From assembly GCA_034669905.1 (NCBI GenBank), contig JAXMOL010000044.1:1-64000 (forward strand): 64,000 nucleotides of DNA, read 5' to 3'. A program made the translations under genes and the position numbers. Source of the stretch: Candidatus Hydrogenedentota bacterium (GTDB lineage Bacteria > Hydrogenedentota > Hydrogenedentia > Hydrogenedentales > JAEUWI01). Below, piece after piece: positions 1 to 64,000 of the stretch (positions are counted from its first letter, which is position 1; every line of letters begins with the position of its first letter). Below the pieces are notes generated by a model. It was not told where the DNA came from and made no database searches. It worked only from the letters and a program-made list of their open reading frames with translations.

Positions 1-81
1 GAAGGCGAAGGCGAAGGCGAAGGTGAAGGTGAAGGTGAAGGTGAAGGTGAAGGTGAAGGTGAAGGTGAAGGTGAAGGTGAA
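1..81 (+). repeat. Hexamer tandem repeat GAAGG(C/T) x13.5 encoding Glu-Gly
   Basis: Directly visible; variation only at the third codon position (GGC/GGT), consistent with a coding repeat. Confidence 0.95.
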
Positions 82-213
82 GCGCCGGTGGGATGTCCTC
101 AGTCGAAGGGTGAGCTAATAGAAACCCTCAAGAAATCATTGGGGGATATTTTCCTCTTTGGATTGGCCCTGTCAACCCTGGTGGGAGTGGCGGCCCTTCG
201 CCGCAGAGACTGA
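1..213 (+). CDS. 3' end of a probable surface protein: (EG)n linker then C-terminal hydrophobic anchor (partial, starts before window)
   Basis: Frame 1 reads (EG)13-E-APVGCPQSKGELIETLKKSLGDIFLFGLALSTLVGVAALRRRD with TGA at 211-213; hydrophobic stretch plus basic tail; followed by a terminator hairpin. Not in the ORF track because it lacks a start here. Confidence 0.85.
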   Translation, partial: EGEGEGEGEGEGEGEGEGEGEGEGEGEAPVGCPQSKGELIETLKKSLGDIFLFGLALSTLVGVAALRRRD

Positions 214-242
214 TAGTTTTTCATAGACTTCCGATCGACCAT

Positions 243-281
243 CGCCACCGCAGGCCCTCGGGCTTTGCGGTGGTGCGTTTT
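243..281 (+). terminator. Probable intrinsic terminator
   Basis: CGCCACCGCAGGCCC / GGGCTTTGCGGTGGTG stem followed by CGTTTTTG, 30 nt after a stop codon. Confidence 0.7.
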
Positions 282-363
282 GTTGGAGCAGTGAGGGATT
301 CGAAAAAAACAACCCGATGGGCCATAATGGGTCATGGATTAGTTGGCTCGGAGGAATCAATCA

Positions 364-972
364 ATGTGGTACGTCGTGGGCGGGTTACTGGGTTTGTTTG
401 TGGCGTTTATCGTGTGGCGATTGGCCTCCGTTTCCCGGGGTGCCCGGCAGCGGGATGAACGCCTGCTGCAACGACTTGATCCCATCGGGCACAAAATCGA
501 TGCGGGAGAGACGGTGACGGCGGAGGAGGTACGTGCCCTCGCGGAGGCCCCCGAGATGCGTTATTTGTTATTTCATGGCCTGCGCGCCATGGACAAGGCG
601 GAATTGTTGCCGACGGATTTTTCGTCACCGATTCAGCAAGCCGAAGCGGCGTTGGTTTATTGGATGTTACACCCCAACGAATTGCAGGCGCCCCCGGAGA
701 ACATAGAGCACCTGCAAGCAGTCATCCACCCGATTCCGGGCAACGAGGCGGCCGTGTTTCATGTCTTTCGCTATCATATGCCTGCGGAGCATTGGGCGGG
801 TAAGGACGGGTGGCTCCTCGGAGTCGTGGGGCCCATGGAGGAGGACCAGGAGCCCTATGAGCGCATGCCGGGTGCCTTTTCGCGGTGCAACGATAAGGTG
901 GGCGATATTACACCGGAGGATCTGGTGGCTTGGTATGCCGACATGATGACGGGGAAAGGGGCCTATGCGTGA
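364..972 (+). CDS. Hypothetical protein with N-terminal membrane anchor
   Basis: GGAGG upstream of ATG 364; MWYVVGGLLGLFVAFIVW hydrophobic N-terminus; no recognised domain. Confidence 0.75.
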   Translation: MWYVVGGLLGLFVAFIVWRLASVSRGARQRDERLLQRLDPIGHKIDAGETVTAEEVRALAEAPEMRYLLFHGLRAMDKAELLPTDFSSPIQQAEAALVYWMLHPNELQAPPENIEHLQAVIHPIPGNEAAVFHVFRYHMPAEHWAGKDGWLLGVVGPMEEDQEPYERMPGAFSRCNDKVGDITPEDLVAWYADMMTGKGAYA

Positions 973-973
973 C

Positions 974-1440
974 GGGGACTGCACCGACGTCATAAATCCT
1001 ACCCCACGAACATGGACCCCGTGGTTAGCCCACCTATTCGGCCTTGTATCACGACCGTAACCGTCGGGGCCGTCCCCCTCTTGAGTGGGATGAAGGGCTT
1101 GGTCTCGTCCCGACGGGTTCCCTTGGAACGCAGACGCTGTCCTGCGGGAGCGGAACGGCAGGCATTACCACGGGGAGGTGGTAGCGGGGGGAAAGCTTGA
1201 AACGGAATCACAGCAGATAAATGTGCCACCCGGTCCCACGCGACCGCCGGTCGGGTTCGGGTGCCTTGAGCCTCCGTGAATCGTTGCTATTTGGGTGACG
1301 GTGCGGTGGACTTTTCATGTTGTGGTCTTGGGGGAGGGGGACGGCCCCGACGGTTGTAGGTTGCTTTCCATTTCTTCGGAATCTTTTTCGCCAAGACACC
1401 CACCTCGTTTGCTTGGGCATACGACGTCGGTGCAGTCCCC
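974..1440. repeat. Two REP-doublet (REPIN-like) units in an intergenic region between convergent genes
   Basis: Motif GGGGAC(T/G)GC(A/C)CCGACG at 974-989(+), 1062-1077(-), 1337-1352(+), 1425-1440(-); both doublets have 72-nt spacers. Confidence 0.75.
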
Positions 1441-1441
1441 G

Positions 1442-2887
1442 CTACGCGAGTATCGCCTTTACCGGATGGCGTTCTTCGACGCCGGAGAGGCGTACGTCGA
1501 GGCCCTGGTAGGGCATGGAAAGCCGTTCATGATCGAGGCCGAGGCAATCGAGAATCGTGGCGTGGAGGTCGTTCACGTGGACCGGGTCCTTCACGATGTT
1601 GTAGCTGAAGTCGTCGGTCTCGCCGTGGACCATACCGGGCTTGATGCCGCCGCCGGCCATCCAGAGGGAGAAGCAGCGGGGGTGGTGGTCGCGGCCGTAG
1701 GTGGTGTCGGTGACCTTGCCCTGGCTGTAGACCGTGCGGCCGAATTCCCCGCCCCAGATGACGAGGGTGTCGTCGAGCATACCGCGCTGTTTGAGGTCAT
1801 TCACCAATGCCGCTGAAGGTTGATCCGTGTCGCGACATTGCTTGGTGAGGTGGTCGGGGAGGTTGTCGTGGTGGTCCCAGCCCATGTGGTAGAGCTGGAC
1901 AAAGCGGACATCCCGCTCGGCCATGCGGCGGGCGAGGAGGCAGTTGCGGGCATAGGTACCGGGCCTGTGCACGTCGGGGCCGTACATTTCCAGAATGTGA
2001 TCGGGCTCGTCGCTGATGTCGGTGAGGTCAGGCACGGCGGATTGCATGCGGAAGGCCAGCTCGTATTGCTCGATGCGGGTTCGGATTTCCGGGTCCTGCA
2101 CCACGGCGTGTTTTTGCTCGTTAAGGTCGCGGAGTTGGTCCAACATTTGGCGACGCACCTGGCTGCTGCAGCCCGCAGGGTTGGCGAGATAGAGTACAGG
2201 CTCTTCGCCTGCCCGCAACTTGATGCCCTGGTAGCGGCCGGGAAGGACGCCACTGCCCCACAGGCGGTCATAGAGGGGTTGGGTGCCCTGTCGCCCGGTG
2301 CCTCGGGAAATCATGACGGTGAAGGTGGGCAGGTTCTGGTTGGCACTGCCCAGGCCATAGGCCACCCAGGCACCCATGCTGGGACGTCCGGCCAACTGGG
2401 AGCCGGTCTGGCAGAAGGTAATGGCCGGGTCGTGGTTGATGGCTTCCGTGTGCATGGAGCGGATGACGCAGATGTCGTCGGCGATGTTGGCCGTGTGGGG
2501 GAGGAGCTCGCTGAGCCACATGCCGCTCTGTCCATGCTGCGCAAAGGAAAAGCGAGACGCCGTCACGGGGAAGTTGGCCTGGCCCGAAGTCATGCCGGTG
2601 AGGCGCTGGCCCATGCGGATGCTGTCGGGCAGCTCCGTGGTGTCGAGGTCTTTCAAATTGGGTTTATAGTCGAAGGTTTCGATCTGGGTGGGGGCACCCG
2701 ATTGAAACAGATAGATGACCCGTTTGGCCCGGGGCGCGATATGGGTCACCGCTTCCTGGATGGACTCGGTGCTGGCACCGGCCTGTTGCATGCCGAGGAG
2801 ACCCAGGGCGGCGGCGCCCAAGCTGCAGCCTGAGCGTTGAAGGAAGTCGCGGCGGTTGATCTGCTGTGCGAATTTTAAGGCGTCCAT
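1442..2887 (-). CDS. DUF1501 family protein (planctomycete-type, Tat-like signal)
   Basis: NRRDFL twin-Arg; AKRVIYLFQSGAP, GWDHH, WGGEFGRT and GRDHHP motifs; adjacent to a DUF1549/1553 gene. Confidence 0.9.
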   Translation of the reverse strand: MDALKFAQQINRRDFLQRSGCSLGAAALGLLGMQQAGASTESIQEAVTHIAPRAKRVIYLFQSGAPTQIETFDYKPNLKDLDTTELPDSIRMGQRLTGMTSGQANFPVTASRFSFAQHGQSGMWLSELLPHTANIADDICVIRSMHTEAINHDPAITFCQTGSQLAGRPSMGAWVAYGLGSANQNLPTFTVMISRGTGRQGTQPLYDRLWGSGVLPGRYQGIKLRAGEEPVLYLANPAGCSSQVRRQMLDQLRDLNEQKHAVVQDPEIRTRIEQYELAFRMQSAVPDLTDISDEPDHILEMYGPDVHRPGTYARNCLLARRMAERDVRFVQLYHMGWDHHDNLPDHLTKQCRDTDQPSAALVNDLKQRGMLDDTLVIWGGEFGRTVYSQGKVTDTTYGRDHHPRCFSLWMAGGGIKPGMVHGETDDFSYNIVKDPVHVNDLHATILDCLGLDHERLSMPYQGLDVRLSGVEERHPVKAILA

Positions 2888-2892
2888 GATAC

Positions 2893-5800
2893 TTATTCCC
2901 GCGTCAAGGTTTCGTCGAGGTTGAGCAATACGCCCGCCAGGGGCATGTAGGCCGCCAATTCGGCGCTTGGAATTTCGGAGGGTACATCCGACTCGCCGTT
3001 GGCGATCAGGGCGGTCGCGGCATCGGCGTCGGCGCTATAGTGTGCCCGGTAGCCCTCCAGTCCCGCCCGCAAGGTGTCTCGCTCGGAAGCCGTTGGGAAA
3101 CGTCCGGTGACCAGTCGAAATCCATAGTTCAGCCGTTCGTCCATGTCGCCCTCCACGTCCAGCAGCATGCGCTGGGCGAGATGGCGGGCGGCTTCCACAT
3201 AGGTGGTGTCATTAAGCAGGGCCAGGGCCTGCAGCGGCGTGTTGGTCCGTCCCCGTCGTGCCAGACAGACTTCGAAGCTGGGTGCATCGAAGGTGCTGAG
3301 CGTGGGGTGGGGCACGGTCCGTTTGCGGTGGGTGTAAATACTTCGTCGGTACAAATCCTCGCCTGTGCCCTGCTTATAGGGCCCCTGGCTGGCGCCGCCT
3401 GCGAGCTCTTCCCAGAGTCCCGGTGGCTGATAGGGCATGGCGGGCGGGCCCCCCAGCCGTTTCGTGAGGAGGCCACTGACCGCCAGGGCGTTGTCCCGAA
3501 GCATCTCGGCCGTGAGGCGATAGCGGGGTGCCCGGGCGTAAAACCGATTCTCCGGGTCTGCGGTGCGGAGCTCTTCGGTCAATGCGCTGGACTGGCGGTA
3601 GGTGGCGCTGGTGACCAGTTCGCGGAAGAGGCCCTTTACGTCCCATCCGCTTTCCACAAAGTGCACGGCCAGGGCGTCGAGTAGATCGGGGTGGGTGGGT
3701 GGACTACCCTGCACGCCAAAGTCTTCGGCGGTTTTGACCAACCCCTTGCCGAAGGTCATCTGCCAGAAGCGGTTGACGGCGACGCGGGCGGTGAGGGGAT
3801 TTTCCGGTGCGACCAGCCACTGGGCGAGGCCGAGTCGGTTCTGCGGCGCGCCCTCGGGCAAGGGCGGCAGGAAATCGGGTGTGTTGGGGTGGAGTACTTC
3901 GCTGGTGTCGGGGGCATCATAGGCGCCGCGTTGGAGCAGATAGGTCGGCCGGGGTTCGGCGCGCTCTTGCATGACCATGACGCTGGGGATATTTTTCGCA
4001 AACTCGTTGCGCGCTTTGGTGGCCGCATCGACGGCCTGTTGGGCAGGCCGGGTGGTGAGGGCCGTGCGCCGTCCATGGTATTCCCGGAGCACTTCCGCGA
4101 GGTTGTCGGGAATAGGATCAGGGAGCAGGGTGGCAAACATGGAGTCAATATGGGCATTCCACTGGGATTCATCCAGGGCGACATCGAAGACGCTCAGGCC
4201 GGCCACTTCGCCCTTCAGATAGGTCGATGTGGTGCGTTGTCCGATGCGGAAGGGCTCCTTGGTGTCGATGGGGCCGCTCAGACTATCGTGGATTACCGTA
4301 GTGGCGACGGAGGTGCCGTTCACGAATAGCTGGAGGCCTGCGGCCTTCCCGGTGCCATCGCTTGTGACGGCCACGTGGCTCCATTGGCCCAGGGTCAGTA
4401 CGTCATTGGCGGCTACCTTTAGGGCATCTTTGTCCCACTTGCTGACCATATGGACTTCGAGGTTCCCGTTACCCGTGACGAGGGCGTCGATGCCGCGATA
4501 GTCCTGGGACTCATCCATCTTGGACCATAGGGCACCGGTAGTCTCCGGTCGGACCCACAGGGCGATGCTGAAGGGGGCAGTTCGTTTCAGGGTGACGGTC
4601 TGGCCGAGGGCGACGGTCGATTCCGCCGTGCCGTCGAGGGCGAGGACGGAGCCGAGGGGGCCGGATTTCCACGAAGGATTCGCCGCGGTGCCTTCCTCCG
4701 CGCGGTTGGTGATGGCGAGGGTGCCGTTCAGTGGGGCTTCCAGCGTGGCCGCGGTCTCCACGGTCGCTGGGGAAGCGAGGCTGCTCAACCATGTGTCATA
4801 GTCGCCGCTGCCCGCTGCCCGGGCGTCATCCAGCGCCTTTTGGGCATCCGCAACAGACTGGTCGCGTTTCGCGAGCTGCTGTTGTTGCTGGAAGCTGGGG
4901 AGTTGTACCTGGGGTCCCGCGTTGCCCCGGGTTTCCTGGTAAAAGCCCCGGTCTTCCGTGCTGTTGAAGAAGGCGTAGAACTCATAGAAACTGCGCTGCG
5001 AAATGGGGTCGTACTTGTGGTCGTGGCAGCGGGCACAGCCCATAGACAGCCCCAGCAGGAGGGTGGAGGTGGTTTCTACCCGGTCGACGAGATTTTCGAC
5101 GAGCCACTCTTCCTCGATGGAGCCGCCTTCGGTGACCGATTTGTTGTTGCGGTTAAAGCCCGTGGCGATGCGCTGGGACTCGGTGGCGTGGGGGAGGAGG
5201 TCACCCGCAATTTGCTCCATGACGAACTGGTCGTAGGGCATGTTGTCGTTGAAGGCGCCGATGACCCAATCGCGCCAAGGCCACATGACCCGGTGAAAGT
5301 CATTCTGGTAGCCGTTGGTGTCGGCGTAGCGGGCTCCGTCGAGCCACGTGCGGGCCAGATGCTCCCCATAGGCGGGGGAGGCGAAGAGCCGATCCACGAG
5401 GCGTTCATAGGCGTCGGGGCTGTTGTCGAGGAGGAATTGGTCGATGGCCTCTGGGGTGGGGGGAAGGCCTGTGAGGTCGAGTGTGAGGCGACGGATCAGG
5501 GTTTCCCGGGAGGCTTCGGGCGCGGGGGTCAGTCCGCGGGCTTCCATCTTCGCCAGGATAAAGCGGTCCATGTCATTCCGGGGCCAGGCGCTATGCTGGA
5601 CCGGAGGGAGCGAGGTCGTCGCGGGGGGCGTAAAAGCCCAGTGCCCTTTCCACGGTGCGCCCTCGGCAATCCATTCGCGGATGAGGGCGGCTTCTTCCGG
5701 GGTCAGTGGCGCTTTCTGGGATTCGGGGGGCGGCATCTGCTCATCGGGGTCTTGGGAGAGGATACGTTTGAGCAGTTCGCTGCTATCGGGAGAGCCCGCC

Positions 5801-6009
5801 ACAATGACCGCCGCTTTCGCATCGGCCTCCTGGTCGAGGCGTAACTTCCCCTTCCGTTGGGCCGCATCGGGGCCGTGACAGGCAAAGCAACGGTCTGCGA
5901 GGAGGGGCTGGATGTCCTGCTGGAAATCAACCGCGGTGGCGGGCAAGGCCGCCAGCAGTATCAGGCCGGTTAACATCTGCTGGATAGCCGGAAAAAATAG
6001 GCGGTACAT
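2893..6009 (-). CDS. Planctomycete cytochrome c + DUF1549/DUF1553 (PSD1) protein with LamG-like insert
   Basis: CFACH and CARCH motifs; HWAF, RRLTLDLTGLPPT, ARVAVNRFWQ, NTPLQALALLN; central LamG-like segment (WSHVAVT). Confidence 0.9.
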   Translation of the reverse strand: MYRLFFPAIQQMLTGLILLAALPATAVDFQQDIQPLLADRCFACHGPDAAQRKGKLRLDQEADAKAAVIVAGSPDSSELLKRILSQDPDEQMPPPESQKAPLTPEEAALIREWIAEGAPWKGHWAFTPPATTSLPPVQHSAWPRNDMDRFILAKMEARGLTPAPEASRETLIRRLTLDLTGLPPTPEAIDQFLLDNSPDAYERLVDRLFASPAYGEHLARTWLDGARYADTNGYQNDFHRVMWPWRDWVIGAFNDNMPYDQFVMEQIAGDLLPHATESQRIATGFNRNNKSVTEGGSIEEEWLVENLVDRVETTSTLLLGLSMGCARCHDHKYDPISQRSFYEFYAFFNSTEDRGFYQETRGNAGPQVQLPSFQQQQQLAKRDQSVADAQKALDDARAAGSGDYDTWLSSLASPATVETAATLEAPLNGTLAITNRAEEGTAANPSWKSGPLGSVLALDGTAESTVALGQTVTLKRTAPFSIALWVRPETTGALWSKMDESQDYRGIDALVTGNGNLEVHMVSKWDKDALKVAANDVLTLGQWSHVAVTSDGTGKAAGLQLFVNGTSVATTVIHDSLSGPIDTKEPFRIGQRTTSTYLKGEVAGLSVFDVALDESQWNAHIDSMFATLLPDPIPDNLAEVLREYHGRRTALTTRPAQQAVDAATKARNEFAKNIPSVMVMQERAEPRPTYLLQRGAYDAPDTSEVLHPNTPDFLPPLPEGAPQNRLGLAQWLVAPENPLTARVAVNRFWQMTFGKGLVKTAEDFGVQGSPPTHPDLLDALAVHFVESGWDVKGLFRELVTSATYRQSSALTEELRTADPENRFYARAPRYRLTAEMLRDNALAVSGLLTKRLGGPPAMPYQPPGLWEELAGGASQGPYKQGTGEDLYRRSIYTHRKRTVPHPTLSTFDAPSFEVCLARRGRTNTPLQALALLNDTTYVEAARHLAQRMLLDVEGDMDERLNYGFRLVTGRFPTASERDTLRAGLEGYRAHYSADADAATALIANGESDVPSEIPSAELAAYMPLAGVLLNLDETLTRE

Positions 6010-6218
6010 AGGAAATGCTCTCTCAGGGTGACGACAAGCTGGGTCTGGTCACTGCTCATTCCACGGTGAATACCCATGGAGCCAGACCACAGTGCATTGA
6101 AGCACACTAGTCGCTTTAGTTCAAGAGAATAGACCCGGGATTGGACGGGAGGGATTCATGGAACACGATAGCGGCGCGGGGACCCGCCGAGCTGGTGGCG
6201 GTCCATCCCTGGCAGAGC

Positions 6219-6254
6219 AAAAAAGCAGAGACCCACATTGCTGTGAGTCTCTGC
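6219..6254 (-). terminator. Intrinsic terminator of the DUF1559 gene
   Basis: GCAGAGACCCACA/TGTGAGTCTCTGC hairpin with an A6 run on + (U tract on -). Confidence 0.7.
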
Positions 6255-6315
6255 CCGATTTGATTGGGTTCCTTAAGCGCGATAGTCCGCACTTATTCCG
6301 GAACTTTTTCCTGGT

Positions 6316-7326
6316 TTAGTAGTTGTACACGGCCAGGGGGAAGTTCCGGAGACCGATGATCTTGAGACCGGTCGCATTCGGATCCTGCGGATACTTCACA
6401 AACTCGACGTGGCCGTCCATGGCGAGCACATTCACGCCACCAGGAACGTGGGCAAAGGAGCCCGGATCAAGTTCGCCGTTGGGTCCGTCGGTGCCGAAAT
6501 AGTCGAACATCAGCGGAATCTGAGACTGTGCCTTCGCAGCGCCAGCGGGGTTGTTGATATCCGTGATCATGAAACGCTCGATGCCTTCACGCAGCATGAA
6601 GGATTCTACGTTCACGCCAGCCGTCGGCAGGGAGATCGTGATGCTGCCACTCGCATATTCGCTGACATCGGTGGGGAAGTCGTCACCCGACATGATGGTG
6701 CCGATGGTGGCGAACGCATCCGCCTGATCGTGCATCCATTCGCCATCCACCGTGGAGGGCATGATCGCGTAGGACTGTCCGCCCGCGCTCATGGGGATGC
6801 AATAGTTACGACGATAGTCCAAATCATCGCAGCTGCCGCTGGCACCATCGGCTACTTTTCTCTTGGCCAGGCTGACAATTTCCTTGGGCCAGGCTTCGTT
6901 CTCCCAGTCGTTGTGCGGAGTGATCCACCAGATGGGCGGGTCGCCATCTTCGGCAACGGCTTCGGCCCAGGTGTTCACGTTAGAGGGGCAATAATAGGCC
7001 TGAAGGTCCGAAATGTACTCCGGGTATACCTGCCCGATAAAGGGGTCGAACCAGAGGTCCTGGGAGTTGTTGGTTCTTGAATTCGGCGCATTGTAATAGC
7101 GCGTCTGGTTGATGGGGAATGCGCCATTGGATTCGTCGGCGTACATCTTGGCCGACAGGCCCAACTGTTTCAGGTTGTTTGCACAACTGGCGCGACGGGC
7201 GGCTTCTCGTGCCCGGGCGAGGGCGGGGAGGAGGATGGCAGCCAGAATGCCGATAATGGCGATAACCACGAGCAGCTCAATCAGGGTGAAACCCTGACGT
7301 GGTTGCGACTTACTTTTCTGCAACAT
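6316..7326 (-). CDS. Prepilin-type N-terminal cleavage / DUF1559 / H-X9-DG domain protein
   Basis: [44 protein letters not shown]-terminal [14 protein letters not shown]. Confidence 0.93.
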
Positions 7327-7370
7327 AGGGGTTGATTCCTTGATGTCTAGATACGATAGACACGGGTTAA

Positions 7371-7399
7371 ATGTTAATAAAACAATACTAGAAATGCAA
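7371..7399 (-). promoter_or_regulatory. Candidate sigma70 promoter of the DUF1559 gene
   Basis: Minus strand TTGCAT-N17-TAACAT in an AT-rich patch about 45 nt upstream of the start. Confidence 0.5.
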
Positions 7400-7815
7400 T
7401 AAAATACTATGAGGTATTAAGTGTGTGTAAAGTGGAAAAGTGCCTCCTTTCTTTGCTGGGCGCCGCCAGTCGGACCCGGCTTTTCTGCCGTCATACACGA
7501 TGCCGCGTCGCGGGTTTCTGTGCCGATACAGGCGCCCGAGACGGATGAACGGATTCGAGAGCGTCGCCGCGTTGTATACGGAGCGGGCTCTCCAGCCGTT
7601 GCAATGGCATCATGTAGTGGTGGTGTGTGGTTGCCCCGTAGGAATGTTGCCCTGTTTTATGGGGCCTGTGGGCCCCGTGCCGCGATTAAATCGATACCGA
7701 CCCCTCAGTTCCGAGGGGCACCTGAATAACGTCATCCGTTACATGTCGTGAGTAATGCACCGACATAAGGTTATGGATATGTTACATGCAGGTAGTAGTA
7801 ATCTAATACGCCCTC

Positions 7816-7843
7816 AGTATAGCAAAAACTTTCAAAAAGTCAA
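7816..7843 (-). promoter_or_regulatory. Candidate strong sigma70 promoter
   Basis: Minus strand TTGACT-N16-TATACT. Confidence 0.55.
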
Positions 7844-8375
7844 GCCCCTGTTTTATTCAGGGGGGGGCATGTAATGTATGGCATACATGGGGGCGGTGCC
7901 CACGGTGCAGTGAAAACACGGTACAGACGCATTGGATTGGAGTATTCTATTCACTCCATTTGCCGCCAGGAATAGGGGCTGGGCTTGTGAGGTGTGGCGC
8001 GCAGCGGGTGGCGATCAGGATTGCTGGTGTTCTGTCTGCTTGCCGTCAGCTTCGAATCACCTCGGCCCCTTCGGCCTGTGCATTGTGAAATAGACTCATG
8101 GGAGGGGGGCACCGTGAGGACTTCCAAGTCCGCGAGTCGCTGCGCACCCCGCATAGTTCTGGACCCGAGGCCGCTTACCCGTCCGCCGTCCTGAGCCATC
8201 GCTTGGGACGGGGGAGTTTGGGGGCGGGTGGTTGGCATCGTTCGCCGGGTATCGTCGCTCGGTCTCTTTTTTACTTCTGCGGTCAATTGGGGTATGCTCA
8301 CGGGGTGGGGTTGGACCGCTTACCGCCGGTGAGTTGGTCTACATCATTGCCGCTGCGGGGCTGGAGCGTATCAGG

Positions 8376-9383
8376 GTGAATGGTATCCGTTTGAGCATCG
8401 TCGTCGCGCTGTGTGGTCTTGTGCCGGTTTTTTCGGAGCCCATCCACCGCATTACCCTGGATGGAAACTTTGATGACTGGGCTGCCGTTCCGTCGTACCT
8501 GGATCCTGCGGATGACCAGCACGACACGGATCATGATTTGGCTACGGATGTGCCGGACTATGTGGACCATGAAGATGTGGATCTGCTGGAGTTCAAGTTT
8601 ACCCACGATGAGGATAACTTCTACGGGTATTTTCGTTCCCGTGGTGTCATCGGCCGGACGCAGAACAGTGGTGCCGGTGCGGCGGGGCGCTATTACGCCA
8701 TTATCACCATTGATATGGACAACAACGACGTGACGGGCTACCCGCTGCATGAGGGCGGGTACTACCCGACGACCACGGGTTACGATATGAATATGGAGGT
8801 CGAGTACTACGACGGGGCTTTCAATACAGGGCATTACCTGTTGCATGGTTGCCTGGATGCGACCACCTTCAACGCCTCGCAGGCGGAGCAATCGCAGGGC
8901 TTTGTGACCCTGGTTCCCGGCAACTATGACTGCTATACCCAATGGGTGTGGTATGACACGCCCCCGGGATTTGCCAACGAAATTATCATTCCGACGGGTG
9001 AGGCCATCTACTGGGTGGCGGATCGGGGGCCGGTCTATCCCGGTTCCATCATCGAGATATTTCTTTCGGCCGATGGCCATGAAGCGGAAATGCGGGCACC
9101 CTTCCGGGGATTCATGAAGGACAGTCCCGGGGGAAATCCGATTATTGCGTTGGGTGATACCATCGACGTGTCCTTCTCCCTGGAAGCCAGTGGGGAGCTG
9201 GCCGTGGGGGCGGAGTGGGCGTCGGATACGGCGGATCCCATTGTGGGTTATGTGCTGGGTAGCAGTGAAGCCAGTTCTCCGCTGCCGGTAGGGCGTGCAG
9301 CCTATATCGTGATTATTGCTTTATTCATTATTCTCGCAATGGTGCGTTACCTGGCGCTCTTGCGCGAAGAGCGCGATAAATAG
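8376..9383 (+). CDS. Secreted protein (DGxxDDW motif, CBM9/DOMON-like start) with C-terminal LPV-TM-charged tail
   Basis: GTG 8376 with GGAG upstream and signal-like N-terminus; close paralog of the next gene; ends PLPVGRAAYIVIIALFIILAMVRYLALLREERDK. Confidence 0.8.
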   Translation: MNGIRLSIVVALCGLVPVFSEPIHRITLDGNFDDWAAVPSYLDPADDQHDTDHDLATDVPDYVDHEDVDLLEFKFTHDEDNFYGYFRSRGVIGRTQNSGAGAAGRYYAIITIDMDNNDVTGYPLHEGGYYPTTTGYDMNMEVEYYDGAFNTGHYLLHGCLDATTFNASQAEQSQGFVTLVPGNYDCYTQWVWYDTPPGFANEIIIPTGEAIYWVADRGPVYPGSIIEIFLSADGHEAEMRAPFRGFMKDSPGGNPIIALGDTIDVSFSLEASGELAVGAEWASDTADPIVGYVLGSSEASSPLPVGRAAYIVIIALFIILAMVRYLALLREERDK

Positions 9384-9495
9384 GTTTCAATTTTCGTTCA
9401 AAGGCGGTATGATAGGGGTGCGGGGCGGATGTACGTAAAAGCGTAGAACACATGTGCCCGTTGGCAAATTACCAAGTTGCAGGAGTTGTAGTACC

Positions 9496-10725
9496 GTGAA
9501 GTCTCTTCAATGGCTCATCCCTCTTTCACTCATCGGCATGGCCGTAGGTGCCCCTGCGGCGCCTATCCATCAGATTACTATCGACGGTAGTTTTGATGAT
9601 TGGGCCGATGTGCCCTCCTATACCGATCCGGTGGATGATCAACACGACACCGACCACAAGGGTGCGGACGATGTTCCGGCCTATGTGGATCATCCCGACG
9701 TGGACCTGGTGGAATTTAAATTCAGCCACGACGCGGAAAACCTCTATGCCTATTTTCGTTCCCGGGGCCAGGTTGGTCGGACCAGTAATGCGGCGACCGA
9801 CGGGAAGGCCGGGCGCTTCTACATTATCGTGACCATTGATATGGATCAGGATGACGAGACCGGGTACCCCTTGCATGAAGGCGGTTATTACCCGACCACG
9901 CCGGGTTACGATATGAATATGGAGGTGGAGTATTACGATGGGGAATTTAATACGGGCCACTACCTGTTGCACGGCTGCCTGGAAGATTCCGGTGACCCGG
10001 CCTTTTTTACGTCGCAGGACGAGCAGGCCATGGGGCTGGTGAGTCTGGTACCCGGTAACTATGATTGCTATACCCAGTGGGTGTTTTACGACACGCCTCC
10101 GGGGTATGCCGATGAGATTGTTATCCCGACCGGTGAAGCCATTTACTGGGTTGTGGATAAGGGGCCGGTATATCCCGACTCCATCGTGACCATTGCGATT
10201 TCGCCCGACGGGCACGAGGCCGAAGTGAAAGCGCCATTCCGGGGCTTTATGAACAACAAAGAAACCGGGGAGCCCATTGTGTCCTTGGGTAAGACCCTGG
10301 ATGTGTCCTTTTCTCTGGAAGCGAGTCCCGAGTTGGTGCCCAGCAGTGAATGGGGATCTGACACCGCCGATCCCATTGAGAAATATGTGGTGGGTTCTGA
10401 GTTGGCGGGTAGTACGGGCGACCGCGTCGGCCATGCCGGGGACAACGACGACAACATGATTCTGGATTCCAGCGAACTGCTGCGCATGATTCAGCTTTAT
10501 AACATGGGTGAATTCAGCTGTGACCCCACGGGGGAAGACGGCTTCAGTCCCGGTGCGGGTGGGAGCAAGACCTGCACGCCCCACAACGCGGACTACAATC
10601 TCGACTGGAAGTTTGACCTTTCCGAGATGCTGCGGGCCATCCAGCTCTATAACAAGGGCGGGTATCGTTTGTGTGGCGAAGGGGATACCGCCGGCGACGA
10701 TGGGCTCTGTCTGCCCACCGAGTAG
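9496..10725 (+). CDS. Secreted paralog of the preceding gene with duplicated dockerin/EF-hand-like C-terminal module
   Basis: AGGAG then GTG 9496; signal peptide; shared core (e.g. GYPLHEGGYYPTT, LVPGNYDCYTQWV); two SExLRxIQLYN repeats. Confidence 0.82.
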   Translation: MKSLQWLIPLSLIGMAVGAPAAPIHQITIDGSFDDWADVPSYTDPVDDQHDTDHKGADDVPAYVDHPDVDLVEFKFSHDAENLYAYFRSRGQVGRTSNAATDGKAGRFYIIVTIDMDQDDETGYPLHEGGYYPTTPGYDMNMEVEYYDGEFNTGHYLLHGCLEDSGDPAFFTSQDEQAMGLVSLVPGNYDCYTQWVFYDTPPGYADEIVIPTGEAIYWVVDKGPVYPDSIVTIAISPDGHEAEVKAPFRGFMNNKETGEPIVSLGKTLDVSFSLEASPELVPSSEWGSDTADPIEKYVVGSELAGSTGDRVGHAGDNDDNMILDSSELLRMIQLYNMGEFSCDPTGEDGFSPGAGGSKTCTPHNADYNLDWKFDLSEMLRAIQLYNKGGYRLCGEGDTAGDDGLCLPTE

Positions 10726-11066
10726 TCTTTTTCGATAGCGGTTTATTCAGCCAGAGATGACACGTGGTCGTCTCTGGCTTTTTTATGGTGGTGGGCGGGG
10801 GCGCGTTTCGAAGGCCTTGGGGGGCGGGTGTATATTCTGGCAGGCGGTGTTTATGGAGCGCCGTCGGCCCGACGGCCTGCGCTGCAAGGGCATTTCTGCT
10901 TGTGAAGTGCTTGGTCCGTTGTGGGTTGTCGACGATTTTCCATATGTTGACTCGGAATCGAACTCACCCACAAACTTCCCCCGCTGCGCTCCTCCGTTTG
11001 AAGGTGGCACCCGGAATAATCCACGGGAGGGCCATAGAGATTGGGGGCAGGGCTCTCTTCAGACAC

Positions 11067-11096
11067 AAAAAAGGGTGATTCCGAAGAATCACCCTT
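11067..11096 (-). terminator. Intrinsic terminator after hisG
   Basis: AAGGGTGATTC-CGAA-GAATCACCCTT perfect stem with A run on +. Confidence 0.8.
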
Positions 11097-11121
11097 GAGA
11101 TTGTTTGATGAACTGGGGGAA

Positions 11122-12192
11122 TTAGAAATCAATCGCATCCAGGCCCGTGATGCAGGAATCGAGGGGGATGGTCTCGATGTGGGAGGCGCCCATCTTGGCC
11201 AGCTCGTAGCGTACCTGGGCCAGTCCCATCTTCTTATTCTGGGTGCTGACCTGGACACTGAACTCGGTGTAGCTTGTGCCCTTGCTCATGGTGGGCTCGT
11301 CGCCGAAGAGGGCGTTCTCGCTCAAATAGGCCACGATGGTCTCGACCGATTCATTCTTCGCATTGAAGCTCAGCAGGAGCTTGTCTTCGGCGAAGATGGA
11401 GCCCTGCAGGTTCAGCAGGAACATGCGGGCCAGTTCCAGTTTTTCTGGCGTCTCTTTAATCTTGGGGTTTGCCCAGATACCGGTCTCGGACTTGTAGACT
11501 TCTTCACTGATTTGGAGGCCATAGTTGCGGATGGCACTCCCCGTCTGGGTAATTTCCAGACCGAAATCCACGGAGCCCTGCAGCACCTTCGCTTCGGTCT
11601 TGCCCCAGGTTTCATAGATGACCAGACCGGCATCGATTTTCGGGGGGGTCTTGAACTTCTGAACGGAAAACGCGCTGTGGGAATCCTGAAAGCCCAGTTC
11701 GGCGATCTTCTTGTGGAACCAGTCCAGGGCGAGGTACGGCATTTCGGAGACCATGGTGAGCAGGGGCTTCTGCACCAGCATCTGGCGGAGCCATTCGTCA
11801 AAGCTCGTGTCGTCGTCCAGGGGGTTGTTGATGATTACCAGCCGAACGCCGCCGCGGTTAAGGGAGAGCACTTTTTCCAGGACGATTTCCTGATCGTACT
11901 CGTATTTATATTCGAGGATGCGCTCCTGGATCCAGTCGTCGCCCGCAATGGCAATATCGATTTCGCCGATGGCGAGCTGGGCACCGAATTCCTGGGGCCG
12001 GCCATCCCAACCGAGGAGCACCTGATTCGCCGGGAAGGAAGTGGGGCCGCCTTTTTCATAGCCCTTGGTGGGGAAGCCCGCATGCTTCAGGAGATCGATG
12101 AGGTTGCCGCCGCGGTTTGGGTCTGCCAGCGAGCCTGCGGGCATGCCGATTACGAGTTTCTGGTCGCTCATCGTGGATTCCTGTGTTTGCAT
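11122..12192 (-). CDS. hisG: ATP phosphoribosyltransferase (long form, divergent)
   Basis: LVIGMPAGSL, RPQE, DIAIAGDDWIQE, WGKTEAKV, EITQTGSAIRNYGL; C-terminal regulatory-like domain; alternative start 12171. Confidence 0.75.
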   Translation of the reverse strand: MQTQESTMSDQKLVIGMPAGSLADPNRGGNLIDLLKHAGFPTKGYEKGGPTSFPANQVLLGWDGRPQEFGAQLAIGEIDIAIAGDDWIQERILEYKYEYDQEIVLEKVLSLNRGGVRLVIINNPLDDDTSFDEWLRQMLVQKPLLTMVSEMPYLALDWFHKKIAELGFQDSHSAFSVQKFKTPPKIDAGLVIYETWGKTEAKVLQGSVDFGLEITQTGSAIRNYGLQISEEVYKSETGIWANPKIKETPEKLELARMFLLNLQGSIFAEDKLLLSFNAKNESVETIVAYLSENALFGDEPTMSKGTSYTEFSVQVSTQNKKMGLAQVRYELAKMGASHIETIPLDSCITGLDAIDF

Positions 12193-12364
12193 GGTGGGCC
12201 GTTTCGCGGGTGTTTATTGGGTCGCTTGCGGCGTTTCGTATGGATGTGGAGGTGCCTGAGAAGCACCCTTCAAAGGCAATCAGTATAACGTCCGAACGGC
12301 GTGGCTTTCCAGTGTCCGGACGAACGTGCCGGGCTGAGTGTCTGGCGAGAAGGTCGAGAAGGGG

Positions 12365-13099
12365 TTACAGGATCTGTCGAAACAGCATGTAGCCCTCGGC
12401 GGCGGCGACGGAGATTTCACTGCCGCGAAGCCGTGCCGCATACTCCACATTTTGCACGCTGGAGTGGTGGATCGGGTCCCGCATCTGGGATTTGTGAAGG
12501 CTCAGGGCGTGCAGTTTCTGTTCCAGGTAGTCCGAGATATCCACATAGTAGTTCATATGAATCTTCTCGTGTTCCAGACTCCAGAAGAGGGAGGTGTTGT
12601 TGTAGCCGAGCACCAGGGGTTGGACCGGTTTGTCTTTGGGTACGCCGGGGCGGGCGGCGGTGAAGGCGGCCCGGAATACGGCCTCGTGATCCTGGTTGTA
12701 GGAGGAGACGGGGATGGCCAGCATGGTGGGCTGGAGCTTATCCAGTGCCAGCCGTGCTTCCCGCTCAAACTTGGAGATGAGGTCCCGCCGGGGGATGGTG
12801 TCGAGGCGCAGGTGAGATTCTGCGTCGCGGTAGAGATACTCATAGTCATCAACCTTGAGGTATTCCATGACCGCTTCGAATTCTTTCTCCCGGGTGCTTC
12901 CCTCCACGAGTTCTTCTTTGCCATCGTAGTGTTTCAGCGTACCGACGGAGCAGCAAATCACGTAGACTTCGCCGCCCAGGTCCTTGATTCGCGCCATGGT
13001 ACCCGCACAACCAAAGCTCTCGTCGTCGGCGTGGGGAGAGATGACCAGAAGGCGCTGTTTCGAAAGAAACTCATCACCCTGTGTTTCAGGAGTTCGCAT
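12365..13099 (-). CDS. PIG-L/LmbE family N-deacetylase
   Basis: SPHADDE and QDH metal motifs; YVDIS, HKSQ. Confidence 0.9.
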   Translation of the reverse strand: MRTPETQGDEFLSKQRLLVISPHADDESFGCAGTMARIKDLGGEVYVICCSVGTLKHYDGKEELVEGSTREKEFEAVMEYLKVDDYEYLYRDAESHLRLDTIPRRDLISKFEREARLALDKLQPTMLAIPVSSYNQDHEAVFRAAFTAARPGVPKDKPVQPLVLGYNNTSLFWSLEHEKIHMNYYVDISDYLEQKLHALSLHKSQMRDPIHHSSVQNVEYAARLRGSEISVAAAEGYMLFRQIL

Positions 13100-14255
13100 G
13101 TAATAATTCCTCGTAGACGGTTTCTATGCGGTGAACCATATGTTCTAAACTGTAGTGGGGCACGATTTTGGCCCGGGCCGTCGCCCCCATGAGGCGGCGT
13201 CGTTCGGGAGATTGCGCAAGCAGGGTCACGGCCTCCGCCAATTCGCCGGGCGCGCGCGGCGGGACCAGCAGGCCGGTTTCCCCGTCATCAACCACATCGG
13301 GGATGCCGCCCACCCGGCTGGCTACGACGGGGAGCGCGGCGGCACCGGCTTCGAGTATCACGCGGCCCATGCCTTCGTTGATCGAAGGGACCACCAGGAC
13401 GTCCAGCGCGGCCATCAGCGTGGGGACGTCTTCCCGCAGTCCGAGAAACTGGATGGAAATGCCGGCCGCTGCCGCCTGGCGTTCCAGGTCGGGTCGAAGG
13501 GTGCCTTCGCCGATGAGAATGAATTGCAGGGGGTGCGCCACCGCCTTGAGTGCCTGGGCCATGGCTACAAAATACGTGAATCCCTTTACGGGTTCAAGCC
13601 GCCCGACCCCACCCACGACAATATCACCCGGAGCGATGCCGAGGGCGTGGCGGGTCTGTTCCCGGTCGCGGAGGGCGTCGTCATAGGGGCTGGTGTCGAT
13701 GCCGCTGAAAATAACCCGGTATTGTTCCCGCTGGCCAATGCCTTCGGCCAGGTGTTCCGAGACGCCGCCCTGGGTCAATTCGATGATGCGGCCTGTTCGT
13801 CGTGCGGCGTGCCGCTCCATCCACACGAAGAGGCGGGTCAGGGGGCGATTGTAGTAGCCGTGAAAAACGTTGCCATGGGGCGTATGAACCACGTGGGGGA
13901 TGCCTGCCCGCTCTGCTGCCAGTCGCCCCAGAAATCCCGCCTTGGAGGTGTGGGTGTGGACGATATCGTAGCGGCCTTTCTTGAGCAATCGGGTCAGCTG
14001 GCGCAGCGCGAGGGCGTCGTGCAGCGGGGACGGGGTGCGAATCAGGGCGGGTACGCGAATAATCGGGATGCGTGCTTCGGTAATGGCCGTTTCGATACTG
14101 CCTTCCCGTCCGGCGGTGGGGCCACTCAGGAGATCGCATTCGAAACGCTCCCGGTTGGCCAGCCGAATCGTATGAAAGGTGTTCTCCTGAGCGCCCCCTT
14201 TGCAAAGGCGGGTGATAATGTGGGCCACTCGGACGGGCGCGTTGGCGTTACTCAT
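13086..14255 (-). CDS. Glycosyltransferase family 4
   Basis: GGAQ, HTHTSKAG, HTPHG, GRLEPVKG, EGMGRVILEA. Confidence 0.92.
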   Translation of the reverse strand: MSNANAPVRVAHIITRLCKGGAQENTFHTIRLANRERFECDLLSGPTAGREGSIETAITEARIPIIRVPALIRTPSPLHDALALRQLTRLLKKGRYDIVHTHTSKAGFLGRLAAERAGIPHVVHTPHGNVFHGYYNRPLTRLFVWMERHAARRTGRIIELTQGGVSEHLAEGIGQREQYRVIFSGIDTSPYDDALRDREQTRHALGIAPGDIVVGGVGRLEPVKGFTYFVAMAQALKAVAHPLQFILIGEGTLRPDLERQAAAAGISIQFLGLREDVPTLMAALDVLVVPSINEGMGRVILEAGAAALPVVASRVGGIPDVVDDGETGLLVPPRAPGELAEAVTLLAQSPERRRLMGATARAKIVPHYSLEHMVHRIETVYEELLHANS

Positions 14256-15366
14256 CGTCAAGGAGCCGTTTCGAAAAGGTGTCCCAATTCAGTGTTTCCT
14301 CGACCCGCCGCCGGCCCGCTTCCCCCAGTTCCCGGGCGTATTCTGGTTGGGAAAGTAGCGTGTAGAGGGCATCGCTAAGTTTTTCCACGCTCATCGGAGG
14401 GATGAGGATGCCCGTTTTCCCATCGAGGACCGCGTCGGTCACCCCGCCGGAGCGTCCGGCCACCACGGGTTTGGCATGGGCCTGGGCCTCGGTGAATACC
14501 AGTCCGAAGCCTTCCACCTGCCCTTGTTCATCTTCCCCCGTGGGCAGGGCGAAACAGGTACACCGGTGGTAGAGGGCCTGTAAGGTCTCATCGTCGACAT
14601 AACCGGGACAGCGGACAGAGCCTTCAATGCCGAGCGCGGCCGCCTTTTCAAGGCAGCGTCGGCGCTCGGGTCCCCGCCCAATCATGACCAGCTGGGCCAT
14701 GCCAACCCGTTCATGGAGGTAGGGGAGGGCTTCCACGAGGCGAATGTGCCCTTTACGGGGAATGAATCGGCCGGCGGCGAGGATGAGGGGGCCTTCCTGG
14801 AGGTCCAGCGCATGGCAGGCCCGTGCGATGGCCTCATCGGACGGTGGGGTTGCGGGGTGGGCACCGGGCAATACCACGCGAATGCGCGATTCGGAGACCC
14901 CGAAGTGAATGAGGTTCTCCCGGGTAAAGCGGCTGATAGCGATGCAGCGGGTGCCCTTGCGATAAATGCTCTGGAAGGTCCAGCGTGCCAGCGGATTTCG
15001 GGCGAACTTGAGGAACTCGTAGGCATAGGCGAAGTTGATGTAGGGCGTGCCGTGCCGGGCATAGGCCAGGCGGCCCAGCAGGCCCCCGTAGGCCACGTTG
15101 ATGGCCAGCAGGCACTCGGTGTCCCGGGTGAGAGGCCAGGCGGCCCTGAGGAGGGGCAGGAGGCGAAACCAGCCCCGGTCGTAGCCCGGAAAGCGGAGCA
15201 CCTGCACGGGCTCCTTTTCGTCGAAGTCTTCCATGTCGGGGAACCAGGGCGCCACGACGGTCACCTCATGGCCCTGTCGGGCCAGTGACCGGGACACCTG
15301 GAGGGCCACGGTGCTGATTCCACCTTCGATAGGCGGATAGTCGACCGTGGGAATCAGGATGCGCAT
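14248..15366 (-). CDS. Glycosyltransferase family 4 (PimB-like)
   Basis: DYPPIEGGI, GRFIPRKG, EGFGLVFTEA. Confidence 0.92.
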   Translation of the reverse strand: MRILIPTVDYPPIEGGISTVALQVSRSLARQGHEVTVVAPWFPDMEDFDEKEPVQVLRFPGYDRGWFRLLPLLRAAWPLTRDTECLLAINVAYGGLLGRLAYARHGTPYINFAYAYEFLKFARNPLARWTFQSIYRKGTRCIAISRFTRENLIHFGVSESRIRVVLPGAHPATPPSDEAIARACHALDLQEGPLILAAGRFIPRKGHIRLVEALPYLHERVGMAQLVMIGRGPERRRCLEKAAALGIEGSVRCPGYVDDETLQALYHRCTCFALPTGEDEQGQVEGFGLVFTEAQAHAKPVVAGRSGGVTDAVLDGKTGILIPPMSVEKLSDALYTLLSQPEYARELGEAGRRRVEETLNWDTFSKRLLDDE

Positions 15367-15391
15367 GGTAGGGGCTTTTTTCGGGCGTTGT

Positions 15392-17089
15392 TCATGAAGC
15401 AGTGTCTTTTACGATGAGGTAGTCTCCGATGGCCAGAGCATCCATCCCGGTGCTGTAAAAGCACCGGATGGCATCGGCCGGTCGGTGGACGATGGGCTCT
15501 CCCATGACATTGAAGCTGGTGTTGAGCAGCATGGGGGTTCCCGTTATCTCGGCGAAGGCTTTGATCAGGGCGTGGTAGCGGGGATTGGCCGTCTCGGTGA
15601 CGGTCTGTACCCGCGCGGTGCCGTTGATGTGGGTAATGGCCGGGACTTCGGCCTGCTTTTCGGGGCGCACCGGATAGACAAAAAGCATGAAGGGCGAGTC
15701 GGTGCAGTCTTCGAAGTACTCATTGGCGTGTTCCGCCAGGACGCTGGGTGCGAAGGGACGAAATTCTTCGCGAAATTTAACGTACTTGTTGAGCAAGTCT
15801 TTCATGTCGGGCCGTGTGGGGTCGGCGAGAATGCTGCGGCTCCCCAATGCCCGCGGTCCAAACTCCATCTTGCCCTGAAACCATCCCACGATTTTGCCCT
15901 CGGCCAGGAGCTTCGCCGTGTCCCGTGCGATGTTGTCGGAACGGATATGGGGCGTCTTGGTGAGTTCGAGGTAGGCACCGATTTCTTCATTGGAAACTTC
16001 CGGGCCGAGGTGGGCGTGTTTCATCACATAGGTGCGCGGTGTGCCGCCCAGTTGATGGTGGAGCTGCAGGGCGGCGCCGATCGCAATACCGTCGTCGCCA
16101 GAGGCCGGTTGGACCCAGATATCCTCGAAGGGCCCCTCACGGAGGAGGCGTCCATTCATGGAGCAGTTCAGCGCCACGCCCCCTGCAAGGCACAAACGCT
16201 TGAGTCCCGTTTCCTGTTGGAGTTGTCGTGCGAGGTTGAGCACCGTGTCTTCCAGCAGGCGCTGGGCCGATGCGGCCAGATTTCGGTGATGGGCCGTCAG
16301 GGGCTCCTCCTTTTTGCGGGGCGGGCCAAAACGTTTTATGAAGCGCTCACTGAAATAACCACACCGGGAACCGGGGAGATAGTGCCACGCGGTCCATCGT
16401 TTGTCGATGGAATACCAGCCGTCGTCCTGGGGGCGGATGACTTCCTTGAGCGCCTCATAGTAGGTGGGCTCGCCGTAAGAGGCCAGGCCCATGACCTTGT
16501 ATTCGTCGGAGGCGCGCAGAAAACCCAGGTAGTCCGTCAGGGCGGAATAGAAGACCCCCAATGAGTTGGGGTAGTTGGTCTGGCGAACCCGTTGGATGTC
16601 GCCTCCGCGCCCCACGCCGGTCCAGGTGACCGCCCATTCGCCCACGTAATCGATGGAGAGCAGCGCCGCTTCCTCGAAGGGGCTGCAGAGAAAGGCGCTC
16701 GCCGCATGGGCCGGGTGGTGTTCCATGTAGTGAAGTTGTGCGGTGGAGGGCGTGATTTGGCGCAGGCCCCGCATATATTGGGCGTTGTGGAGCAATTCAT
16801 AGCCCGCGAATCCGGCGGAATAGAGGGGGCTGCGCAGGGCGGTCCAGGCGCGGTAGGGCAAGCGTCTGGCCAGGCGGAGTCCCGGGCGCATATAGCCCAC
16901 GACGTGATCAATTTCTTCCGGGGCGATACCGCCTTCTTTCAGGCACCAGGCGATGGCCTCATGGGGAATGCCGCCCTGATGCTTCACGCGGGTCAGGCGC
17001 TCTTCCGCGACGGCGGCCCGCACCTGTCCGTTTATTATCAGCGCTGCCGCCGAATCGTGGGAGTAGCCACCGATACCCAGGATATTCAC
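15392..17089 (-). CDS. O-carbamoyltransferase, NodU/CmcH/TobZ family
   Basis: HDSAAAL, EERLTRVK, HHPAHAASAF, EYKVMGLA, EFGPRALGSRSIL, LNTSFN; GTG start 17089 likely. Confidence 0.93.
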   Translation of the reverse strand: MNILGIGGYSHDSAAALIINGQVRAAVAEERLTRVKHQGGIPHEAIAWCLKEGGIAPEEIDHVVGYMRPGLRLARRLPYRAWTALRSPLYSAGFAGYELLHNAQYMRGLRQITPSTAQLHYMEHHPAHAASAFLCSPFEEAALLSIDYVGEWAVTWTGVGRGGDIQRVRQTNYPNSLGVFYSALTDYLGFLRASDEYKVMGLASYGEPTYYEALKEVIRPQDDGWYSIDKRWTAWHYLPGSRCGYFSERFIKRFGPPRKKEEPLTAHHRNLAASAQRLLEDTVLNLARQLQQETGLKRLCLAGGVALNCSMNGRLLREGPFEDIWVQPASGDDGIAIGAALQLHHQLGGTPRTYVMKHAHLGPEVSNEEIGAYLELTKTPHIRSDNIARDTAKLLAEGKIVGWFQGKMEFGPRALGSRSILADPTRPDMKDLLNKYVKFREEFRPFAPSVLAEHANEYFEDCTDSPFMLFVYPVRPEKQAEVPAITHINGTARVQTVTETANPRYHALIKAFAEITGTPMLLNTSFNVMGEPIVHRPADAIRCFYSTGMDALAIGDYLIVKDTAS

Positions 17090-17352
17090 CCACAATCTCC
17101 TACCTGCGCGGGGTTTGAACCGCACCCAATTTGGTTAATTTGCTCCGTTTCCACCCCAGGGGCGGCCGATTCCCGGGGGGAATCCGTGCGTTTGGGCTAT
17201 TATAGGATTAATTGACGCAAGATGCGAAATTTGGCTTACGTGATTACCGTATTTACGTGCCGGCGTGTTATCTTTGGAATTGCAGTTGTAACGGTGTATC
17301 ATATAGTAGAAACTCGTACTCCTATAAAGAGAGCAGATACGTGGAGGAAATT

Positions 17353-17592
17353 ATGTCGGAAAATGACCAACTCGCGCGGCAGCGGAGAAAAAAAGACCAA
17401 CACTTGGGCGATACCAATCCCTCGGACATGGTGAAGATGACGGTAACGCTGCCTCGGTCTGTCGCGGCATTCTTGCGTTGGAAGGCCGAAGTAGAGGGCA
17501 TTAAGCGGGATGAGCTGTTGCGCCGCATCGTGACCTATTACGCAAAGAAATTGCGCGAGCGCGATCTGGACACGCCGCCTGTGCTGGACTAG
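17353..17592 (+). CDS. Small ribbon-helix-helix-like DNA-binding protein
   Basis: GGAGG then ATG 17353; VKMTVTLP strand followed by two helices (AFLRWKAEVEG, RDELLRRIV). Confidence 0.65.
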   Translation: MSENDQLARQRRKKDQHLGDTNPSDMVKMTVTLPRSVAAFLRWKAEVEGIKRDELLRRIVTYYAKKLRERDLDTPPVLD

Positions 17593-18338
17593 GGTGTTGG
17601 CGGGGATGGGTGCGCCACTCGCTGGCGCACGCATTCAGCCAATGCGATTGCCGTACTGACGGAAGCGTTGAGACTCGTTATGGGCCCCGAAAGGGGGATC
17701 CGCAAGGTGAGGTCGCACTGTTTTTCCACGAGGGGGCGGATGCCCTTGCCTTCGTTGCCGACGACCAGGGCGATGCGGTCCCGCAGGTTGGCCTCCCAGA
17801 GAATCTGACGGCTTTCCGGCATGAGGGCGGCAATCCAGAAGCCGTGCTCTTTGAGTTGTGCCGCGGCGCGGGCGATATTGGTCACCTGGACCATATCGAT
17901 GTGTTCAATGGCTCCGGCGGCGCTTTTCATCGTGGTTGCGCTGATGGGGGCGGTGCGGTCCTTGGGGAAAATGACGGCGGCAGCACCGCAGGCGGCTGCC
18001 GAACGCACGATCGCGCCGAAATTATGGGGATCTTCGACACAATCGAGGATCACGATGAAGGCGTCTTTTGCCAGGGGGCGTTTCAGCCAGTCTCCCAGGT
18101 CATAGACGGGGAGGGGGCCAGTGCGCAGGACTACCCCTTGATGGGTACCACCTCCCGAGAGCTTATCCAGATCCTGGCGGGTGGCCCGCTCGATGGGCAC
18201 GTTGCGCGCCGCAGCACGAATGTCATCCAGGTCCCGTGCGGAATCCAAAATAAAAAGCTGGAGTGCCTTACGCTTTTGGGCGCGCAGGCACTCCAGAACA
18301 GGTATACGACCGATTACGGTATTGGAACTGTTTTTCAA
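17589..18338 (-). CDS. rlmB: 23S rRNA (G2251-2'-O)-methyltransferase, TrmH/SpoU family
   Basis: HQGVV, DPHNFGAIVRSA, GNEGKG, SLNAS. Confidence 0.9.
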   Translation of the reverse strand: MKNSSNTVIGRIPVLECLRAQKRKALQLFILDSARDLDDIRAAARNVPIERATRQDLDKLSGGGTHQGVVLRTGPLPVYDLGDWLKRPLAKDAFIVILDCVEDPHNFGAIVRSAAACGAAAVIFPKDRTAPISATTMKSAAGAIEHIDMVQVTNIARAAAQLKEHGFWIAALMPESRQILWEANLRDRIALVVGNEGKGIRPLVEKQCDLTLRIPLSGPITSLNASVSTAIALAECVRQRVAHPSPPTP

Positions 18339-18775
18339 GGGAGTTCGTACATTTCTTTGAGTTTTGCCGCTCGCATATTGAGATTGTCGAAGTTTCCGAC
18401 CCGGCTATCCATTTCGTTGGCATTGGCGGCCATCAACTCTCGCAGGATGTTGTAGCTGGACTGATAGTCCCCTTTACGTTCGTAGCACGTAGCCAATCGT
18501 TCGAGATTGTACCAGTAATTGGGGCCCCATTCACCATAGCGGTCCAGGCTGGTGTTAATAATGTCGATGGAAGCATCCCATTTCCAGAGATGATAGGTGT
18601 AGCCCGCCAGCTTGGTGAGTCCGGCTTCATCCTTCAGATCCTGCTGTTCATCGACGCCGGGGCTGGCTGCGGTGAATTTTCCATACATCCAGTTTACACC
18701 GCCGCTGGTGGCCAACCAGCCGATGGCGACGACGACGGCGATGATGACCGGCCATTTCAGTCCACTTAAATCCAT
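18335..18775 (-). CDS. Membrane-anchored TPR-like hypothetical protein
   Basis: N-terminal TM (WPVIIAVVVAIGWL); YNLERLATCYERKGDYQSSY TPR-like pattern; overlaps rlmB start. Confidence 0.7.
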   Translation of the reverse strand: MDLSGLKWPVIIAVVVAIGWLATSGGVNWMYGKFTAASPGVDEQQDLKDEAGLTKLAGYTYHLWKWDASIDIINTSLDRYGEWGPNYWYNLERLATCYERKGDYQSSYNILRELMAANANEMDSRVGNFDNLNMRAAKLKEMYELP

Positions 18776-18868
18776 GATTGCTCTCCTCCGGTACGGCAAC
18801 GACCTCAAAGGCGATCGTTCCCCAGTGAATGATGGGCTCCGGGGCAGGGTTCCCCGGGGCGTTATGAA

Positions 18869-19213
18869 TTAGAAACCGATGATGGCCCGTCCACGAATGA
18901 CCAGTTCAGATAGGACGGGGATATAGAAAACGGTGGCCACCCAGGCGGTCACCGCGATGATCGCGAGGAGAATGAGCAGTTTGCCGATGAGTCCACGGAG
19001 GCGCACGAAAAAGGAGGAGCGGGCTTTGCCGTCGAGTTCCTTCGCCTGCAGTACGCGGGCTTCGTGGGCCGTTCGGCAGGGCGTCGAACAGAATTTTCCG
19101 GTGGGACCGGTGATTGTGCACTGTGCACAGGTGGACTGACCACATTGCTTACATTTGGACGTGGCGGCTTTACCCGGGTGGTAAACGCACGTCGCCTGAT
19201 CCAGAGTCGTCAT
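18869..19213 (-). CDS. B-box-like zinc-finger membrane protein
   Basis: CVYHP-CKQC-CAQC-CSTPC then a C-terminal TM segment. Confidence 0.75.
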   Translation of the reverse strand: MTTLDQATCVYHPGKAATSKCKQCGQSTCAQCTITGPTGKFCSTPCRTAHEARVLQAKELDGKARSSFFVRLRGLIGKLLILLAIIAVTAWVATVFYIPVLSELVIRGRAIIGF

Positions 19214-19332
19214 AGCCTCTCCCAACAGCACCTTGACGTTTCAGTGCTGCCCTGGGACCACTTTATCAAAAAAGGTGTCATTTTGCACTCCTCAATTGAG
19301 CGTCAGGTCCAAGACTGCCCGTGGCAGGAGGA

Positions 19333-20415
19333 TCAGGACCCCGGGAGGTGGCGGGCGATCCAGGCGCGAAGTCCGGAACCCGTGATGGAATCCAGATCCC
19401 TGCGAAGGGCTTCGGCATCGCCGTATCGCTCACTCCGCTTTTTGAGACACCGTTGAATGACGCTGTCCATCTTTCGTGGGACGCCCGCAGCGAGTCGGGA
19501 GGCGGGGGTGTATTGACCGACGGGGAGCTTCCCGGTCAGGAGCTGATAGAGTATGACGCCCACGGCGTAGAGGTCGGCCCGCTTGTCGATCTGGAGGGGG
19601 TTGGTCCGTTGTTCGGGTGCCTGGTAGTGGGCGGTTCCGACGGCCATCCGCGAAAAAGCCGGGTTGCTTTGGTCCAGCAGTTTGGCAAGTCCGAAGTCCA
19701 GCACCGTAACATGACCCTGCTCATCCCGCATGATGTTTTGCGGCTTCAGGTCACGGTGAATGGTGGTGCGGTGGGCATAGGACAGGGCGTCACAGAGCTG
19801 GTGGGCGATGTCCAGGACTTCCTCCAGTGGCAGTTGGCCTCCCTGTGATTTCAGGTGCTTGTAGAGGGTTTCGCCTGGGACCAGGGCCATGGTGAAGAAT
19901 TGCATGCCCGAATCAAAATCGACGCCGAGGTCGTGGACGCGCACAATATTCTGGTGGGCGAGCCGTTGGGATATTTTGGTTTCGATGAGAAATCGCCGTT
20001 GCGCCTGGGGGTTGGACAGGAGACGGGGCAGCATGACTTTCAGTGCGCGGCGTTCCTTGAGGTGGGTATCCTTGACCAGGTATACGGCGCCCATGCCACC
20101 GAAGCCCAATTGTTTGAGGATTTTGAAGCGGCGATTGATGACGATGCCCGGGCGCAAGTCGACCGAACGTTGGTCCGTGGTGAGCTTTTCCGGGCGCGCT
20201 GTCGCGAATTGTTTGAGGATGCGGGCTTCGTTGAAGCCCTCGAAGCTACTGTCTGACGCCGAACTCTCGGACTCGGCCACCGGCTCCCCCTCGTCCTGGG
20301 GAGGCGTTAGCTCGTCTAAAGGTGAACGGTTTGATTCTGATTCCATGGAAGGGTTATCGCCTCTGTGGTGAGATTGCCGTGGACCCGGGGAAATCTCACG
20401 GGGTTTCCCTGACAT
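19333..20415 (-). CDS. Hanks-type Ser/Thr protein kinase (soluble, no sensor domain)
   Basis: LGFGGMGAVY, ALK, HRDLKPQN, DFG, APE; alternative start 20346. Confidence 0.92.
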   Translation of the reverse strand: MSGKPREISPGPRQSHHRGDNPSMESESNRSPLDELTPPQDEGEPVAESESSASDSSFEGFNEARILKQFATARPEKLTTDQRSVDLRPGIVINRRFKILKQLGFGGMGAVYLVKDTHLKERRALKVMLPRLLSNPQAQRRFLIETKISQRLAHQNIVRVHDLGVDFDSGMQFFTMALVPGETLYKHLKSQGGQLPLEEVLDIAHQLCDALSYAHRTTIHRDLKPQNIMRDEQGHVTVLDFGLAKLLDQSNPAFSRMAVGTAHYQAPEQRTNPLQIDKRADLYAVGVILYQLLTGKLPVGQYTPASRLAAGVPRKMDSVIQRCLKKRSERYGDAEALRRDLDSITGSGLRAWIARHLPGS

Positions 20416-20650
20416 CTATAGTACACCTTTGTGAAAGTTGGTGCAACGGCCCCGGGTGGGTCTGAAGTCGCTGATTGGATGTAAGGCACGTGCGGGGGGG
20501 GGATGGAATGAATTGACGTGTCCGCGCGGCGCGCTTATAATGGCGGACGTGGTGGTGGATGTAGGCCATGCGACATGTTTCCTGTGTACAACGCCGTTTG
20601 CCCATCTCGCAAACCAATGTTAACAAACGCAACGGACCTTTGGAATTGAT

Positions 20651-21331
20651 ATGGCCGATGTAGATGAAATTCGTGCGTACGTTGAGTCGCACCCTGATGA
20701 CCATAAGCAACGCTGGCGCCTGGCGAAGAAACTCTATAGCGCCTGGGACTACCGATCGGCGTTGGAGCACCTGATTGTCCTGCGGGAGGTGTGGCCCGAT
20801 CAGGTGCCCGTCCTGCGATACCTCGCGGCTACCTATTACCGCCTCGGAAAATACGAAGAAGCCGAGCGGGAGTTGAAGCTGGCACTCAAAGACCATCCGG
20901 ACGAATACTCCTTGCTGGAACAGCTTGCAAAGGTCTATGAAGGGGCCGGGCGGACGGACGATGCCATTGACGCCTGGACCAAGGTCCAGGAGATACGGCC
21001 GAGCAAGACGGCGGAGGAGGCGTTGGAGCGGCTGGGGATGGCTATGGGTACGATGGCGTCTACGATGGCCACCAATGTGCCGGAGATGAGCAGTCACGGC
21101 AACGAGACCGTCATGAAGTGTCCTCATTGCGGGGAGAGCAATGACGTATTCAGCAAGCGGTGCTCGCGTTGCCACGGTGATTTTGCAACGGTGGAGAAAG
21201 CGGTATCTCCGCCGGAGGAAGAGCCTCTTCCCCACACGGGTAGTGCGGGCGTGGTCTTCGTCCTGAGCTTTATCGTCGTCGCCGGCGCGGCGGCGGCAAT
21301 CTTTTATTGGCTTACGCAATCCAGTCAATAG
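20651..21331 (+). CDS. TPR + zinc-ribbon protein with C-terminal TM anchor
   Basis: Three TPR-like repeats, CPHC...CSRC, hydrophobic C-terminus. Confidence 0.85.
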   Translation: MADVDEIRAYVESHPDDHKQRWRLAKKLYSAWDYRSALEHLIVLREVWPDQVPVLRYLAATYYRLGKYEEAERELKLALKDHPDEYSLLEQLAKVYEGAGRTDDAIDAWTKVQEIRPSKTAEEALERLGMAMGTMASTMATNVPEMSSHGNETVMKCPHCGESNDVFSKRCSRCHGDFATVEKAVSPPEEEPLPHTGSAGVVFVLSFIVVAGAAAAIFYWLTQSSQ

Positions 21332-21333
21332 AC

Positions 21334-21362
21334 TTGCAAAATTTCTGTAAATAGTTTATCCT
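21334..21362 (+). promoter_or_regulatory. Candidate sigma70 promoter
   Basis: TTGCAA-N17-TATCCT in an AT-rich patch. Confidence 0.45.
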
Positions 21363-21546
21363 TCCTGTGGTGCACTGGAGAAGGGCACCGGGGACCATGT
21401 GGGACTCGTTCGAAACGTTAATTCTTACGACGCAATGTCGTATATATAGTTTGTGTGGAATGATTGCAGGCATTGGTGTGGCTGTAATTATTTTCTTTTC
21501 TTGACGTAGACGATCGAAAATTTAGATGCAGGAGTGGAGGAATATC

Positions 21547-21702
21547 ATGTTGACCAACGGAACTAGCGGCACGCAGGCACCCAAAGCAGCATTCAGTGAT
21601 TTTGATTTTGTACGGATCGTGATTGATTTCATTGGCGATCTGGCGACCTCGCTGAACGCACTGCTGGTGTTTATTCAAAACGTTCTCAACTTCGGGTCCT
21701 GA
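21547..21702 (+). CDS. 51-aa small amphipathic peptide (below ORF-track cut-off)
   Basis: GGAGG at 21536-21540, 6 nt before ATG; MLTNGTSGTQAPKAAFSDFDFVRIVIDFIGDLATSLNALLVFIQNVLNFGS; hairpin GTCCTG-AA-CAGGAC over the stop. Confidence 0.7.
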   Translation: MLTNGTSGTQAPKAAFSDFDFVRIVIDFIGDLATSLNALLVFIQNVLNFGS

Positions 21703-22048
21703 ACAGGACTCCTATCTGCGCTCAATGGACAGGCGGTGGGCTGTGTCTGCTCGTCGTGGATTCTGAGCCCGTGGTCTGTCTAAGTTTTGTCCTTTTGAAT
21801 TTCGCCTGAGTTCGCGTTTTGGGTTGTGCCGTCACTTGGGTGGATGCATTGCCCGGAGAACCCTGTCAATTTGGTCTGGACAGAATTCTCTGGACAGTCT
21901 ATGCTGATAGGGTGCTTTGGTATCAGGGTGATCGATGGTCGGGCAGTATGGTCGTTCCTCGATGCTCCCGCAGCCGAGTTGCTGTTCTGTTCGTACAGGT
22001 AGCCCTGCAGTATTCCAAGTGAATTCGAACTTGTATCCGGAGGTAATC

Positions 22049-23995
22049 ATGAAAAAGCGCTTCATGTCCAGAGTGAATGGACGATCTGTGGCGGCTTCCC
22101 GTCTTTCAGTCGCGATGCTCTTAGTGACATCTTTCGTCTCGCAGGTCTCTGCCGAGGACGCCGCACCGGAAGGGGAAGCGCCCGCAGGTGAGAATGTCCA
22201 CGAGTCACTGTATAAGGGAGAAGAGGGGAAACCCTATTACCCTTCTGCCAGCGAATGTAAGCAGTGTCACCCCGACCACTACCGGGAATGGGCGGTATCA
22301 CCCCACGCGTATGCGCAGATGAGCCCGGTTTTCAACGCGATGCATGCGAAGATTCTCAAGTTGACCAACGGAACAAACGGCGACTTTTGCATCCGTTGTC
22401 ACACCCCGGTGGGGATGAATCTGTCCGAAGATATTTTCATGAGTAACATCGACCGGAATCCCACCTCCCGCGAGGGGGTGACCTGTGTGGTGTGTCACCG
22501 GATTAACAAGCCTTTCGGCAAGATCAGTGGCCGTATCGCCTTGCAGGACGGTGATCTGTCCGAGGCTATTTTCGGCCCCAAAGGCAATCCCCAGTTTGCG
22601 GAAGCCTTTGGTGACGAGATCACGAACAAGTTTGGTGAAGGCAAGGTTCACGCCGAAACGAAGCCCTTCTATCAGTTGCAGGATTCCGGATTTTGTGGCA
22701 CGTGTCACGACGTAAACCTTCTGAACGGTTTCCGATTGGAAGAGGCCTTCAGCGAGTTTAAGCAGAGCCCGGCCTCGCGCAATGGGGTGACGTGTAGCGA
22801 CTGCCACATGGGTAAAACGCCGGGCAAGTTTTCGGGCGACAAAGAGACGAACTACGATCTGAAGCAGATTGCGAAGATTGGTGCCAAGTGGGTCGGTGAA
22901 GAGCGGAAGAAAACCAACCACCGCTTTGCCGGACCGGATCACTCGGTAATTCACCCGGGTATCTATCCCCACAATGACAACGCGGCCGAGTTTGCGACCA
23001 TCCGCGAGTGGTTGACCTTCGACTACCAGGCTGGGTGGGGCACGGACCAGTTTGAAGAAGAAGATGAGCCTGCCCGCCAGGAAGCGGGTAAAGGTACGGC
23101 CTTCCCACAGCGCTGGGAAAATATCGACGAGCGTTATGAAGCCCGGGACATCATCAATGAGCAGCTAGAGCTCCTGGAAGAATATCAGCAGGAGCGCCTG
23201 GCGGTTCTTCAGGCGGGCTATGGCATCGGCGACTTTGAAGTAAAGAAAGCGTCCTCAAAGAAGGGGCTCGCATTCCGGATCGGCGTGGAGAATCTTACCG
23301 ATGGACACAGTGTGCCGACGGGATTCATCGCGGAGCGGGTCGTTTTCCTTCAGGTGGAAGTAAAGAACGAAGCGGGCGAGACCGTATTTATTTCGGGTGA
23401 CCTTGACCCCAACTTTGACGTACGCGACTTGCACTCCCTGTTCGTACACAATCGGGAACTTTCCCTCGATCAGCAACTCTTCACGCTTCAATCCAGCTTT
23501 ATTACCCGCAACGTGCGTGGTACGGAGCGCGAGCAGGTGCTGGCTATCAACTTTTCACCGAGCCCCTTGCCCTTCCTGCGTCCGTCGCGATTTGCTGCAA
23601 CGCTTACGGGCCGTCCCGGTGGTGCGCGAATTCACAAGAAAAATATCACGCCCCTGGACAGCCGTTGGGCCGAATATCGGGTAGGCAAGAAGAAGCTGAC
23701 CGGCGCGGGTACCTATACAGTGACCGCCAAGCTGCTTGCCGGAATGGTGCCGGTAAATCTGATTGACGAAATTAAGGACGTAGGCTTCGACTATGGCATG
23801 AGTGCTCACCAGGTCGCGCTTGGCGTTCGGTTTGGTGTGGGCGATGTATTGGATGCCGAAGGCAACCGATTGAATCGCAAACACATTGATACACTGATTG
23901 AGGAACATCGGGAAGAGGAACTCAAAGACTTGTTTGGTGTGACGGGTGGGCATTCCCTCATCGCGCAGCAAGAATATGAGATCGTTGTGGAGTAA
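22049..23995 (+). CDS. Exported pentaheme c-type cytochrome (c554/c552-like N-domain plus C-terminal beta domain)
   Basis: GGAGG then ATG 22049; signal peptide ending VSA; CKQCH, CIRCH, CVVCH, CGTCH, CSDCH. Confidence 0.9.
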   Translation: MKKRFMSRVNGRSVAASRLSVAMLLVTSFVSQVSAEDAAPEGEAPAGENVHESLYKGEEGKPYYPSASECKQCHPDHYREWAVSPHAYAQMSPVFNAMHAKILKLTNGTNGDFCIRCHTPVGMNLSEDIFMSNIDRNPTSREGVTCVVCHRINKPFGKISGRIALQDGDLSEAIFGPKGNPQFAEAFGDEITNKFGEGKVHAETKPFYQLQDSGFCGTCHDVNLLNGFRLEEAFSEFKQSPASRNGVTCSDCHMGKTPGKFSGDKETNYDLKQIAKIGAKWVGEERKKTNHRFAGPDHSVIHPGIYPHNDNAAEFATIREWLTFDYQAGWGTDQFEEEDEPARQEAGKGTAFPQRWENIDERYEARDIINEQLELLEEYQQERLAVLQAGYGIGDFEVKKASSKKGLAFRIGVENLTDGHSVPTGFIAERVVFLQVEVKNEAGETVFISGDLDPNFDVRDLHSLFVHNRELSLDQQLFTLQSSFITRNVRGTEREQVLAINFSPSPLPFLRPSRFAATLTGRPGGARIHKKNITPLDSRWAEYRVGKKKLTGAGTYTVTAKLLAGMVPVNLIDEIKDVGFDYGMSAHQVALGVRFGVGDVLDAEGNRLNRKHIDTLIEEHREEELKDLFGVTGGHSLIAQQEYEIVVE

Positions 23996-24079
23996 CCTGG
24001 ACTGTACGTAAAGGTGTTGCACGCGTTCCCTGGCTGACCAATTAGGGGCCGTGCAAGTCGGTTACAGCGGAGGGAAGCA

Positions 24080-25951
24080 ATGCTGAGAAAACGTCATACA
24101 TCCATTTTGGTGCTCGCAGTGGGCGGAGCTTTGGGCCTGTTGGCTCCTGACGCTCACGGTGCGGCAGAGAGTAAGCTCTCTCAGAAGCCGATCCCGTTGC
24201 AGACAGAGGCCTATGCGCTGTTTGCCGTAGAGGATATTGCCGACTACGAAGGGCTCTTGACGAAGCTTAAGGCGGGAGCCGACCAGCCGGAAACACCGGC
24301 GGGACGGGTGTGGCAATTCCTGAGTCCTGAGCTCCGGGAAGAGTTTAACGCCCTGGCCGACGGGGCGGAGTTGGAGCGCAATGTCCGTTATCGCATGATC
24401 AACGGGCTGAATGCCGTGCTTCGTTATCCCACCTTGTACGATGCCGCCGCCTTTGCCAGTGTCACGCTGCCGGATGACTTGAAGGCGGATCTGGAGTCTG
24501 AGATGGCCGGACTCGGTCCGGTTGATGCAACGGCCCGGAACCGCGAATTACTTCGCCTGTCGTTCCCGGATGAGATCCTCGAGAGCCAGGTACGGCCGTT
24601 CCCGAAGCGTCCGAAGACCCTTCGGCTCTTTGGGGACGACTTTCTGAACCACGGGAACATCCAGCAGGGCTTCAAGATTCCGACGGGTGCTGTCTGGCAA
24701 CCTTCCATGTTTGTCTACGGCACGCTTCGCACGGCCTGGCAGTATGAAGAGACTGGCGTGCGCCTTCCGCCGAACACGAACGTGGCCGGTCCCCCTATTG
24801 ATCGGGGTGAGGCCAAGATAGAGGAAGTCGCGACGCGTCTGGATCTCTTTTTCAATCTGGCGTTGACCCCGACCGAACGTATCGTGCTGGGACTACGTCC
24901 CTTTGATCACAACGGTAATTTTAACGGCTACCGTTGGCAGGTGCCGAATCTTACCAATAGAGACGATTGGTATCTCCGGGGTGATGCCGATATCCAGCAA
25001 CTCTTCTTCGAAGGGGACCTGGGCGAGATTTTCCCCCGTATTGACAAGAATGACACCGGCGCGGTCGATATCGGATTTTCTGTCGGTCGGCAGCCCCTCT
25101 TCTTCCAAGAGGGTATCATTATCAATGATGTGGTGGATTCGCTGGGCCTGACGCGGAACAACGTGCTGGTTGGAGAAGCGACCAATATCCGCACCACGGC
25201 ATTGTGGGGTTGGGACGATGTACACCGGGGCGTGGGACCAGACAGCCGTCGCCGCCAGGGTGCCCATCTCTTCGCCTTATTCAGCAGCATTGATTTCCCG
25301 AAGACCACCTTGGATTTTGATCTGGCCTACATCAACGACAATGAGACGACCCGCTATCTTGACAACGGGACGATTCTTCGTGAGGGTGGTGACCAGTTTA
25401 ACGTAGGTATGAGCTACATTCAGCGGATAGGTCACATCAACACGGCATTCCGCTTCAATCACTCCGAACGGACCAGCGGCCGCGACACCATCCACTCCAA
25501 CTCGGGTTCGGTGTTCCTCGCGGAGGCTTCCTGGACGCCACCGCATGGCTATGACTTGGTTTACTCCACGGTCTTTGCTGTGAACGATCACTACCAATCC
25601 ATCGCCCGCGACCCGGCAACGGGTGGTCCCCTGGGTCGGGTTGGCATTCTCTTCGAATCTCCGGGTATCGGCTTTGTCGGCGCGCCCATCGAGAATACCA
25701 CCGACCACGACAGTGTCGGTGGCGCAATCGGGTACCAGAAATTCTTTGATGAGCAGCGTAAGCAGGTCATTCTTGAGGTGGCTGGTCGGACCGATTTTGA
25801 CGGTTCTGATCGAGGTCGCCTGGGGGTCATGGCACGGTATCAGCAAGCCTTTAAGACCCGTTACGTGTGGCGGGTGGATGCCTACTATGTTTCCCGCGAG
25901 TCGCTCGATGAGAAGCGTGGTATCCGCACCGAGTTTGTTGTTCAGTTCTAG
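24080..25951 (+). CDS. Probable outer-membrane beta-barrel protein with N-terminal helical extension
   Basis: Signal peptide ending AHG; alternating amphipathic strands in the C-terminal two-thirds; ends IRTEFVVQF (terminal Phe); no Cys. Confidence 0.75.
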   Translation: MLRKRHTSILVLAVGGALGLLAPDAHGAAESKLSQKPIPLQTEAYALFAVEDIADYEGLLTKLKAGADQPETPAGRVWQFLSPELREEFNALADGAELERNVRYRMINGLNAVLRYPTLYDAAAFASVTLPDDLKADLESEMAGLGPVDATARNRELLRLSFPDEILESQVRPFPKRPKTLRLFGDDFLNHGNIQQGFKIPTGAVWQPSMFVYGTLRTAWQYEETGVRLPPNTNVAGPPIDRGEAKIEEVATRLDLFFNLALTPTERIVLGLRPFDHNGNFNGYRWQVPNLTNRDDWYLRGDADIQQLFFEGDLGEIFPRIDKNDTGAVDIGFSVGRQPLFFQEGIIINDVVDSLGLTRNNVLVGEATNIRTTALWGWDDVHRGVGPDSRRRQGAHLFALFSSIDFPKTTLDFDLAYINDNETTRYLDNGTILREGGDQFNVGMSYIQRIGHINTAFRFNHSERTSGRDTIHSNSGSVFLAEASWTPPHGYDLVYSTVFAVNDHYQSIARDPATGGPLGRVGILFESPGIGFVGAPIENTTDHDSVGGAIGYQKFFDEQRKQVILEVAGRTDFDGSDRGRLGVMARYQQAFKTRYVWRVDAYYVSRESLDEKRGIRTEFVVQF

Positions 25952-25996
25952 TTCGTTCATGTACGAATGGCGCCTTAACTGCATAGGAGAAACGGA

Positions 25997-27295
25997 GTGG
26001 AACTGATCGCTCTGGCTCTTGGCCTGATTGTTGTTGCGATGCTGGTGCTCCAGGTACCTGTGTTGGTTTACGGTACCCTCCAACGTTCCCGCGCGGCCCA
26101 GGTGCAGCGCCGGATGGATTACCGCGCGTGGAAGCTCCGTCTTCAGGCCGCGGAAGCACAGCTTGAGAAGGCGGCGTCGAACCAACTCTCCTGGTCTGGC
26201 TGGCGCAAGTTTGAAGTGCGCAAGAAAATTATCGAAAACAAGGCCGGCGACATCTGTTCGTTTTACTTCTATCCCCATGATCGAAAGAAACTTCCAGCCT
26301 TCAATCCCGGCCAGTTTCTAATGTTTCGGGTGGATATTCCCGACCCGGACAATCCAGGTGAAACGATTGAAGAAACCCGGTGCTATTCCCTGTCGGACAG
26401 CCCCAACCCGCGTTACTATCGTATCAGCGTTCGCCGCGTGCCGGCGCCCCGTGATCAACCGGATATACCGCCGGGTCTCGTTTCGGGCTACCTTCATGAG
26501 CACATCAATGAAGGGGACTTGATTGACGTCCAGGCCCCCAGCGGTGAGTTCTTCCTTGATCCGGATCAGGAAACGCCGGTCGCACTGTTGGCCGGTGGAG
26601 TGGGGGTTACGCCCATTCTTTCCATGTGCAACACGCTGATTGATCGGAAGAGCAGCCGAGAGGTCTGGATTTACTTCGGTGTTCGCAATCCCGATGACCT
26701 GGTCATGTTGCAGAATTTTGAATACGCCGCTGGTCACCTGAAAAACGCCAAAGTCTTTATCTGTTTCAGTGGCGAGATGCCCGAAGGTGTGGAAGACGGC
26801 ACGGTGGCAGAGAGTGGGGTGATTTACAAGCGGGGTCGTGTTGATAGTGCCATGTTGAAGGCGACCATGCCTGGCAATAACTACGCGTACTATATCTGTG
26901 GTCCCGAAGTCATGATGAAAACCCTCGACAAGGACCTTCAGGCGTGGGGTGTTCCGAAGGACAAGATTAACTGGGAGGCCTTTGGCGAAAGCGCGGCCCC
27001 GGCACCCGCGGCGGTTCCTGCGGGACAGGCGCTGACGATCAATTATGGTGCGTCGGGTAAATCGGTGAATTGGCAGGGCGAAAAGAGTATTCGCGCTGCG
27101 GCCAAGGCCAACCGTTTTAAAGAGAAGAAGATCAAATATGCCTGCGGACAGGGAAAGTGTGGTTGCTGCCACACCGCGCTGAAGAGTGGCGAAGTTGCCT
27201 ACTTGGATGTGCAGCCAGCCTTTCCCGGTCTGCAGGAGGGCTATTGCCTGCCTTGCATCGCGACTCCGAAGACATCGATCGAGTTGGATGCCTGA
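25997..27295 (+). CDS. Membrane-anchored FAD/NAD(P)-binding oxidoreductase with C-terminal [2Fe-2S] (FNR/PaaE-Hcr type)
   Basis: N-terminal TM; RCYSL, GLVSGYLH, AGGVGVTP, YICGP, EAFG; CGQGKCGCC...CLPC. Confidence 0.9.
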   Translation: MELIALALGLIVVAMLVLQVPVLVYGTLQRSRAAQVQRRMDYRAWKLRLQAAEAQLEKAASNQLSWSGWRKFEVRKKIIENKAGDICSFYFYPHDRKKLPAFNPGQFLMFRVDIPDPDNPGETIEETRCYSLSDSPNPRYYRISVRRVPAPRDQPDIPPGLVSGYLHEHINEGDLIDVQAPSGEFFLDPDQETPVALLAGGVGVTPILSMCNTLIDRKSSREVWIYFGVRNPDDLVMLQNFEYAAGHLKNAKVFICFSGEMPEGVEDGTVAESGVIYKRGRVDSAMLKATMPGNNYAYYICGPEVMMKTLDKDLQAWGVPKDKINWEAFGESAAPAPAAVPAGQALTINYGASGKSVNWQGEKSIRAAAKANRFKEKKIKYACGQGKCGCCHTALKSGEVAYLDVQPAFPGLQEGYCLPCIATPKTSIELDA

Positions 27296-27339
27296 TTTCG
27301 TGTAGATGAGAAGTGTGTGGTTTTAACGGGAGTGAAAAC

Positions 27340-28377
27340 ATGATGGTTGACTGGAAGCAAATCAAGAGGCTTGCGACCCGGAGTGGGATGGCGTGTGTGC
27401 TGGGTGCCACCGTGTACTCGGGTACAGCCACGGCGGCAGATGTGCTGAGCTACGAGCCGCACAAGATTTTGGAAGACGAAAAAGGCAAGTGCGAGCAGTG
27501 CCACGAAAACGCGGTACTCGCCTGGGAGCAGTCGACGCACAAGAAAACGTATGACGAGCTTCACCTTCGTGACGAAGCAAAAGCGGTGTTGGAGCGCCTG
27601 GGTAGTAAAGGGAGTATTCGCCGCAACGACGAATGCGTGCAGTGCCACTACACTCAGACTGCCTCCGAAGCCGGTGGGCGTGCCAAGACGGTGATGGGCG
27701 TTTCCTGCCAGCGTTGCCACGGTGGCGCAGTGGATTGGTTGGACGTGCACCAGGATACGGAAGGGATGCCTGATCGGGCTGCCCGCCTGGCCAAGGCTGA
27801 AAGTCTCGGCATGCGTCTTACCGACGACATTTATACCCTGGCCATGAACTGCTTCCAGTGCCACACGGTACCGAAAGAAGCCTTGGTCAACAAGGGACAG
27901 CACCCCGCAGGCAGCGATTTTGAATTGGTCGCATGGAGCCACGGCGAAGTGCGCCACAATTTCCTTAACGATGATCCCAAAGCGCGCGCCGAGCAGGACA
28001 CGAACAATGAGTCCAGTGCCGAAACGAAGCAGCTCTTCTATGTGGTTGGCAAGACGCTGGATCTGGAGTTTGCACTTCGGGGCCTTTCGTCAGCGACGGA
28101 AGAGGGTACGTACCTGACGGCCATGGGTGAACGTGCGCAGAATGCCTACGATGCCCTGAAGGCGTTGGGCGGTATGGATAGCGTGCTCTCCCAGGTTCCG
28201 ATGGACGGCGACAAGGTCAAGGTGGCCGTGAATAACGCCGGAGAATACACGGGTGCTGCGGATGGCATTCGCAAGATTGCCAAGACCATCGAATCCGACA
28301 AGGGTAAATTCAGCACCGCGTTGAGTGCGGCCGGTTCGAAATTGCCGTCCAGCTATCAGGGCGAAGCCTACGAATAA
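27340..28377 (+). CDS. Exported tetraheme c-type cytochrome (c554-like)
   Basis: GGAG then ATG 27340; signal peptide ending ATA; CEQCH, CVQCH, CQRCH, CFQCH. Confidence 0.9.
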   Translation: MMVDWKQIKRLATRSGMACVLGATVYSGTATAADVLSYEPHKILEDEKGKCEQCHENAVLAWEQSTHKKTYDELHLRDEAKAVLERLGSKGSIRRNDECVQCHYTQTASEAGGRAKTVMGVSCQRCHGGAVDWLDVHQDTEGMPDRAARLAKAESLGMRLTDDIYTLAMNCFQCHTVPKEALVNKGQHPAGSDFELVAWSHGEVRHNFLNDDPKARAEQDTNNESSAETKQLFYVVGKTLDLEFALRGLSSATEEGTYLTAMGERAQNAYDALKALGGMDSVLSQVPMDGDKVKVAVNNAGEYTGAADGIRKIAKTIESDKGKFSTALSAAGSKLPSSYQGEAYE

Positions 28378-28393
28378 GCACTGAAAGGTTCCC

Positions 28394-30199
28394 TTGTCTA
28401 CCATTACGCAAGAAATCGAGCGTGCGGATGGCGCTGCGGCGCCATCCGCTCCCGCTGATGCGGGAGAAAAGCGGTTGACCCGTTGGGCGAAGCCCTTCGG
28501 CAAAATGACCGAGTTAGATATTCTCGACGTACTGCAGATGGATCCCTTCCGGTCCATTTGCGATACCCTTGAGGCCGCCAAGAAACCCCAGTTCGTTTCC
28601 TTCGGCGTACCGGTTTCCATCTACGGCATCCTCCAGAACGATACGCGGATCCGGACGTACAAGCCCGGCGAATTCGTAATTCGAAAGGATGACTACGGGA
28701 ACTCGGCATTTTTCCTGTTGGAAGGCGAACTGCGGGCTGTCATCCACCCGGAATTACCCTCTCGCGTACTGGGTCACCGTGAGCGAAAAAGCATTGGCTT
28801 CGTCGGGGCCTTTCTATCGCGCATACGCGACATGATTTTTCCGCCCGCCCGAGAATACCGCGCGGCGGGTACCAAAGCCCGAAAGGCCGAAGAGCCGGGC
28901 CTGGGCGTCAGCGCCGAGCAGTTGGCCGCGATTCTGGATCCCCAACAGTATCAGACGGCGCCCCTGCGTGTCGGTGCTTTCTTTGGGGAAATTGGCGCCA
29001 TTTATCGTATGCCGCGGGAAGTGTCCATCGTGGCGTCAGAGCCGGCGCGGGTACTGGAAATCCGGTGGCAGGGTCTCCGCGATCTCATGGAGGCCGATGA
29101 GGGCATTGAGCATCATATCGACAATATGTATCGGGAGCGCTCCCTGAAAGGGACCCTTGAGTCCATTTCCGTGTTCAAATCCCTTCCGGAAGAAGTGCTT
29201 TCCCAGGTAAAATTCAATACGTACGGGAAGTATGACGAATGGTCTTCTGAGTACATCGGAATGTCTCAGGCGGAGAAGACCAACGTTATCGATCAGGAAG
29301 AAATGATCGCCCAGGAAGGGGACTATCCCAACGGGATTCAAGTGGTTCGCGCGGGATTTGCCCGGGAGAGTAAGCGCTATGGCCACGGGCACCAGACGCT
29401 GAACTATCTTGGTGGTGGCCAGATATTCGGGCTGAAAGAAGCCCTCTACAATTGGCAGCATCCCAACAACCCCATACCTTTTCAGCACAGCCTCCGGGCC
29501 ATCGGCTATGCCCATATCCTGACGATTCCCACCCATCTGGTGGAGAAGTACGTACTGCCGACCCTGCTGAAAGAGCAGCCCAACTTCCCCCGATATCGGA
29601 GTAAAGACATCCGGGCGGGCAAGACCGATACGTCCAATACCCTTCGTGACGATATAGGGGCCGATCTGTTCGAGTTCTTCGCGGAGAATCGTCTGCTGAA
29701 CGGCACGAAGACCATGTTGATCAATATGGACCGCTGTACCCGATGTGACGATTGCGTCCGGGGTTGCGCGTCTGCTCACGACGGGAATCCCCGCTTCGTC
29801 CGACACGGACCCGTCCACGACAATATCATGGTGGCCAATGCCTGCATGCACTGTGTGGATCCGGTGTGTATGATCGGGTGCCCCACGGGCGCGATTTCCC
29901 GGGAGAGCCTTGAAGGGCAGGTCGTCATCAACGAGGACGCCTGTATTGGTTGCGCGACCTGTTACAGCAACTGCCCGTATGATTCGATTCGGATGATTAC
30001 GGTACGAAATAATCGCGGGGCCTTTCGGATCGCCACGACGGGCGACTCGGCTGGAGCTCCGATCTATAAGGCAACGAAATGTGATCTGTGTGTGGATCAG
30101 AAGGGTGGCCCCTCGTGCGTTCGGGCCTGCCCCCATGACGCGCTGCAGCGGGTAAACATGCAGGATGTAGACGCACTGGCCAGGTTTATAAAACGGTGA
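28394..30199 (+). CDS. Cyclic-nucleotide-binding domains fused to a 4x[4Fe-4S] (DmsB/NrfC-type) domain
   Basis: CNB1: VIRKDDYGNSAFFLLEG...FFGEIGAIYRMPREVSIVA; CNB2: IAQEGDYPNGIQVVRAG...QIFGL; CTRCDDCVRGC, CMHCVDPVCMIGC, CIGCATCYSNC, CDLC...CVRAC. Confidence 0.9.
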   Translation: MSTITQEIERADGAAAPSAPADAGEKRLTRWAKPFGKMTELDILDVLQMDPFRSICDTLEAAKKPQFVSFGVPVSIYGILQNDTRIRTYKPGEFVIRKDDYGNSAFFLLEGELRAVIHPELPSRVLGHRERKSIGFVGAFLSRIRDMIFPPAREYRAAGTKARKAEEPGLGVSAEQLAAILDPQQYQTAPLRVGAFFGEIGAIYRMPREVSIVASEPARVLEIRWQGLRDLMEADEGIEHHIDNMYRERSLKGTLESISVFKSLPEEVLSQVKFNTYGKYDEWSSEYIGMSQAEKTNVIDQEEMIAQEGDYPNGIQVVRAGFARESKRYGHGHQTLNYLGGGQIFGLKEALYNWQHPNNPIPFQHSLRAIGYAHILTIPTHLVEKYVLPTLLKEQPNFPRYRSKDIRAGKTDTSNTLRDDIGADLFEFFAENRLLNGTKTMLINMDRCTRCDDCVRGCASAHDGNPRFVRHGPVHDNIMVANACMHCVDPVCMIGCPTGAISRESLEGQVVINEDACIGCATCYSNCPYDSIRMITVRNNRGAFRIATTGDSAGAPIYKATKCDLCVDQKGGPSCVRACPHDALQRVNMQDVDALARFIKR

Positions 30200-31020
30200 A
30201 ATATTATACCCGCAGACGACTTAAAGCACTGGTGATACTTGGTGTCATCACGGTGGCCTTTCTGGTGTTCTTTGATGGGTTTCGCGTGACCTTGCGCAAC
30301 CCCCATGTGCTCTCAGGATGGTTTTTTCTGGCCGTCATGACCTTTCTCGCGCTGTTTAACGTGAGAAAGAAGTTTCCCGTTCCGCCCCTGGGACCTTCTC
30401 GGCTCTGGTTGCAGCTGCATATTTACGGTGGCGCCTTTACCCTGGTGCCCTACTTTTTTCATGCGGGCTTTGAAGTGCCCACGGGCGTGCTTGAAAAGTC
30501 GCTGGCGCTCCTCTATTTTGGTGTGATGCTCAGTGGGGTTGTGGGCCTGATTATGACCCGTGTTTTTCCACGGCGCCTGACGGCAAATGGGGGAGAGGCG
30601 GTCTTTGAGCGGCTCCCGGAACATCGACGCCGAATCAAAGAGGAAGTGGATCGGCTGGCCGAAACGTCCATCGTCGATACCCAGTCCACCACGATTTCCA
30701 AGTTTTACACGAAGCGGCTGCGCAGTTACTTTGATGGGCCACGCCATATGTTTAACCATATTTTCGAGGTGGCCCCCCCCTTAAATCGCATGATCGGGGA
30801 GATAGAGGATCAGTACCGCTATCTCAATGAAGACGAGCAGAAAATCCTCGCGAAGATTGCGGACTATGTGCGGCAGAAAAACCGGCTGGATTACCAGTAT
30901 GCCCTCCAGTTTGCCTTGAAGACCTGGCTTTTTCTGCACATTCCCCTGACGAGCGGCCTGTTTATTCTTATTATTGTTCATGTTTGGTTGACCCATGCAT
31001 TTTCCGGAAGAGCGCTCTAA
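30196..31020 (+). CDS. Five-TM membrane protein, putative di-heme b cytochrome (ferric reductase/NOX-like)
   Basis: His75/His89 in TM3 and His248/His262 in TM5 (both H-x13-H); GTGA and TAATG overlaps with neighbours. Confidence 0.75.
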   Translation: MKYYTRRRLKALVILGVITVAFLVFFDGFRVTLRNPHVLSGWFFLAVMTFLALFNVRKKFPVPPLGPSRLWLQLHIYGGAFTLVPYFFHAGFEVPTGVLEKSLALLYFGVMLSGVVGLIMTRVFPRRLTANGGEAVFERLPEHRRRIKEEVDRLAETSIVDTQSTTISKFYTKRLRSYFDGPRHMFNHIFEVAPPLNRMIGEIEDQYRYLNEDEQKILAKIADYVRQKNRLDYQYALQFALKTWLFLHIPLTSGLFILIIVHVWLTHAFSGRAL

Positions 31021-33899
31021 TGGCTGATTCACACGACAAGGAAATCTATAAGCGCCCCTACAATCGCCCCAACGAGCACTGGGTGTGTGGCCGTTCAGCA
31101 GAAGGACGCCCCTGTCCCCACGGCCCATCACGTCGGGGCCGTTGTGAGGCCCGTTCCGAGTGTGTACCAGCCAAAATTGGCGACCGTTGGGTCTGCACCC
31201 GCCCCGAGCAATACGGAGGCGCGTGCGACAGTCCGGCCCTTGAAGATCCGGCCTTTGGGCCGATGGAGCGAGATGGAGTCGGGGTTTGCTGCAAGCAGGT
31301 CCATTGCACGCCCCAACGGAGCCTGCGTGCCCTTCGTGGCCGTATTAGCGTTGTGCTCTGTCTTGTCATCGTCGGGGTGTTGTTGACGGCGCTCGGCAGC
31401 GGCTGGCGGAATCAATTGCTCTCCCCCGGACCACTCACCTTGAATCACCAGGGTGCTTCCATGGCATCCGTGGAAAAAATGGAGCACGGAAAACTCGGGG
31501 CGGAAGGCAGCAGCGAAGAAAGTTGTCAGATCTGCCACGCGAATTTCGAGGGGGGCCTTGAGGGGCTTCTGCTGTCGGCGATCACTAAGAAGGAAACAGA
31601 ACCGCAGAGCGTCCAATGTATGGCTTGCCATCAGGAGGATGTGGGTGCGGATGCCTTGTTCGCCCACGCGCTTTCTCCCGATGCCCTGGCACTTCACACT
31701 GCGGAAGCGAAACAGGAACCCTTCGACGGGGCGAAGCCCTTGTCCTTGGCCCTGGCCGCCTTTTCACCAGGTGTGAAGCTGGGGGAATCGGGTGAGTTGG
31801 CCTGTGCGGCCTGTCACCGCGAGCACAATGGTACCTTTTTCGACCTGCGGCGTATCGACAATCAGAAGTGTCAGACCTGTCACGTCAAACAATTCAAGAG
31901 TATCGGAGACGGGCACCCGGATTTTTCGACATTGGCTTCCACGGCGGGTTATGACTATCCCTACCGCCGTCGGACCCGGCTCATCTACGACCATGAGCGG
32001 CATGAAACCAATTACTTTCAGAAGGAAGAAAACCGGAATCATGCACCCGCCGATTGCACTTCGTGCCACGAGATTGATGGTGATGCCTTTACCACGCGCC
32101 TGAAACCATTTGAGGAAATGTGCGCGGCGTGCCACAACAGCAACATCGTGTCGGCACGCGACGAATGGATTCATGTCTACGGGTTTCCGTCCCTCGAGTC
32201 GGATGTGTATGAAATCCTGGAAGACGAGCTTGAATTACCGCCAGTGCCCCGCACGGCGGGCAAGTCCATGTCTCCATTCATGATGCTGTTGCTCGCCGGC
32301 TTTAATGCGCAGGATGGGGAGAGTGCCGCGACTTTTGCCGAAGACCTGGCCATGGTCCTCGAGTTCGAAGGCGACCTCTCCGGTATCGCCTACGACGAAG
32401 ACCCCGAGATTGTGGGGCGCCTTTTTAAGGGCATGGAGTATATTAAAGGTGCCGCGTCCAATGAAGCGCAGGGCGGCCTCCGACGGATCGTCGAGGAACA
32501 ATTGGAACGGCTTACGGGCGAGGTGGTTGATCCCCGGGTGCTGGATTCCATGTTCGGATTCCCGAAAGAGGGGAGCACGGTGGACAAGGTCATCGAGGAT
32601 GTTTCCCGAAAAGATATCATCGAGATGTCGGGGTGGCATGTGGAGGAAAGTGGCTTTCGTCTCGACCCCGCCAGTTGGAAGGCGACCTTGGAAAGTGTCG
32701 AAAGTTATGTGGCGTTGAAGGAGGCGATCGCGGACGGCGAAGCAGGTTCCTATGCCACCATTTTCGAATTCTTTTCCGACTTCAATGCATTCCAAGAATG
32801 GTTTGCCGGTCATTTTACCATTGACGGCGAAGACTGGGTGCTGCTGGAGACGGGTAAGAAAGCGAAGAACAAGGAGTGGAAGGCCCTCATCCTCGCCATG
32901 GTTGATAGCGAGGCACCCGCGGAAGAAACGCCGTCGGAAGATGAGCCGACGGAAAGCGACGACGCAGCCGAGGAGACGGACTCGTCTGAGGGCGCCGATT
33001 CCGAGGAGAGCACCGAAACGGCCGCAACTCCGAGCGACGCTGGAAGCGAGGCGGGCGAAGCGTTTGTGGCCTGGCTGGGTAGTCAGTCGAAAGTTAAGAA
33101 ATGGCTGGATGACGTTGCCGATATCTCTGGGGAACGGTGGACCTTGCGTGCGCCCCGATCGCTATACTATCGGCCTATTCAACACGCAGACCCCTTCACC
33201 ACGGCCTGGCTTGATTTTACGGCAACGCTCTATGCGAAGAGCCCTGCCGCGGCGTTGGTCTTTGACGAGCTGAGCGGACGGGCGACCGGTTCGGCCATCG
33301 GTTCCTGCATGAAGTGTCACAGTATCGATGCGGAGAAGCAGGGGACCAATGATGTGCGCGTCAAGGTGAACTGGAAGAGCGGTTCATCGGAGCGGGGCTT
33401 TACCAAGTTCAAGCACACCCCACACCTGAAGCTGATGAACTGTGCCGAATGCCATCGGGCGGATTGGGTGCCGGCTGTCCGGGATCAGATAAATCTGGCC
33501 AAAGCGGCTTCCGCCGAAGAAGAAACGTCGGTCGAAGACGGGGCCGAGCCAGTGGATGGCGAGGCGGCAGCGGCAGACGCCGCGCCAGAGGAAGGGGCGA
33601 GCGAAGTGGCCCCGGAACCGGCGATGAGTTACCTCGATAGTTTCAAGGCGAATGATTCGGGTCTGGAATTGGGCGTCAATTTCTCGAACGCCCAGGGTTC
33701 CAATGCGTTCGTGAGTAGTTTTCGCCCGATTTCAAAGGATGATTGTGCCCGTTGCCATGAGAAAAGTAAGGCCGGTGACAGCTGCCTCATTTGCCACAAT
33801 TATCATATTCAGGAGCGGGGACGGTCCATGGGTGTACAGTCCTTGCGCGACCTGATTACCATGAAAACGGACGCTTCGGACCCGTCGGAGACGCCGTAA
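31020..33899 (+). CDS. Membrane-anchored decaheme c-type cytochrome with Cys-rich N-terminal domain
   Basis: TAATG coupling at 31020; one TM; CQICH, CMACH, CAACH, CQTCH, CTSCH, CAACH, CMKCH, CAECH, CARCH, CLICH. Confidence 0.9.
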   Translation: MADSHDKEIYKRPYNRPNEHWVCGRSAEGRPCPHGPSRRGRCEARSECVPAKIGDRWVCTRPEQYGGACDSPALEDPAFGPMERDGVGVCCKQVHCTPQRSLRALRGRISVVLCLVIVGVLLTALGSGWRNQLLSPGPLTLNHQGASMASVEKMEHGKLGAEGSSEESCQICHANFEGGLEGLLLSAITKKETEPQSVQCMACHQEDVGADALFAHALSPDALALHTAEAKQEPFDGAKPLSLALAAFSPGVKLGESGELACAACHREHNGTFFDLRRIDNQKCQTCHVKQFKSIGDGHPDFSTLASTAGYDYPYRRRTRLIYDHERHETNYFQKEENRNHAPADCTSCHEIDGDAFTTRLKPFEEMCAACHNSNIVSARDEWIHVYGFPSLESDVYEILEDELELPPVPRTAGKSMSPFMMLLLAGFNAQDGESAATFAEDLAMVLEFEGDLSGIAYDEDPEIVGRLFKGMEYIKGAASNEAQGGLRRIVEEQLERLTGEVVDPRVLDSMFGFPKEGSTVDKVIEDVSRKDIIEMSGWHVEESGFRLDPASWKATLESVESYVALKEAIADGEAGSYATIFEFFSDFNAFQEWFAGHFTIDGEDWVLLETGKKAKNKEWKALILAMVDSEAPAEETPSEDEPTESDDAAEETDSSEGADSEESTETAATPSDAGSEAGEAFVAWLGSQSKVKKWLDDVADISGERWTLRAPRSLYYRPIQHADPFTTAWLDFTATLYAKSPAAALVFDELSGRATGSAIGSCMKCHSIDAEKQGTNDVRVKVNWKSGSSERGFTKFKHTPHLKLMNCAECHRADWVPAVRDQINLAKAASAEEETSVEDGAEPVDGEAAAADAAPEEGASEVAPEPAMSYLDSFKANDSGLELGVNFSNAQGSNAFVSSFRPISKDDCARCHEKSKAGDSCLICHNYHIQERGRSMGVQSLRDLITMKTDASDPSETP

Positions 33900-33999
33900 T
33901 AGTGCGATAATGTGGGGGTGTGGGGGCACCTGAGAGACGTGGTACGCCGACCTTTTTCGGGGCGGCCAGAACCCGGTCAAAAGTTTTTTCAGAAAAGGC

Positions 34000-34028
34000 T
34001 TGATTTCTCCCTCATTCCGGTATAAAAT
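34000..34028 (+). promoter_or_regulatory. Sigma70 promoter of the speD operon
   Basis: TTGATT-N17-TAAAAT. Confidence 0.65.
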
Positions 34029-34037
34029 CTGGCACCA

Positions 34038-34112
34038 ATGTAAATGGTTTGGTTGCCGACCCCAAGCCTCCCTTAAGCAAGGAGAACTAGCGTAAGGCGG
34101 TTTTTCGTTTTT
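34038..34112 (+). promoter_or_regulatory. Candidate cis-regulatory leader (uORF plus stem-loop plus U tracts) of speD
   Basis: uORF MVWLPTPSLP at 34044-34076; CCTT/AAGG and GCCT/AGGC pairings; followed by TTTTTCGTTTTTCG. Confidence 0.45.
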
Positions 34113-34146
34113 CGTTCGCTTCGCATACTAGAGGAGGTTTTATGAA

Positions 34147-34548
34147 TTGCACAGAGGCAAACATTTACTAATCGACTGTCACAATGTGTCCCGTGAAGTG
34201 TGTCTGGATGACAAGCTGGTACTTCGGGCGATGGCCCGTGGTGCCGAGCGTGCCGGCGCGACCGTGATTTCGCAAGTTCGTTATCACTTTGGACACAACT
34301 CCCCCCCCGGATTCACCGCCGTAGTTCTGTTGGATGAGAGCCACTGCTCTGCCCACACCTATGCGGACGACGGCCTGATCGCCATGGACGTGTTCACGTG
34401 TGGCTCCACCGATCCCCTCAGGGTCTTGGAGTGTATTCGTGAAGAAGTGGACCTTGGTGATGTCATCATTCGCACGATGCCCCGCTTTGCCGAAGAGGAA
34501 AACGGTTTCCTCCAGGCACCGATGGGCATTGAATGCGCCGCAGTCTAA
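34147..34548 (+). CDS. speD: Pyruvoyl-dependent S-adenosylmethionine decarboxylase family proenzyme
   Basis: GKHLLID, VVLLDESHCSAHTY (E-S self-cleavage site), DVFTCG; TTG start 9 nt after GAGGAGG. Confidence 0.88.
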   Translation: MHRGKHLLIDCHNVSREVCLDDKLVLRAMARGAERAGATVISQVRYHFGHNSPPGFTAVVLLDESHCSAHTYADDGLIAMDVFTCGSTDPLRVLECIREEVDLGDVIIRTMPRFAEEENGFLQAPMGIECAAV

Positions 34549-34569
34549 ACGGCGGGAGTTACGAATCCA

Positions 34570-35655
34570 TTGTCTGAACGCACGATGCACGACGGGCGGG
34601 CCGACGGCCTGACTCCGTTGCAAAGTCTGAAGCTCTCTGAGCTCAATTCATTTTCTGAGATGGTTCGCGCCATGGGCCGCACGGCCTTTGGCGGGCGCCA
34701 GCTCGGGAACGCGCTGGATGTTGCGCTGGCCATGGCGATAGACGAGTCTTGCACGACCGTGCTGACCTTGTCGGGTGCTATGACCGTGGCGAAGCAGGGT
34801 CAGATCATTTGCGATATGATTGATTCGGGCCTGGTGGACGCGGTGGTTGCAACGGGTGCCCTGGTGGCACACGGTGTGACAGAGAGCATCGGGCTGACCC
34901 ACTACGCGGTGGATCCCCAGTCGGATGATGCCGCGCTCTTTGCCAAGGGCTACAATCGTATCTACGATACCCTGGAAATGGAATCCAACCTCAATGACGT
35001 GGCCGAGTTGGTCGCCGATGTGTTGGCCCATACCGAGCCCGATGACGGCGTGTGGTGTTCCTCTCGTTTTTGTCGTGCCGTGGGCGAGCGGTTGGACGAA
35101 TTGGATCAGGGGCCCGGAATTCTGCGGAGTGCCTGGCGCAAGCGGGTACCGGTGTTTATTCCCGCCTTTACGGACAGTGAGATGGGCCTGGATTTTTCCA
35201 CCCACGTCATGGCCCAGTCGGTGGCGAAATTGCAGAAAGAACTCGGGCGCGATCTAACGCCCGACGAAGTCTTTCAGGCGGTTCCGGCATTTAATCCTTT
35301 CCTCGATATGCAGGAATATGCCCGTCTGATCGGTAAGACCGAGCGGATGGGAATTATTACGGTCGGTGGTGGTGTGCCCCGTAACTGGGCGCAGCAAGTG
35401 GGCCCCTATTACGACATCACCTCGGCGCGGCTCGATATTCCGCTTCCCGCGCCCCGCTTTCAGTATGGCGTGCGCATTTGTCCGGAGCCGGTCCACTGGG
35501 GCGGGCTTTCGGGGTGCACCTATTCCGAGGGTGTCAGCTGGGGCAAGTTTGTACCTCCGGCGGAAGGCGGCAAGTATGCGGAAGTATACGCCGACGCCAC
35601 CGTGGTGTTGCCGCTGTTGATGAAGGCCGTTTTTGAAGAGATGGGCCACGTCTGA
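34570..35655 (+). CDS. Deoxyhypusine synthase-like protein (possible homospermidine synthase)
   Basis: TAFGGRQLG, YNRIYD, PAFTDSE, GGGVPRNW, GGLSGCTYSEGVSWGK, ADAT. Confidence 0.9.
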   Translation: MSERTMHDGRADGLTPLQSLKLSELNSFSEMVRAMGRTAFGGRQLGNALDVALAMAIDESCTTVLTLSGAMTVAKQGQIICDMIDSGLVDAVVATGALVAHGVTESIGLTHYAVDPQSDDAALFAKGYNRIYDTLEMESNLNDVAELVADVLAHTEPDDGVWCSSRFCRAVGERLDELDQGPGILRSAWRKRVPVFIPAFTDSEMGLDFSTHVMAQSVAKLQKELGRDLTPDEVFQAVPAFNPFLDMQEYARLIGKTERMGIITVGGGVPRNWAQQVGPYYDITSARLDIPLPAPRFQYGVRICPEPVHWGGLSGCTYSEGVSWGKFVPPAEGGKYAEVYADATVVLPLLMKAVFEEMGHV

Positions 35656-35692
35656 GCGGGACGTCCCGGGTTTCTGAAATCGAATAATCTGT

Positions 35693-35737
35693 GCGCGGTG
35701 GGCTTTGGCAATTGCTGAAGTCCACCGCGCTTTTTTT
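35693..35737 (+). terminator. Intrinsic terminator
   Basis: GCGCGGTGGGCTT / AAGTCCACCGCGC stem then T7. Confidence 0.85.
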
Positions 35738-35745
35738 CGTGCCCG

Positions 35746-37629
35746 TCAGTTGCGAATGACATGTTCCGGAACCAGCGCGTAGCGGTTCACGCCGTGCACC
35801 CGGAAGTAACCGTCATCATCAATGGCGTGTACCTTCAGTGACCAGATGCCCGGACTATTGTCGACGGCAAGCGTGTGGGTCTGTGCCTTGGTGACCGCGT
35901 CGGCTGCCAATGCCATCGTCCCATCGGGACGACTCAGGGAGAAGGAAGCCCTTTCTTTTCCACCACCGGATAGGGTGACGGTCACCGATTCCGGGTTTGC
36001 GTCGATCCAGAAATAGACCCTGCCGCCCCGCTTGTTAAAGGTTACCTGTTCCCCATAAAGCACCCACGGTGCGCCCTCCAGCTGGACGGAAAACGCATTG
36101 GGGACGCCCGAACCCGCACTGGCCAGGACCACGTAGGGGCCGTCTGCCGGTGCGGTAAGGGGAAGAGCGATGCGCTGGTTTACGCCACAAGTCGCTTCCG
36201 CAATGACTTCCATGGTCGGGTTGTATACGATGACACGGCCCGCGCTGGTGTAAGTCCCCAACTGGAAGTGCTGTAGATGGACGGTGACCTCATCCCCTTT
36301 TTTCGCCTGGAAGACCACCTGATGCTGACCGCGGAGTCCCAGGTGATCGGGGGTGCGGGGCACCGTCGGGGGGACGTTTTTCACAACTTTCCAATCGCGG
36401 GCTTCCAGCAAGAGTTCGTGGAGGTTGCCCGGTCGCTCCAGGGGTAAGGCCTGGGCGGTGAGGGCACTTTCATAGGTGCCTCCCGATTGCTGATAGGAAT
36501 CCAGTTCATCATTCAGTGCACGGAAGAGGGCCGTAAAGGGCTGGGACTTCTCCGGGGTTCCGCCCCAACGGGTGGAGGCGTAGACCCAATAACCGGCCGA
36601 GCGGATGCTCCGGTGATAGACGTTTCCAGGGACGGCTTTCATGAACTCGGTGGGCAGCTCTCCCGAGTTGTCATAGCCGACCCAGATGCCGGGGCAGTAG
36701 AAGAAGGGCGCGCCCACTCTTTCGCCCAGGCCCGCCTGATAGGTCAGGTAGTCTTCATTATAGGCGCCTGAGTAGGTGCCTTCGGGACAGATGAGCACAG
36801 GTTTTTCGGGGGTGGACAAGCCTTGTGCCAGGGCCTTGAACCAGGGGCGGTCCCGGAAGATTAGGAAGCCCAGTTGCAGATCGGGTTGACGGGCGTAGAT
36901 CGCTTCCCGCATGGCGGCCACGCGCTGGCGAACGGTCGTCTGTTGCCACGATTCGTAGTCGTTGCGGGCCTTCTGCGTGGCCAGCCAAGGGGCCCTATCG
37001 TCGATGGGCGCTTCGGCGACTTCGTTCAGGGCAGGGTGGGCCGCACCAAATTCCGCCGCGCAGTGATCGCAATAGCAGGGGATGGATAGAAAGGCGCCAC
37101 TGAAGGTGTACATCTCGGGATCGATGATAAGTCCGTCGAGCCGGTACTCGTCGCCAGAGAGGAGGTCGATGACCGCCAGGAAGCGTTGGGTGATGACCCG
37201 GTCCCAGTAGACATCGTCCAAGGGACAGGGGAGTTTGCCATTCTGGTAACGCCGGGGATTGTCCGCGAAGCCGGCCTGGGCGATGGCCCAAGCCGCGCCG
37301 GGGTCGAGGCAGTGGAAATAGCGGAGGCCGAGTTCCTTCGCCCGCCGGCTGGAGGCGCGCACATCGGCTTCCACGTCTTGGAAAGTGTAGGAGGGATGGA
37401 GAGAGCCGGTAGCCCGTTGCGCGGGGGTAACAGCGGTTTCCAGCCGTTGGATGATGGTGTTGAAGCCCGCTTCTTTGAGGGCTTCAAAAAGGGCGACGGG
37501 TGGGCTCCAATAGGCTCGGATGCGTTCGCCCTCTTGCCAGCCCGGGAGTTCGTGGCGGATTTCCTGGGCGTGGGACAGGCTTGCAAGGATGAGAAGGGCG
37601 AGTGGGATGTAGCGGTAGATACCCGGCAT
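35746..37629 (-). CDS. Secreted hypothetical protein, glycoside-hydrolase-like TIM barrel plus beta domains
   Basis: Signal peptide ending SHA; LKEAGFNTII, CPLD, IDPEMY, CYCDHC resemble GH42/GHL10-like families. Confidence 0.65.
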   Translation of the reverse strand: MPGIYRYIPLALLILASLSHAQEIRHELPGWQEGERIRAYWSPPVALFEALKEAGFNTIIQRLETAVTPAQRATGSLHPSYTFQDVEADVRASSRRAKELGLRYFHCLDPGAAWAIAQAGFADNPRRYQNGKLPCPLDDVYWDRVITQRFLAVIDLLSGDEYRLDGLIIDPEMYTFSGAFLSIPCYCDHCAAEFGAAHPALNEVAEAPIDDRAPWLATQKARNDYESWQQTTVRQRVAAMREAIYARQPDLQLGFLIFRDRPWFKALAQGLSTPEKPVLICPEGTYSGAYNEDYLTYQAGLGERVGAPFFYCPGIWVGYDNSGELPTEFMKAVPGNVYHRSIRSAGYWVYASTRWGGTPEKSQPFTALFRALNDELDSYQQSGGTYESALTAQALPLERPGNLHELLLEARDWKVVKNVPPTVPRTPDHLGLRGQHQVVFQAKKGDEVTVHLQHFQLGTYTSAGRVIVYNPTMEVIAEATCGVNQRIALPLTAPADGPYVVLASAGSGVPNAFSVQLEGAPWVLYGEQVTFNKRGGRVYFWIDANPESVTVTLSGGGKERASFSLSRPDGTMALAADAVTKAQTHTLAVDNSPGIWSLKVHAIDDDGYFRVHGVNRYALVPEHVIRN

Positions 37630-37704
37630 GGGAAATTCCTCTGGTGGCAGATACAAAAATGCCCACCGCGCGGGTGGGCGAAGGGGGGACAGGTGCCCGT
37701 TGGG

Positions 37705-38109
37705 TCATGCCTTGTTAAGCCACTGCACATATTCGATGACGTTGTTGTCCGGATCGGCGAAGTAGAGCCAGCGAACCTGTCCCGGGATGATCAGTGGTCC
37801 GTCGATGAGCGGAATCTTTCGAGCTTCCAGTTCGGCGATGACCACATCAATGTCGTCTACTCCCAGGGCCACATGGGGACAGTAGGGCTTCTCAATGACG
37901 GGGAGTTTGCGCGGAATGACCTTGCCGTCGTTATCCACGAGGGCCAGGAGCTCGAGATTTCCCCCCTCTAATTCGAGGTAGGCGAAGACCTCATTGTGGT
38001 CGGGGTCTTCCTTCTTGAACATGAGGGGCAGGCCAAGGACTTCGGTGTAGAAGGCGATGGAGCGGTCGATATCCGAAACCTGGAGGGCAACGTGGTCGAG
38101 GCGGGGCAT
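37705..38109 (-). CDS. VOC/glyoxalase family protein
   Basis: LDHVALQVSDIDRSIAFY, HVALGVDD, YFADPDNNVIEY. Confidence 0.9.
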   Translation of the reverse strand: MPRLDHVALQVSDIDRSIAFYTEVLGLPLMFKKEDPDHNEVFAYLELEGGNLELLALVDNDGKVIPRKLPVIEKPYCPHVALGVDDIDVVIAELEARKIPLIDGPLIIPGQVRWLYFADPDNNVIEYVQWLNKA

Positions 38110-38179
38110 GGAGTACTCCTTATGGGAATCGTGGTCGTGTGCAACGGGCTTTCGCCATTGCAGGAATAATAAATAAGAG

Positions 38180-38218
38180 GGGGTGGATGGCGCGCCAATC
38201 GGGCACGCCATCCACCCC
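38180..38218 (-). terminator. Strong hairpin, probable terminator
   Basis: GGGGTGGATGGCG / CGCCATCCACCCC perfect 13-bp stem just after the stop at 38231, with U-rich tail on -. Confidence 0.6.
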
Positions 38219-38230
38219 GCGATTGTATTT

Positions 38231-40519
38231 TCAGGAGCGCAGGGTTGGAATCCAGCTCTCCAGCAGATGCTGACAGTTTATCGCTTTTTCTACCAGGTCA
38301 TTGGGTATGTAGAAATAGTGATTGGAGGCTTCAAAGCCAATGCGGGAGTCCTTGGACTGAATGGCGTGCAGCTCCTGGGCCAGTTCGAGCTCACGTTTCA
38401 AGAGGGCTTCCAGTTCGTCGACCAGCGCGGTCTTCCCGTCGCCTTCGGCGGTGGCGAGTCCATCGCGGGCCATAATGAATCCCGTTTGATTGGCCACACT
38501 CTCAAAGTGCAACGCACAGGCACGGGTGATGAGCAGCTCCTGGGCCAGATTGGCTTGCTGCCGGGCGTTGAGCTTCGCGGCGTCTTGCGCGGCCAGGGCG
38601 TCTGCGGCCTGGTTAAAGCCGGTTGCCATCAGGGCAAATTGCTGGCGGAAGACTTCAGGTGGAAAGCCCGCCCGCCAGGTGTTCAGGCTGTCATAGGGGA
38701 AGCAGACCATGGTGGAACGGTAGCCTGTGGACTTCTGCCAGAGGAGGTTGGCGGGGCCGACCTGTTGGGGGCCGTTATACATGACGCCGATGTGATAGGG
38801 ATACTCCGAAAAGGCCGTGCTCACGTCCTGCCAGAACTGAACCGCATGGGGGGCGAAGTCGGCGCCGAAGCGATCGGTGGCCACCTGAAGTATCGCCTGC
38901 TCCGGCGTGGCGTCCGTATCAGTGCCCATGGCGGAGAAGACTTCGAGATTGGGGGAGGGATGGCCGCCCAATGTCCAGCCGAGCATGAGTCCTTCCACGC
39001 CTGCTTCGCGGAGATTCTTGGCGTGCTGCGCGGCATTGGCCACAGCGGGCACGTAGGGCACGCTCGACATTTCCCAGGTGTTGTTGGCCTGAATTTTGGC
39101 CACGGTCTTGATGCCGTGTTCGCGGGCGGCTGCCCAGTGGCGGGTGGCGCGGGGTCCGGGCCCGACGGCCGAGAGAGAGTACTCGCCCACGCGGGTTTCG
39201 ATGCCGCCCCGCACGACCATCATATCCCACTCGCTCACACTCTGGAGGGCGACGCCTTTGGGGAGGCGCGCGATAGCCTTCGGTGCCCACTCATTGTTCC
39301 AGCCCCAGTCCCAGACGATGTAATCGGCCTTGCTGTTGGCGGCCTGGATACCATCCCAGATAAGGGTGCTGACTTCGGCAACCACTTCATCGGGCGCGCG
39401 TTTTTTGCAGCGGGGGCATTTGCTCGGGCCCTTGGACCAGCAGTTGGTCAGGTTTTCCGAAGCGGAGATGGTGAAGATGCCGCCGAGATTGGGGACGGCC
39501 TTACAAAGGGTCGTGACGGAATCCTGGAGCCACTGCTGCACTTCGGGGATAGAGCTGCAGAGGGCGGATACTTCGCCACTGGAGACGCCCTTCAATTCGG
39601 GGTGGGCCTCAAAGAAGCGGTGGGGGAGGCCCCGGGGTTCATTGAGGTAGAGGAAAATATCGACGCCGGAGGCCTTGACGCGGTTGACCAGGTCATTGAG
39701 GTAGGCCAGGCGTTCTTCGTGTCCTTCGCTCATCTCCGGTTCCCAGGGGAAGGGGGTCAATTGATAGAGGAGGACGGGCATCCAGATGGCGCTCACGCCG
39801 GAGGCCTTCACCCGTTCGAGATACGCGGGGGGAAAGGGGTCAATCTCCGAGTTTTCCAGGGGGTCACCATAGAGGCCGAAATAGGGGGCGCAGTAGCGGG
39901 GGTTGAAGTGCTGCTCCCTGGCTTGGGGTGCGGCCCCTTCAAAAGGCGCACTCAGATGATCGACGAAGGCGAAGAGGGGCTCCTCCGTTTCGGCGATACC
40001 CTGGGGAAAGGCCGTCTTGACCCATTGGGCGATTTTTGCTTCGGCGGCCTGGGTCGCCTCGGAAGAGGGCGCGTATTTTACCGGCGGACAATTGGGTTTC
40101 AGGCTGCCAAATTTGATGAAGAGGAAGTCGTCTTCCCGCAGCACGAAATCCAGCTTCTCCGCATCCCAATCGAGGAGTGTGAGCAACTGGGGGTAGGGCA
40201 GGAGATGCCAGTTTCGCCGAATGACGGTGATGTAGGAGCGGGCCTGTTGTTCCGCATCGATGGCGGGCGGGGCAGGCAGGCCCATGGCCGTGCCCACAGC
40301 GAGGAGTTCTTCCGGGGTTGCTTCGACCGTCTTCGCCATACGCTCCAGGGGCACGAGGGACCAGTTGCGCCAGACGAAGGTGTGCAGGGTGTCGGGGAAG
40401 TGGGGAAAGGGTATGGGCTCGGGTGCAGAGCCCGTTGGCAGATTGACTCCCAGGAGTGCAATCAGCGCGACAAGTTGTACGGACATGGGTTGTATGCCTT
40501 TCGGGTCGAGTGGGGTCAA
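38231..40519 (-). CDS. Large secreted hypothetical protein, possibly glycoside-hydrolase-like
   Basis: 762-aa ORF, hydrophobic N-terminus (alt. start 40486), YLNEPR, SENLTNC, CPRC. Confidence 0.7.
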   Translation of the reverse strand: MTPLDPKGIQPMSVQLVALIALLGVNLPTGSAPEPIPFPHFPDTLHTFVWRNWSLVPLERMAKTVEATPEELLAVGTAMGLPAPPAIDAEQQARSYITVIRRNWHLLPYPQLLTLLDWDAEKLDFVLREDDFLFIKFGSLKPNCPPVKYAPSSEATQAAEAKIAQWVKTAFPQGIAETEEPLFAFVDHLSAPFEGAAPQAREQHFNPRYCAPYFGLYGDPLENSEIDPFPPAYLERVKASGVSAIWMPVLLYQLTPFPWEPEMSEGHEERLAYLNDLVNRVKASGVDIFLYLNEPRGLPHRFFEAHPELKGVSSGEVSALCSSIPEVQQWLQDSVTTLCKAVPNLGGIFTISASENLTNCWSKGPSKCPRCKKRAPDEVVAEVSTLIWDGIQAANSKADYIVWDWGWNNEWAPKAIARLPKGVALQSVSEWDMMVVRGGIETRVGEYSLSAVGPGPRATRHWAAAREHGIKTVAKIQANNTWEMSSVPYVPAVANAAQHAKNLREAGVEGLMLGWTLGGHPSPNLEVFSAMGTDTDATPEQAILQVATDRFGADFAPHAVQFWQDVSTAFSEYPYHIGVMYNGPQQVGPANLLWQKSTGYRSTMVCFPYDSLNTWRAGFPPEVFRQQFALMATGFNQAADALAAQDAAKLNARQQANLAQELLITRACALHFESVANQTGFIMARDGLATAEGDGKTALVDELEALLKRELELAQELHAIQSKDSRIGFEASNHYFYIPNDLVEKAINCQHLLESWIPTLRS

Positions 40520-40591
40520 TATCGTTGGGATTCATTAGATTATAAGGTGCCGTCTCGCGATGCAAGCACGATAGGCGGACGATGGCCCCGG

Positions 40592-41875
40592 TTATTTCTC
40601 CCAGGTCATGAGCTCTACGTCGGTGAGCATGACATTGCGCACATATTCTTTGCCTGATTCGTAGGTAATGGGCTCTCCGGCAGCACCATACTTGATGACA
40701 TTGGAAATCGACGATTCCGACAGGGAGCCGCCAATGAAAATGGTGTGGCGGGCCCGGCTGACGATATTGCTTATCATGATGTGGTAGGTATCGCCCAGGG
40801 GCGTGACGCCTCCCCAGACGGGATTGGAATCTCCGATCTTGACGGCGGCCTTGGCGTTCTTACCCGTCGACGTGTCAATAAGTCCGTCAAGGATTACATC
40901 GTGGATCTTCAGGCCACTGGCGTTCAGCAGACGAACGATGTGGTGTCCACCCGCCGTGTAGCCCCGCACATTGCGAATAACAATGTTGCGGATATCGTCC
41001 ATACCGCCACCGCGGTTGTTGGGGGCGCTGACCATGGTGCTGTCGGGGCTCCCCGCGCTTTTCTTTTCGTTGAGGATATTCGTCAGCGCGATGAGATCGT
41101 CGCCCGTGTGGCCGCTGATGTTGGAAATGTCGATGTCATGGCAGCCTTGCCGCAGGTCGAGGCCATCCTGGTTGAGGAACGTTTCAAACTTCCCGTTAAC
41201 CTCTTTGCCTTCCCCGGCGGAGAACTCGATGTCGCGGATGACGCCGTAGGCACAGCGTTCCAGGGAGATGGTCCAGGCGTGGGCATCTTTGAGGAAGAGG
41301 TTTTCGATACGAAATTGCTCGACGAAGGCCATAAGGATACCGATGTTGCGCCAGTCACCGGTCTGGCTTTCACCCTCGACGCCTGCGTCGGTACCATAGG
41401 TGCGCTTTCCCAGGGTTTTCGCGCTGTCGCCGGTAGCGCGGGGGTTGTCTGCCCCTTCGAGCAGAACGCGGCCTATTCCGACGATGCTCACGTTGGTCAT
41501 GGGCTGGATGTCGGTAATGCCCATCCCGCAATTGGCGCTGCGGATGATGTTGTCGCGGGACTGGTCGGACAATTTGATGTGGCAGTTCTCCAGTTCCAGG
41601 TAGGTATTGCTCTGGACGAGGATGGCCGAGTCGAGGAGCCAGAGTGGTCGGTCGCCCTCGGCGGATTGGTTGATACGGGGGACGACTACGCGCTCGCCGG
41701 ATTGCGCGGCGGCCTCAATGGCCTGGTTAATGCGCTCGACATCGGAGCCTTCAAAGTCGTTGGGGGAGATGGCGGCCACGGCGCTCAGGCCGGGGAGGGC
41801 GAGTGTGGTGACGAGTAGGTTGCGTACTAAGCGGGAAGCCATCGGAGAAAGATTGGCCCTGAATCCTGAGAACAT
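40592..41875 (-). CDS. Secreted parallel beta-helix protein, GH28/pectin-lyase-like (copy 2)
   Basis: INQAIEAA, NQDGLDL, TGDDLIAL, GHH; signal peptide. Confidence 0.8.
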   Translation of the reverse strand: MFSGFRANLSPMASRLVRNLLVTTLALPGLSAVAAISPNDFEGSDVERINQAIEAAAQSGERVVVPRINQSAEGDRPLWLLDSAILVQSNTYLELENCHIKLSDQSRDNIIRSANCGMGITDIQPMTNVSIVGIGRVLLEGADNPRATGDSAKTLGKRTYGTDAGVEGESQTGDWRNIGILMAFVEQFRIENLFLKDAHAWTISLERCAYGVIRDIEFSAGEGKEVNGKFETFLNQDGLDLRQGCHDIDISNISGHTGDDLIALTNILNEKKSAGSPDSTMVSAPNNRGGGMDDIRNIVIRNVRGYTAGGHHIVRLLNASGLKIHDVILDGLIDTSTGKNAKAAVKIGDSNPVWGGVTPLGDTYHIMISNIVSRARHTIFIGGSLSESSISNVIKYGAAGEPITYESGKEYVRNVMLTDVELMTWEK

Positions 41876-41971
41876 GTAAGAGACTCCGTTGAGAATGTTG
41901 TTTCATACTGAAGAAGGCATCGTACGCCAAGGGGCAGTCGCGGGCCTGTTATTCCGCGACGATGGACCCAA

Positions 41972-43255
41972 CTATTTTTTCCAGGTCATGAGCTTTACGT
42001 CGGTGATCATGACATTACGCACATATTGTTCGCCCGACTGGTAGGTGATGGGTTCGCCAGCGGCACCATACTTGATGACATGGGAGATGGAAGATTCGGA
42101 TAGGGAGCCGCCGATGAGGACGGTATGTTTCGCCCGGCTTACGATGTTGGTGATGAAGATGTGGTAGGTATCGCCCAGGGGCGTGACGCCTCCCCAGACG
42201 GGATTGGAATCTCCGATCTTAACGGCGGCCTTGGCGTTCTTTCCGGTCGACGTGTCAATAAGACCATCAATGATGACATCGTGAATCTTCAGGCCACTGG
42301 CGTTCAGCAGCCGAATGATGTGGTGTCCGCCCGCCGTGTAGCCCCGCACATTACGGATAATGATATTTCGGATGTCGTCTTTGCCGTCACCGCGGTTATT
42401 GGGGGTGCTGACCATGATGTAGTCGGGGCTTCCCGCGCCGTAGTTTTCATTGACGATATTGGTCAGGGCAATGAGATCGTCGCCCGTGTGGCCGCTGATG
42501 TTGGAAATGTCGATGTCGTGGCAGCCCTGGCGGAGGTCGAGGCCATCCTGGTTGAGAAAGGTTTCAAACTTCCCGTTTACCTCTTTACCTTCCCGGGCAG
42601 AGAATTCGATGTCGCGGATGACGCCGTAGGCACAGCGTTCCAGGGAGATGGTCCAGGAGTGGGCGTCTTTCATGAAGAGATTTTCAATACGGAACTGCTC
42701 CACGTAGGCCATAAGGATGCCGATGTTACGCCAGTCACCGGTCTGGCTCTTGCCCTCGACTCCTGCGTCGGTGCCATAGGTGCGCTTGCCCAGGACTTTC
42801 GCGCTGTCCCCGGTCGAGCGGGGATTGTCTGCCCCCTCCAGCAAAACCCGGCCAATACCCACGATGCTCACGTTGGTCATGGGCTGGATGTCGGTGATGC
42901 CCATCCCGCAATTGGCGCTGCGGATGATATTGTCGCGGGACTGGTCGGACAATTTGATGTGACAGTTTTCCAGTTCCAGGTAGGTATTACTCTGAACCAG
43001 GATGGCCGAGTCGAGGAGCCAGAGTGGTCGGTCGCCCTCGGCGGATTGGTTGATTCGAGGAATGACTACGCGCTCGCCGGTTTTCGCGGCGGCCTCAATG
43101 GCCTGGTTGATGCGCGCCACATCGGAGCCTTCGAAGTCGTTGGGGGAGATGGCCGCCATGGCGCTCAGACCCTGGAGGGCGAGGGCGGCGACGAACAGGT
43201 TGCGCACGAGGGGAGAATGGGACTGGAAAGGCAAGGCCTTAAAGCGTAAAAACAT
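41972..43255 (-). CDS. Secreted parallel beta-helix protein, GH28/pectin-lyase-like (copy 1)
   Basis: Same motifs and same length (427 aa) as the adjacent copy. Confidence 0.8.
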   Translation of the reverse strand: MFLRFKALPFQSHSPLVRNLFVAALALQGLSAMAAISPNDFEGSDVARINQAIEAAAKTGERVVIPRINQSAEGDRPLWLLDSAILVQSNTYLELENCHIKLSDQSRDNIIRSANCGMGITDIQPMTNVSIVGIGRVLLEGADNPRSTGDSAKVLGKRTYGTDAGVEGKSQTGDWRNIGILMAYVEQFRIENLFMKDAHSWTISLERCAYGVIRDIEFSAREGKEVNGKFETFLNQDGLDLRQGCHDIDISNISGHTGDDLIALTNIVNENYGAGSPDYIMVSTPNNRGDGKDDIRNIIIRNVRGYTAGGHHIIRLLNASGLKIHDVIIDGLIDTSTGKNAKAAVKIGDSNPVWGGVTPLGDTYHIFITNIVSRAKHTVLIGGSLSESSISHVIKYGAAGEPITYQSGEQYVRNVMITDVKLMTWKK

Positions 43256-43351
43256 GTAAGAGACTCCGTTGGGGTGTATGTGGTGTTTTGAAAAAAAAGG
43301 GCGCAGGACGACATGGTGCCCCGCCGCTGAATTGATTACGTGTTGTAGTGC

Positions 43352-46300
43352 CTATCGGGTGCCCATGGGTGCCAGGGTGCCATCGGGAAGTAGCCGTTGG
43401 GTCCAGGCGGTCGTATCTTCAGGAGGTTGGACGGTGCTGCCGTAGATCAGGAGGCTGCCATCGCCCCCTTCGGCAATGCCCCAGCCGGCATCCAGATAGA
43501 CGGGGGGAAGCGTCGCTGTCCACAGCAGGTTGCTGTAGGCATCCAGCCGGTAGACCGTTGGCTCGAAGGCGCCATTCTCCCGGGGCTGTGCGACCAGTAC
43601 GGCGAGGTCACCCTGGGTGGTTCCCACAATCGCACGTAGGTTCGGCGCGTCGACTTCGGGAAGCACCTGCTCCCAAAGCAGATTGCCGTCTGAATCGACG
43701 CGCACCAGGAGGGCTTCTCCTGGAAGTCCGTCGAGGGAGGTGGAGCCCGAAAGAATCAAATCCCCGCCAGGCAGGGCGTCGATGTCCTGCACACTGTCGA
43801 AGGCATAGCCTTCGAGGTCGAGTTCCCACAGCACGTCCAGTTGGGCGTTGGTCTTAATCAAGAGCTGCTCATGATACTGCCCGCCGAGGGCACTGTAATT
43901 GCCTAAGGAAACCCGTCCGCCATCGGGGGTAATGGCGGTCGGCGCCTCGCGATGAGGCTCGGGGTAGACGGAGGATTGGTCGGTGGGTTGGGGCCCGAGG
44001 TGGGCGGTGCGGGCGTTGGCCTGAAGGGCCAGGCCACCGGACTTCAGGTTGCAGGTAAGTTCGTGGATATATTGAATGGAACCTACAAAGTGTCGGGGCG
44101 AGAAGATAGCGCCGTCAAAGTCATTGGCAGAGCCGAGGGCCCGCCCGGCATTGGTAAAGATGCGGATGTTGCCGTCGTTAAAGCTGTCGAATGTAGAGGC
44201 AGTCTGATACCGGAGGGTGGGGCTCGTGCCTCCCGAGAGCGTGTTGAGCAGGTAGAATCCGAAGCGATTGCCACTGGACATGGTGATATTCGGGATATCA
44301 ACTTCCGTGGCGGTGCTGGTCGTTACACTGAGGTCTCCCTGGAACGCCCAAACGCCCGCATTGTTTTCGTTTCCGATCGAGCTCGATGCCGAGGCATAGG
44401 TGCGAACATTGGCGGTCTGGCCCGACGTGCTGAAATTCAGCGTAATGGAATCGACCCGGAGATTCTTCAGGGCGTTCAGGTCAAACATGATGCCCGCCTG
44501 ACTGTTGTCTGGCGTGGTCGGGGGGGTAAAGGTGGAGATTTCCTCGGCCGTGACACGCACCGCGAAACTGTTGTCGCTAAAGGTGCCCTCGTTGGTTAGC
44601 AGCTCCATGGTGGCGTCGAAACAACCCGCCGTGGTGTAGGTGTGGCTGGTGGTCGTCCCTGCGACGGTTGTCGTGGTGCCATCCCCCCAGGTCCATCGTC
44701 GTGAGACACCGGTCAGGTTTCCGAGGAAGGTCTGGTCCTCGAAATTGACCGTATGGGGCTTGGGTCCTTTTACCGCGGACGTCTCGAAATACTTCACCAC
44801 GGGCCGCACGAGTATATTGCTGCTGATGGTGCCGGTGGCCATGTTGCCCTGGGACGTGGTGATGGTCAGTTCCACCGGGTAGTTTCCCGGTTCGACGTAG
44901 AGATGGCTGGTCGTGTTGCCGGCCGTCGTCGCCGTATCGGTATCTTTGAAGTCCCAGTTGCGTGAGGTGATGGTCAGGTCACCGACGGTCGTGTTGTCGG
45001 TAAACGTGACATTCAGGTCGTGGGGCTGATTGGTGACGTTGCCACTGAAATTGATGGGATGGAGCGTGATGGACTGGGCAGTGGCGCTTTCAACATCCCC
45101 GATGTTGGTGTTGAGGGTGAGTTTCGCCTGGCTCACGGCGGTGTTCGTGCCGGTATTGGTGTATTGGTGGGACACGGTCGTGGTGGGGGCATTGACCACC
45201 ACGGATGTGCCGTCGCCGAAGTCCCAGGTGCGGCTGGTGACTACCACCGAATCCGGTGTGGTGGTATCGGTGAAGAGCACGTCCATGACAGCGGGCCCTT
45301 CGTCCACGTCGGTGGTGAAACTCACGACCGGTGCCACGTTGATGGGCGTGATGCCGGTGTAGGTCTGGCTACCCTGCACGGTGCTCACGATCATGGAAAG
45401 GGTGTAGGAGCCTGCAGCGGTGTAGCTGTGGCTCGTGGCGGGCGTTTGGGCCGTGCCATCGCCATAGTTCCATTGGGTGGTAAGTATGGGGAGGTCCCCT
45501 GCCGGGGTGGTGTTGCTGACGGTAATGGCGTGGGTAACTGTTCCGGAAGTGCCGCCGGTGACCGCGTAGCTCAGCGGGTGGGCGGTGATGTAGTTGACTT
45601 CCGTCTTCGAGAGCATGCCCTGGATGTCGGTCGTCAGGTCCATGGTTACGTCGTAGGTCCCCGCCGTGCTGTACGTGTGCGATACGGTGGTGTTGGCCGT
45701 GGTTGTCGTGGAACCGTCGCCGAAATCCCAGGCGCGGCTGGTGGTGTTGACGCTCCCGCCGGCCGTGTTGTCCGTAAAGGTGACCGTAAAGGTGCCCGGC
45801 CCCGAACGATAATCGGCACTGAAAGTGGGCACGGGGTTGGCCATGATGGGCGCCGCGAGGCTACCGGAGAAATTGCCACCCGACGTAACGATGGTGAGCG
45901 TGGGTGTGTAATTGCCCGGCGCGGTGTAGGTGTGGCTCGTGCTGTTGGTCTGGGTCGTTACCGTGCCCGTACCATCGCCAAAGTTCCAGACCCAATCGGT
46001 GACGGTCAGATTACCAATGACGGTCGTGTCGGTGAGGGTGACCGTGAGGGGCGTGGGGCCGCTGCTGGCGGACGTGCTGAGTTGGACATCGGGCGTTACG
46101 GTAATGAGATCGGTCTCTGTAGCGACCACCTGCCCCTGAGCGGAGGTAATGATCATGGTGACCGAGTAGACACCTGCTGCCACATAGGTATGGCTGGGGT
46201 TCTGGTCACTGCTCGTGCCGCCGTCTCCGAAATTCCAGGCGTAGGCCGTGGGAGTGACGGAACCGAGGTTGGTGGTGTCGGTAAAATTCACCGTGAAGGG

Positions 46301-49300
46301 AGACGCACCGCTGGTGGCGCTGGCCGTAAAGGTCGGGATGGGATTGACGGCGATGAAATCGGTCTTGGTTTCGGTGGCCGTGCCTTCGGAAGTATTTACC
46401 GTGAGGGAGACGGTATAGGTTCCGGGCGTTGTGTAGTTGTGGGTAGGGGAGGCGTCGGTGCTCGTGCCGCCATCGCCAAAATTCCATAGCACGCTGTTCA
46501 AGGTGGCGCCGCCCAGGTTGGTCGTATCCGTGAAGGCAACGGCCAGGGTTGGGGGGCCGCTGAGTGGGGTCGCGCTGAAGTCGGGCGCGGGGATAACCTG
46601 GATGGTTGTAGGCATCGCCACCGTGCTGTCGCCGGCTTCAGTCGTAATGGTGAGGGAGGCATCGAAAGAGCCCGCGCTGGTGTAGGTATGTACGGGGTTC
46701 TGCGCCGTGCTCGTGTTGCCGTCACCGAAATCCCAGGCCCAGTTGCTTACGGTCGCCGTGCCCACATTGGAGGTGTCGGTAAACTGCACCGCGAGGGGTA
46801 CGACGCCCATGGTGGTGTCGGTGGAAAAGGAGGGGATGGGGTCCACGGTGATGGTCGCTACCGTCGTGGTGGTCGTGACCTCTTCTCCGGTCAGGATGGT
46901 CAGGGTCACCTCGAATACGCCCGGCGTGCTGAAGGTGTGGGTCGGGCTTTCCGCCGTGCTGGTGTTGCCGTCGCCAAAATCCCACAGCCATGAGACATCC
47001 GTGTAGTTGCCGACGTCGGTGGCATTGGTAAACACGACGGAGGCGGTGCCCATGCCGTCGGTGATTTCCGTCGTGGCGGTGAGCACCGGAAGCACCTGAA
47101 CGAAACCAGCGCGGGTCGTCATGGCGTCCCCCTGGGTGGTGGTGACGGTCAGGGTGACATCATAGAGGCCGGGGACGGTGTAACTGTAGGTGGGGGAGCC
47201 TTCCTCGATGGGGTCGCCTTCGCCCACATCCCAGGTGCGTTTGGAGATCGTTAACCCCCCGGCGTCGGTGCGGTCCACAAAGGTGACATCCAGGGGGGCC
47301 ACACCGCGGACCACGTTGGCCGTAAAACGAACCAACGGGGTAACGACAATGTAGCCCGCTTTGGTTTCGGTATCGGGCCCTTCGCTGCTCGTGGTGGTGA
47401 GGGATACGGTGTAGGTACCGGGTGTCGAATAGGTGTGGCTGGGGTTCTGGAGGGTGCTGGAGGCGCCATCACCGAAATCCCATTGGCGGCTCAAGATGGC
47501 GAGGTTTCCGGGGTCGGTCTCATCGGTAAACTGTACCGCCAGACTACCGGCACCGTTTGTGACATCGGCGGAGAACGCGGCCTCCGGGCGAATGGATACA
47601 TAGCCGGTCCGGGTGGTGGCGCTGTTGCCGATATCGGTGAGTACCGTCAAACTGACGGCGTAGAGTCCCGGCTTCTGGAAGGTATGCGTGGGGTTCTGGA
47701 GGGCGCTATGCCCTCCGTCACCAAAGTTCCAGTCCCAGCCATTCAGCGTGAGGGAGCCGGCGTCGGTCGTATCTTCAAACTGGACTTCCAGGGGACCACC
47801 GGCCGCCGTGCGGGGTTCGCCGGTGAAGCTTGGGGTCGGCCGCAGGTTGACGGCCGCCCGTTTCGTGAGGGAGACGTCTCCCTGGGACGTACTGAGGGTC
47901 AACGTGACGTCATAGCTCCCGGGTGCGGTGTACTGGTGCACGGGGTTCATCGCGTCGCTGCTTTCGCCGTCGCCAAAGTCCCAGGTGCGTCCTGTTATCG
48001 TGAGTGTCCCCGTCGCTGTGGTGTCGGTGAAGGTTACGAAGGCCGGTGCCTGGCCGGTGGCGGGACTTGCCGTAAAGGTGACGGCGGGATCTACCTGGAT
48101 ATAGGCTTGTTTTCGTTCGGACTCTGGCCCTGAGGTGGTATCCAGATTGAGGGTCACCGTGTAAATGCCCGGTTCCCGGTAGACATGCACCGGGTCTTCG
48201 GCGGTACTGGTGTTGCCGTCGCCGAAGTCCCAGACGCGCCCGGTTATTCGTTCGGAACCGGGGGACGATTCATCACGAAACTGGACGGAGAGGGGGGCGG
48301 TTCCCTGGGTGACGGTGGCGGAGAAATCCGCATCTGGGCGTTGCTGTACGGCCACATAGTCGATACGGGTTTGGGTGTCACTGCCTTCCGTCGTGGTCAC
48401 CGTCAGCTTGACGGTATAGGTGCCTACGTTGGTGTAGATACGGGTCGGGTTTTGGGCGTCACTGGTGGTGCCGTCACCGAAATCCCACAGCCATGCGGTG
48501 ATGGGACTGGTCCCTGGAAGCGACGTATCGCTGAAGGTGACGGTGAGGGGGCTTTCTCCCTGGGTGGGCGTGGCGCTGAAGTCGGCGTCGGGCGTGGAAA
48601 CGACTTCGATGAACGCCGTCTCAATATGAATGTCGGAACCGACAGCGCTCTGGACCAGCAGTGAAACGGTGTAGATGCCGGGTTGCGTGTAGGTGTGTAC
48701 CGGGTTGGTTTCGCCACTGGTGGTGGCGTCTCCGAAATTCCATTGGCGACCACTGATGGGGGTCGCTCCCGCGGTGGAGGCATCGAGGAAGGAGACCGTC
48801 AGGGGTACGGTGCCCCGAAGCACGGAGGCCGTAAAACCCGCCGTGGGCGTGGCCTGAACGGAAATCAGGTCGGCCTTGGTGATGCTGTTCGTGCCGGCGT
48901 CTGTGGTCACCGTCAACACGATATCGTACTCCCCGGCCTCGGTGAACTCATGGATGGGATTGCGTTGGACCGAACTGGTGCCGTCACCGAAATCCCAGAG
49001 CCAGGAAGTGATTGGTGCGGTGCCGGGAAGGGATTCGTCCACAAACTGGACCACCAGTGGGGCACCGCCACTCGTTGGGGAAGCGGAAAAGGCAGCGGTG
49101 GGTGCCTGGGTAACGGTGATGAGGTTGTTCATGGTCCCGGTGATTTCACCGGCGGCGGTACGGGTCGTCAGAGAAACCGAGTAGATACCGGGGGTTTCAT
49201 AACGGTGGGTCGGGCTTTGTTCGTTGCTGGTGCCCCCATCGCCAAAGACCCAGGTCCAGGAATCAATGGGGGCCGAGCCTGGGATGCTGGTATCGGTAAA

Positions 49301-49966
49301 GCGCACGTCGAGCGGTGCGGCACCGCGCACGGGGGTGGCGTCGAATTGTACCGCTGGCAACTGGGCTGCGGTGATGTACCGGTTGCGGGTTATGGTGTTG
49401 GTGCCACCATCGGAGGTGACCGTCAGAGAGACGTTGTACTCACCGGGCTGGACGTAGGTGTGGGCCGGGCTGCGTTCGGTACTGACTTCGCCATCGCCAA
49501 AGGTCCAGCGCCAGGCGGTGGCTTCAAAGGGGGCGGTGATCGAGGTGTCTTCAAACTGGACGGTCAGGGGCGTATTGCCGGAGCGGGGGGACGCCGTAAA
49601 ATCGGCATCGGGTATGGCCTTCACGTTGATAAAGGCTTCTTTGGTTTCGGTGGAAGTGCCATTGTTGTTGGCGACGCGGAGGGTTACCCGATAGAATCCG
49701 TTGGTGGTGTACACGTGGACGGGACTCTGGTCGACACTCTGGCTGCCATCGCCGAAATCCCAGAGCCACGAGGTGATATCGGCCCCGCCGTCCAGCGACT
49801 GGTCAATAAAATTGACGGTGAGGGGCGCATCGCCTTCGGTGGGTGACGCGGTAAAAGCGGCCGTTGGGGTTGCGAAAGGGCATCCCGACAGAAACAGCGG
49901 GGCCATCCCAAGGAAGAGCCCGAAAAGGGCAGAAAAAACTACGCGACTTTGTATCTGTTTCCGCAT
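43352..49966 (-). CDS. Large PKD-repeat surface lipoprotein (21 PKD domains)
   Basis: Lipobox-like FLSGC; 21 WxFGDG-type repeats counted; C-terminal non-repeat domains. Confidence 0.92.
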   Translation of the reverse strand: MRKQIQSRVVFSALFGLFLGMAPLFLSGCPFATPTAAFTASPTEGDAPLTVNFIDQSLDGGADITSWLWDFGDGSQSVDQSPVHVYTTNGFYRVTLRVANNNGTSTETKEAFINVKAIPDADFTASPRSGNTPLTVQFEDTSITAPFEATAWRWTFGDGEVSTERSPAHTYVQPGEYNVSLTVTSDGGTNTITRNRYITAAQLPAVQFDATPVRGAAPLDVRFTDTSIPGSAPIDSWTWVFGDGGTSNEQSPTHRYETPGIYSVSLTTRTAAGEITGTMNNLITVTQAPTAAFSASPTSGGAPLVVQFVDESLPGTAPITSWLWDFGDGTSSVQRNPIHEFTEAGEYDIVLTVTTDAGTNSITKADLISVQATPTAGFTASVLRGTVPLTVSFLDASTAGATPISGRQWNFGDATTSGETNPVHTYTQPGIYTVSLLVQSAVGSDIHIETAFIEVVSTPDADFSATPTQGESPLTVTFSDTSLPGTSPITAWLWDFGDGTTSDAQNPTRIYTNVGTYTVKLTVTTTEGSDTQTRIDYVAVQQRPDADFSATVTQGTAPLSVQFRDESSPGSERITGRVWDFGDGNTSTAEDPVHVYREPGIYTVTLNLDTTSGPESERKQAYIQVDPAVTFTASPATGQAPAFVTFTDTTATGTLTITGRTWDFGDGESSDAMNPVHQYTAPGSYDVTLTLSTSQGDVSLTKRAAVNLRPTPSFTGEPRTAAGGPLEVQFEDTTDAGSLTLNGWDWNFGDGGHSALQNPTHTFQKPGLYAVSLTVLTDIGNSATTRTGYVSIRPEAAFSADVTNGAGSLAVQFTDETDPGNLAILSRQWDFGDGASSTLQNPSHTYSTPGTYTVSLTTTSSEGPDTETKAGYIVVTPLVRFTANVVRGVAPLDVTFVDRTDAGGLTISKRTWDVGEGDPIEEGSPTYSYTVPGLYDVTLTVTTTQGDAMTTRAGFVQVLPVLTATTEITDGMGTASVVFTNATDVGNYTDVSWLWDFGDGNTSTAESPTHTFSTPGVFEVTLTILTGEEVTTTTTVATITVDPIPSFSTDTTMGVVPLAVQFTDTSNVGTATVSNWAWDFGDGNTSTAQNPVHTYTSAGSFDASLTITTEAGDSTVAMPTTIQVIPAPDFSATPLSGPPTLAVAFTDTTNLGGATLNSVLWNFGDGGTSTDASPTHNYTTPGTYTVSLTVNTSEGTATETKTDFIAVNPIPTFTASATSGASPFTVNFTDTTNLGSVTPTAYAWNFGDGGTSSDQNPSHTYVAAGVYSVTMIITSAQGQVVATETDLITVTPDVQLSTSASSGPTPLTVTLTDTTVIGNLTVTDWVWNFGDGTGTVTTQTNSTSHTYTAPGNYTPTLTIVTSGGNFSGSLAAPIMANPVPTFSADYRSGPGTFTVTFTDNTAGGSVNTTSRAWDFGDGSTTTTANTTVSHTYSTAGTYDVTMDLTTDIQGMLSKTEVNYITAHPLSYAVTGGTSGTVTHAITVSNTTPAGDLPILTTQWNYGDGTAQTPATSHSYTAAGSYTLSMIVSTVQGSQTYTGITPINVAPVVSFTTDVDEGPAVMDVLFTDTTTPDSVVVTSRTWDFGDGTSVVVNAPTTTVSHQYTNTGTNTAVSQAKLTLNTNIGDVESATAQSITLHPINFSGNVTNQPHDLNVTFTDNTTVGDLTITSRNWDFKDTDTATTAGNTTSHLYVEPGNYPVELTITTSQGNMATGTISSNILVRPVVKYFETSAVKGPKPHTVNFEDQTFLGNLTGVSRRWTWGDGTTTTVAGTTTSHTYTTAGCFDATMELLTNEGTFSDNSFAVRVTAEEISTFTPPTTPDNSQAGIMFDLNALKNLRVDSITLNFSTSGQTANVRTYASASSSIGNENNAGVWAFQGDLSVTTSTATEVDIPNITMSSGNRFGFYLLNTLSGGTSPTLRYQTASTFDSFNDGNIRIFTNAGRALGSANDFDGAIFSPRHFVGSIQYIHELTCNLKSGGLALQANARTAHLGPQPTDQSSVYPEPHREAPTAITPDGGRVSLGNYSALGGQYHEQLLIKTNAQLDVLWELDLEGYAFDSVQDIDALPGGDLILSGSTSLDGLPGEALLVRVDSDGNLLWEQVLPEVDAPNLRAIVGTTQGDLAVLVAQPRENGAFEPTVYRLDAYSNLLWTATLPPVYLDAGWGIAEGGDGSLLIYGSTVQPPEDTTAWTQRLLPDGTLAPMGTR

Positions 49967-50121
49967 GTACGTCCTGACGAACGGTTACTGCAATGCATTG
50001 GCAGAAGGGCCGCGTTTTCGACCGCTGTATGTGGAATTGAAAACGCGCTAAACCACTGATGCCAATGTGCTTCCCAAGAGTTGGCACTTCCCCGGCACCA
50101 AGGCACCGTTCCAGTAGGAAC

Positions 50122-50150
50122 ATTCTGCCTTTCACGCCCGCCATTGTCAA
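50122..50150 (-). promoter_or_regulatory. Candidate sigma70 promoter of the PKD gene
   Basis: Minus strand TTGACA-N17-CAGAAT. Confidence 0.55.
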
Positions 50151-50194
50151 CCTGATGAACGGTACCGGACACGTGTTTGCGGGGCGGTTCGGGG

Positions 50195-50230
50195 AAAAAA
50201 CAAAGCGCCCTTCCGGGTCGGGAGGGCGCT
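50195..50230 (-). terminator. Intrinsic terminator after the AGE epimerase gene
   Basis: AGCGCCCTTCC / GGGAGGGCGCT stem with A-rich run on +. Confidence 0.7.
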
Positions 50231-50256
50231 GTAGCAGGGGGCAGGTTGGGGGAAGT

Positions 50257-51531
50257 CTAGTCCGTGGCTTTCGCGATAAGCTGGGAGAGACGTCGTTCAC
50301 TCTGAATCATGGCGCGTACGGTGTGGTAGTTGATCTTCCAGGCGTGGCCCATATAATCCCACATCCGATTATTGTGCTCATCAAAGAGGGGATACCACTC
50401 ACCGACCTTGTGATTGATGACATGGTCCATGGCGAAGCGATGCACGTTCTCATAGCCGTCGAGGTATTTCTCGTCGCCATAGAGGAGCGTGGCATCGAGG
50501 AGGCCCACCATCGTTTCCGCCTGCTGCCAGAATTCCTTGTTTCTTTCCCGGGCCGCACCATCGTGGGGGCCTTCGCAGTAGACGCCCCCGCGTTCCCAAT
50601 CGATGCCATAGGCGATACAGTGATCGTAGAGCTTCTGCATGGGCAGGCGGTAGTCTTCAACGTCGAGACCGAGGATGTCGATAGAGTGCTTCAGGAGCCA
50701 ACCGAATTCCACGTTATGGCCGAAGCTGGTGTTGTTGAGCGGTCGGCCATCGTCTTCTTCCACGTCCCGATCGGAACCCCAGACGTTTTTGAAGATAATG
50801 GCCCGGAGGGGCTGCCAGTCGAGGGAGAATTGGGCAATGCCTGTGCCGAATTCGGGGTGGATCATGTGTTTAAAGAGCAGGTCGATGACGTAGCAGGCAT
50901 CTTCTTTGTACTGTTCTTCCCCGGTGGCCTCATAGAGGTTGGTGAAGGCTTCCATGAGATGCATGTGAACATCGAAAGACTTGCGGTCCCCCCCGTAGAC
51001 GCCGGGCTGCTTGGGTTTCCAATCTTCCTCCATAAACTCGAGGAAGCCCCCGTTTTCATTGTCGGCCGCGAGGCTCGTGAGGCATTTGTAGGTTTCGACG
51101 GCCATTTCGAGGGCGCGGTTGTCGCCGGAGGCCATGGCATATTCCGACAGGGCATAGATGGCGAAGGAGTGGCCATAGGTCAGTTTCGAGCGGTTTTCCG
51201 GCTCCCCCTCCCGGCTGGTCGTCCAATACCAGCCCGTGTATTCGTTGTCCCAGAAATGGTTTACAAGGAAATCCACGCCCTGGCGGGCGATCTCGAGAAA
51301 CTTGCCGTCGCCCAGATTGGCCCGATGGGCCGAGGCGGCCGAGTAGATCATGCGGGTCTGGCAGACCAGGGTTTTGGTGCCCTCGCCCGTGGCCTTCCCA
51401 TCTTTGTCCAGATAGGTCAGGAATCCCCCATATTCTTCATCGGTGCCATGGGTGAGCCAGAAGGGGATAAGCTCGTTCAGGAGGTGGTGCTGAACTTCTT
51501 TAATCAGGGGCGTCAAGCGCGCAGTGTTCAT
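50257..51531 (-). CDS. AGE family epimerase/isomerase (cellobiose 2-epimerase-like)
   Basis: QTRMIY, YGHSFAIYAL, HMHLMEAF, SFGHNVEFGWLL, FWQQAE, WKINYH. Confidence 0.9.
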   Translation of the reverse strand: MNTARLTPLIKEVQHHLLNELIPFWLTHGTDEEYGGFLTYLDKDGKATGEGTKTLVCQTRMIYSAASAHRANLGDGKFLEIARQGVDFLVNHFWDNEYTGWYWTTSREGEPENRSKLTYGHSFAIYALSEYAMASGDNRALEMAVETYKCLTSLAADNENGGFLEFMEEDWKPKQPGVYGGDRKSFDVHMHLMEAFTNLYEATGEEQYKEDACYVIDLLFKHMIHPEFGTGIAQFSLDWQPLRAIIFKNVWGSDRDVEEDDGRPLNNTSFGHNVEFGWLLKHSIDILGLDVEDYRLPMQKLYDHCIAYGIDWERGGVYCEGPHDGAARERNKEFWQQAETMVGLLDATLLYGDEKYLDGYENVHRFAMDHVINHKVGEWYPLFDEHNNRMWDYMGHAWKINYHTVRAMIQSERRLSQLIAKATD

Positions 51532-51653
51532 AGGAATGTAACCTTCTATCGCGTAAAAGCAGGGATGGAATACCGGAAATTTATTGGGAGAGGGCCTTCA
51601 GAGATTGGGTGATCATGGCAGAAAAACGGCGGGAAACACAAGCCATGGGGCGC

Positions 51654-52208
51654 TTAATGACGTGGCTGTGGTGCGGCTTTTTCGCGGCGCGGTTTGGATA
51701 AGGTATGGGCATAGGCCAGCACAATCCAGAGGAGGAAAGGCAGGGTGAGAAAGAACTGGGCGAGGGCGGTCGGGATTTCCGTATGACGTTGCAGGGTGGG
51801 GGCGAATGCCAGGGCCAGCACGATGAAGAGTACGTGGCCGACACAGAGCAAGGCGGCGCCGAGGAGCGTTGCGATCAGGCGATGTCGGGCGCCGAGGCCC
51901 GGTGTGGCGAGCATGAGTGCCACGAAGGGGGGCAGGTTGGTGATGAGCTTCACAAACTGCATGCGGGTGGCCTGCTCGCCGAGATAGAAGACGAGGACGC
52001 TCTCCGTATGGAGAATGCCCTGGGGCTCGATGTGTCCCGCCGTAAGGGGCATGGACCAGACATCGCGGAGCAGAAGGCCACAGCTCTGCACAAGGAGCCA
52101 GCCGTAGTAGGGGGCCATGAGCCACCACACGGGCACAAAGAGCAGGGCGAGGGCCAGAAAGCGTAGTCCGAAGAACAACCAGGTTCGCGGCGGGAAGGTA
52201 TCCATCAT
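51654..52208 (-). CDS. Exosortase-associated membrane protein (XrtH-partner-like)
   Basis: Multi-TM, NLPPFVALMLATP; ATGA overlap with the exosortase stop. Confidence 0.65.
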   Translation of the reverse strand: MMDTFPPRTWLFFGLRFLALALLFVPVWWLMAPYYGWLLVQSCGLLLRDVWSMPLTAGHIEPQGILHTESVLVFYLGEQATRMQFVKLITNLPPFVALMLATPGLGARHRLIATLLGAALLCVGHVLFIVLALAFAPTLQRHTEIPTALAQFFLTLPFLLWIVLAYAHTLSKPRREKAAPQPRH

Positions 52209-53014
52209 GGGGCATGTCGCCGGACGATATACTCCACCCACGCGAGCCAGAGCAGAACCACAATGCCGACGTAGACTGCCTGCCAGACATACTCATGGGC
52301 GAAGTTAAACCACGCCCCACCCCCATCCATTGCACCAATGATTGCGAGACAGGTCAGGCGGAGGAGGTTGATCCCGTAGAGTGTGGGGATGCCCAGGAGA
52401 AGCCCGGCCATACGTTGCCGCCATGTGGCGGGGAAGGCCAGGATGGCGGCCAGAAAGATGGCCATGATCTCTGTAGCGCCGCAGGTGGGCACGACATCAA
52501 AGCGAAACTGCTTGCCTTGTTGGGCCGCACGCTGCTCCGGGTTACCTAAGGAAGCGGTGACTTGCTCTCGAAGGGCCTGTATCTGGGCGTCTCGATTGGC
52601 AGAAGGGACGGAATCGGCCGCACGGGCCAATTCCAATTCCTGAATACGTTGGTGAATCCCGGGCCGCCACACAAAGTGCACCCGGGGGCCCATCTCTGGC
52701 GGCGGAGAGGATGATGCCCGGGCGCGTTCTGCCCGGTCTTGCCATTGCGCCCAGGCGCTCCGGGGATCTTTGGACGTCCCGTCCGATTCCAGGGTGGCAC
52801 CGTGACCCACCCGATCCAGAAGCCCCGTCGTGTGGCGGGCCACCTGAAAGAGATACCAGTCATTGGCCGGGCTGATTACGATGTACCGATAGCCGATCAG
52901 TTGGAGAAGGACCAGCACGACGAACACCGCGACGAAACGAAACACCCCCCGGAAGGGGTAGGGGGAACCCGCTCCCGGGTCCGCATCGTGTCTCGTCTCC
53001 GTTTCAGGATTCAT
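52205..53014 (-). CDS. Exosortase/archaeosortase family protein (XrtH-like)
   Basis: Cys-Arg-His triad: VVPTCG, INLLRL, FAHEYVWQ; AILAFPATW. Confidence 0.88.
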   Translation of the reverse strand: MNPETETRHDADPGAGSPYPFRGVFRFVAVFVVLVLLQLIGYRYIVISPANDWYLFQVARHTTGLLDRVGHGATLESDGTSKDPRSAWAQWQDRAERARASSSPPPEMGPRVHFVWRPGIHQRIQELELARAADSVPSANRDAQIQALREQVTASLGNPEQRAAQQGKQFRFDVVPTCGATEIMAIFLAAILAFPATWRQRMAGLLLGIPTLYGINLLRLTCLAIIGAMDGGGAWFNFAHEYVWQAVYVGIVVLLWLAWVEYIVRRHAP

Positions 53015-53079
53015 CGGGCACTACTCCCCTTTCCACTGGCCAACGCCGATGGGGCCACCGGATTGCTTCACCCGCCTGC

Positions 53080-54138
53080 CTACTCGGCCGAGTCGGGAGC
53101 GGCACCCAGGGCAATCTCGCCCACATAAACCCCGGCGCCACCGTTCGGCTCTTTTTCGCCAGACTCGGCGTCGGTTTGGGAATACCAACTGATGTAAAAA
53201 CGGGGGCTGACTTCATCCAGCGATTCGGGAACGATCAGGAGGCCAGGGTAGGCGTTGTCGCCACCACTGGGGAGGGTAATGAGCTCTGTCAGGGTGCGGC
53301 CCTGCAATTCCCAAAGCTTCGTCACATGCTTTCCATCCGCATCGCCGCGCCCGGCCACGAAGATGCGTTCCAGCCAGAACGCCAGGGCCGGGGAGTGAAC
53401 CATGGTATTCAGTTGTACATCTTCCCATTGCCGAAAACTGGCGTCGCTGCTGAAGAGTCGGGCGGGCTTGTTCGAACCTGTGCGGGACAGGACCGCAAAG
53501 GACTCCTCGTCGCGCTTCCAAAAGTCGGCTTCGCCGGCCATGTGGTCCTTCGTAATAGTACTTACCAGGTCCCATTGGACCCCGTCGGGCGAATGAAGCA
53601 AACGGGACTCGCGGTATTCGGGAACGGGACGCAGGGCCGTGTAGGCGACGGTATAGAAGGCGTCTTCAATATAGTGAACGCGCCACAGCCACCATCCGGG
53701 TTCATAGAGTCCTTGGACTTTGCTCCAGGTTTTTCCATCTTCCGAAGCGCTCATGTGGGAGCGGACGTTGTGGCGGCCCACGGGACGGGTGCCTTCCCCA
53801 TGGGTGGTGTCCCAGACCCCGAAGAAGACATAGAGCCGGTCGTTTGTCACGGCAAAATGGGGGTCTCGATCATCGCCTATGGTCTCGATGGTGCCGCAGT
53901 CTTCCCACGTCTTCATATCGGCGCTACGGCGTATCTGTATGACACCATCCATAGAGACGTGCCCAGAACCGACGCGGTTACACAGATAGTAGTGGCCCTT
54001 GAAGAAGGTCAGATCGGTAAAGGCATGGTGGCCCGGTGTGTTGGTGATTTTTTGGGACCAAACCAGGTGGGCCCCGGATTCGTCGGCCGGCACATTGACG
54101 GTAAGTGCCAGCAGGAAGAGTGCTATCAGAATGCGCAT
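53080..54138 (-). CDS. Secreted sialidase-like (BNR/Asp-box) beta-propeller protein
   Basis: Signal peptide; HHAFTDL, DRDP, SEDGKTW, SPDGVQW, GGDNAYPG. Confidence 0.8.
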   Translation of the reverse strand: MRILIALFLLALTVNVPADESGAHLVWSQKITNTPGHHAFTDLTFFKGHYYLCNRVGSGHVSMDGVIQIRRSADMKTWEDCGTIETIGDDRDPHFAVTNDRLYVFFGVWDTTHGEGTRPVGRHNVRSHMSASEDGKTWSKVQGLYEPGWWLWRVHYIEDAFYTVAYTALRPVPEYRESRLLHSPDGVQWDLVSTITKDHMAGEADFWKRDEESFAVLSRTGSNKPARLFSSDASFRQWEDVQLNTMVHSPALAFWLERIFVAGRGDADGKHVTKLWELQGRTLTELITLPSGGDNAYPGLLIVPESLDEVSPRFYISWYSQTDAESGEKEPNGGAGVYVGEIALGAAPDSAE

Positions 54139-54262
54139 GCGTACGTCCTCTCAGGTTTCTGCTCGAGGCGTCACTATAGCACAGGAATCCGGGTGTGTTG
54201 GACCCCGGATGCTCTCCCTGGGGTCGGGGGAAATTCCTTGGGTTTCCGTTCCATCGTGCGGG

Positions 54263-54877
54263 TTACAAGAGGGTAGTGTCGTCGGATTCCAGTACCTGTT
54301 TCAGGCATTCGGGGCAATAGCCGTGAGAAAACTCGGCCTCGGTGTGGGCGGAGACATACTGCTCGATTTCACTCCAGGCACCCTGGTCATTGCGCACCTT
54401 CTTGCAGTTCCCACAGATCGGCAGAATCCCCTCAAGGGAACGGACCTGGGCCAGGGCCTCCTGGAGCTCCAGAATCAGGCGCTCCCGTTCATCCTCTACC
54501 TGTTTGCGCGCGAGCACGTTTTCAATGGTAATCGGCAGTACTGTCAGGTAGCTGCGCTCATTGTCTTTAATGAGATAGTCCCGTGCGCCCAGGCGCATGG
54601 CATCCACGGCAACCTCTTCGCTGCCGCAGCCGGTAATAATAATGGCGGGCGTCTCCTCCAGCGCGGGCAAAACCTCGAGCCCGGTGCCGTCACCGAGTTC
54701 AAAATCGAGTAGAACGATGTCGTAGGAATGCGTGCGGAGCGCTTCCAAACCGGCGCGCTTTGACCCCACCGCGGTCAATGCGTAGGGGAGTTCGGATTCG
54801 TCGATATGGCGGGAAAGGGATTCCCTATCGATTTCATCGTCGTCGATAAGCAGGATGCGGATAGGGTCAGTGCTCAT
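54263..54877 (-). CDS. Response regulator with C-terminal Cys/His-rich domain
   Basis: REC (IDDD, LLD, T, K); coiled coil; LPICGNCKKVR...SHGYCPEC. Confidence 0.88.
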   Translation of the reverse strand: MSTDPIRILLIDDDEIDRESLSRHIDESELPYALTAVGSKRAGLEALRTHSYDIVLLDFELGDGTGLEVLPALEETPAIIITGCGSEEVAVDAMRLGARDYLIKDNERSYLTVLPITIENVLARKQVEDERERLILELQEALAQVRSLEGILPICGNCKKVRNDQGAWSEIEQYVSAHTEAEFSHGYCPECLKQVLESDDTTLL

Positions 54878-54886
54878 GGGGTGCTC

Positions 54887-55321
54887 CTACGGGGCGGATT
54901 CGCCTAGGGTCCAGTAGGTGCCAATGATACCTACAACCCGAACAAAATCGGCATACTCGACAGGCTTTATGAAATAGCCGGCGACCGAGTGCCGGAAACT
55001 TTCGAAACGATCAGACTCCTCCTGCGAAGTGGTCAAAACGACCACGGGGATGACACAGAGCGACGAATCCTCTTTGAGACAGGCCAGAAACTCGATGCCG
55101 TTCATGATGGGCATGTTGATATCCAGCAGGATAAGTCCGGGGCGAAGCGGTGGCTGGGCCTCTCCGCCGGGAGAAACGCCCTGGAGCAATTGGAGCGCGT
55201 GCTCCCCGTGGTCGGCCACCACGAGAGGGTTCGCGATGTTGTTTTCTTCGAAGGCCCGGGTGACGTTTTCTACGTCCACATCGTCATCTTCTACAAGGAG
55301 GATAGGTGTTGTGTTATTCAT
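54887..55321 (-). CDS. Single-domain response regulator (Rcp1-like)
   Basis: ILLVEDD, LILLDINMP, VVVLTTS, IKPV. Confidence 0.9.
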   Translation of the reverse strand: MNNTTPILLVEDDDVDVENVTRAFEENNIANPLVVADHGEHALQLLQGVSPGGEAQPPLRPGLILLDINMPIMNGIEFLACLKEDSSLCVIPVVVLTTSQEESDRFESFRHSVAGYFIKPVEYADFVRVVGIIGTYWTLGESAP

Positions 55322-57236
55322 GAGAATACGCCTCCTCTTCCCGACGATGGGTTGATGCCCGGAGGATCGTTTCCATTTTTTCCGGAGTAAAGGGTTTGAT
55401 AATGATACCCGACAGGGACGGGTGTGCCGCCATCTCCGCGGCATCTTCCGTCGTTTCAGGGACACAGGCAATGATGATGACATCGGGAAAGGCGAGGCAC
55501 AGTTCCCGCAGGACCTGTTCCAGATTCTCCGTCATGTGCGTGGGGTCCAGGAGGAAGACATCGGGAACGAGGGTGGCCTGGGCCAGGACGGATTTTCCGT
55601 GGGCCCATGTGGTTGCGCTTCGGACACGGTGTCCCAGATTAACCAGCAGTTTGGTGATGTGACGGGTGTAGTCTTCGTTGGTGTCGAGGATAAACACCGA
55701 AAAGGCTTCGGAAGATGCATCCTGCCTGGCGCGAATCGGAACGGTAAAATAGAAGGTGCTTCCTGTGCCGGGGCTTGATTCGACGCGTATCGTACCGCCA
55801 TTGCGCTCGACAATCTTCTTGATCAGGGTGAGGCCGATACCACTGGCGTCGTCGCCTTCGCGTGTCTTCAGGCTCTGGAAAATCCGAAAAATGCGGTCAT
55901 GGTGCTGGGGGGCAATGCCTACCCCCGTATCGCGGACGGAGAATTCCCAGTCGTTTCCCTGGCAGGTGCATTCGACGGTGATGGTGCCTTCTGGCGTTTC
56001 CATGTGTTGCAGTGCATTGCCCACCAGGTTTTGAAAAATCTGGAGAAGATAGAGTTTGTCATAGTAGACCATGGGGAGCGGATCGGGAACGAGGACAGGA
56101 ATGGTGGGGGGCGGATGGAGCATTTCCAAGACCTGATCCAGGATTTGTTGGCTATCCAGAATCTCTTTGTTCATAGGGGCCCTCCCCAGCCGGGAGTACT
56201 GTAAAATACCTTCAATGAAGGTGTGCATTCGCCGTGTTCGATCCTTCAACTGCTGCAAATACTTGCGCCCTTTGTCATCCACCGTGTCACTGTAGTCTTT
56301 CATCAACCAGGTGGTCAGGGAGCTGATGCCGCGGAGTGGTGCCTTCAAATCGTGGGAGACGACGTAGGCGAAATCCTGAAGCTCCGCATTCTTCCGTTCC
56401 AGATCCTCGAGCAATACACCCAATTGCCCCTCGGCCTGAACCCGCTGACCGATTTCGAATTGGAGCTCTTCGTTGGCGGCCATGAGCTGTTGCTCTGTCC
56501 CCTCCCGTACTTGGATTTCGCGTTTGAGTGCGGTCTTTCGTTCCTGTATGCGTCGAAGCATTTCGTTGAACTGGTCGACGAGATCGCCCAATTCATCTTC
56601 GCCTTGCTTTACGACCCGCAAGCTGTAGTCGTTGGTTCGGGAAATCGTGGCGGCAGCGCGGGCTAACTGGGTCACGGGGTTGTAGATGAGGCGCTGAATA
56701 CGAATGGCAAAGAGCAGGGCTATGAGGGCGGAGACCAGGAGCAAGCCAATAATCGTAAGTTGTTCCCGCCGTACCAGGGCAACGTAGCCTTCCTGGTTGG
56801 CGTGAAGGTAGAGGGTGCCCAGGTGTTGCCCCTGCAGTTCGACGGGGTGATAGAGATGGAGCCCTTCGGAGTCCACGTAGCTTCCCGATTTTATGGAGGC
56901 CTGGGGGTTGGGATTAAAGTCCGTTTGTGGCCGCCGGTACTCGGAGAACAGTTTGCCCTGCTCATCCAGAATGCATGCATAGTTGATGCGCGGATTGGCG
57001 CTCGTGGCCTCCAACAGCGTCATGCCAGCCAACTGATGCTCATATTTCAGAAAAACGGCGGTGTTGAAACTCAGCATTTTCGCCGTTGCGAGCAGGTCAC
57101 GTTTCTGGATTTCCCGATAGCCGTGGCGCTCCATGACCAGGTTGCTGCCGAGCATGAACAGGAGGGCAACAAGCGTCGGGGTTACAGAAATCAGCATAAG
57201 CTTTTTTCGAAGCGATAAGTCGGCCAGCCACGTCAC
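55314..57236 (-). CDS. Membrane hybrid histidine kinase (periplasmic CHASE8-like, HAMP, HisKA, HATPase, atypical REC)
   Basis: Two TMs, DELGDL HAMP, FAYVVSHDLKAPLR, NLVGNA, DTGVG, GIGL. Confidence 0.9.
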   Translation of the reverse strand: MTWLADLSLRKKLMLISVTPTLVALLFMLGSNLVMERHGYREIQKRDLLATAKMLSFNTAVFLKYEHQLAGMTLLEATSANPRINYACILDEQGKLFSEYRRPQTDFNPNPQASIKSGSYVDSEGLHLYHPVELQGQHLGTLYLHANQEGYVALVRREQLTIIGLLLVSALIALLFAIRIQRLIYNPVTQLARAAATISRTNDYSLRVVKQGEDELGDLVDQFNEMLRRIQERKTALKREIQVREGTEQQLMAANEELQFEIGQRVQAEGQLGVLLEDLERKNAELQDFAYVVSHDLKAPLRGISSLTTWLMKDYSDTVDDKGRKYLQQLKDRTRRMHTFIEGILQYSRLGRAPMNKEILDSQQILDQVLEMLHPPPTIPVLVPDPLPMVYYDKLYLLQIFQNLVGNALQHMETPEGTITVECTCQGNDWEFSVRDTGVGIAPQHHDRIFRIFQSLKTREGDDASGIGLTLIKKIVERNGGTIRVESSPGTGSTFYFTVPIRARQDASSEAFSVFILDTNEDYTRHITKLLVNLGHRVRSATTWAHGKSVLAQATLVPDVFLLDPTHMTENLEQVLRELCLAFPDVIIIACVPETTEDAAEMAAHPSLSGIIIKPFTPEKMETILRASTHRREEEAYSHE

Positions 57237-57447
57237 GTCAGTGCCTCCCGAGGTGGTACGGGCCGAAGAAGGTGCTCGGACTGCTCGAAAGGGGATGTGG
57301 CATGTGGCGCTCCCATCGCGTCAACCTGTTGTAGCGTCATGACAATTCCTACCCCCATAGTAACAGAATCCGCACCCTATCAGGGGCCGATACCCTTTGG
57401 CGCTCTTGGCGGAACTCTCCCGGAAATCCGGTGATGGGGAAGACGTG

Positions 57448-58353
57448 CTACCGCTTCGAGGGGAACGATTTCCGCAGCGGGGACAGGAGGCTATGAAATT
57501 CGGCGATATGGGCAGGGGTTGTTCCACAGCAGCCTCCCATGATGCGAAGTCCCAGGGCATAGAGTTGCTCCGGGCTCGGGGCCAACTGGCTAATCGGGTG
57601 CGTGTAATCGACCCGTTGGCCATCTGCTGTCTGGTTGCCCGCATTGGGTTTGAGCCACCAGGTGCTCTGGGGATGGGCCGCGTGCATGCCCTGCAGCAGC
57701 GGTTCCAGGGTCTCGTCCGCGGGATAGCAGTTCAGGCCCGTCATGGTGGCTCCCGCTCCCTGGGCCCGGGCGATAGCCTCCGTGGACGGGGCGCCCGACC
57801 AGGTCGTGAAGCCCCCGGACTCCGTGCGTCGAAAGGCGAAGGAACACACAACTTCCAGGTGGGTGCCGGGCAAGATATGCTCCAGAGCGATACACGCTTC
57901 TTCGGGGGAGGTCATGGTTTCGAGCAGCAGAAAATCGGCACCTGCGCCTTCCAGTATGCGGGCTTGTTCGCCGAAGGCGTGGCCAATGGCGGTGGCCTGC
58001 TCGGCAATGTTCTTGATGCCCGTCGGCCCCATAGAGCCGGCGATGAGGGGACCGGTACCGGCACCTTCCCGGGCCAGGGCGACACCGGCCTCGTTCAGGG
58101 GGCGCACTTGATGGGCCTGTTTTCTGACTGCCAGGCGAAAGGTGTTTCCGCTGAAGGTGTTGGTGGAGATAATTTGTGCGCCGGCTTCGGCGTAGGCTCG
58201 TGCGAGATGGCGAATCACGTGGGGGTGGTTCAGGTTCCAGGATTCGGCCGAATCGTTGGTCAGATCGAGTCCGGCGGCCATGAGATTGGTGCCCCAGGCA
58301 CCGTCGGCCATGAGGAATCCATGGACGGCGATTGCATCCTTCAGGCAGCCCAT
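57448..58353 (-). CDS. Stand-alone homocysteine S-methyltransferase domain protein
   Basis: DGAWGT, TNTF, GSMGP, ETM, GLNC, PNAG, GGCCGT; start uncertain. Confidence 0.85.
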   Translation of the reverse strand: MGCLKDAIAVHGFLMADGAWGTNLMAAGLDLTNDSAESWNLNHPHVIRHLARAYAEAGAQIISTNTFSGNTFRLAVRKQAHQVRPLNEAGVALAREGAGTGPLIAGSMGPTGIKNIAEQATAIGHAFGEQARILEGAGADFLLLETMTSPEEACIALEHILPGTHLEVVCSFAFRRTESGGFTTWSGAPSTEAIARAQGAGATMTGLNCYPADETLEPLLQGMHAAHPQSTWWLKPNAGNQTADGQRVDYTHPISQLAPSPEQLYALGLRIMGGCCGTTPAHIAEFHSLLSPLRKSFPSKR

Positions 58354-58402
58354 GAAGGCATCCGCCTGGGAGGAAATTGGGAACGCGTGTGGATGGGCTG
58401 TT

Positions 58403-59155
58403 TCACCGAATGCCCCGCTTCTCCAGCATGTCTTCCAGGCGATCAAGATCGTCTGCCTTGTCGACGCCGAAGCCACTGAGGAGGGAGTCTTCGCATTGGG
58501 TCAGGGTGACGCGAATGCGGTGGCCATGTTCCAGGGCGCGCAGTTGTTCCAACTTCTCCACCTGTTCCAGGGGCGTGGGGGGCAGTTGGGAAAAGTGAAT
58601 CAGGAAATCGCGCCGGTAGGAAAAGATGCCAATGTGCTCATGGACACTGTGGGCCTTGTAGCCTCGGGGAAAGGGAAGGAGCGAGCGGGAGAAGTACATG
58701 GCATCGCGCTTCAGGTTAATGACGACCTTCACCACATCGGGGTTGTGCAGGTCCGTCGGATTAGACAAGGCCCGCATGATGGTGGCCATGGGCAGCGTCG
58801 GGTCGGCCACGAGGGGGTCCACACATTCGCGGATCATGAGGGGATCGAGAAAGGGGTAGTCCCCCTGGATATTCACGACGATATCCGCCTCCAGATCCAT
58901 CACAGCTTCCGCGAGGCGATCGGTGCTGCTTGCGTGGCCCGTTGCGGTCATGATGACGTTACCTCCGAAAGCTCGCACGGCCTCCGCGATACGCTTGTCA
59001 TCCGTGGCGACGTAGAGCGCCCGTAAGGCATCGGACTGTTGGGATGCCTCGTAAACCCGCTGAATCATGGGTTTTCCCAGGATATCTTCCAGCGCCTTGC
59101 CGGGCAGGCGCGACGAGGCGTAGCGGGCAGGTATGATGCCGATGACGTTTTCCAT
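58403..59155 (-). CDS. kdsB: 3-deoxy-manno-octulosonate cytidylyltransferase
   Basis: IPARYASSRLPGK, NIQGD, YFSR, EKLEQLRAL. Confidence 0.93.
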   Translation of the reverse strand: MENVIGIIPARYASSRLPGKALEDILGKPMIQRVYEASQQSDALRALYVATDDKRIAEAVRAFGGNVIMTATGHASSTDRLAEAVMDLEADIVVNIQGDYPFLDPLMIRECVDPLVADPTLPMATIMRALSNPTDLHNPDVVKVVINLKRDAMYFSRSLLPFPRGYKAHSVHEHIGIFSYRRDFLIHFSQLPPTPLEQVEKLEQLRALEHGHRIRVTLTQCEDSLLSGFGVDKADDLDRLEDMLEKRGIR

Positions 59156-59202
59156 AGTATTCCTACTCCATCCGCGTCAGAAGGCGCGGTACGATACCCG
59201 AG

Positions 59203-60399
59203 CTACGACGGGTTTTCTCGCTGCCAGGCCTCGGGTAAGGTCGCGACACATACATCGGGGTTACCCCGCTTATGAGAAACGAAGATGACGGATTTTCCGG
59301 CGCGGTCAAAGCCTACATGGGGATGGGCGCCCTGACCATAGGTGCGGTGGTTTTGTGTTAGCAATCGTTGCCGGGTAGTCTTGCCCTCGAAGACGGCAAT
59401 GTCGCCGTGCCAGTTGTCGGCCACAATCCAGCGTCCATCGTCGCTGCCGTCGGCATGCCACCAATTATAGCGGGATACTTCTTCCGGTTCCCCTTTGGTC
59501 CACCAGGTCCCCGTTCCGATAACCCGAACGATTCCTGTCGCGAGGTCGAGTACTTTTACGTGGGAGTCTTCGGTTGGTTTGGGACGGGTGCCGCCGCAAA
59601 AGATCAGCTGGTCCCGGACCCACCAGGATTCGTGGGTGACCAGTTCATCTGCCCACTCGGGATAGACCGCCTGCGGGTGCCCATCGCGTATGTCCACGAC
59701 CATTAGCCGGGGCTTCACCCCGGCGTAGCTCAGCTTGTTCGGGTCGGTGTGACTCCATTGAACGTGTTGAAGCCGGGAGACGGCATTGGTGGGCCGGCAG
59801 ACTTCGATGCGCTCGCCCGACTGGGTGTCAACGGTAAATATGACCGGCGTTGGTCCCGTCGCGCCCCCTTCCAATCCTACGGAAAGGAGCGTCCCGGCGC
59901 AGTTTTCGTTAAGGGACGTGACATGTTGAAAATCGGGGAGGGTCGTGAGGATGCGGACACGGGCCCGCACCCGCGTGGGGCCCTCGTTTGCACCTTCCGG
60001 AACGCTAATGTCGAGGGCCACATGCAGGATATCCTGACCGCGCAGCGCGTAGAAAGCACAGCCCGTTACAGCGGCTGTCGCACCAGAAAGGCCGCCCAGT
60101 GCGTGGCCGACTGGTACCAGTGCTCCCCCCTGGGTGAGGTAGAGCATCAGGCCGCCCTGATCCCGTTGCGAAAGAAACAGGATGGCCTTCCCATCAGCGG
60201 TCCAGGAGCGTTCGTGGAAGTAGAGGTTTCCTTCGGCCGAATCTGCGGTGCTCAGATAGGTGAGGGTTGCCCCCGAGTCGGGATCGGTCTCCATTCGGTG
60301 CTCGGCAGGGAGTATGGGCAATTCCACCGTAGACGAGGCCGGGGCCAGGGTCGCGACGGAAAACCATAGTGCGAGAACCGGAAGGCACCGGAAGGCCAT
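59203..60399 (-). CDS. Oligogalacturonate lyase-like beta-propeller, secreted
   Basis: DPDSGATLTYL, LYFH, HVQWS, THESW, HAD, HPH. Confidence 0.75.
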   Translation of the reverse strand: MAFRCLPVLALWFSVATLAPASSTVELPILPAEHRMETDPDSGATLTYLSTADSAEGNLYFHERSWTADGKAILFLSQRDQGGLMLYLTQGGALVPVGHALGGLSGATAAVTGCAFYALRGQDILHVALDISVPEGANEGPTRVRARVRILTTLPDFQHVTSLNENCAGTLLSVGLEGGATGPTPVIFTVDTQSGERIEVCRPTNAVSRLQHVQWSHTDPNKLSYAGVKPRLMVVDIRDGHPQAVYPEWADELVTHESWWVRDQLIFCGGTRPKPTEDSHVKVLDLATGIVRVIGTGTWWTKGEPEEVSRYNWWHADGSDDGRWIVADNWHGDIAVFEGKTTRQRLLTQNHRTYGQGAHPHVGFDRAGKSVIFVSHKRGNPDVCVATLPEAWQRENPS

Positions 60400-60611
60400 G
60401 CAAAAAGCTCCTGAATGTTAAGGAATTGTAGGGTTGACAGACCTTTACGATAGCACAAGATTCGACGGGACTCAGTGAAAAAGTAAAATAAATCATATGT
60501 TAGGAAATGGTTAGGGCGCTGGGGCTGAAATCTTTGCCCGCGTTTACGGTACAATGGGCTAAATCTGAGTTTGTTTTTCGTCGCCTTCACGGTGAGTTTT
60601 TGGAGAGTTTC

Positions 60612-61892
60612 ATGCAATTGACCGCCCCCGCAGATACCCTTATTCAATCCGCTTATTCCGCCGCAAAAGAACGCTATGCTGCCCTGGGCGTCGATGTGGA
60701 CGCGGCCATGGCGCGACTCCGCACCATTGCCATCTCGCTCCACTGTTGGCAGGGCGATGATGTGGGCGGGTTTGAGGCCGTCGATGCGGCAAGCGGCGGT
60801 GGTATTCAGGCCACGGGAAACTATCCCGGTAAAGCGCGCAACGCCGACGAGTTGCGGCAGGACGTGGAAATGGCCCTCCGGCTTATCCCGGGTAAGCACC
60901 GGTTTAATCTGCACGCCATGTATGCGGAAACGGGTGGGAAACGGGTGGAGCGCAACGCGTTAGACCCCGTCCATTTCAGCGGCTGGATCGATTGGGCGAA
61001 AGCCCAGGGTTTGGGGATGGACTTTAATCCGTCCTGTTTTGCCCATCCGATGGCGGACAGCGGGTTTACCCTTTCCAGCTATGACAAGGGGGTGCGGGAT
61101 TTTTGGATTGAACACTGTATTGCCAGCCGGAAGATCGGCGCGGCGATGGGGGCGGCCCTGGGGACCCCGTGCGTTACCAACGTCTGGATTCCCGACGGCT
61201 ATAAAGATGTGCCGGTTGACCGGTTGACGCCGCGGACCTTGCTTCGCGAATCCCTGGATGCCGTGTTTGCAGAGAAACTGGATCCGGCCCATAACCTGGA
61301 TGCGGTAGAGGCGAAGCTGTTTGGCATTGGTTCAGAGAGCTACGTGGTTGGGTCCCATGAGTTCTATCTGGGTTATGCGATTGCGAATCAGACCCTGCTC
61401 TGCCTGGATGCGGGGCATTTTCATCCGACGGAGACCATCGCCGATAAGCTGAGTTCGGTGTTGACGTACGTGGACGAAGTGCTGCTTCATGTGAGCCGCG
61501 GTGTGCGGTGGGATAGCGATCACGTGGTCATTCTCAATGACGATACCCGGGCCATTGCCGAAGAGATTATTCGACCGGGATTCGAGAAGCGGGTGCATAT
61601 TGGACTCGACTTTTTCGATGCGAGTATTAACCGCATCGGTGCCTGGGCAACGGGGACGCGGGCTACGATCAAGGCCTTGCTGCTCGCGTTGTTGGAGCCG
61701 ACAGCAGCGTTGGCGGCCTTGGAACGTGACGGTGATTTTACGGCGCGACTTGCTCTCTTGGAAGAGTTGAAAACCCTGCCTTTTGGCGCCGTCTGGGACC
61801 AATACTGTCTGGAGCAGGAAGTGCCGGTGGGACCTGCCTGGCTCCAGGAGGTCAAGGATTACGAAGCCCAGGTGCTTTCCCAGCGGGACTAG
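60612..61892 (+). CDS. rhaA: L-rhamnose isomerase
   Basis: [54 protein letters not shown]. Confidence 0.95.
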
Positions 61893-63007
61893 CAGGCTCC
61901 CTGGGAGGGGCGTGCCACGAAACAGGTGGGGGAGAAACCGAAGCGATCCCGGTAGGCGTTTTCGAGGGCGGACTGGACCCTGTCGATGGCATGTCGTTCT
62001 ACGAGGGTGACCGTCGAGCCTCCAAATCCGCCACCGGACATGCGCGCGCCGATGACGCCTCGCTCAGGGCCAAGTTGTTGGGCGGTCTCGACGAGAAAAT
62101 CCAATTCGGTGCAACTGACTTCGAAGTCGTCTCGAATCGAGGCGTGTCCGGCGTAGAGGAGTTCGCCCACCCGTGCCCATTCCGACTCCTCCAGGGCGTG
62201 GACCATGGCCAGGGTGCGCCCGTTTTCACTCAGAACGTGTCGGGCCCTGCGGTAGCGGTCGGGGCCAAGGCGGTCGTGGGCATGGCCCAGATCGGCCATC
62301 GAGACTTCTCGGTACGTGGTCTTTTCGAGGATTGCCAGGGCCTCTTCACACTCCTGCCGCCGACGGGCGTATGCACCATCGGCCAGTTGGTGTGACACGC
62401 CGGAATTGGCGATGAGGACGACCACGTCGGGATCCTGAAAGGGGACTTGACGAAATTCATGGGTGACACAGTCGAGCAAGAGGACATGGTCGGCCTCACA
62501 CAAGGTGCTGGCGGCCTGATCCATGAGTCCACAGGGAACGCCGGCATAGGTGTGTTCCACCTGCTGGCAGAGTTGTGCTTTTTCCAAGGGGGCGAGTGCG
62601 TGGCCCGTGATCTTTTCCAGGAGGGTGGCCACCGAAACTTCCAGCGCCGCACTGCTGCTTAGACCCGCTCCCTGGGAAATATCGGATTGTATGTTTGCGT
62701 GAAATCCAGGAACAGCGCAGCCCGTAGCCCGGATGAATTCCCATAGTACCCCCTGCACGTACTGGCCCCAGTCCGGGGTGTCCTGCCGTTCGGGATGGGA
62801 GAGATCGAGCCGCACCGTTTCTGCGGCGCCCTCGCTTTCGAATACAGCCCAACTCCCCTCCATGGGACGGGCTTCCAGGGATACCCGTTGTCCGATGGCC
62901 ATGGGCAGGACCCAGCCCTGGTTGTAGTCCACGTGCTCACCGATGAGATTGACACGTCCAGGCGCCGAGGCCTTCCAGGTCGTGACTTCCGTAGCGTCTC
63001 TACTCAC
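61889..63007 (-). CDS. galK: Galactokinase
   Basis: [42 protein letters not shown]. Confidence 0.95.
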
Positions 63008-64000
63008 GTCTTAGTAAACTTTTCCAGTTTCTTGCCGATTTTGGCTGTCTTCAGGAAGCCGCCGAGTCCCCCTTGAATGGATGCATCAATGAGGGCCGAA
63101 ATCAGGCCATACTTCTCTTCCGTATAGGGATACCAGATGGGTTCTTTTTTGTCGCTGTTCTTGTCGATGAGGATAGACTTTACATTGGAGAAGGCATAGA
63201 GGCCGTGGGGCCCTTTGTAGCGCCCCATGCCCGAGCACTTTGTGCCGCCAAAGGGCAAGGCCGAGTTGCCCTGGGTAGCAAGGACGTTGTTGATGGAAAC
63301 GTTGCCCGTTACGATGTCGCGTGCGACCCGCTCGGCGCGTTCGGCGTCGGCAGACCAGACGCTGGCGCTCAACCCATAACGACCGTCGTTGGCCAGCCTC
63401 ACGGCCTCGGCTTCGTCCTTAAAGGGGATGACCGTTACCACGGGGCCGAAGGTTTCTTCGCCGTAGATATCCATCGAGGAATCGACGTTGGAGACGAGGG
63501 TGGGGGGGAAGGCGTTGGAATCGTCGCTGCGCTTCCCGCCACAGTGAACGACCGCCCCCTTGGCCACCGCGTCGGCAAGCTGTGCCTCGACTTTGGCGAC
63601 CTGGAAATTAGCGGTCATGCATCCCACGTCCAGCGACTTGTTCTGGGCCGTGTCTTCGTGACCATCCTGGGTGTTCAGATTTTCGATGGCCGACTTGAGC
63701 TGAGAGATGAACGTATCCACGATGGGCGCATGGACGAGGATACGCTCCACGGAGGTGCAGGTTTGCCCGCAGTTGGTGATGCCGCCCCAGAGTGCGCCTT
63801 GCACGGCACGGGGGAGAGCCACATCGTCAAAGATGACCATAGGGTCTTTACCGCCCAGTTCCAGCTCTACCGGGATGAGATATTGGGCGGCCTGGGTCAT
63901 GATGGCCCGACCCGCGGCTTCGCTCCCGGTGAAGAATACTTTGGCAGGCTGATGATCGATGAGCGCCTTGCCCGTTTCTTTCGCACCGTAGACGACTTGA
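63004..64000 (-). CDS. Aldehyde dehydrogenase family protein (partial, starts beyond window)
   Basis: Frame open to the window edge: FFTGS, ELGGKDP, NCGQTC, EETFGPV, PFGG. Confidence 0.92.
   Translation of the reverse strand, partial: QVVYGAKETGKALIDHQPAKVFFTGSEAAGRAIMTQAAQYLIPVELELGGKDPMVIFDDVALPRAVQGALWGGITNCGQTCTSVERILVHAPIVDTFISQLKSAIENLNTQDGHEDTAQNKSLDVGCMTANFQVAKVEAQLADAVAKGAVVHCGGKRSDDSNAFPPTLVSNVDSSMDIYGEETFGPVVTVIPFKDEAEAVRLANDGRYGLSASVWSADAERAERVARDIVTGNVSINNVLATQGNSALPFGGTKCSGMGRYKGPHGLYAFSNVKSILIDKNSDKKEPIWYPYTEEKYGLISALIDASIQGGLGGFLKTAKIGKKLEKFTKT

Follow-up and report, generated by a model that had tools for sequence, protein, structure and literature searches.

A ptd/PCC4 operon in Candidatus Hydrogenedentota: a possible gated NAD(P)H-to-periplasm reductase with a predicted solute porin

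Two published descriptions come closest to the locus analysed here. In 2017 He et al. described, as PCC4, a porin with 4-, 5- and 10-heme periplasmic cytochromes and no extracellular cytochrome, together with an IMP that has five TM helices, SGXXG on TM4 and WX3HX13H on TM3 and TM5; in subgroup II a pfam13247 FeS gene lies directly upstream of the IMP gene, and subgroup I is without an FeS gene (PMC5566968, accessible part). PCC4 was reported from Zetaproteobacteria and Hyphomicrobium of metal-oxidising settings, and the cytochrome b/FRD histidine pattern, also present in PtdF below, was read as quinone-reactive (PMC5566968). Elbon, Stewart and Glass gave the name ptdABCDEFG to a cluster encoding, in this order, a pentaheme cytochrome with a beta-sandwich, a porin, an FAD/NAD(P) oxidoreductase, a tetraheme cytochrome, a protein with CNB and 4Fe-4S domains, a ferric-reductase-like TM protein and a decaheme cytochrome (bioRxiv 10.1101/2023.11.21.568154). 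Its function was termed 'completely unknown', ptdAB were reported to be highly transcribed in NO-transforming marine bacteria, and iron reduction was raised as a possible role; PCC4 is not mentioned in the accessible part of that text (0 hits; 10.1101/2023.11.21.568154).

The window, a stretch of 64,000 nucleotides on contig C44 of a 7.4 Mb, 95.7% complete Candidatus Hydrogenedentota genome, carries an operon that matches this twice-published cluster, so that the first-pass annotation, which had taken the cluster as undescribed, has to give way to the accessible parts of both reports. The copy is a new member of a real, conserved, twice-named and uncharacterised operon, and no biochemically characterised system of such composition was found in the literature searched, as had been supposed. 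Seven ORFs on the + strand (22049..33899; Table 1) follow one another with gaps of 84, 45, 44 and 16 nt and then overlaps of 4 nt (GTGA) and 1 nt (TAATG), which is the co-directional spacing first annotated; the GC content of the operon is that of its surroundings.

Table 1. Positions of the ptd genes and of features within them, numbered along the window.
Feature	Position	Strand	Description
PtdA	22049..23995	+	periplasmic pentaheme cytochrome c with C-terminal Ig-like domain; candidate terminal enzyme
PtdA Glu231 codon	22739..22741	+	invariant in 23/23; at or next to the position of the MccSep heme-2 ligand Cys239
PtdB	24080..25951	+	predicted outer-membrane beta-barrel (residues 175-623), solute-porin type
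PtdC	25997..27295	+	membrane-anchored FAD/NAD(P)H/[2Fe-2S] reductase of FNR / flavohemoprotein-reductase type (Pfam, NCBIfam)
PtdD	27340..28377	+	periplasmic tetraheme, cytochrome c554-like; likely shuttle
PtdE	28394..30199	+	cytoplasmic; two CNB domains and four predicted [4Fe-4S] clusters
Phosphate-binding cassette of first CNB domain (FGE...PR)	28982..29032	+	PRE here, PRT in most relatives
PtdF (PCC4 IMP)	30196..31020	+	five-helix membrane protein with two WX3HX13H motifs and SGxxG; predicted diheme b
PtdG	31020..33899	+	membrane-anchored periplasmic decaheme, 6+4 hemes around an acidic spacer
PtdG cytoplasmic N-terminal domain	31086..31307	+	8 Cys in two 4-Cys repeats, invariant in 70/70

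The seven gene types stand in the same order as in ptdABCDEFG, an order shared with the marine alpha- and gammaproteobacterial loci L064 and L071, and PtdA is linked to T. tepidum c552 in both cases. The present host, in contrast, lies outside the groups named in the accessible text of Elbon et al., who count two [4Fe-4S] clusters where 16 invariant cysteines here indicate four; the 8-Cys domain, the fusions and the second output module discussed below are absent from the part of their text that was searched. Likeness to PCC4 subgroup II, as far as its description is accessible, extends to the porin, the 4-, 5- and 10-heme periplasmic cytochromes and the lack of an extracellular one (localisation predicted from N-termini), to the five helices and the W71-H75-H89, S113GVVG and W244-H248-H262 motifs of PtdF, and to the PF13247 match on PtdE (E 7.4e-10, above cut-off), encoded directly upstream of the IMP. 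On composition and motifs, not on sequence, PCC4 and ptd are likely the same cluster. The model of He et al. differs in that it envisages inward transfer to the quinone pool, whereas the fusions described here point to NAD(P)H. In the searches made, the following appear to be new: that PCC4 and ptd are likely one cluster, that fusions speak for NAD(P)H coupling, that the model predicts a narrow barrel, that output modules can be exchanged, that PtdG carries the 8-Cys domain, and that a cultured host exists.

A GTDB scan with PtdE confirmed 415 of 460 stretches, of which the best 80 were kept, a set biased to close relatives; genes in these 80 loci were called with HMMs built from the same loci at a 60-bit cut-off. 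Among these best 80 of 415 stretches, the closest named PtdE relative is 96% identical and comes from a Ca. Hydrogenedentota MAG. Upstream of the operon lie a Ser/Thr kinase gene (19333-20415, -) and a TPR/zinc-ribbon gene (20651-21331, +), the TPR gene being found likewise upstream of the operon in loci L003 and L004. Upstream of ptdA there is also a 51-residue ORF (21547-21702, +) with a hydrophobic C-terminal half, present at the same position in L003 and L004 (63-67% identity) and without a second copy elsewhere in the genome; it is possibly an eighth, small subunit. Downstream, S-adenosylmethionine decarboxylase and deoxyhypusine/homospermidine synthase genes (34147-35655, +) apparently form a separate polyamine unit, and farther on two closely similar 427-residue genes stand in tandem (40592-43255, -).

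The reading favoured here, with a probability of roughly 0.5, is a gated reductase that passes electrons from NAD(P)H to the periplasm, where its terminal pentaheme would reduce a small solute admitted through PtdB. Electrons would pass from NAD(P)H to the FAD and [2Fe-2S] centres of membrane-tethered PtdC, from there to the four [4Fe-4S] clusters of PtdE and on to two b hemes of PtdF, ligated by H75/H248 on the cytoplasmic and H89/H262 on the periplasmic side; the anchored decaheme PtdG, the tetraheme PtdD and the pentaheme PtdA would follow in that order. Heme 2 of PtdA would be the catalytic site, PtdB an entry pore for the solute rather than a sheath for a wire, and the first CNB domain the gate. 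Genes, motifs, linkage and fusions are observed, the fold and strand number of the barrel are predicted, and for this scheme we infer cofactor loading, carrier order, direction and PtdA catalysis alike.

Transfer from NAD(P)H to the periplasm is downhill in potential and runs towards the positive side, thereby spending proton-motive force; for inward flow to NAD+ a donor of less than about -450 mV would be required. The outward direction is thus the likelier one, and the first-pass annotation, which had allowed either polarity, was too even on this point. Since proton-motive force is spent, the chain would serve detoxification or assimilatory reduction, or act as a redox valve, rather than take part in respiration, and a gate would be explained by the fact that outward flow is not energy-conserving. 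As to the substrate, the best guess is an oxidant that is small and charged, for instance nitrite or some other oxyanion, with no more than a low probability for any one candidate; nitrogen oxides are hinted at by the high transcription of ptdAB in NO-transforming marine bacteria (10.1101/2023.11.21.568154) and by the c554-like character of PtdD. MsrPQ offers a precedent for the path NADH > flavin > heme b > periplasmic enzyme (PMC12525009), and ExtI with MccSep a pattern for a pentaheme enzyme beside a porin (PMC5877670; PMC13510729).

The host genome encodes NqrF, two heme-copper oxidases and, as read from ORF starts, Nap- and ACIII-like clusters; the complex I 49-kDa subunit was not found in it. 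On its contig C1 (142116-150735, L082) a NapC-like 5-heme membrane protein is encoded together with a 10-heme protein that is MtrC-like and begins like a lipoprotein, cytochromes of 8, 14 and 4 hemes, and a barrel-like ORF of 569 residues. That the host respires by other means and possesses this separate NapC-like/MtrC-like/barrel-like cluster favours a gated periplasmic reductase as the role of ptd.

On the cytoplasmic side, Pfam domains bear out the FAD/NAD(P)/[2Fe-2S] reductase and the 16-Cys CNB protein that had been noticed. PtdC contains NAD_binding_1, FAD_binding_6 and Fer2; its [2Fe-2S] ligands C383/388/391/420 are kept in 64 of 64 homologues, H392 in 5 of them, and an N-terminal hydrophobic helix in 62. 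PtdE contains cNMP_binding and Fer4, and its 16 cysteines, invariant in 79/79 sequences, fit four putative [4Fe-4S] clusters of HycB/DmsB type. A canonical binding cassette is present in the first CNB domain only (G198, E199 and R208 each in 78/79); the second is degenerate, with G followed by L/F, a shifted Glu, and Gln in 69/79 where Arg is expected. Thr after the cassette Arg is a feature of cGMP-binding domains. Position 209 is Thr in 63 and Glu in 6 of the 79 PtdE sequences, and the present clade, being among those with Glu, may bind another ligand or none. Three class III cyclase domains are encoded in the source genome, and CHASE2 cyclase genes occur in 9/80 loci. In the favoured scheme the first CNB domain would gate the electron chain.

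PtdF, by contrast with these Pfam-annotated partners, has no Pfam match in the operon protein. The bis-His character first ascribed to it holds: four histidines are invariant in 47/47 sequences and form two HX13H pairs on TM3 and TM5, as in FRD/NOX-type or cytochrome b561 diheme domains, and the two WX3HX13H motifs occur here and in 77 and 75 of 80 homologues. The family is large (3853 clusters at 50% identity), its matches to Ni_hydr_CYTB (13/47) and Ferric_reduct (4/47) are weak, and no natural cytochrome b is among the fold matches of the helical model (pLDDT 90.5); heme b binding is therefore predicted from the motifs, which counts against the favoured reductase model. Its charged ends would fit an N-in topology, which would bring H75/H248 close to the cytoplasm and H89/H262 close to the periplasm.

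Fusions are the strongest evidence for the wiring. E and F are fused in three database entries (P0278, P0324, P0325); at locus L094 an FNR-type reductase, Fer2 and a PtdF domain make up one 877-aa ORF with all four histidines kept; and at L081 two [4Fe-4S] sites, a TrxR-like FAD/NAD(P) domain and a PtdF domain share one 753-aa ORF (hhalign 96.8%). In Sphingobium herbicidovorans MH a TrxR-CNB-FeS fusion precedes F- and G-like genes beside a type II module. Because two unrelated pyridine-nucleotide flavoprotein folds occupy one slot, NAD(P)H is favoured over quinone as the partner, and linkage and fusions together support the sequence NAD(P)H > FAD > FeS > heme b > multiheme across the inner membrane that had been proposed at the outset. 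MsrQ, the nearest functional precedent, carries ubiquinone (PMC12525009), and some quinone contact of PtdF is conceivable by analogy. The L094 fusion belongs to a divergent second ptd-like locus (758-9797, G062:C37), in which the C-F fusion has an FHA insert and is accompanied by a kinase-like gene, a long PtdB and a tetraheme.

CxxCH motifs number five in PtdA, four in PtdD and ten in PtdG, in agreement with the earlier count and far above the maxima of 1, 1 and 2 seen in 2000 residue shuffles per protein. A 20th CxxCH sits within the [2Fe-2S] ligand set of PtdC, so the total of 19 c-heme motifs is correct. PtdG has one TM helix at 109-127; eight of its non-motif histidines are conserved in 70/70 sequences, H216 in 61 and H722 in 32, a pattern by which its hemes are likely mostly bis-His. 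For its N-terminal 8-Cys domain no PDB match and no usable Pfam or Atlas match was found; it is a putative metal-binding domain, conceivably an additional FeS relay or a metal site with a regulatory role, and in Sphingobium it is replaced by an FHA-like domain. This domain, the membrane anchor of PtdC and the restriction of the canonical cassette to the first CNB domain are features beyond those first annotated. PtdD matches 1BVB (E 5e-13) and has four further histidines in 30/30.

PtdA, with a signal-like N-terminus without lipobox, matches 5ZE8 (T. tepidum c552; E 5.5e-9, profile E 3.7e-14), NF040886 ExtKL at E 2e-8 and 33 bits, below the cut-off of 250, and MccSep 9WT8 at a profile E of 0.03 only. 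It contains only the ten motif cysteines and has F426 at the position of MccSep Sec325; the register of Glu231 comes from alignments, HMMER placing C239 on L230 and the 5ZE8 Cys aligning to E231. Polysulfide reduction by MccSep chemistry, as accessible in its description, is unlikely for a protein without a His/Cys heme 2 and the catalytic Sec. The weakness of the MccSep match and the missing Cys and Sec weigh against a catalytic PtdA, as do its six invariant non-motif histidines, which by number would be enough for five bis-His hemes and hence for a pure carrier.

The hosts of the best 80 of 415 loci are mostly Verrucomicrobiota, Planctomycetota and Hydrogenedentota MAGs. All seven genes occur together in 19 of the 80, with at least three different gene orders and across several phyla, many of the others being cut by contig ends. 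The co-occurrence across GTDB genomes that the first-pass annotation had proposed to check was found for C, E, F and G in 32 of 34 loci with at least 9 kb upstream and at least 8 kb downstream. Locus L069 is without C, and L024, on a closed Verrucomicrobiae chromosome, has a PtdE homologue without C, F or G within 10 kb; these cases, and PCC4 subgroup I without an FeS gene (as accessible in He et al.), are points against the favoured reductase chain. Type I loci, with A, B or D present, make up 30/80, type II loci 40/80, nearly all Verrucomicrobiota, and 10/80 are left unclassed; none of the 80 mixes both modules. In the 40 type II loci a c554-like triheme is found 38 times, an alternative barrel (P2) 25, a decaheme with LVIVD repeats 21 and an HbpS-like gene 27 times. 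In its type II form (L014, L019, L022, L030; L096:17848-25185) the output module consists of an AlgE-like barrel, an LVIVD decaheme of ~1300 residues, an HbpS-like protein and a c554-like triheme; in Verrucomicrobiota this module is linked to the C-E-F-G core, in Sphingobium to a distant one. No description of it was found in the literature searched. Among 61 relatives, own genome included, F is present in 9 and A in 7, every A genome having F (7/7), and the distribution is patchy even inside the genus (5/8).

PtdB bears directly on the alternative of a complete NAD(P)H-to-exterior wire, in which PtdA or PtdD would sit inside the barrel and reduce extracellular Fe(III), humics or a partner cell, and which is judged unlikely. 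The barrel first suspected for this protein is supported by its model (pLDDT 91), with 18 predicted strands by count on the model; the Porin_1 match is sub-threshold (Pfam, E 0.069). The best matches of the model are all solute porins, and MtrB, which has 26 strands and sheathes a decaheme (24-32 strands being predicted in homologues; PMC7198977; PMC5566968), is in neither list of best 50 matches. A lipobox was found in none of the seven operon proteins. With an 18-strand barrel of solute-porin type and no surface lipoprotein or surface cytochrome encoded among the seven genes, a wire through the outer membrane is weakly supported; of the trans-envelope wire originally proposed it is the inner-membrane part that finds support. 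As modelled, PtdB more likely admits a small substrate than carries a wire to the outside. The bulky non-heme domains on PtdA, PtdD and PtdG and the separate conventional-looking conduit of the host argue in the same direction. Small barrels can, on the other hand, hold a heme, as in Cyc2. A barrel is also co-inherited with the core: B in 24 and P2 in 25 add up to 49/80 loci, and where a barrel is absent nearby one was found elsewhere in 7 of 10 genomes tested, namely the type II barrel in 5/5 and B in 2/5, both times beside A (A and B thus travelling together in 2/2 such genomes); in the other three of these five, of unstated completeness, B was not found, a point against the wire. PtdA-like proteins share their heme arrangement with the nanowire AvECN (PMC13510729), and iron reduction is the possibility raised by Elbon et al. 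in the accessible text. The L081 variant looks like extracellular transfer: its four genes (7898-19709, G029:C4) encode the FeS/TrxR-like/PtdF fusion, a 23-heme cytochrome, a barrel-like protein without Pfam match and a 76-heme cytochrome of 1934 residues. This cluster, which may be related to PCC3, is the best candidate met for a true NAD(P)H-to-exterior conduit, and a PtdF domain beside a 76-heme cytochrome and a barrel-like gene also counts against the favoured periplasmic reductase.

In the model of He et al. electrons from an external donor, such as Fe(II) or Mn(II), reach the quinone pool by way of the cytochromes and the IMP, C and E being side branches or serving reverse electron flow; this model appears improbable for the present operon. 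It draws on the occurrence of PCC4 in Zetaproteobacteria and Hyphomicrobium of metal-oxidising settings, on the HX13H pairs of PtdF, which are those of quinone-reactive cytochromes b, and on subgroup I without an FeS gene (PMC5566968, accessible part). Set against this are at least five ORFs (L081, L094, P0278, P0324, P0325) that fuse the PtdF domain to an NAD(P)H flavoprotein or FeS protein and so indicate a cytoplasmic protein partner for PtdF. Most of the 80 closest hosts, moreover, are Verrucomicrobiota, Planctomycetota and Hydrogenedentota MAGs, to our knowledge not known as iron oxidisers, and reduction of NAD+ by Fe(II) is impossible without energy input.

A redox-sensing or signalling device of little flux, reporting the periplasmic redox state to CNB, FHA or cyclase partners, is more improbable still. 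The two CNB domains on the cytoplasmic face, the FHA-like domain that replaces the 8-Cys one in Sphingobium, the FHA inside the C-F fusion adjoining a kinase-like gene, the CHASE2 cyclase genes (9/80 loci) and the HbpS-like genes (27/40 type II loci) would suit such a device, whereas 19 c hemes and about eight other centres are costly for it, no DNA-binding or kinase output is encoded among the seven genes, and ptdAB are reported to be highly transcribed (10.1101/2023.11.21.568154). Least probable is a loose pairing of a general periplasmic reductant supply (C-E-F-G) with an independent A-B pair that has its own donor: the distance between the A-B pair and the core exceeds 20 kb in G061, in G062 the two are on different contigs, the core is paired with a different module in 40/80 loci, and G016 has F without a strong A match, but the seven genes stand together in 19/80 loci, in at least three orders and several phyla, and all seven A genomes among the 61 relatives also have F.

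The operon type is common, 415 stretches of the GTDB species set encoding PtdE relatives. Both reports, as far as they are accessible, treat it as a possible system for extracellular electron transfer, one with iron oxidation in view and the other with iron reduction or nitrogen cycling. Should PtdB prove to be a solute pore and NAD(P)H the electron source of the chain, PCC4/ptd counts would mislead as markers of metal redox cycling; and if cyclic nucleotides gate ptd, a redox chain would be under direct second-messenger control, for which we know of no bacterial precedent. It is tempting, if speculative, to see in these loci one face of a widespread and so far unrecognised class of second-messenger-gated, quinone-bypassing exporters with a NOX-like diheme core, interchangeable NAD(P)H flavoproteins and opening by cAMP or cGMP; their swappable outputs would include periplasmic enzymes with a solute porin in front of them and, at the other extreme, extracellular wires of 76 hemes. 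The fusions and the cultured host, Sphingobium herbicidovorans MH, make NAD(P)H feeding and cNMP gating testable.

Among established systems, three resemble ptd in part. With MtrCAB, MtoAB and PioAB it shares a barrel gene clustered with multiheme cytochromes, but MtrB has 26 strands against 18 predicted in PtdB, ptd is without a surface cytochrome, and its predicted inner-membrane input is a flavin/FeS/cytochrome b chain, not CymA/NapC (PMC7198977); the MtrA/DmsE family model TIGR03508 reaches 30 and 21 bits on PtdA and PtdD, against a cut-off of 192, and gives no match on PtdG. Like MsrPQ and the NOX/FRD family, ptd would link a cytosolic NADH oxidoreductase through a membrane heme-b protein to a periplasmic enzyme, and unlike them it adds FeS relays, CNB domains, 19 c hemes and a porin (PMC12525009); PtdF is only weakly similar to Ferric_reduct (4/47), and its model has no match to these folds. 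Geobacter ExtI with MccSep/ExtKL provides the likeness of a pentaheme with an Ig-like domain beside a porin implicated in oxyanion uptake (PMC13510729; PMC5877670). PtdA shares the GHxxPxG loop with these proteins and differs from them in having Glu (or Leu) for Cys239, Phe for Sec325 and an insertion of ~100 residues (PMC13510729).
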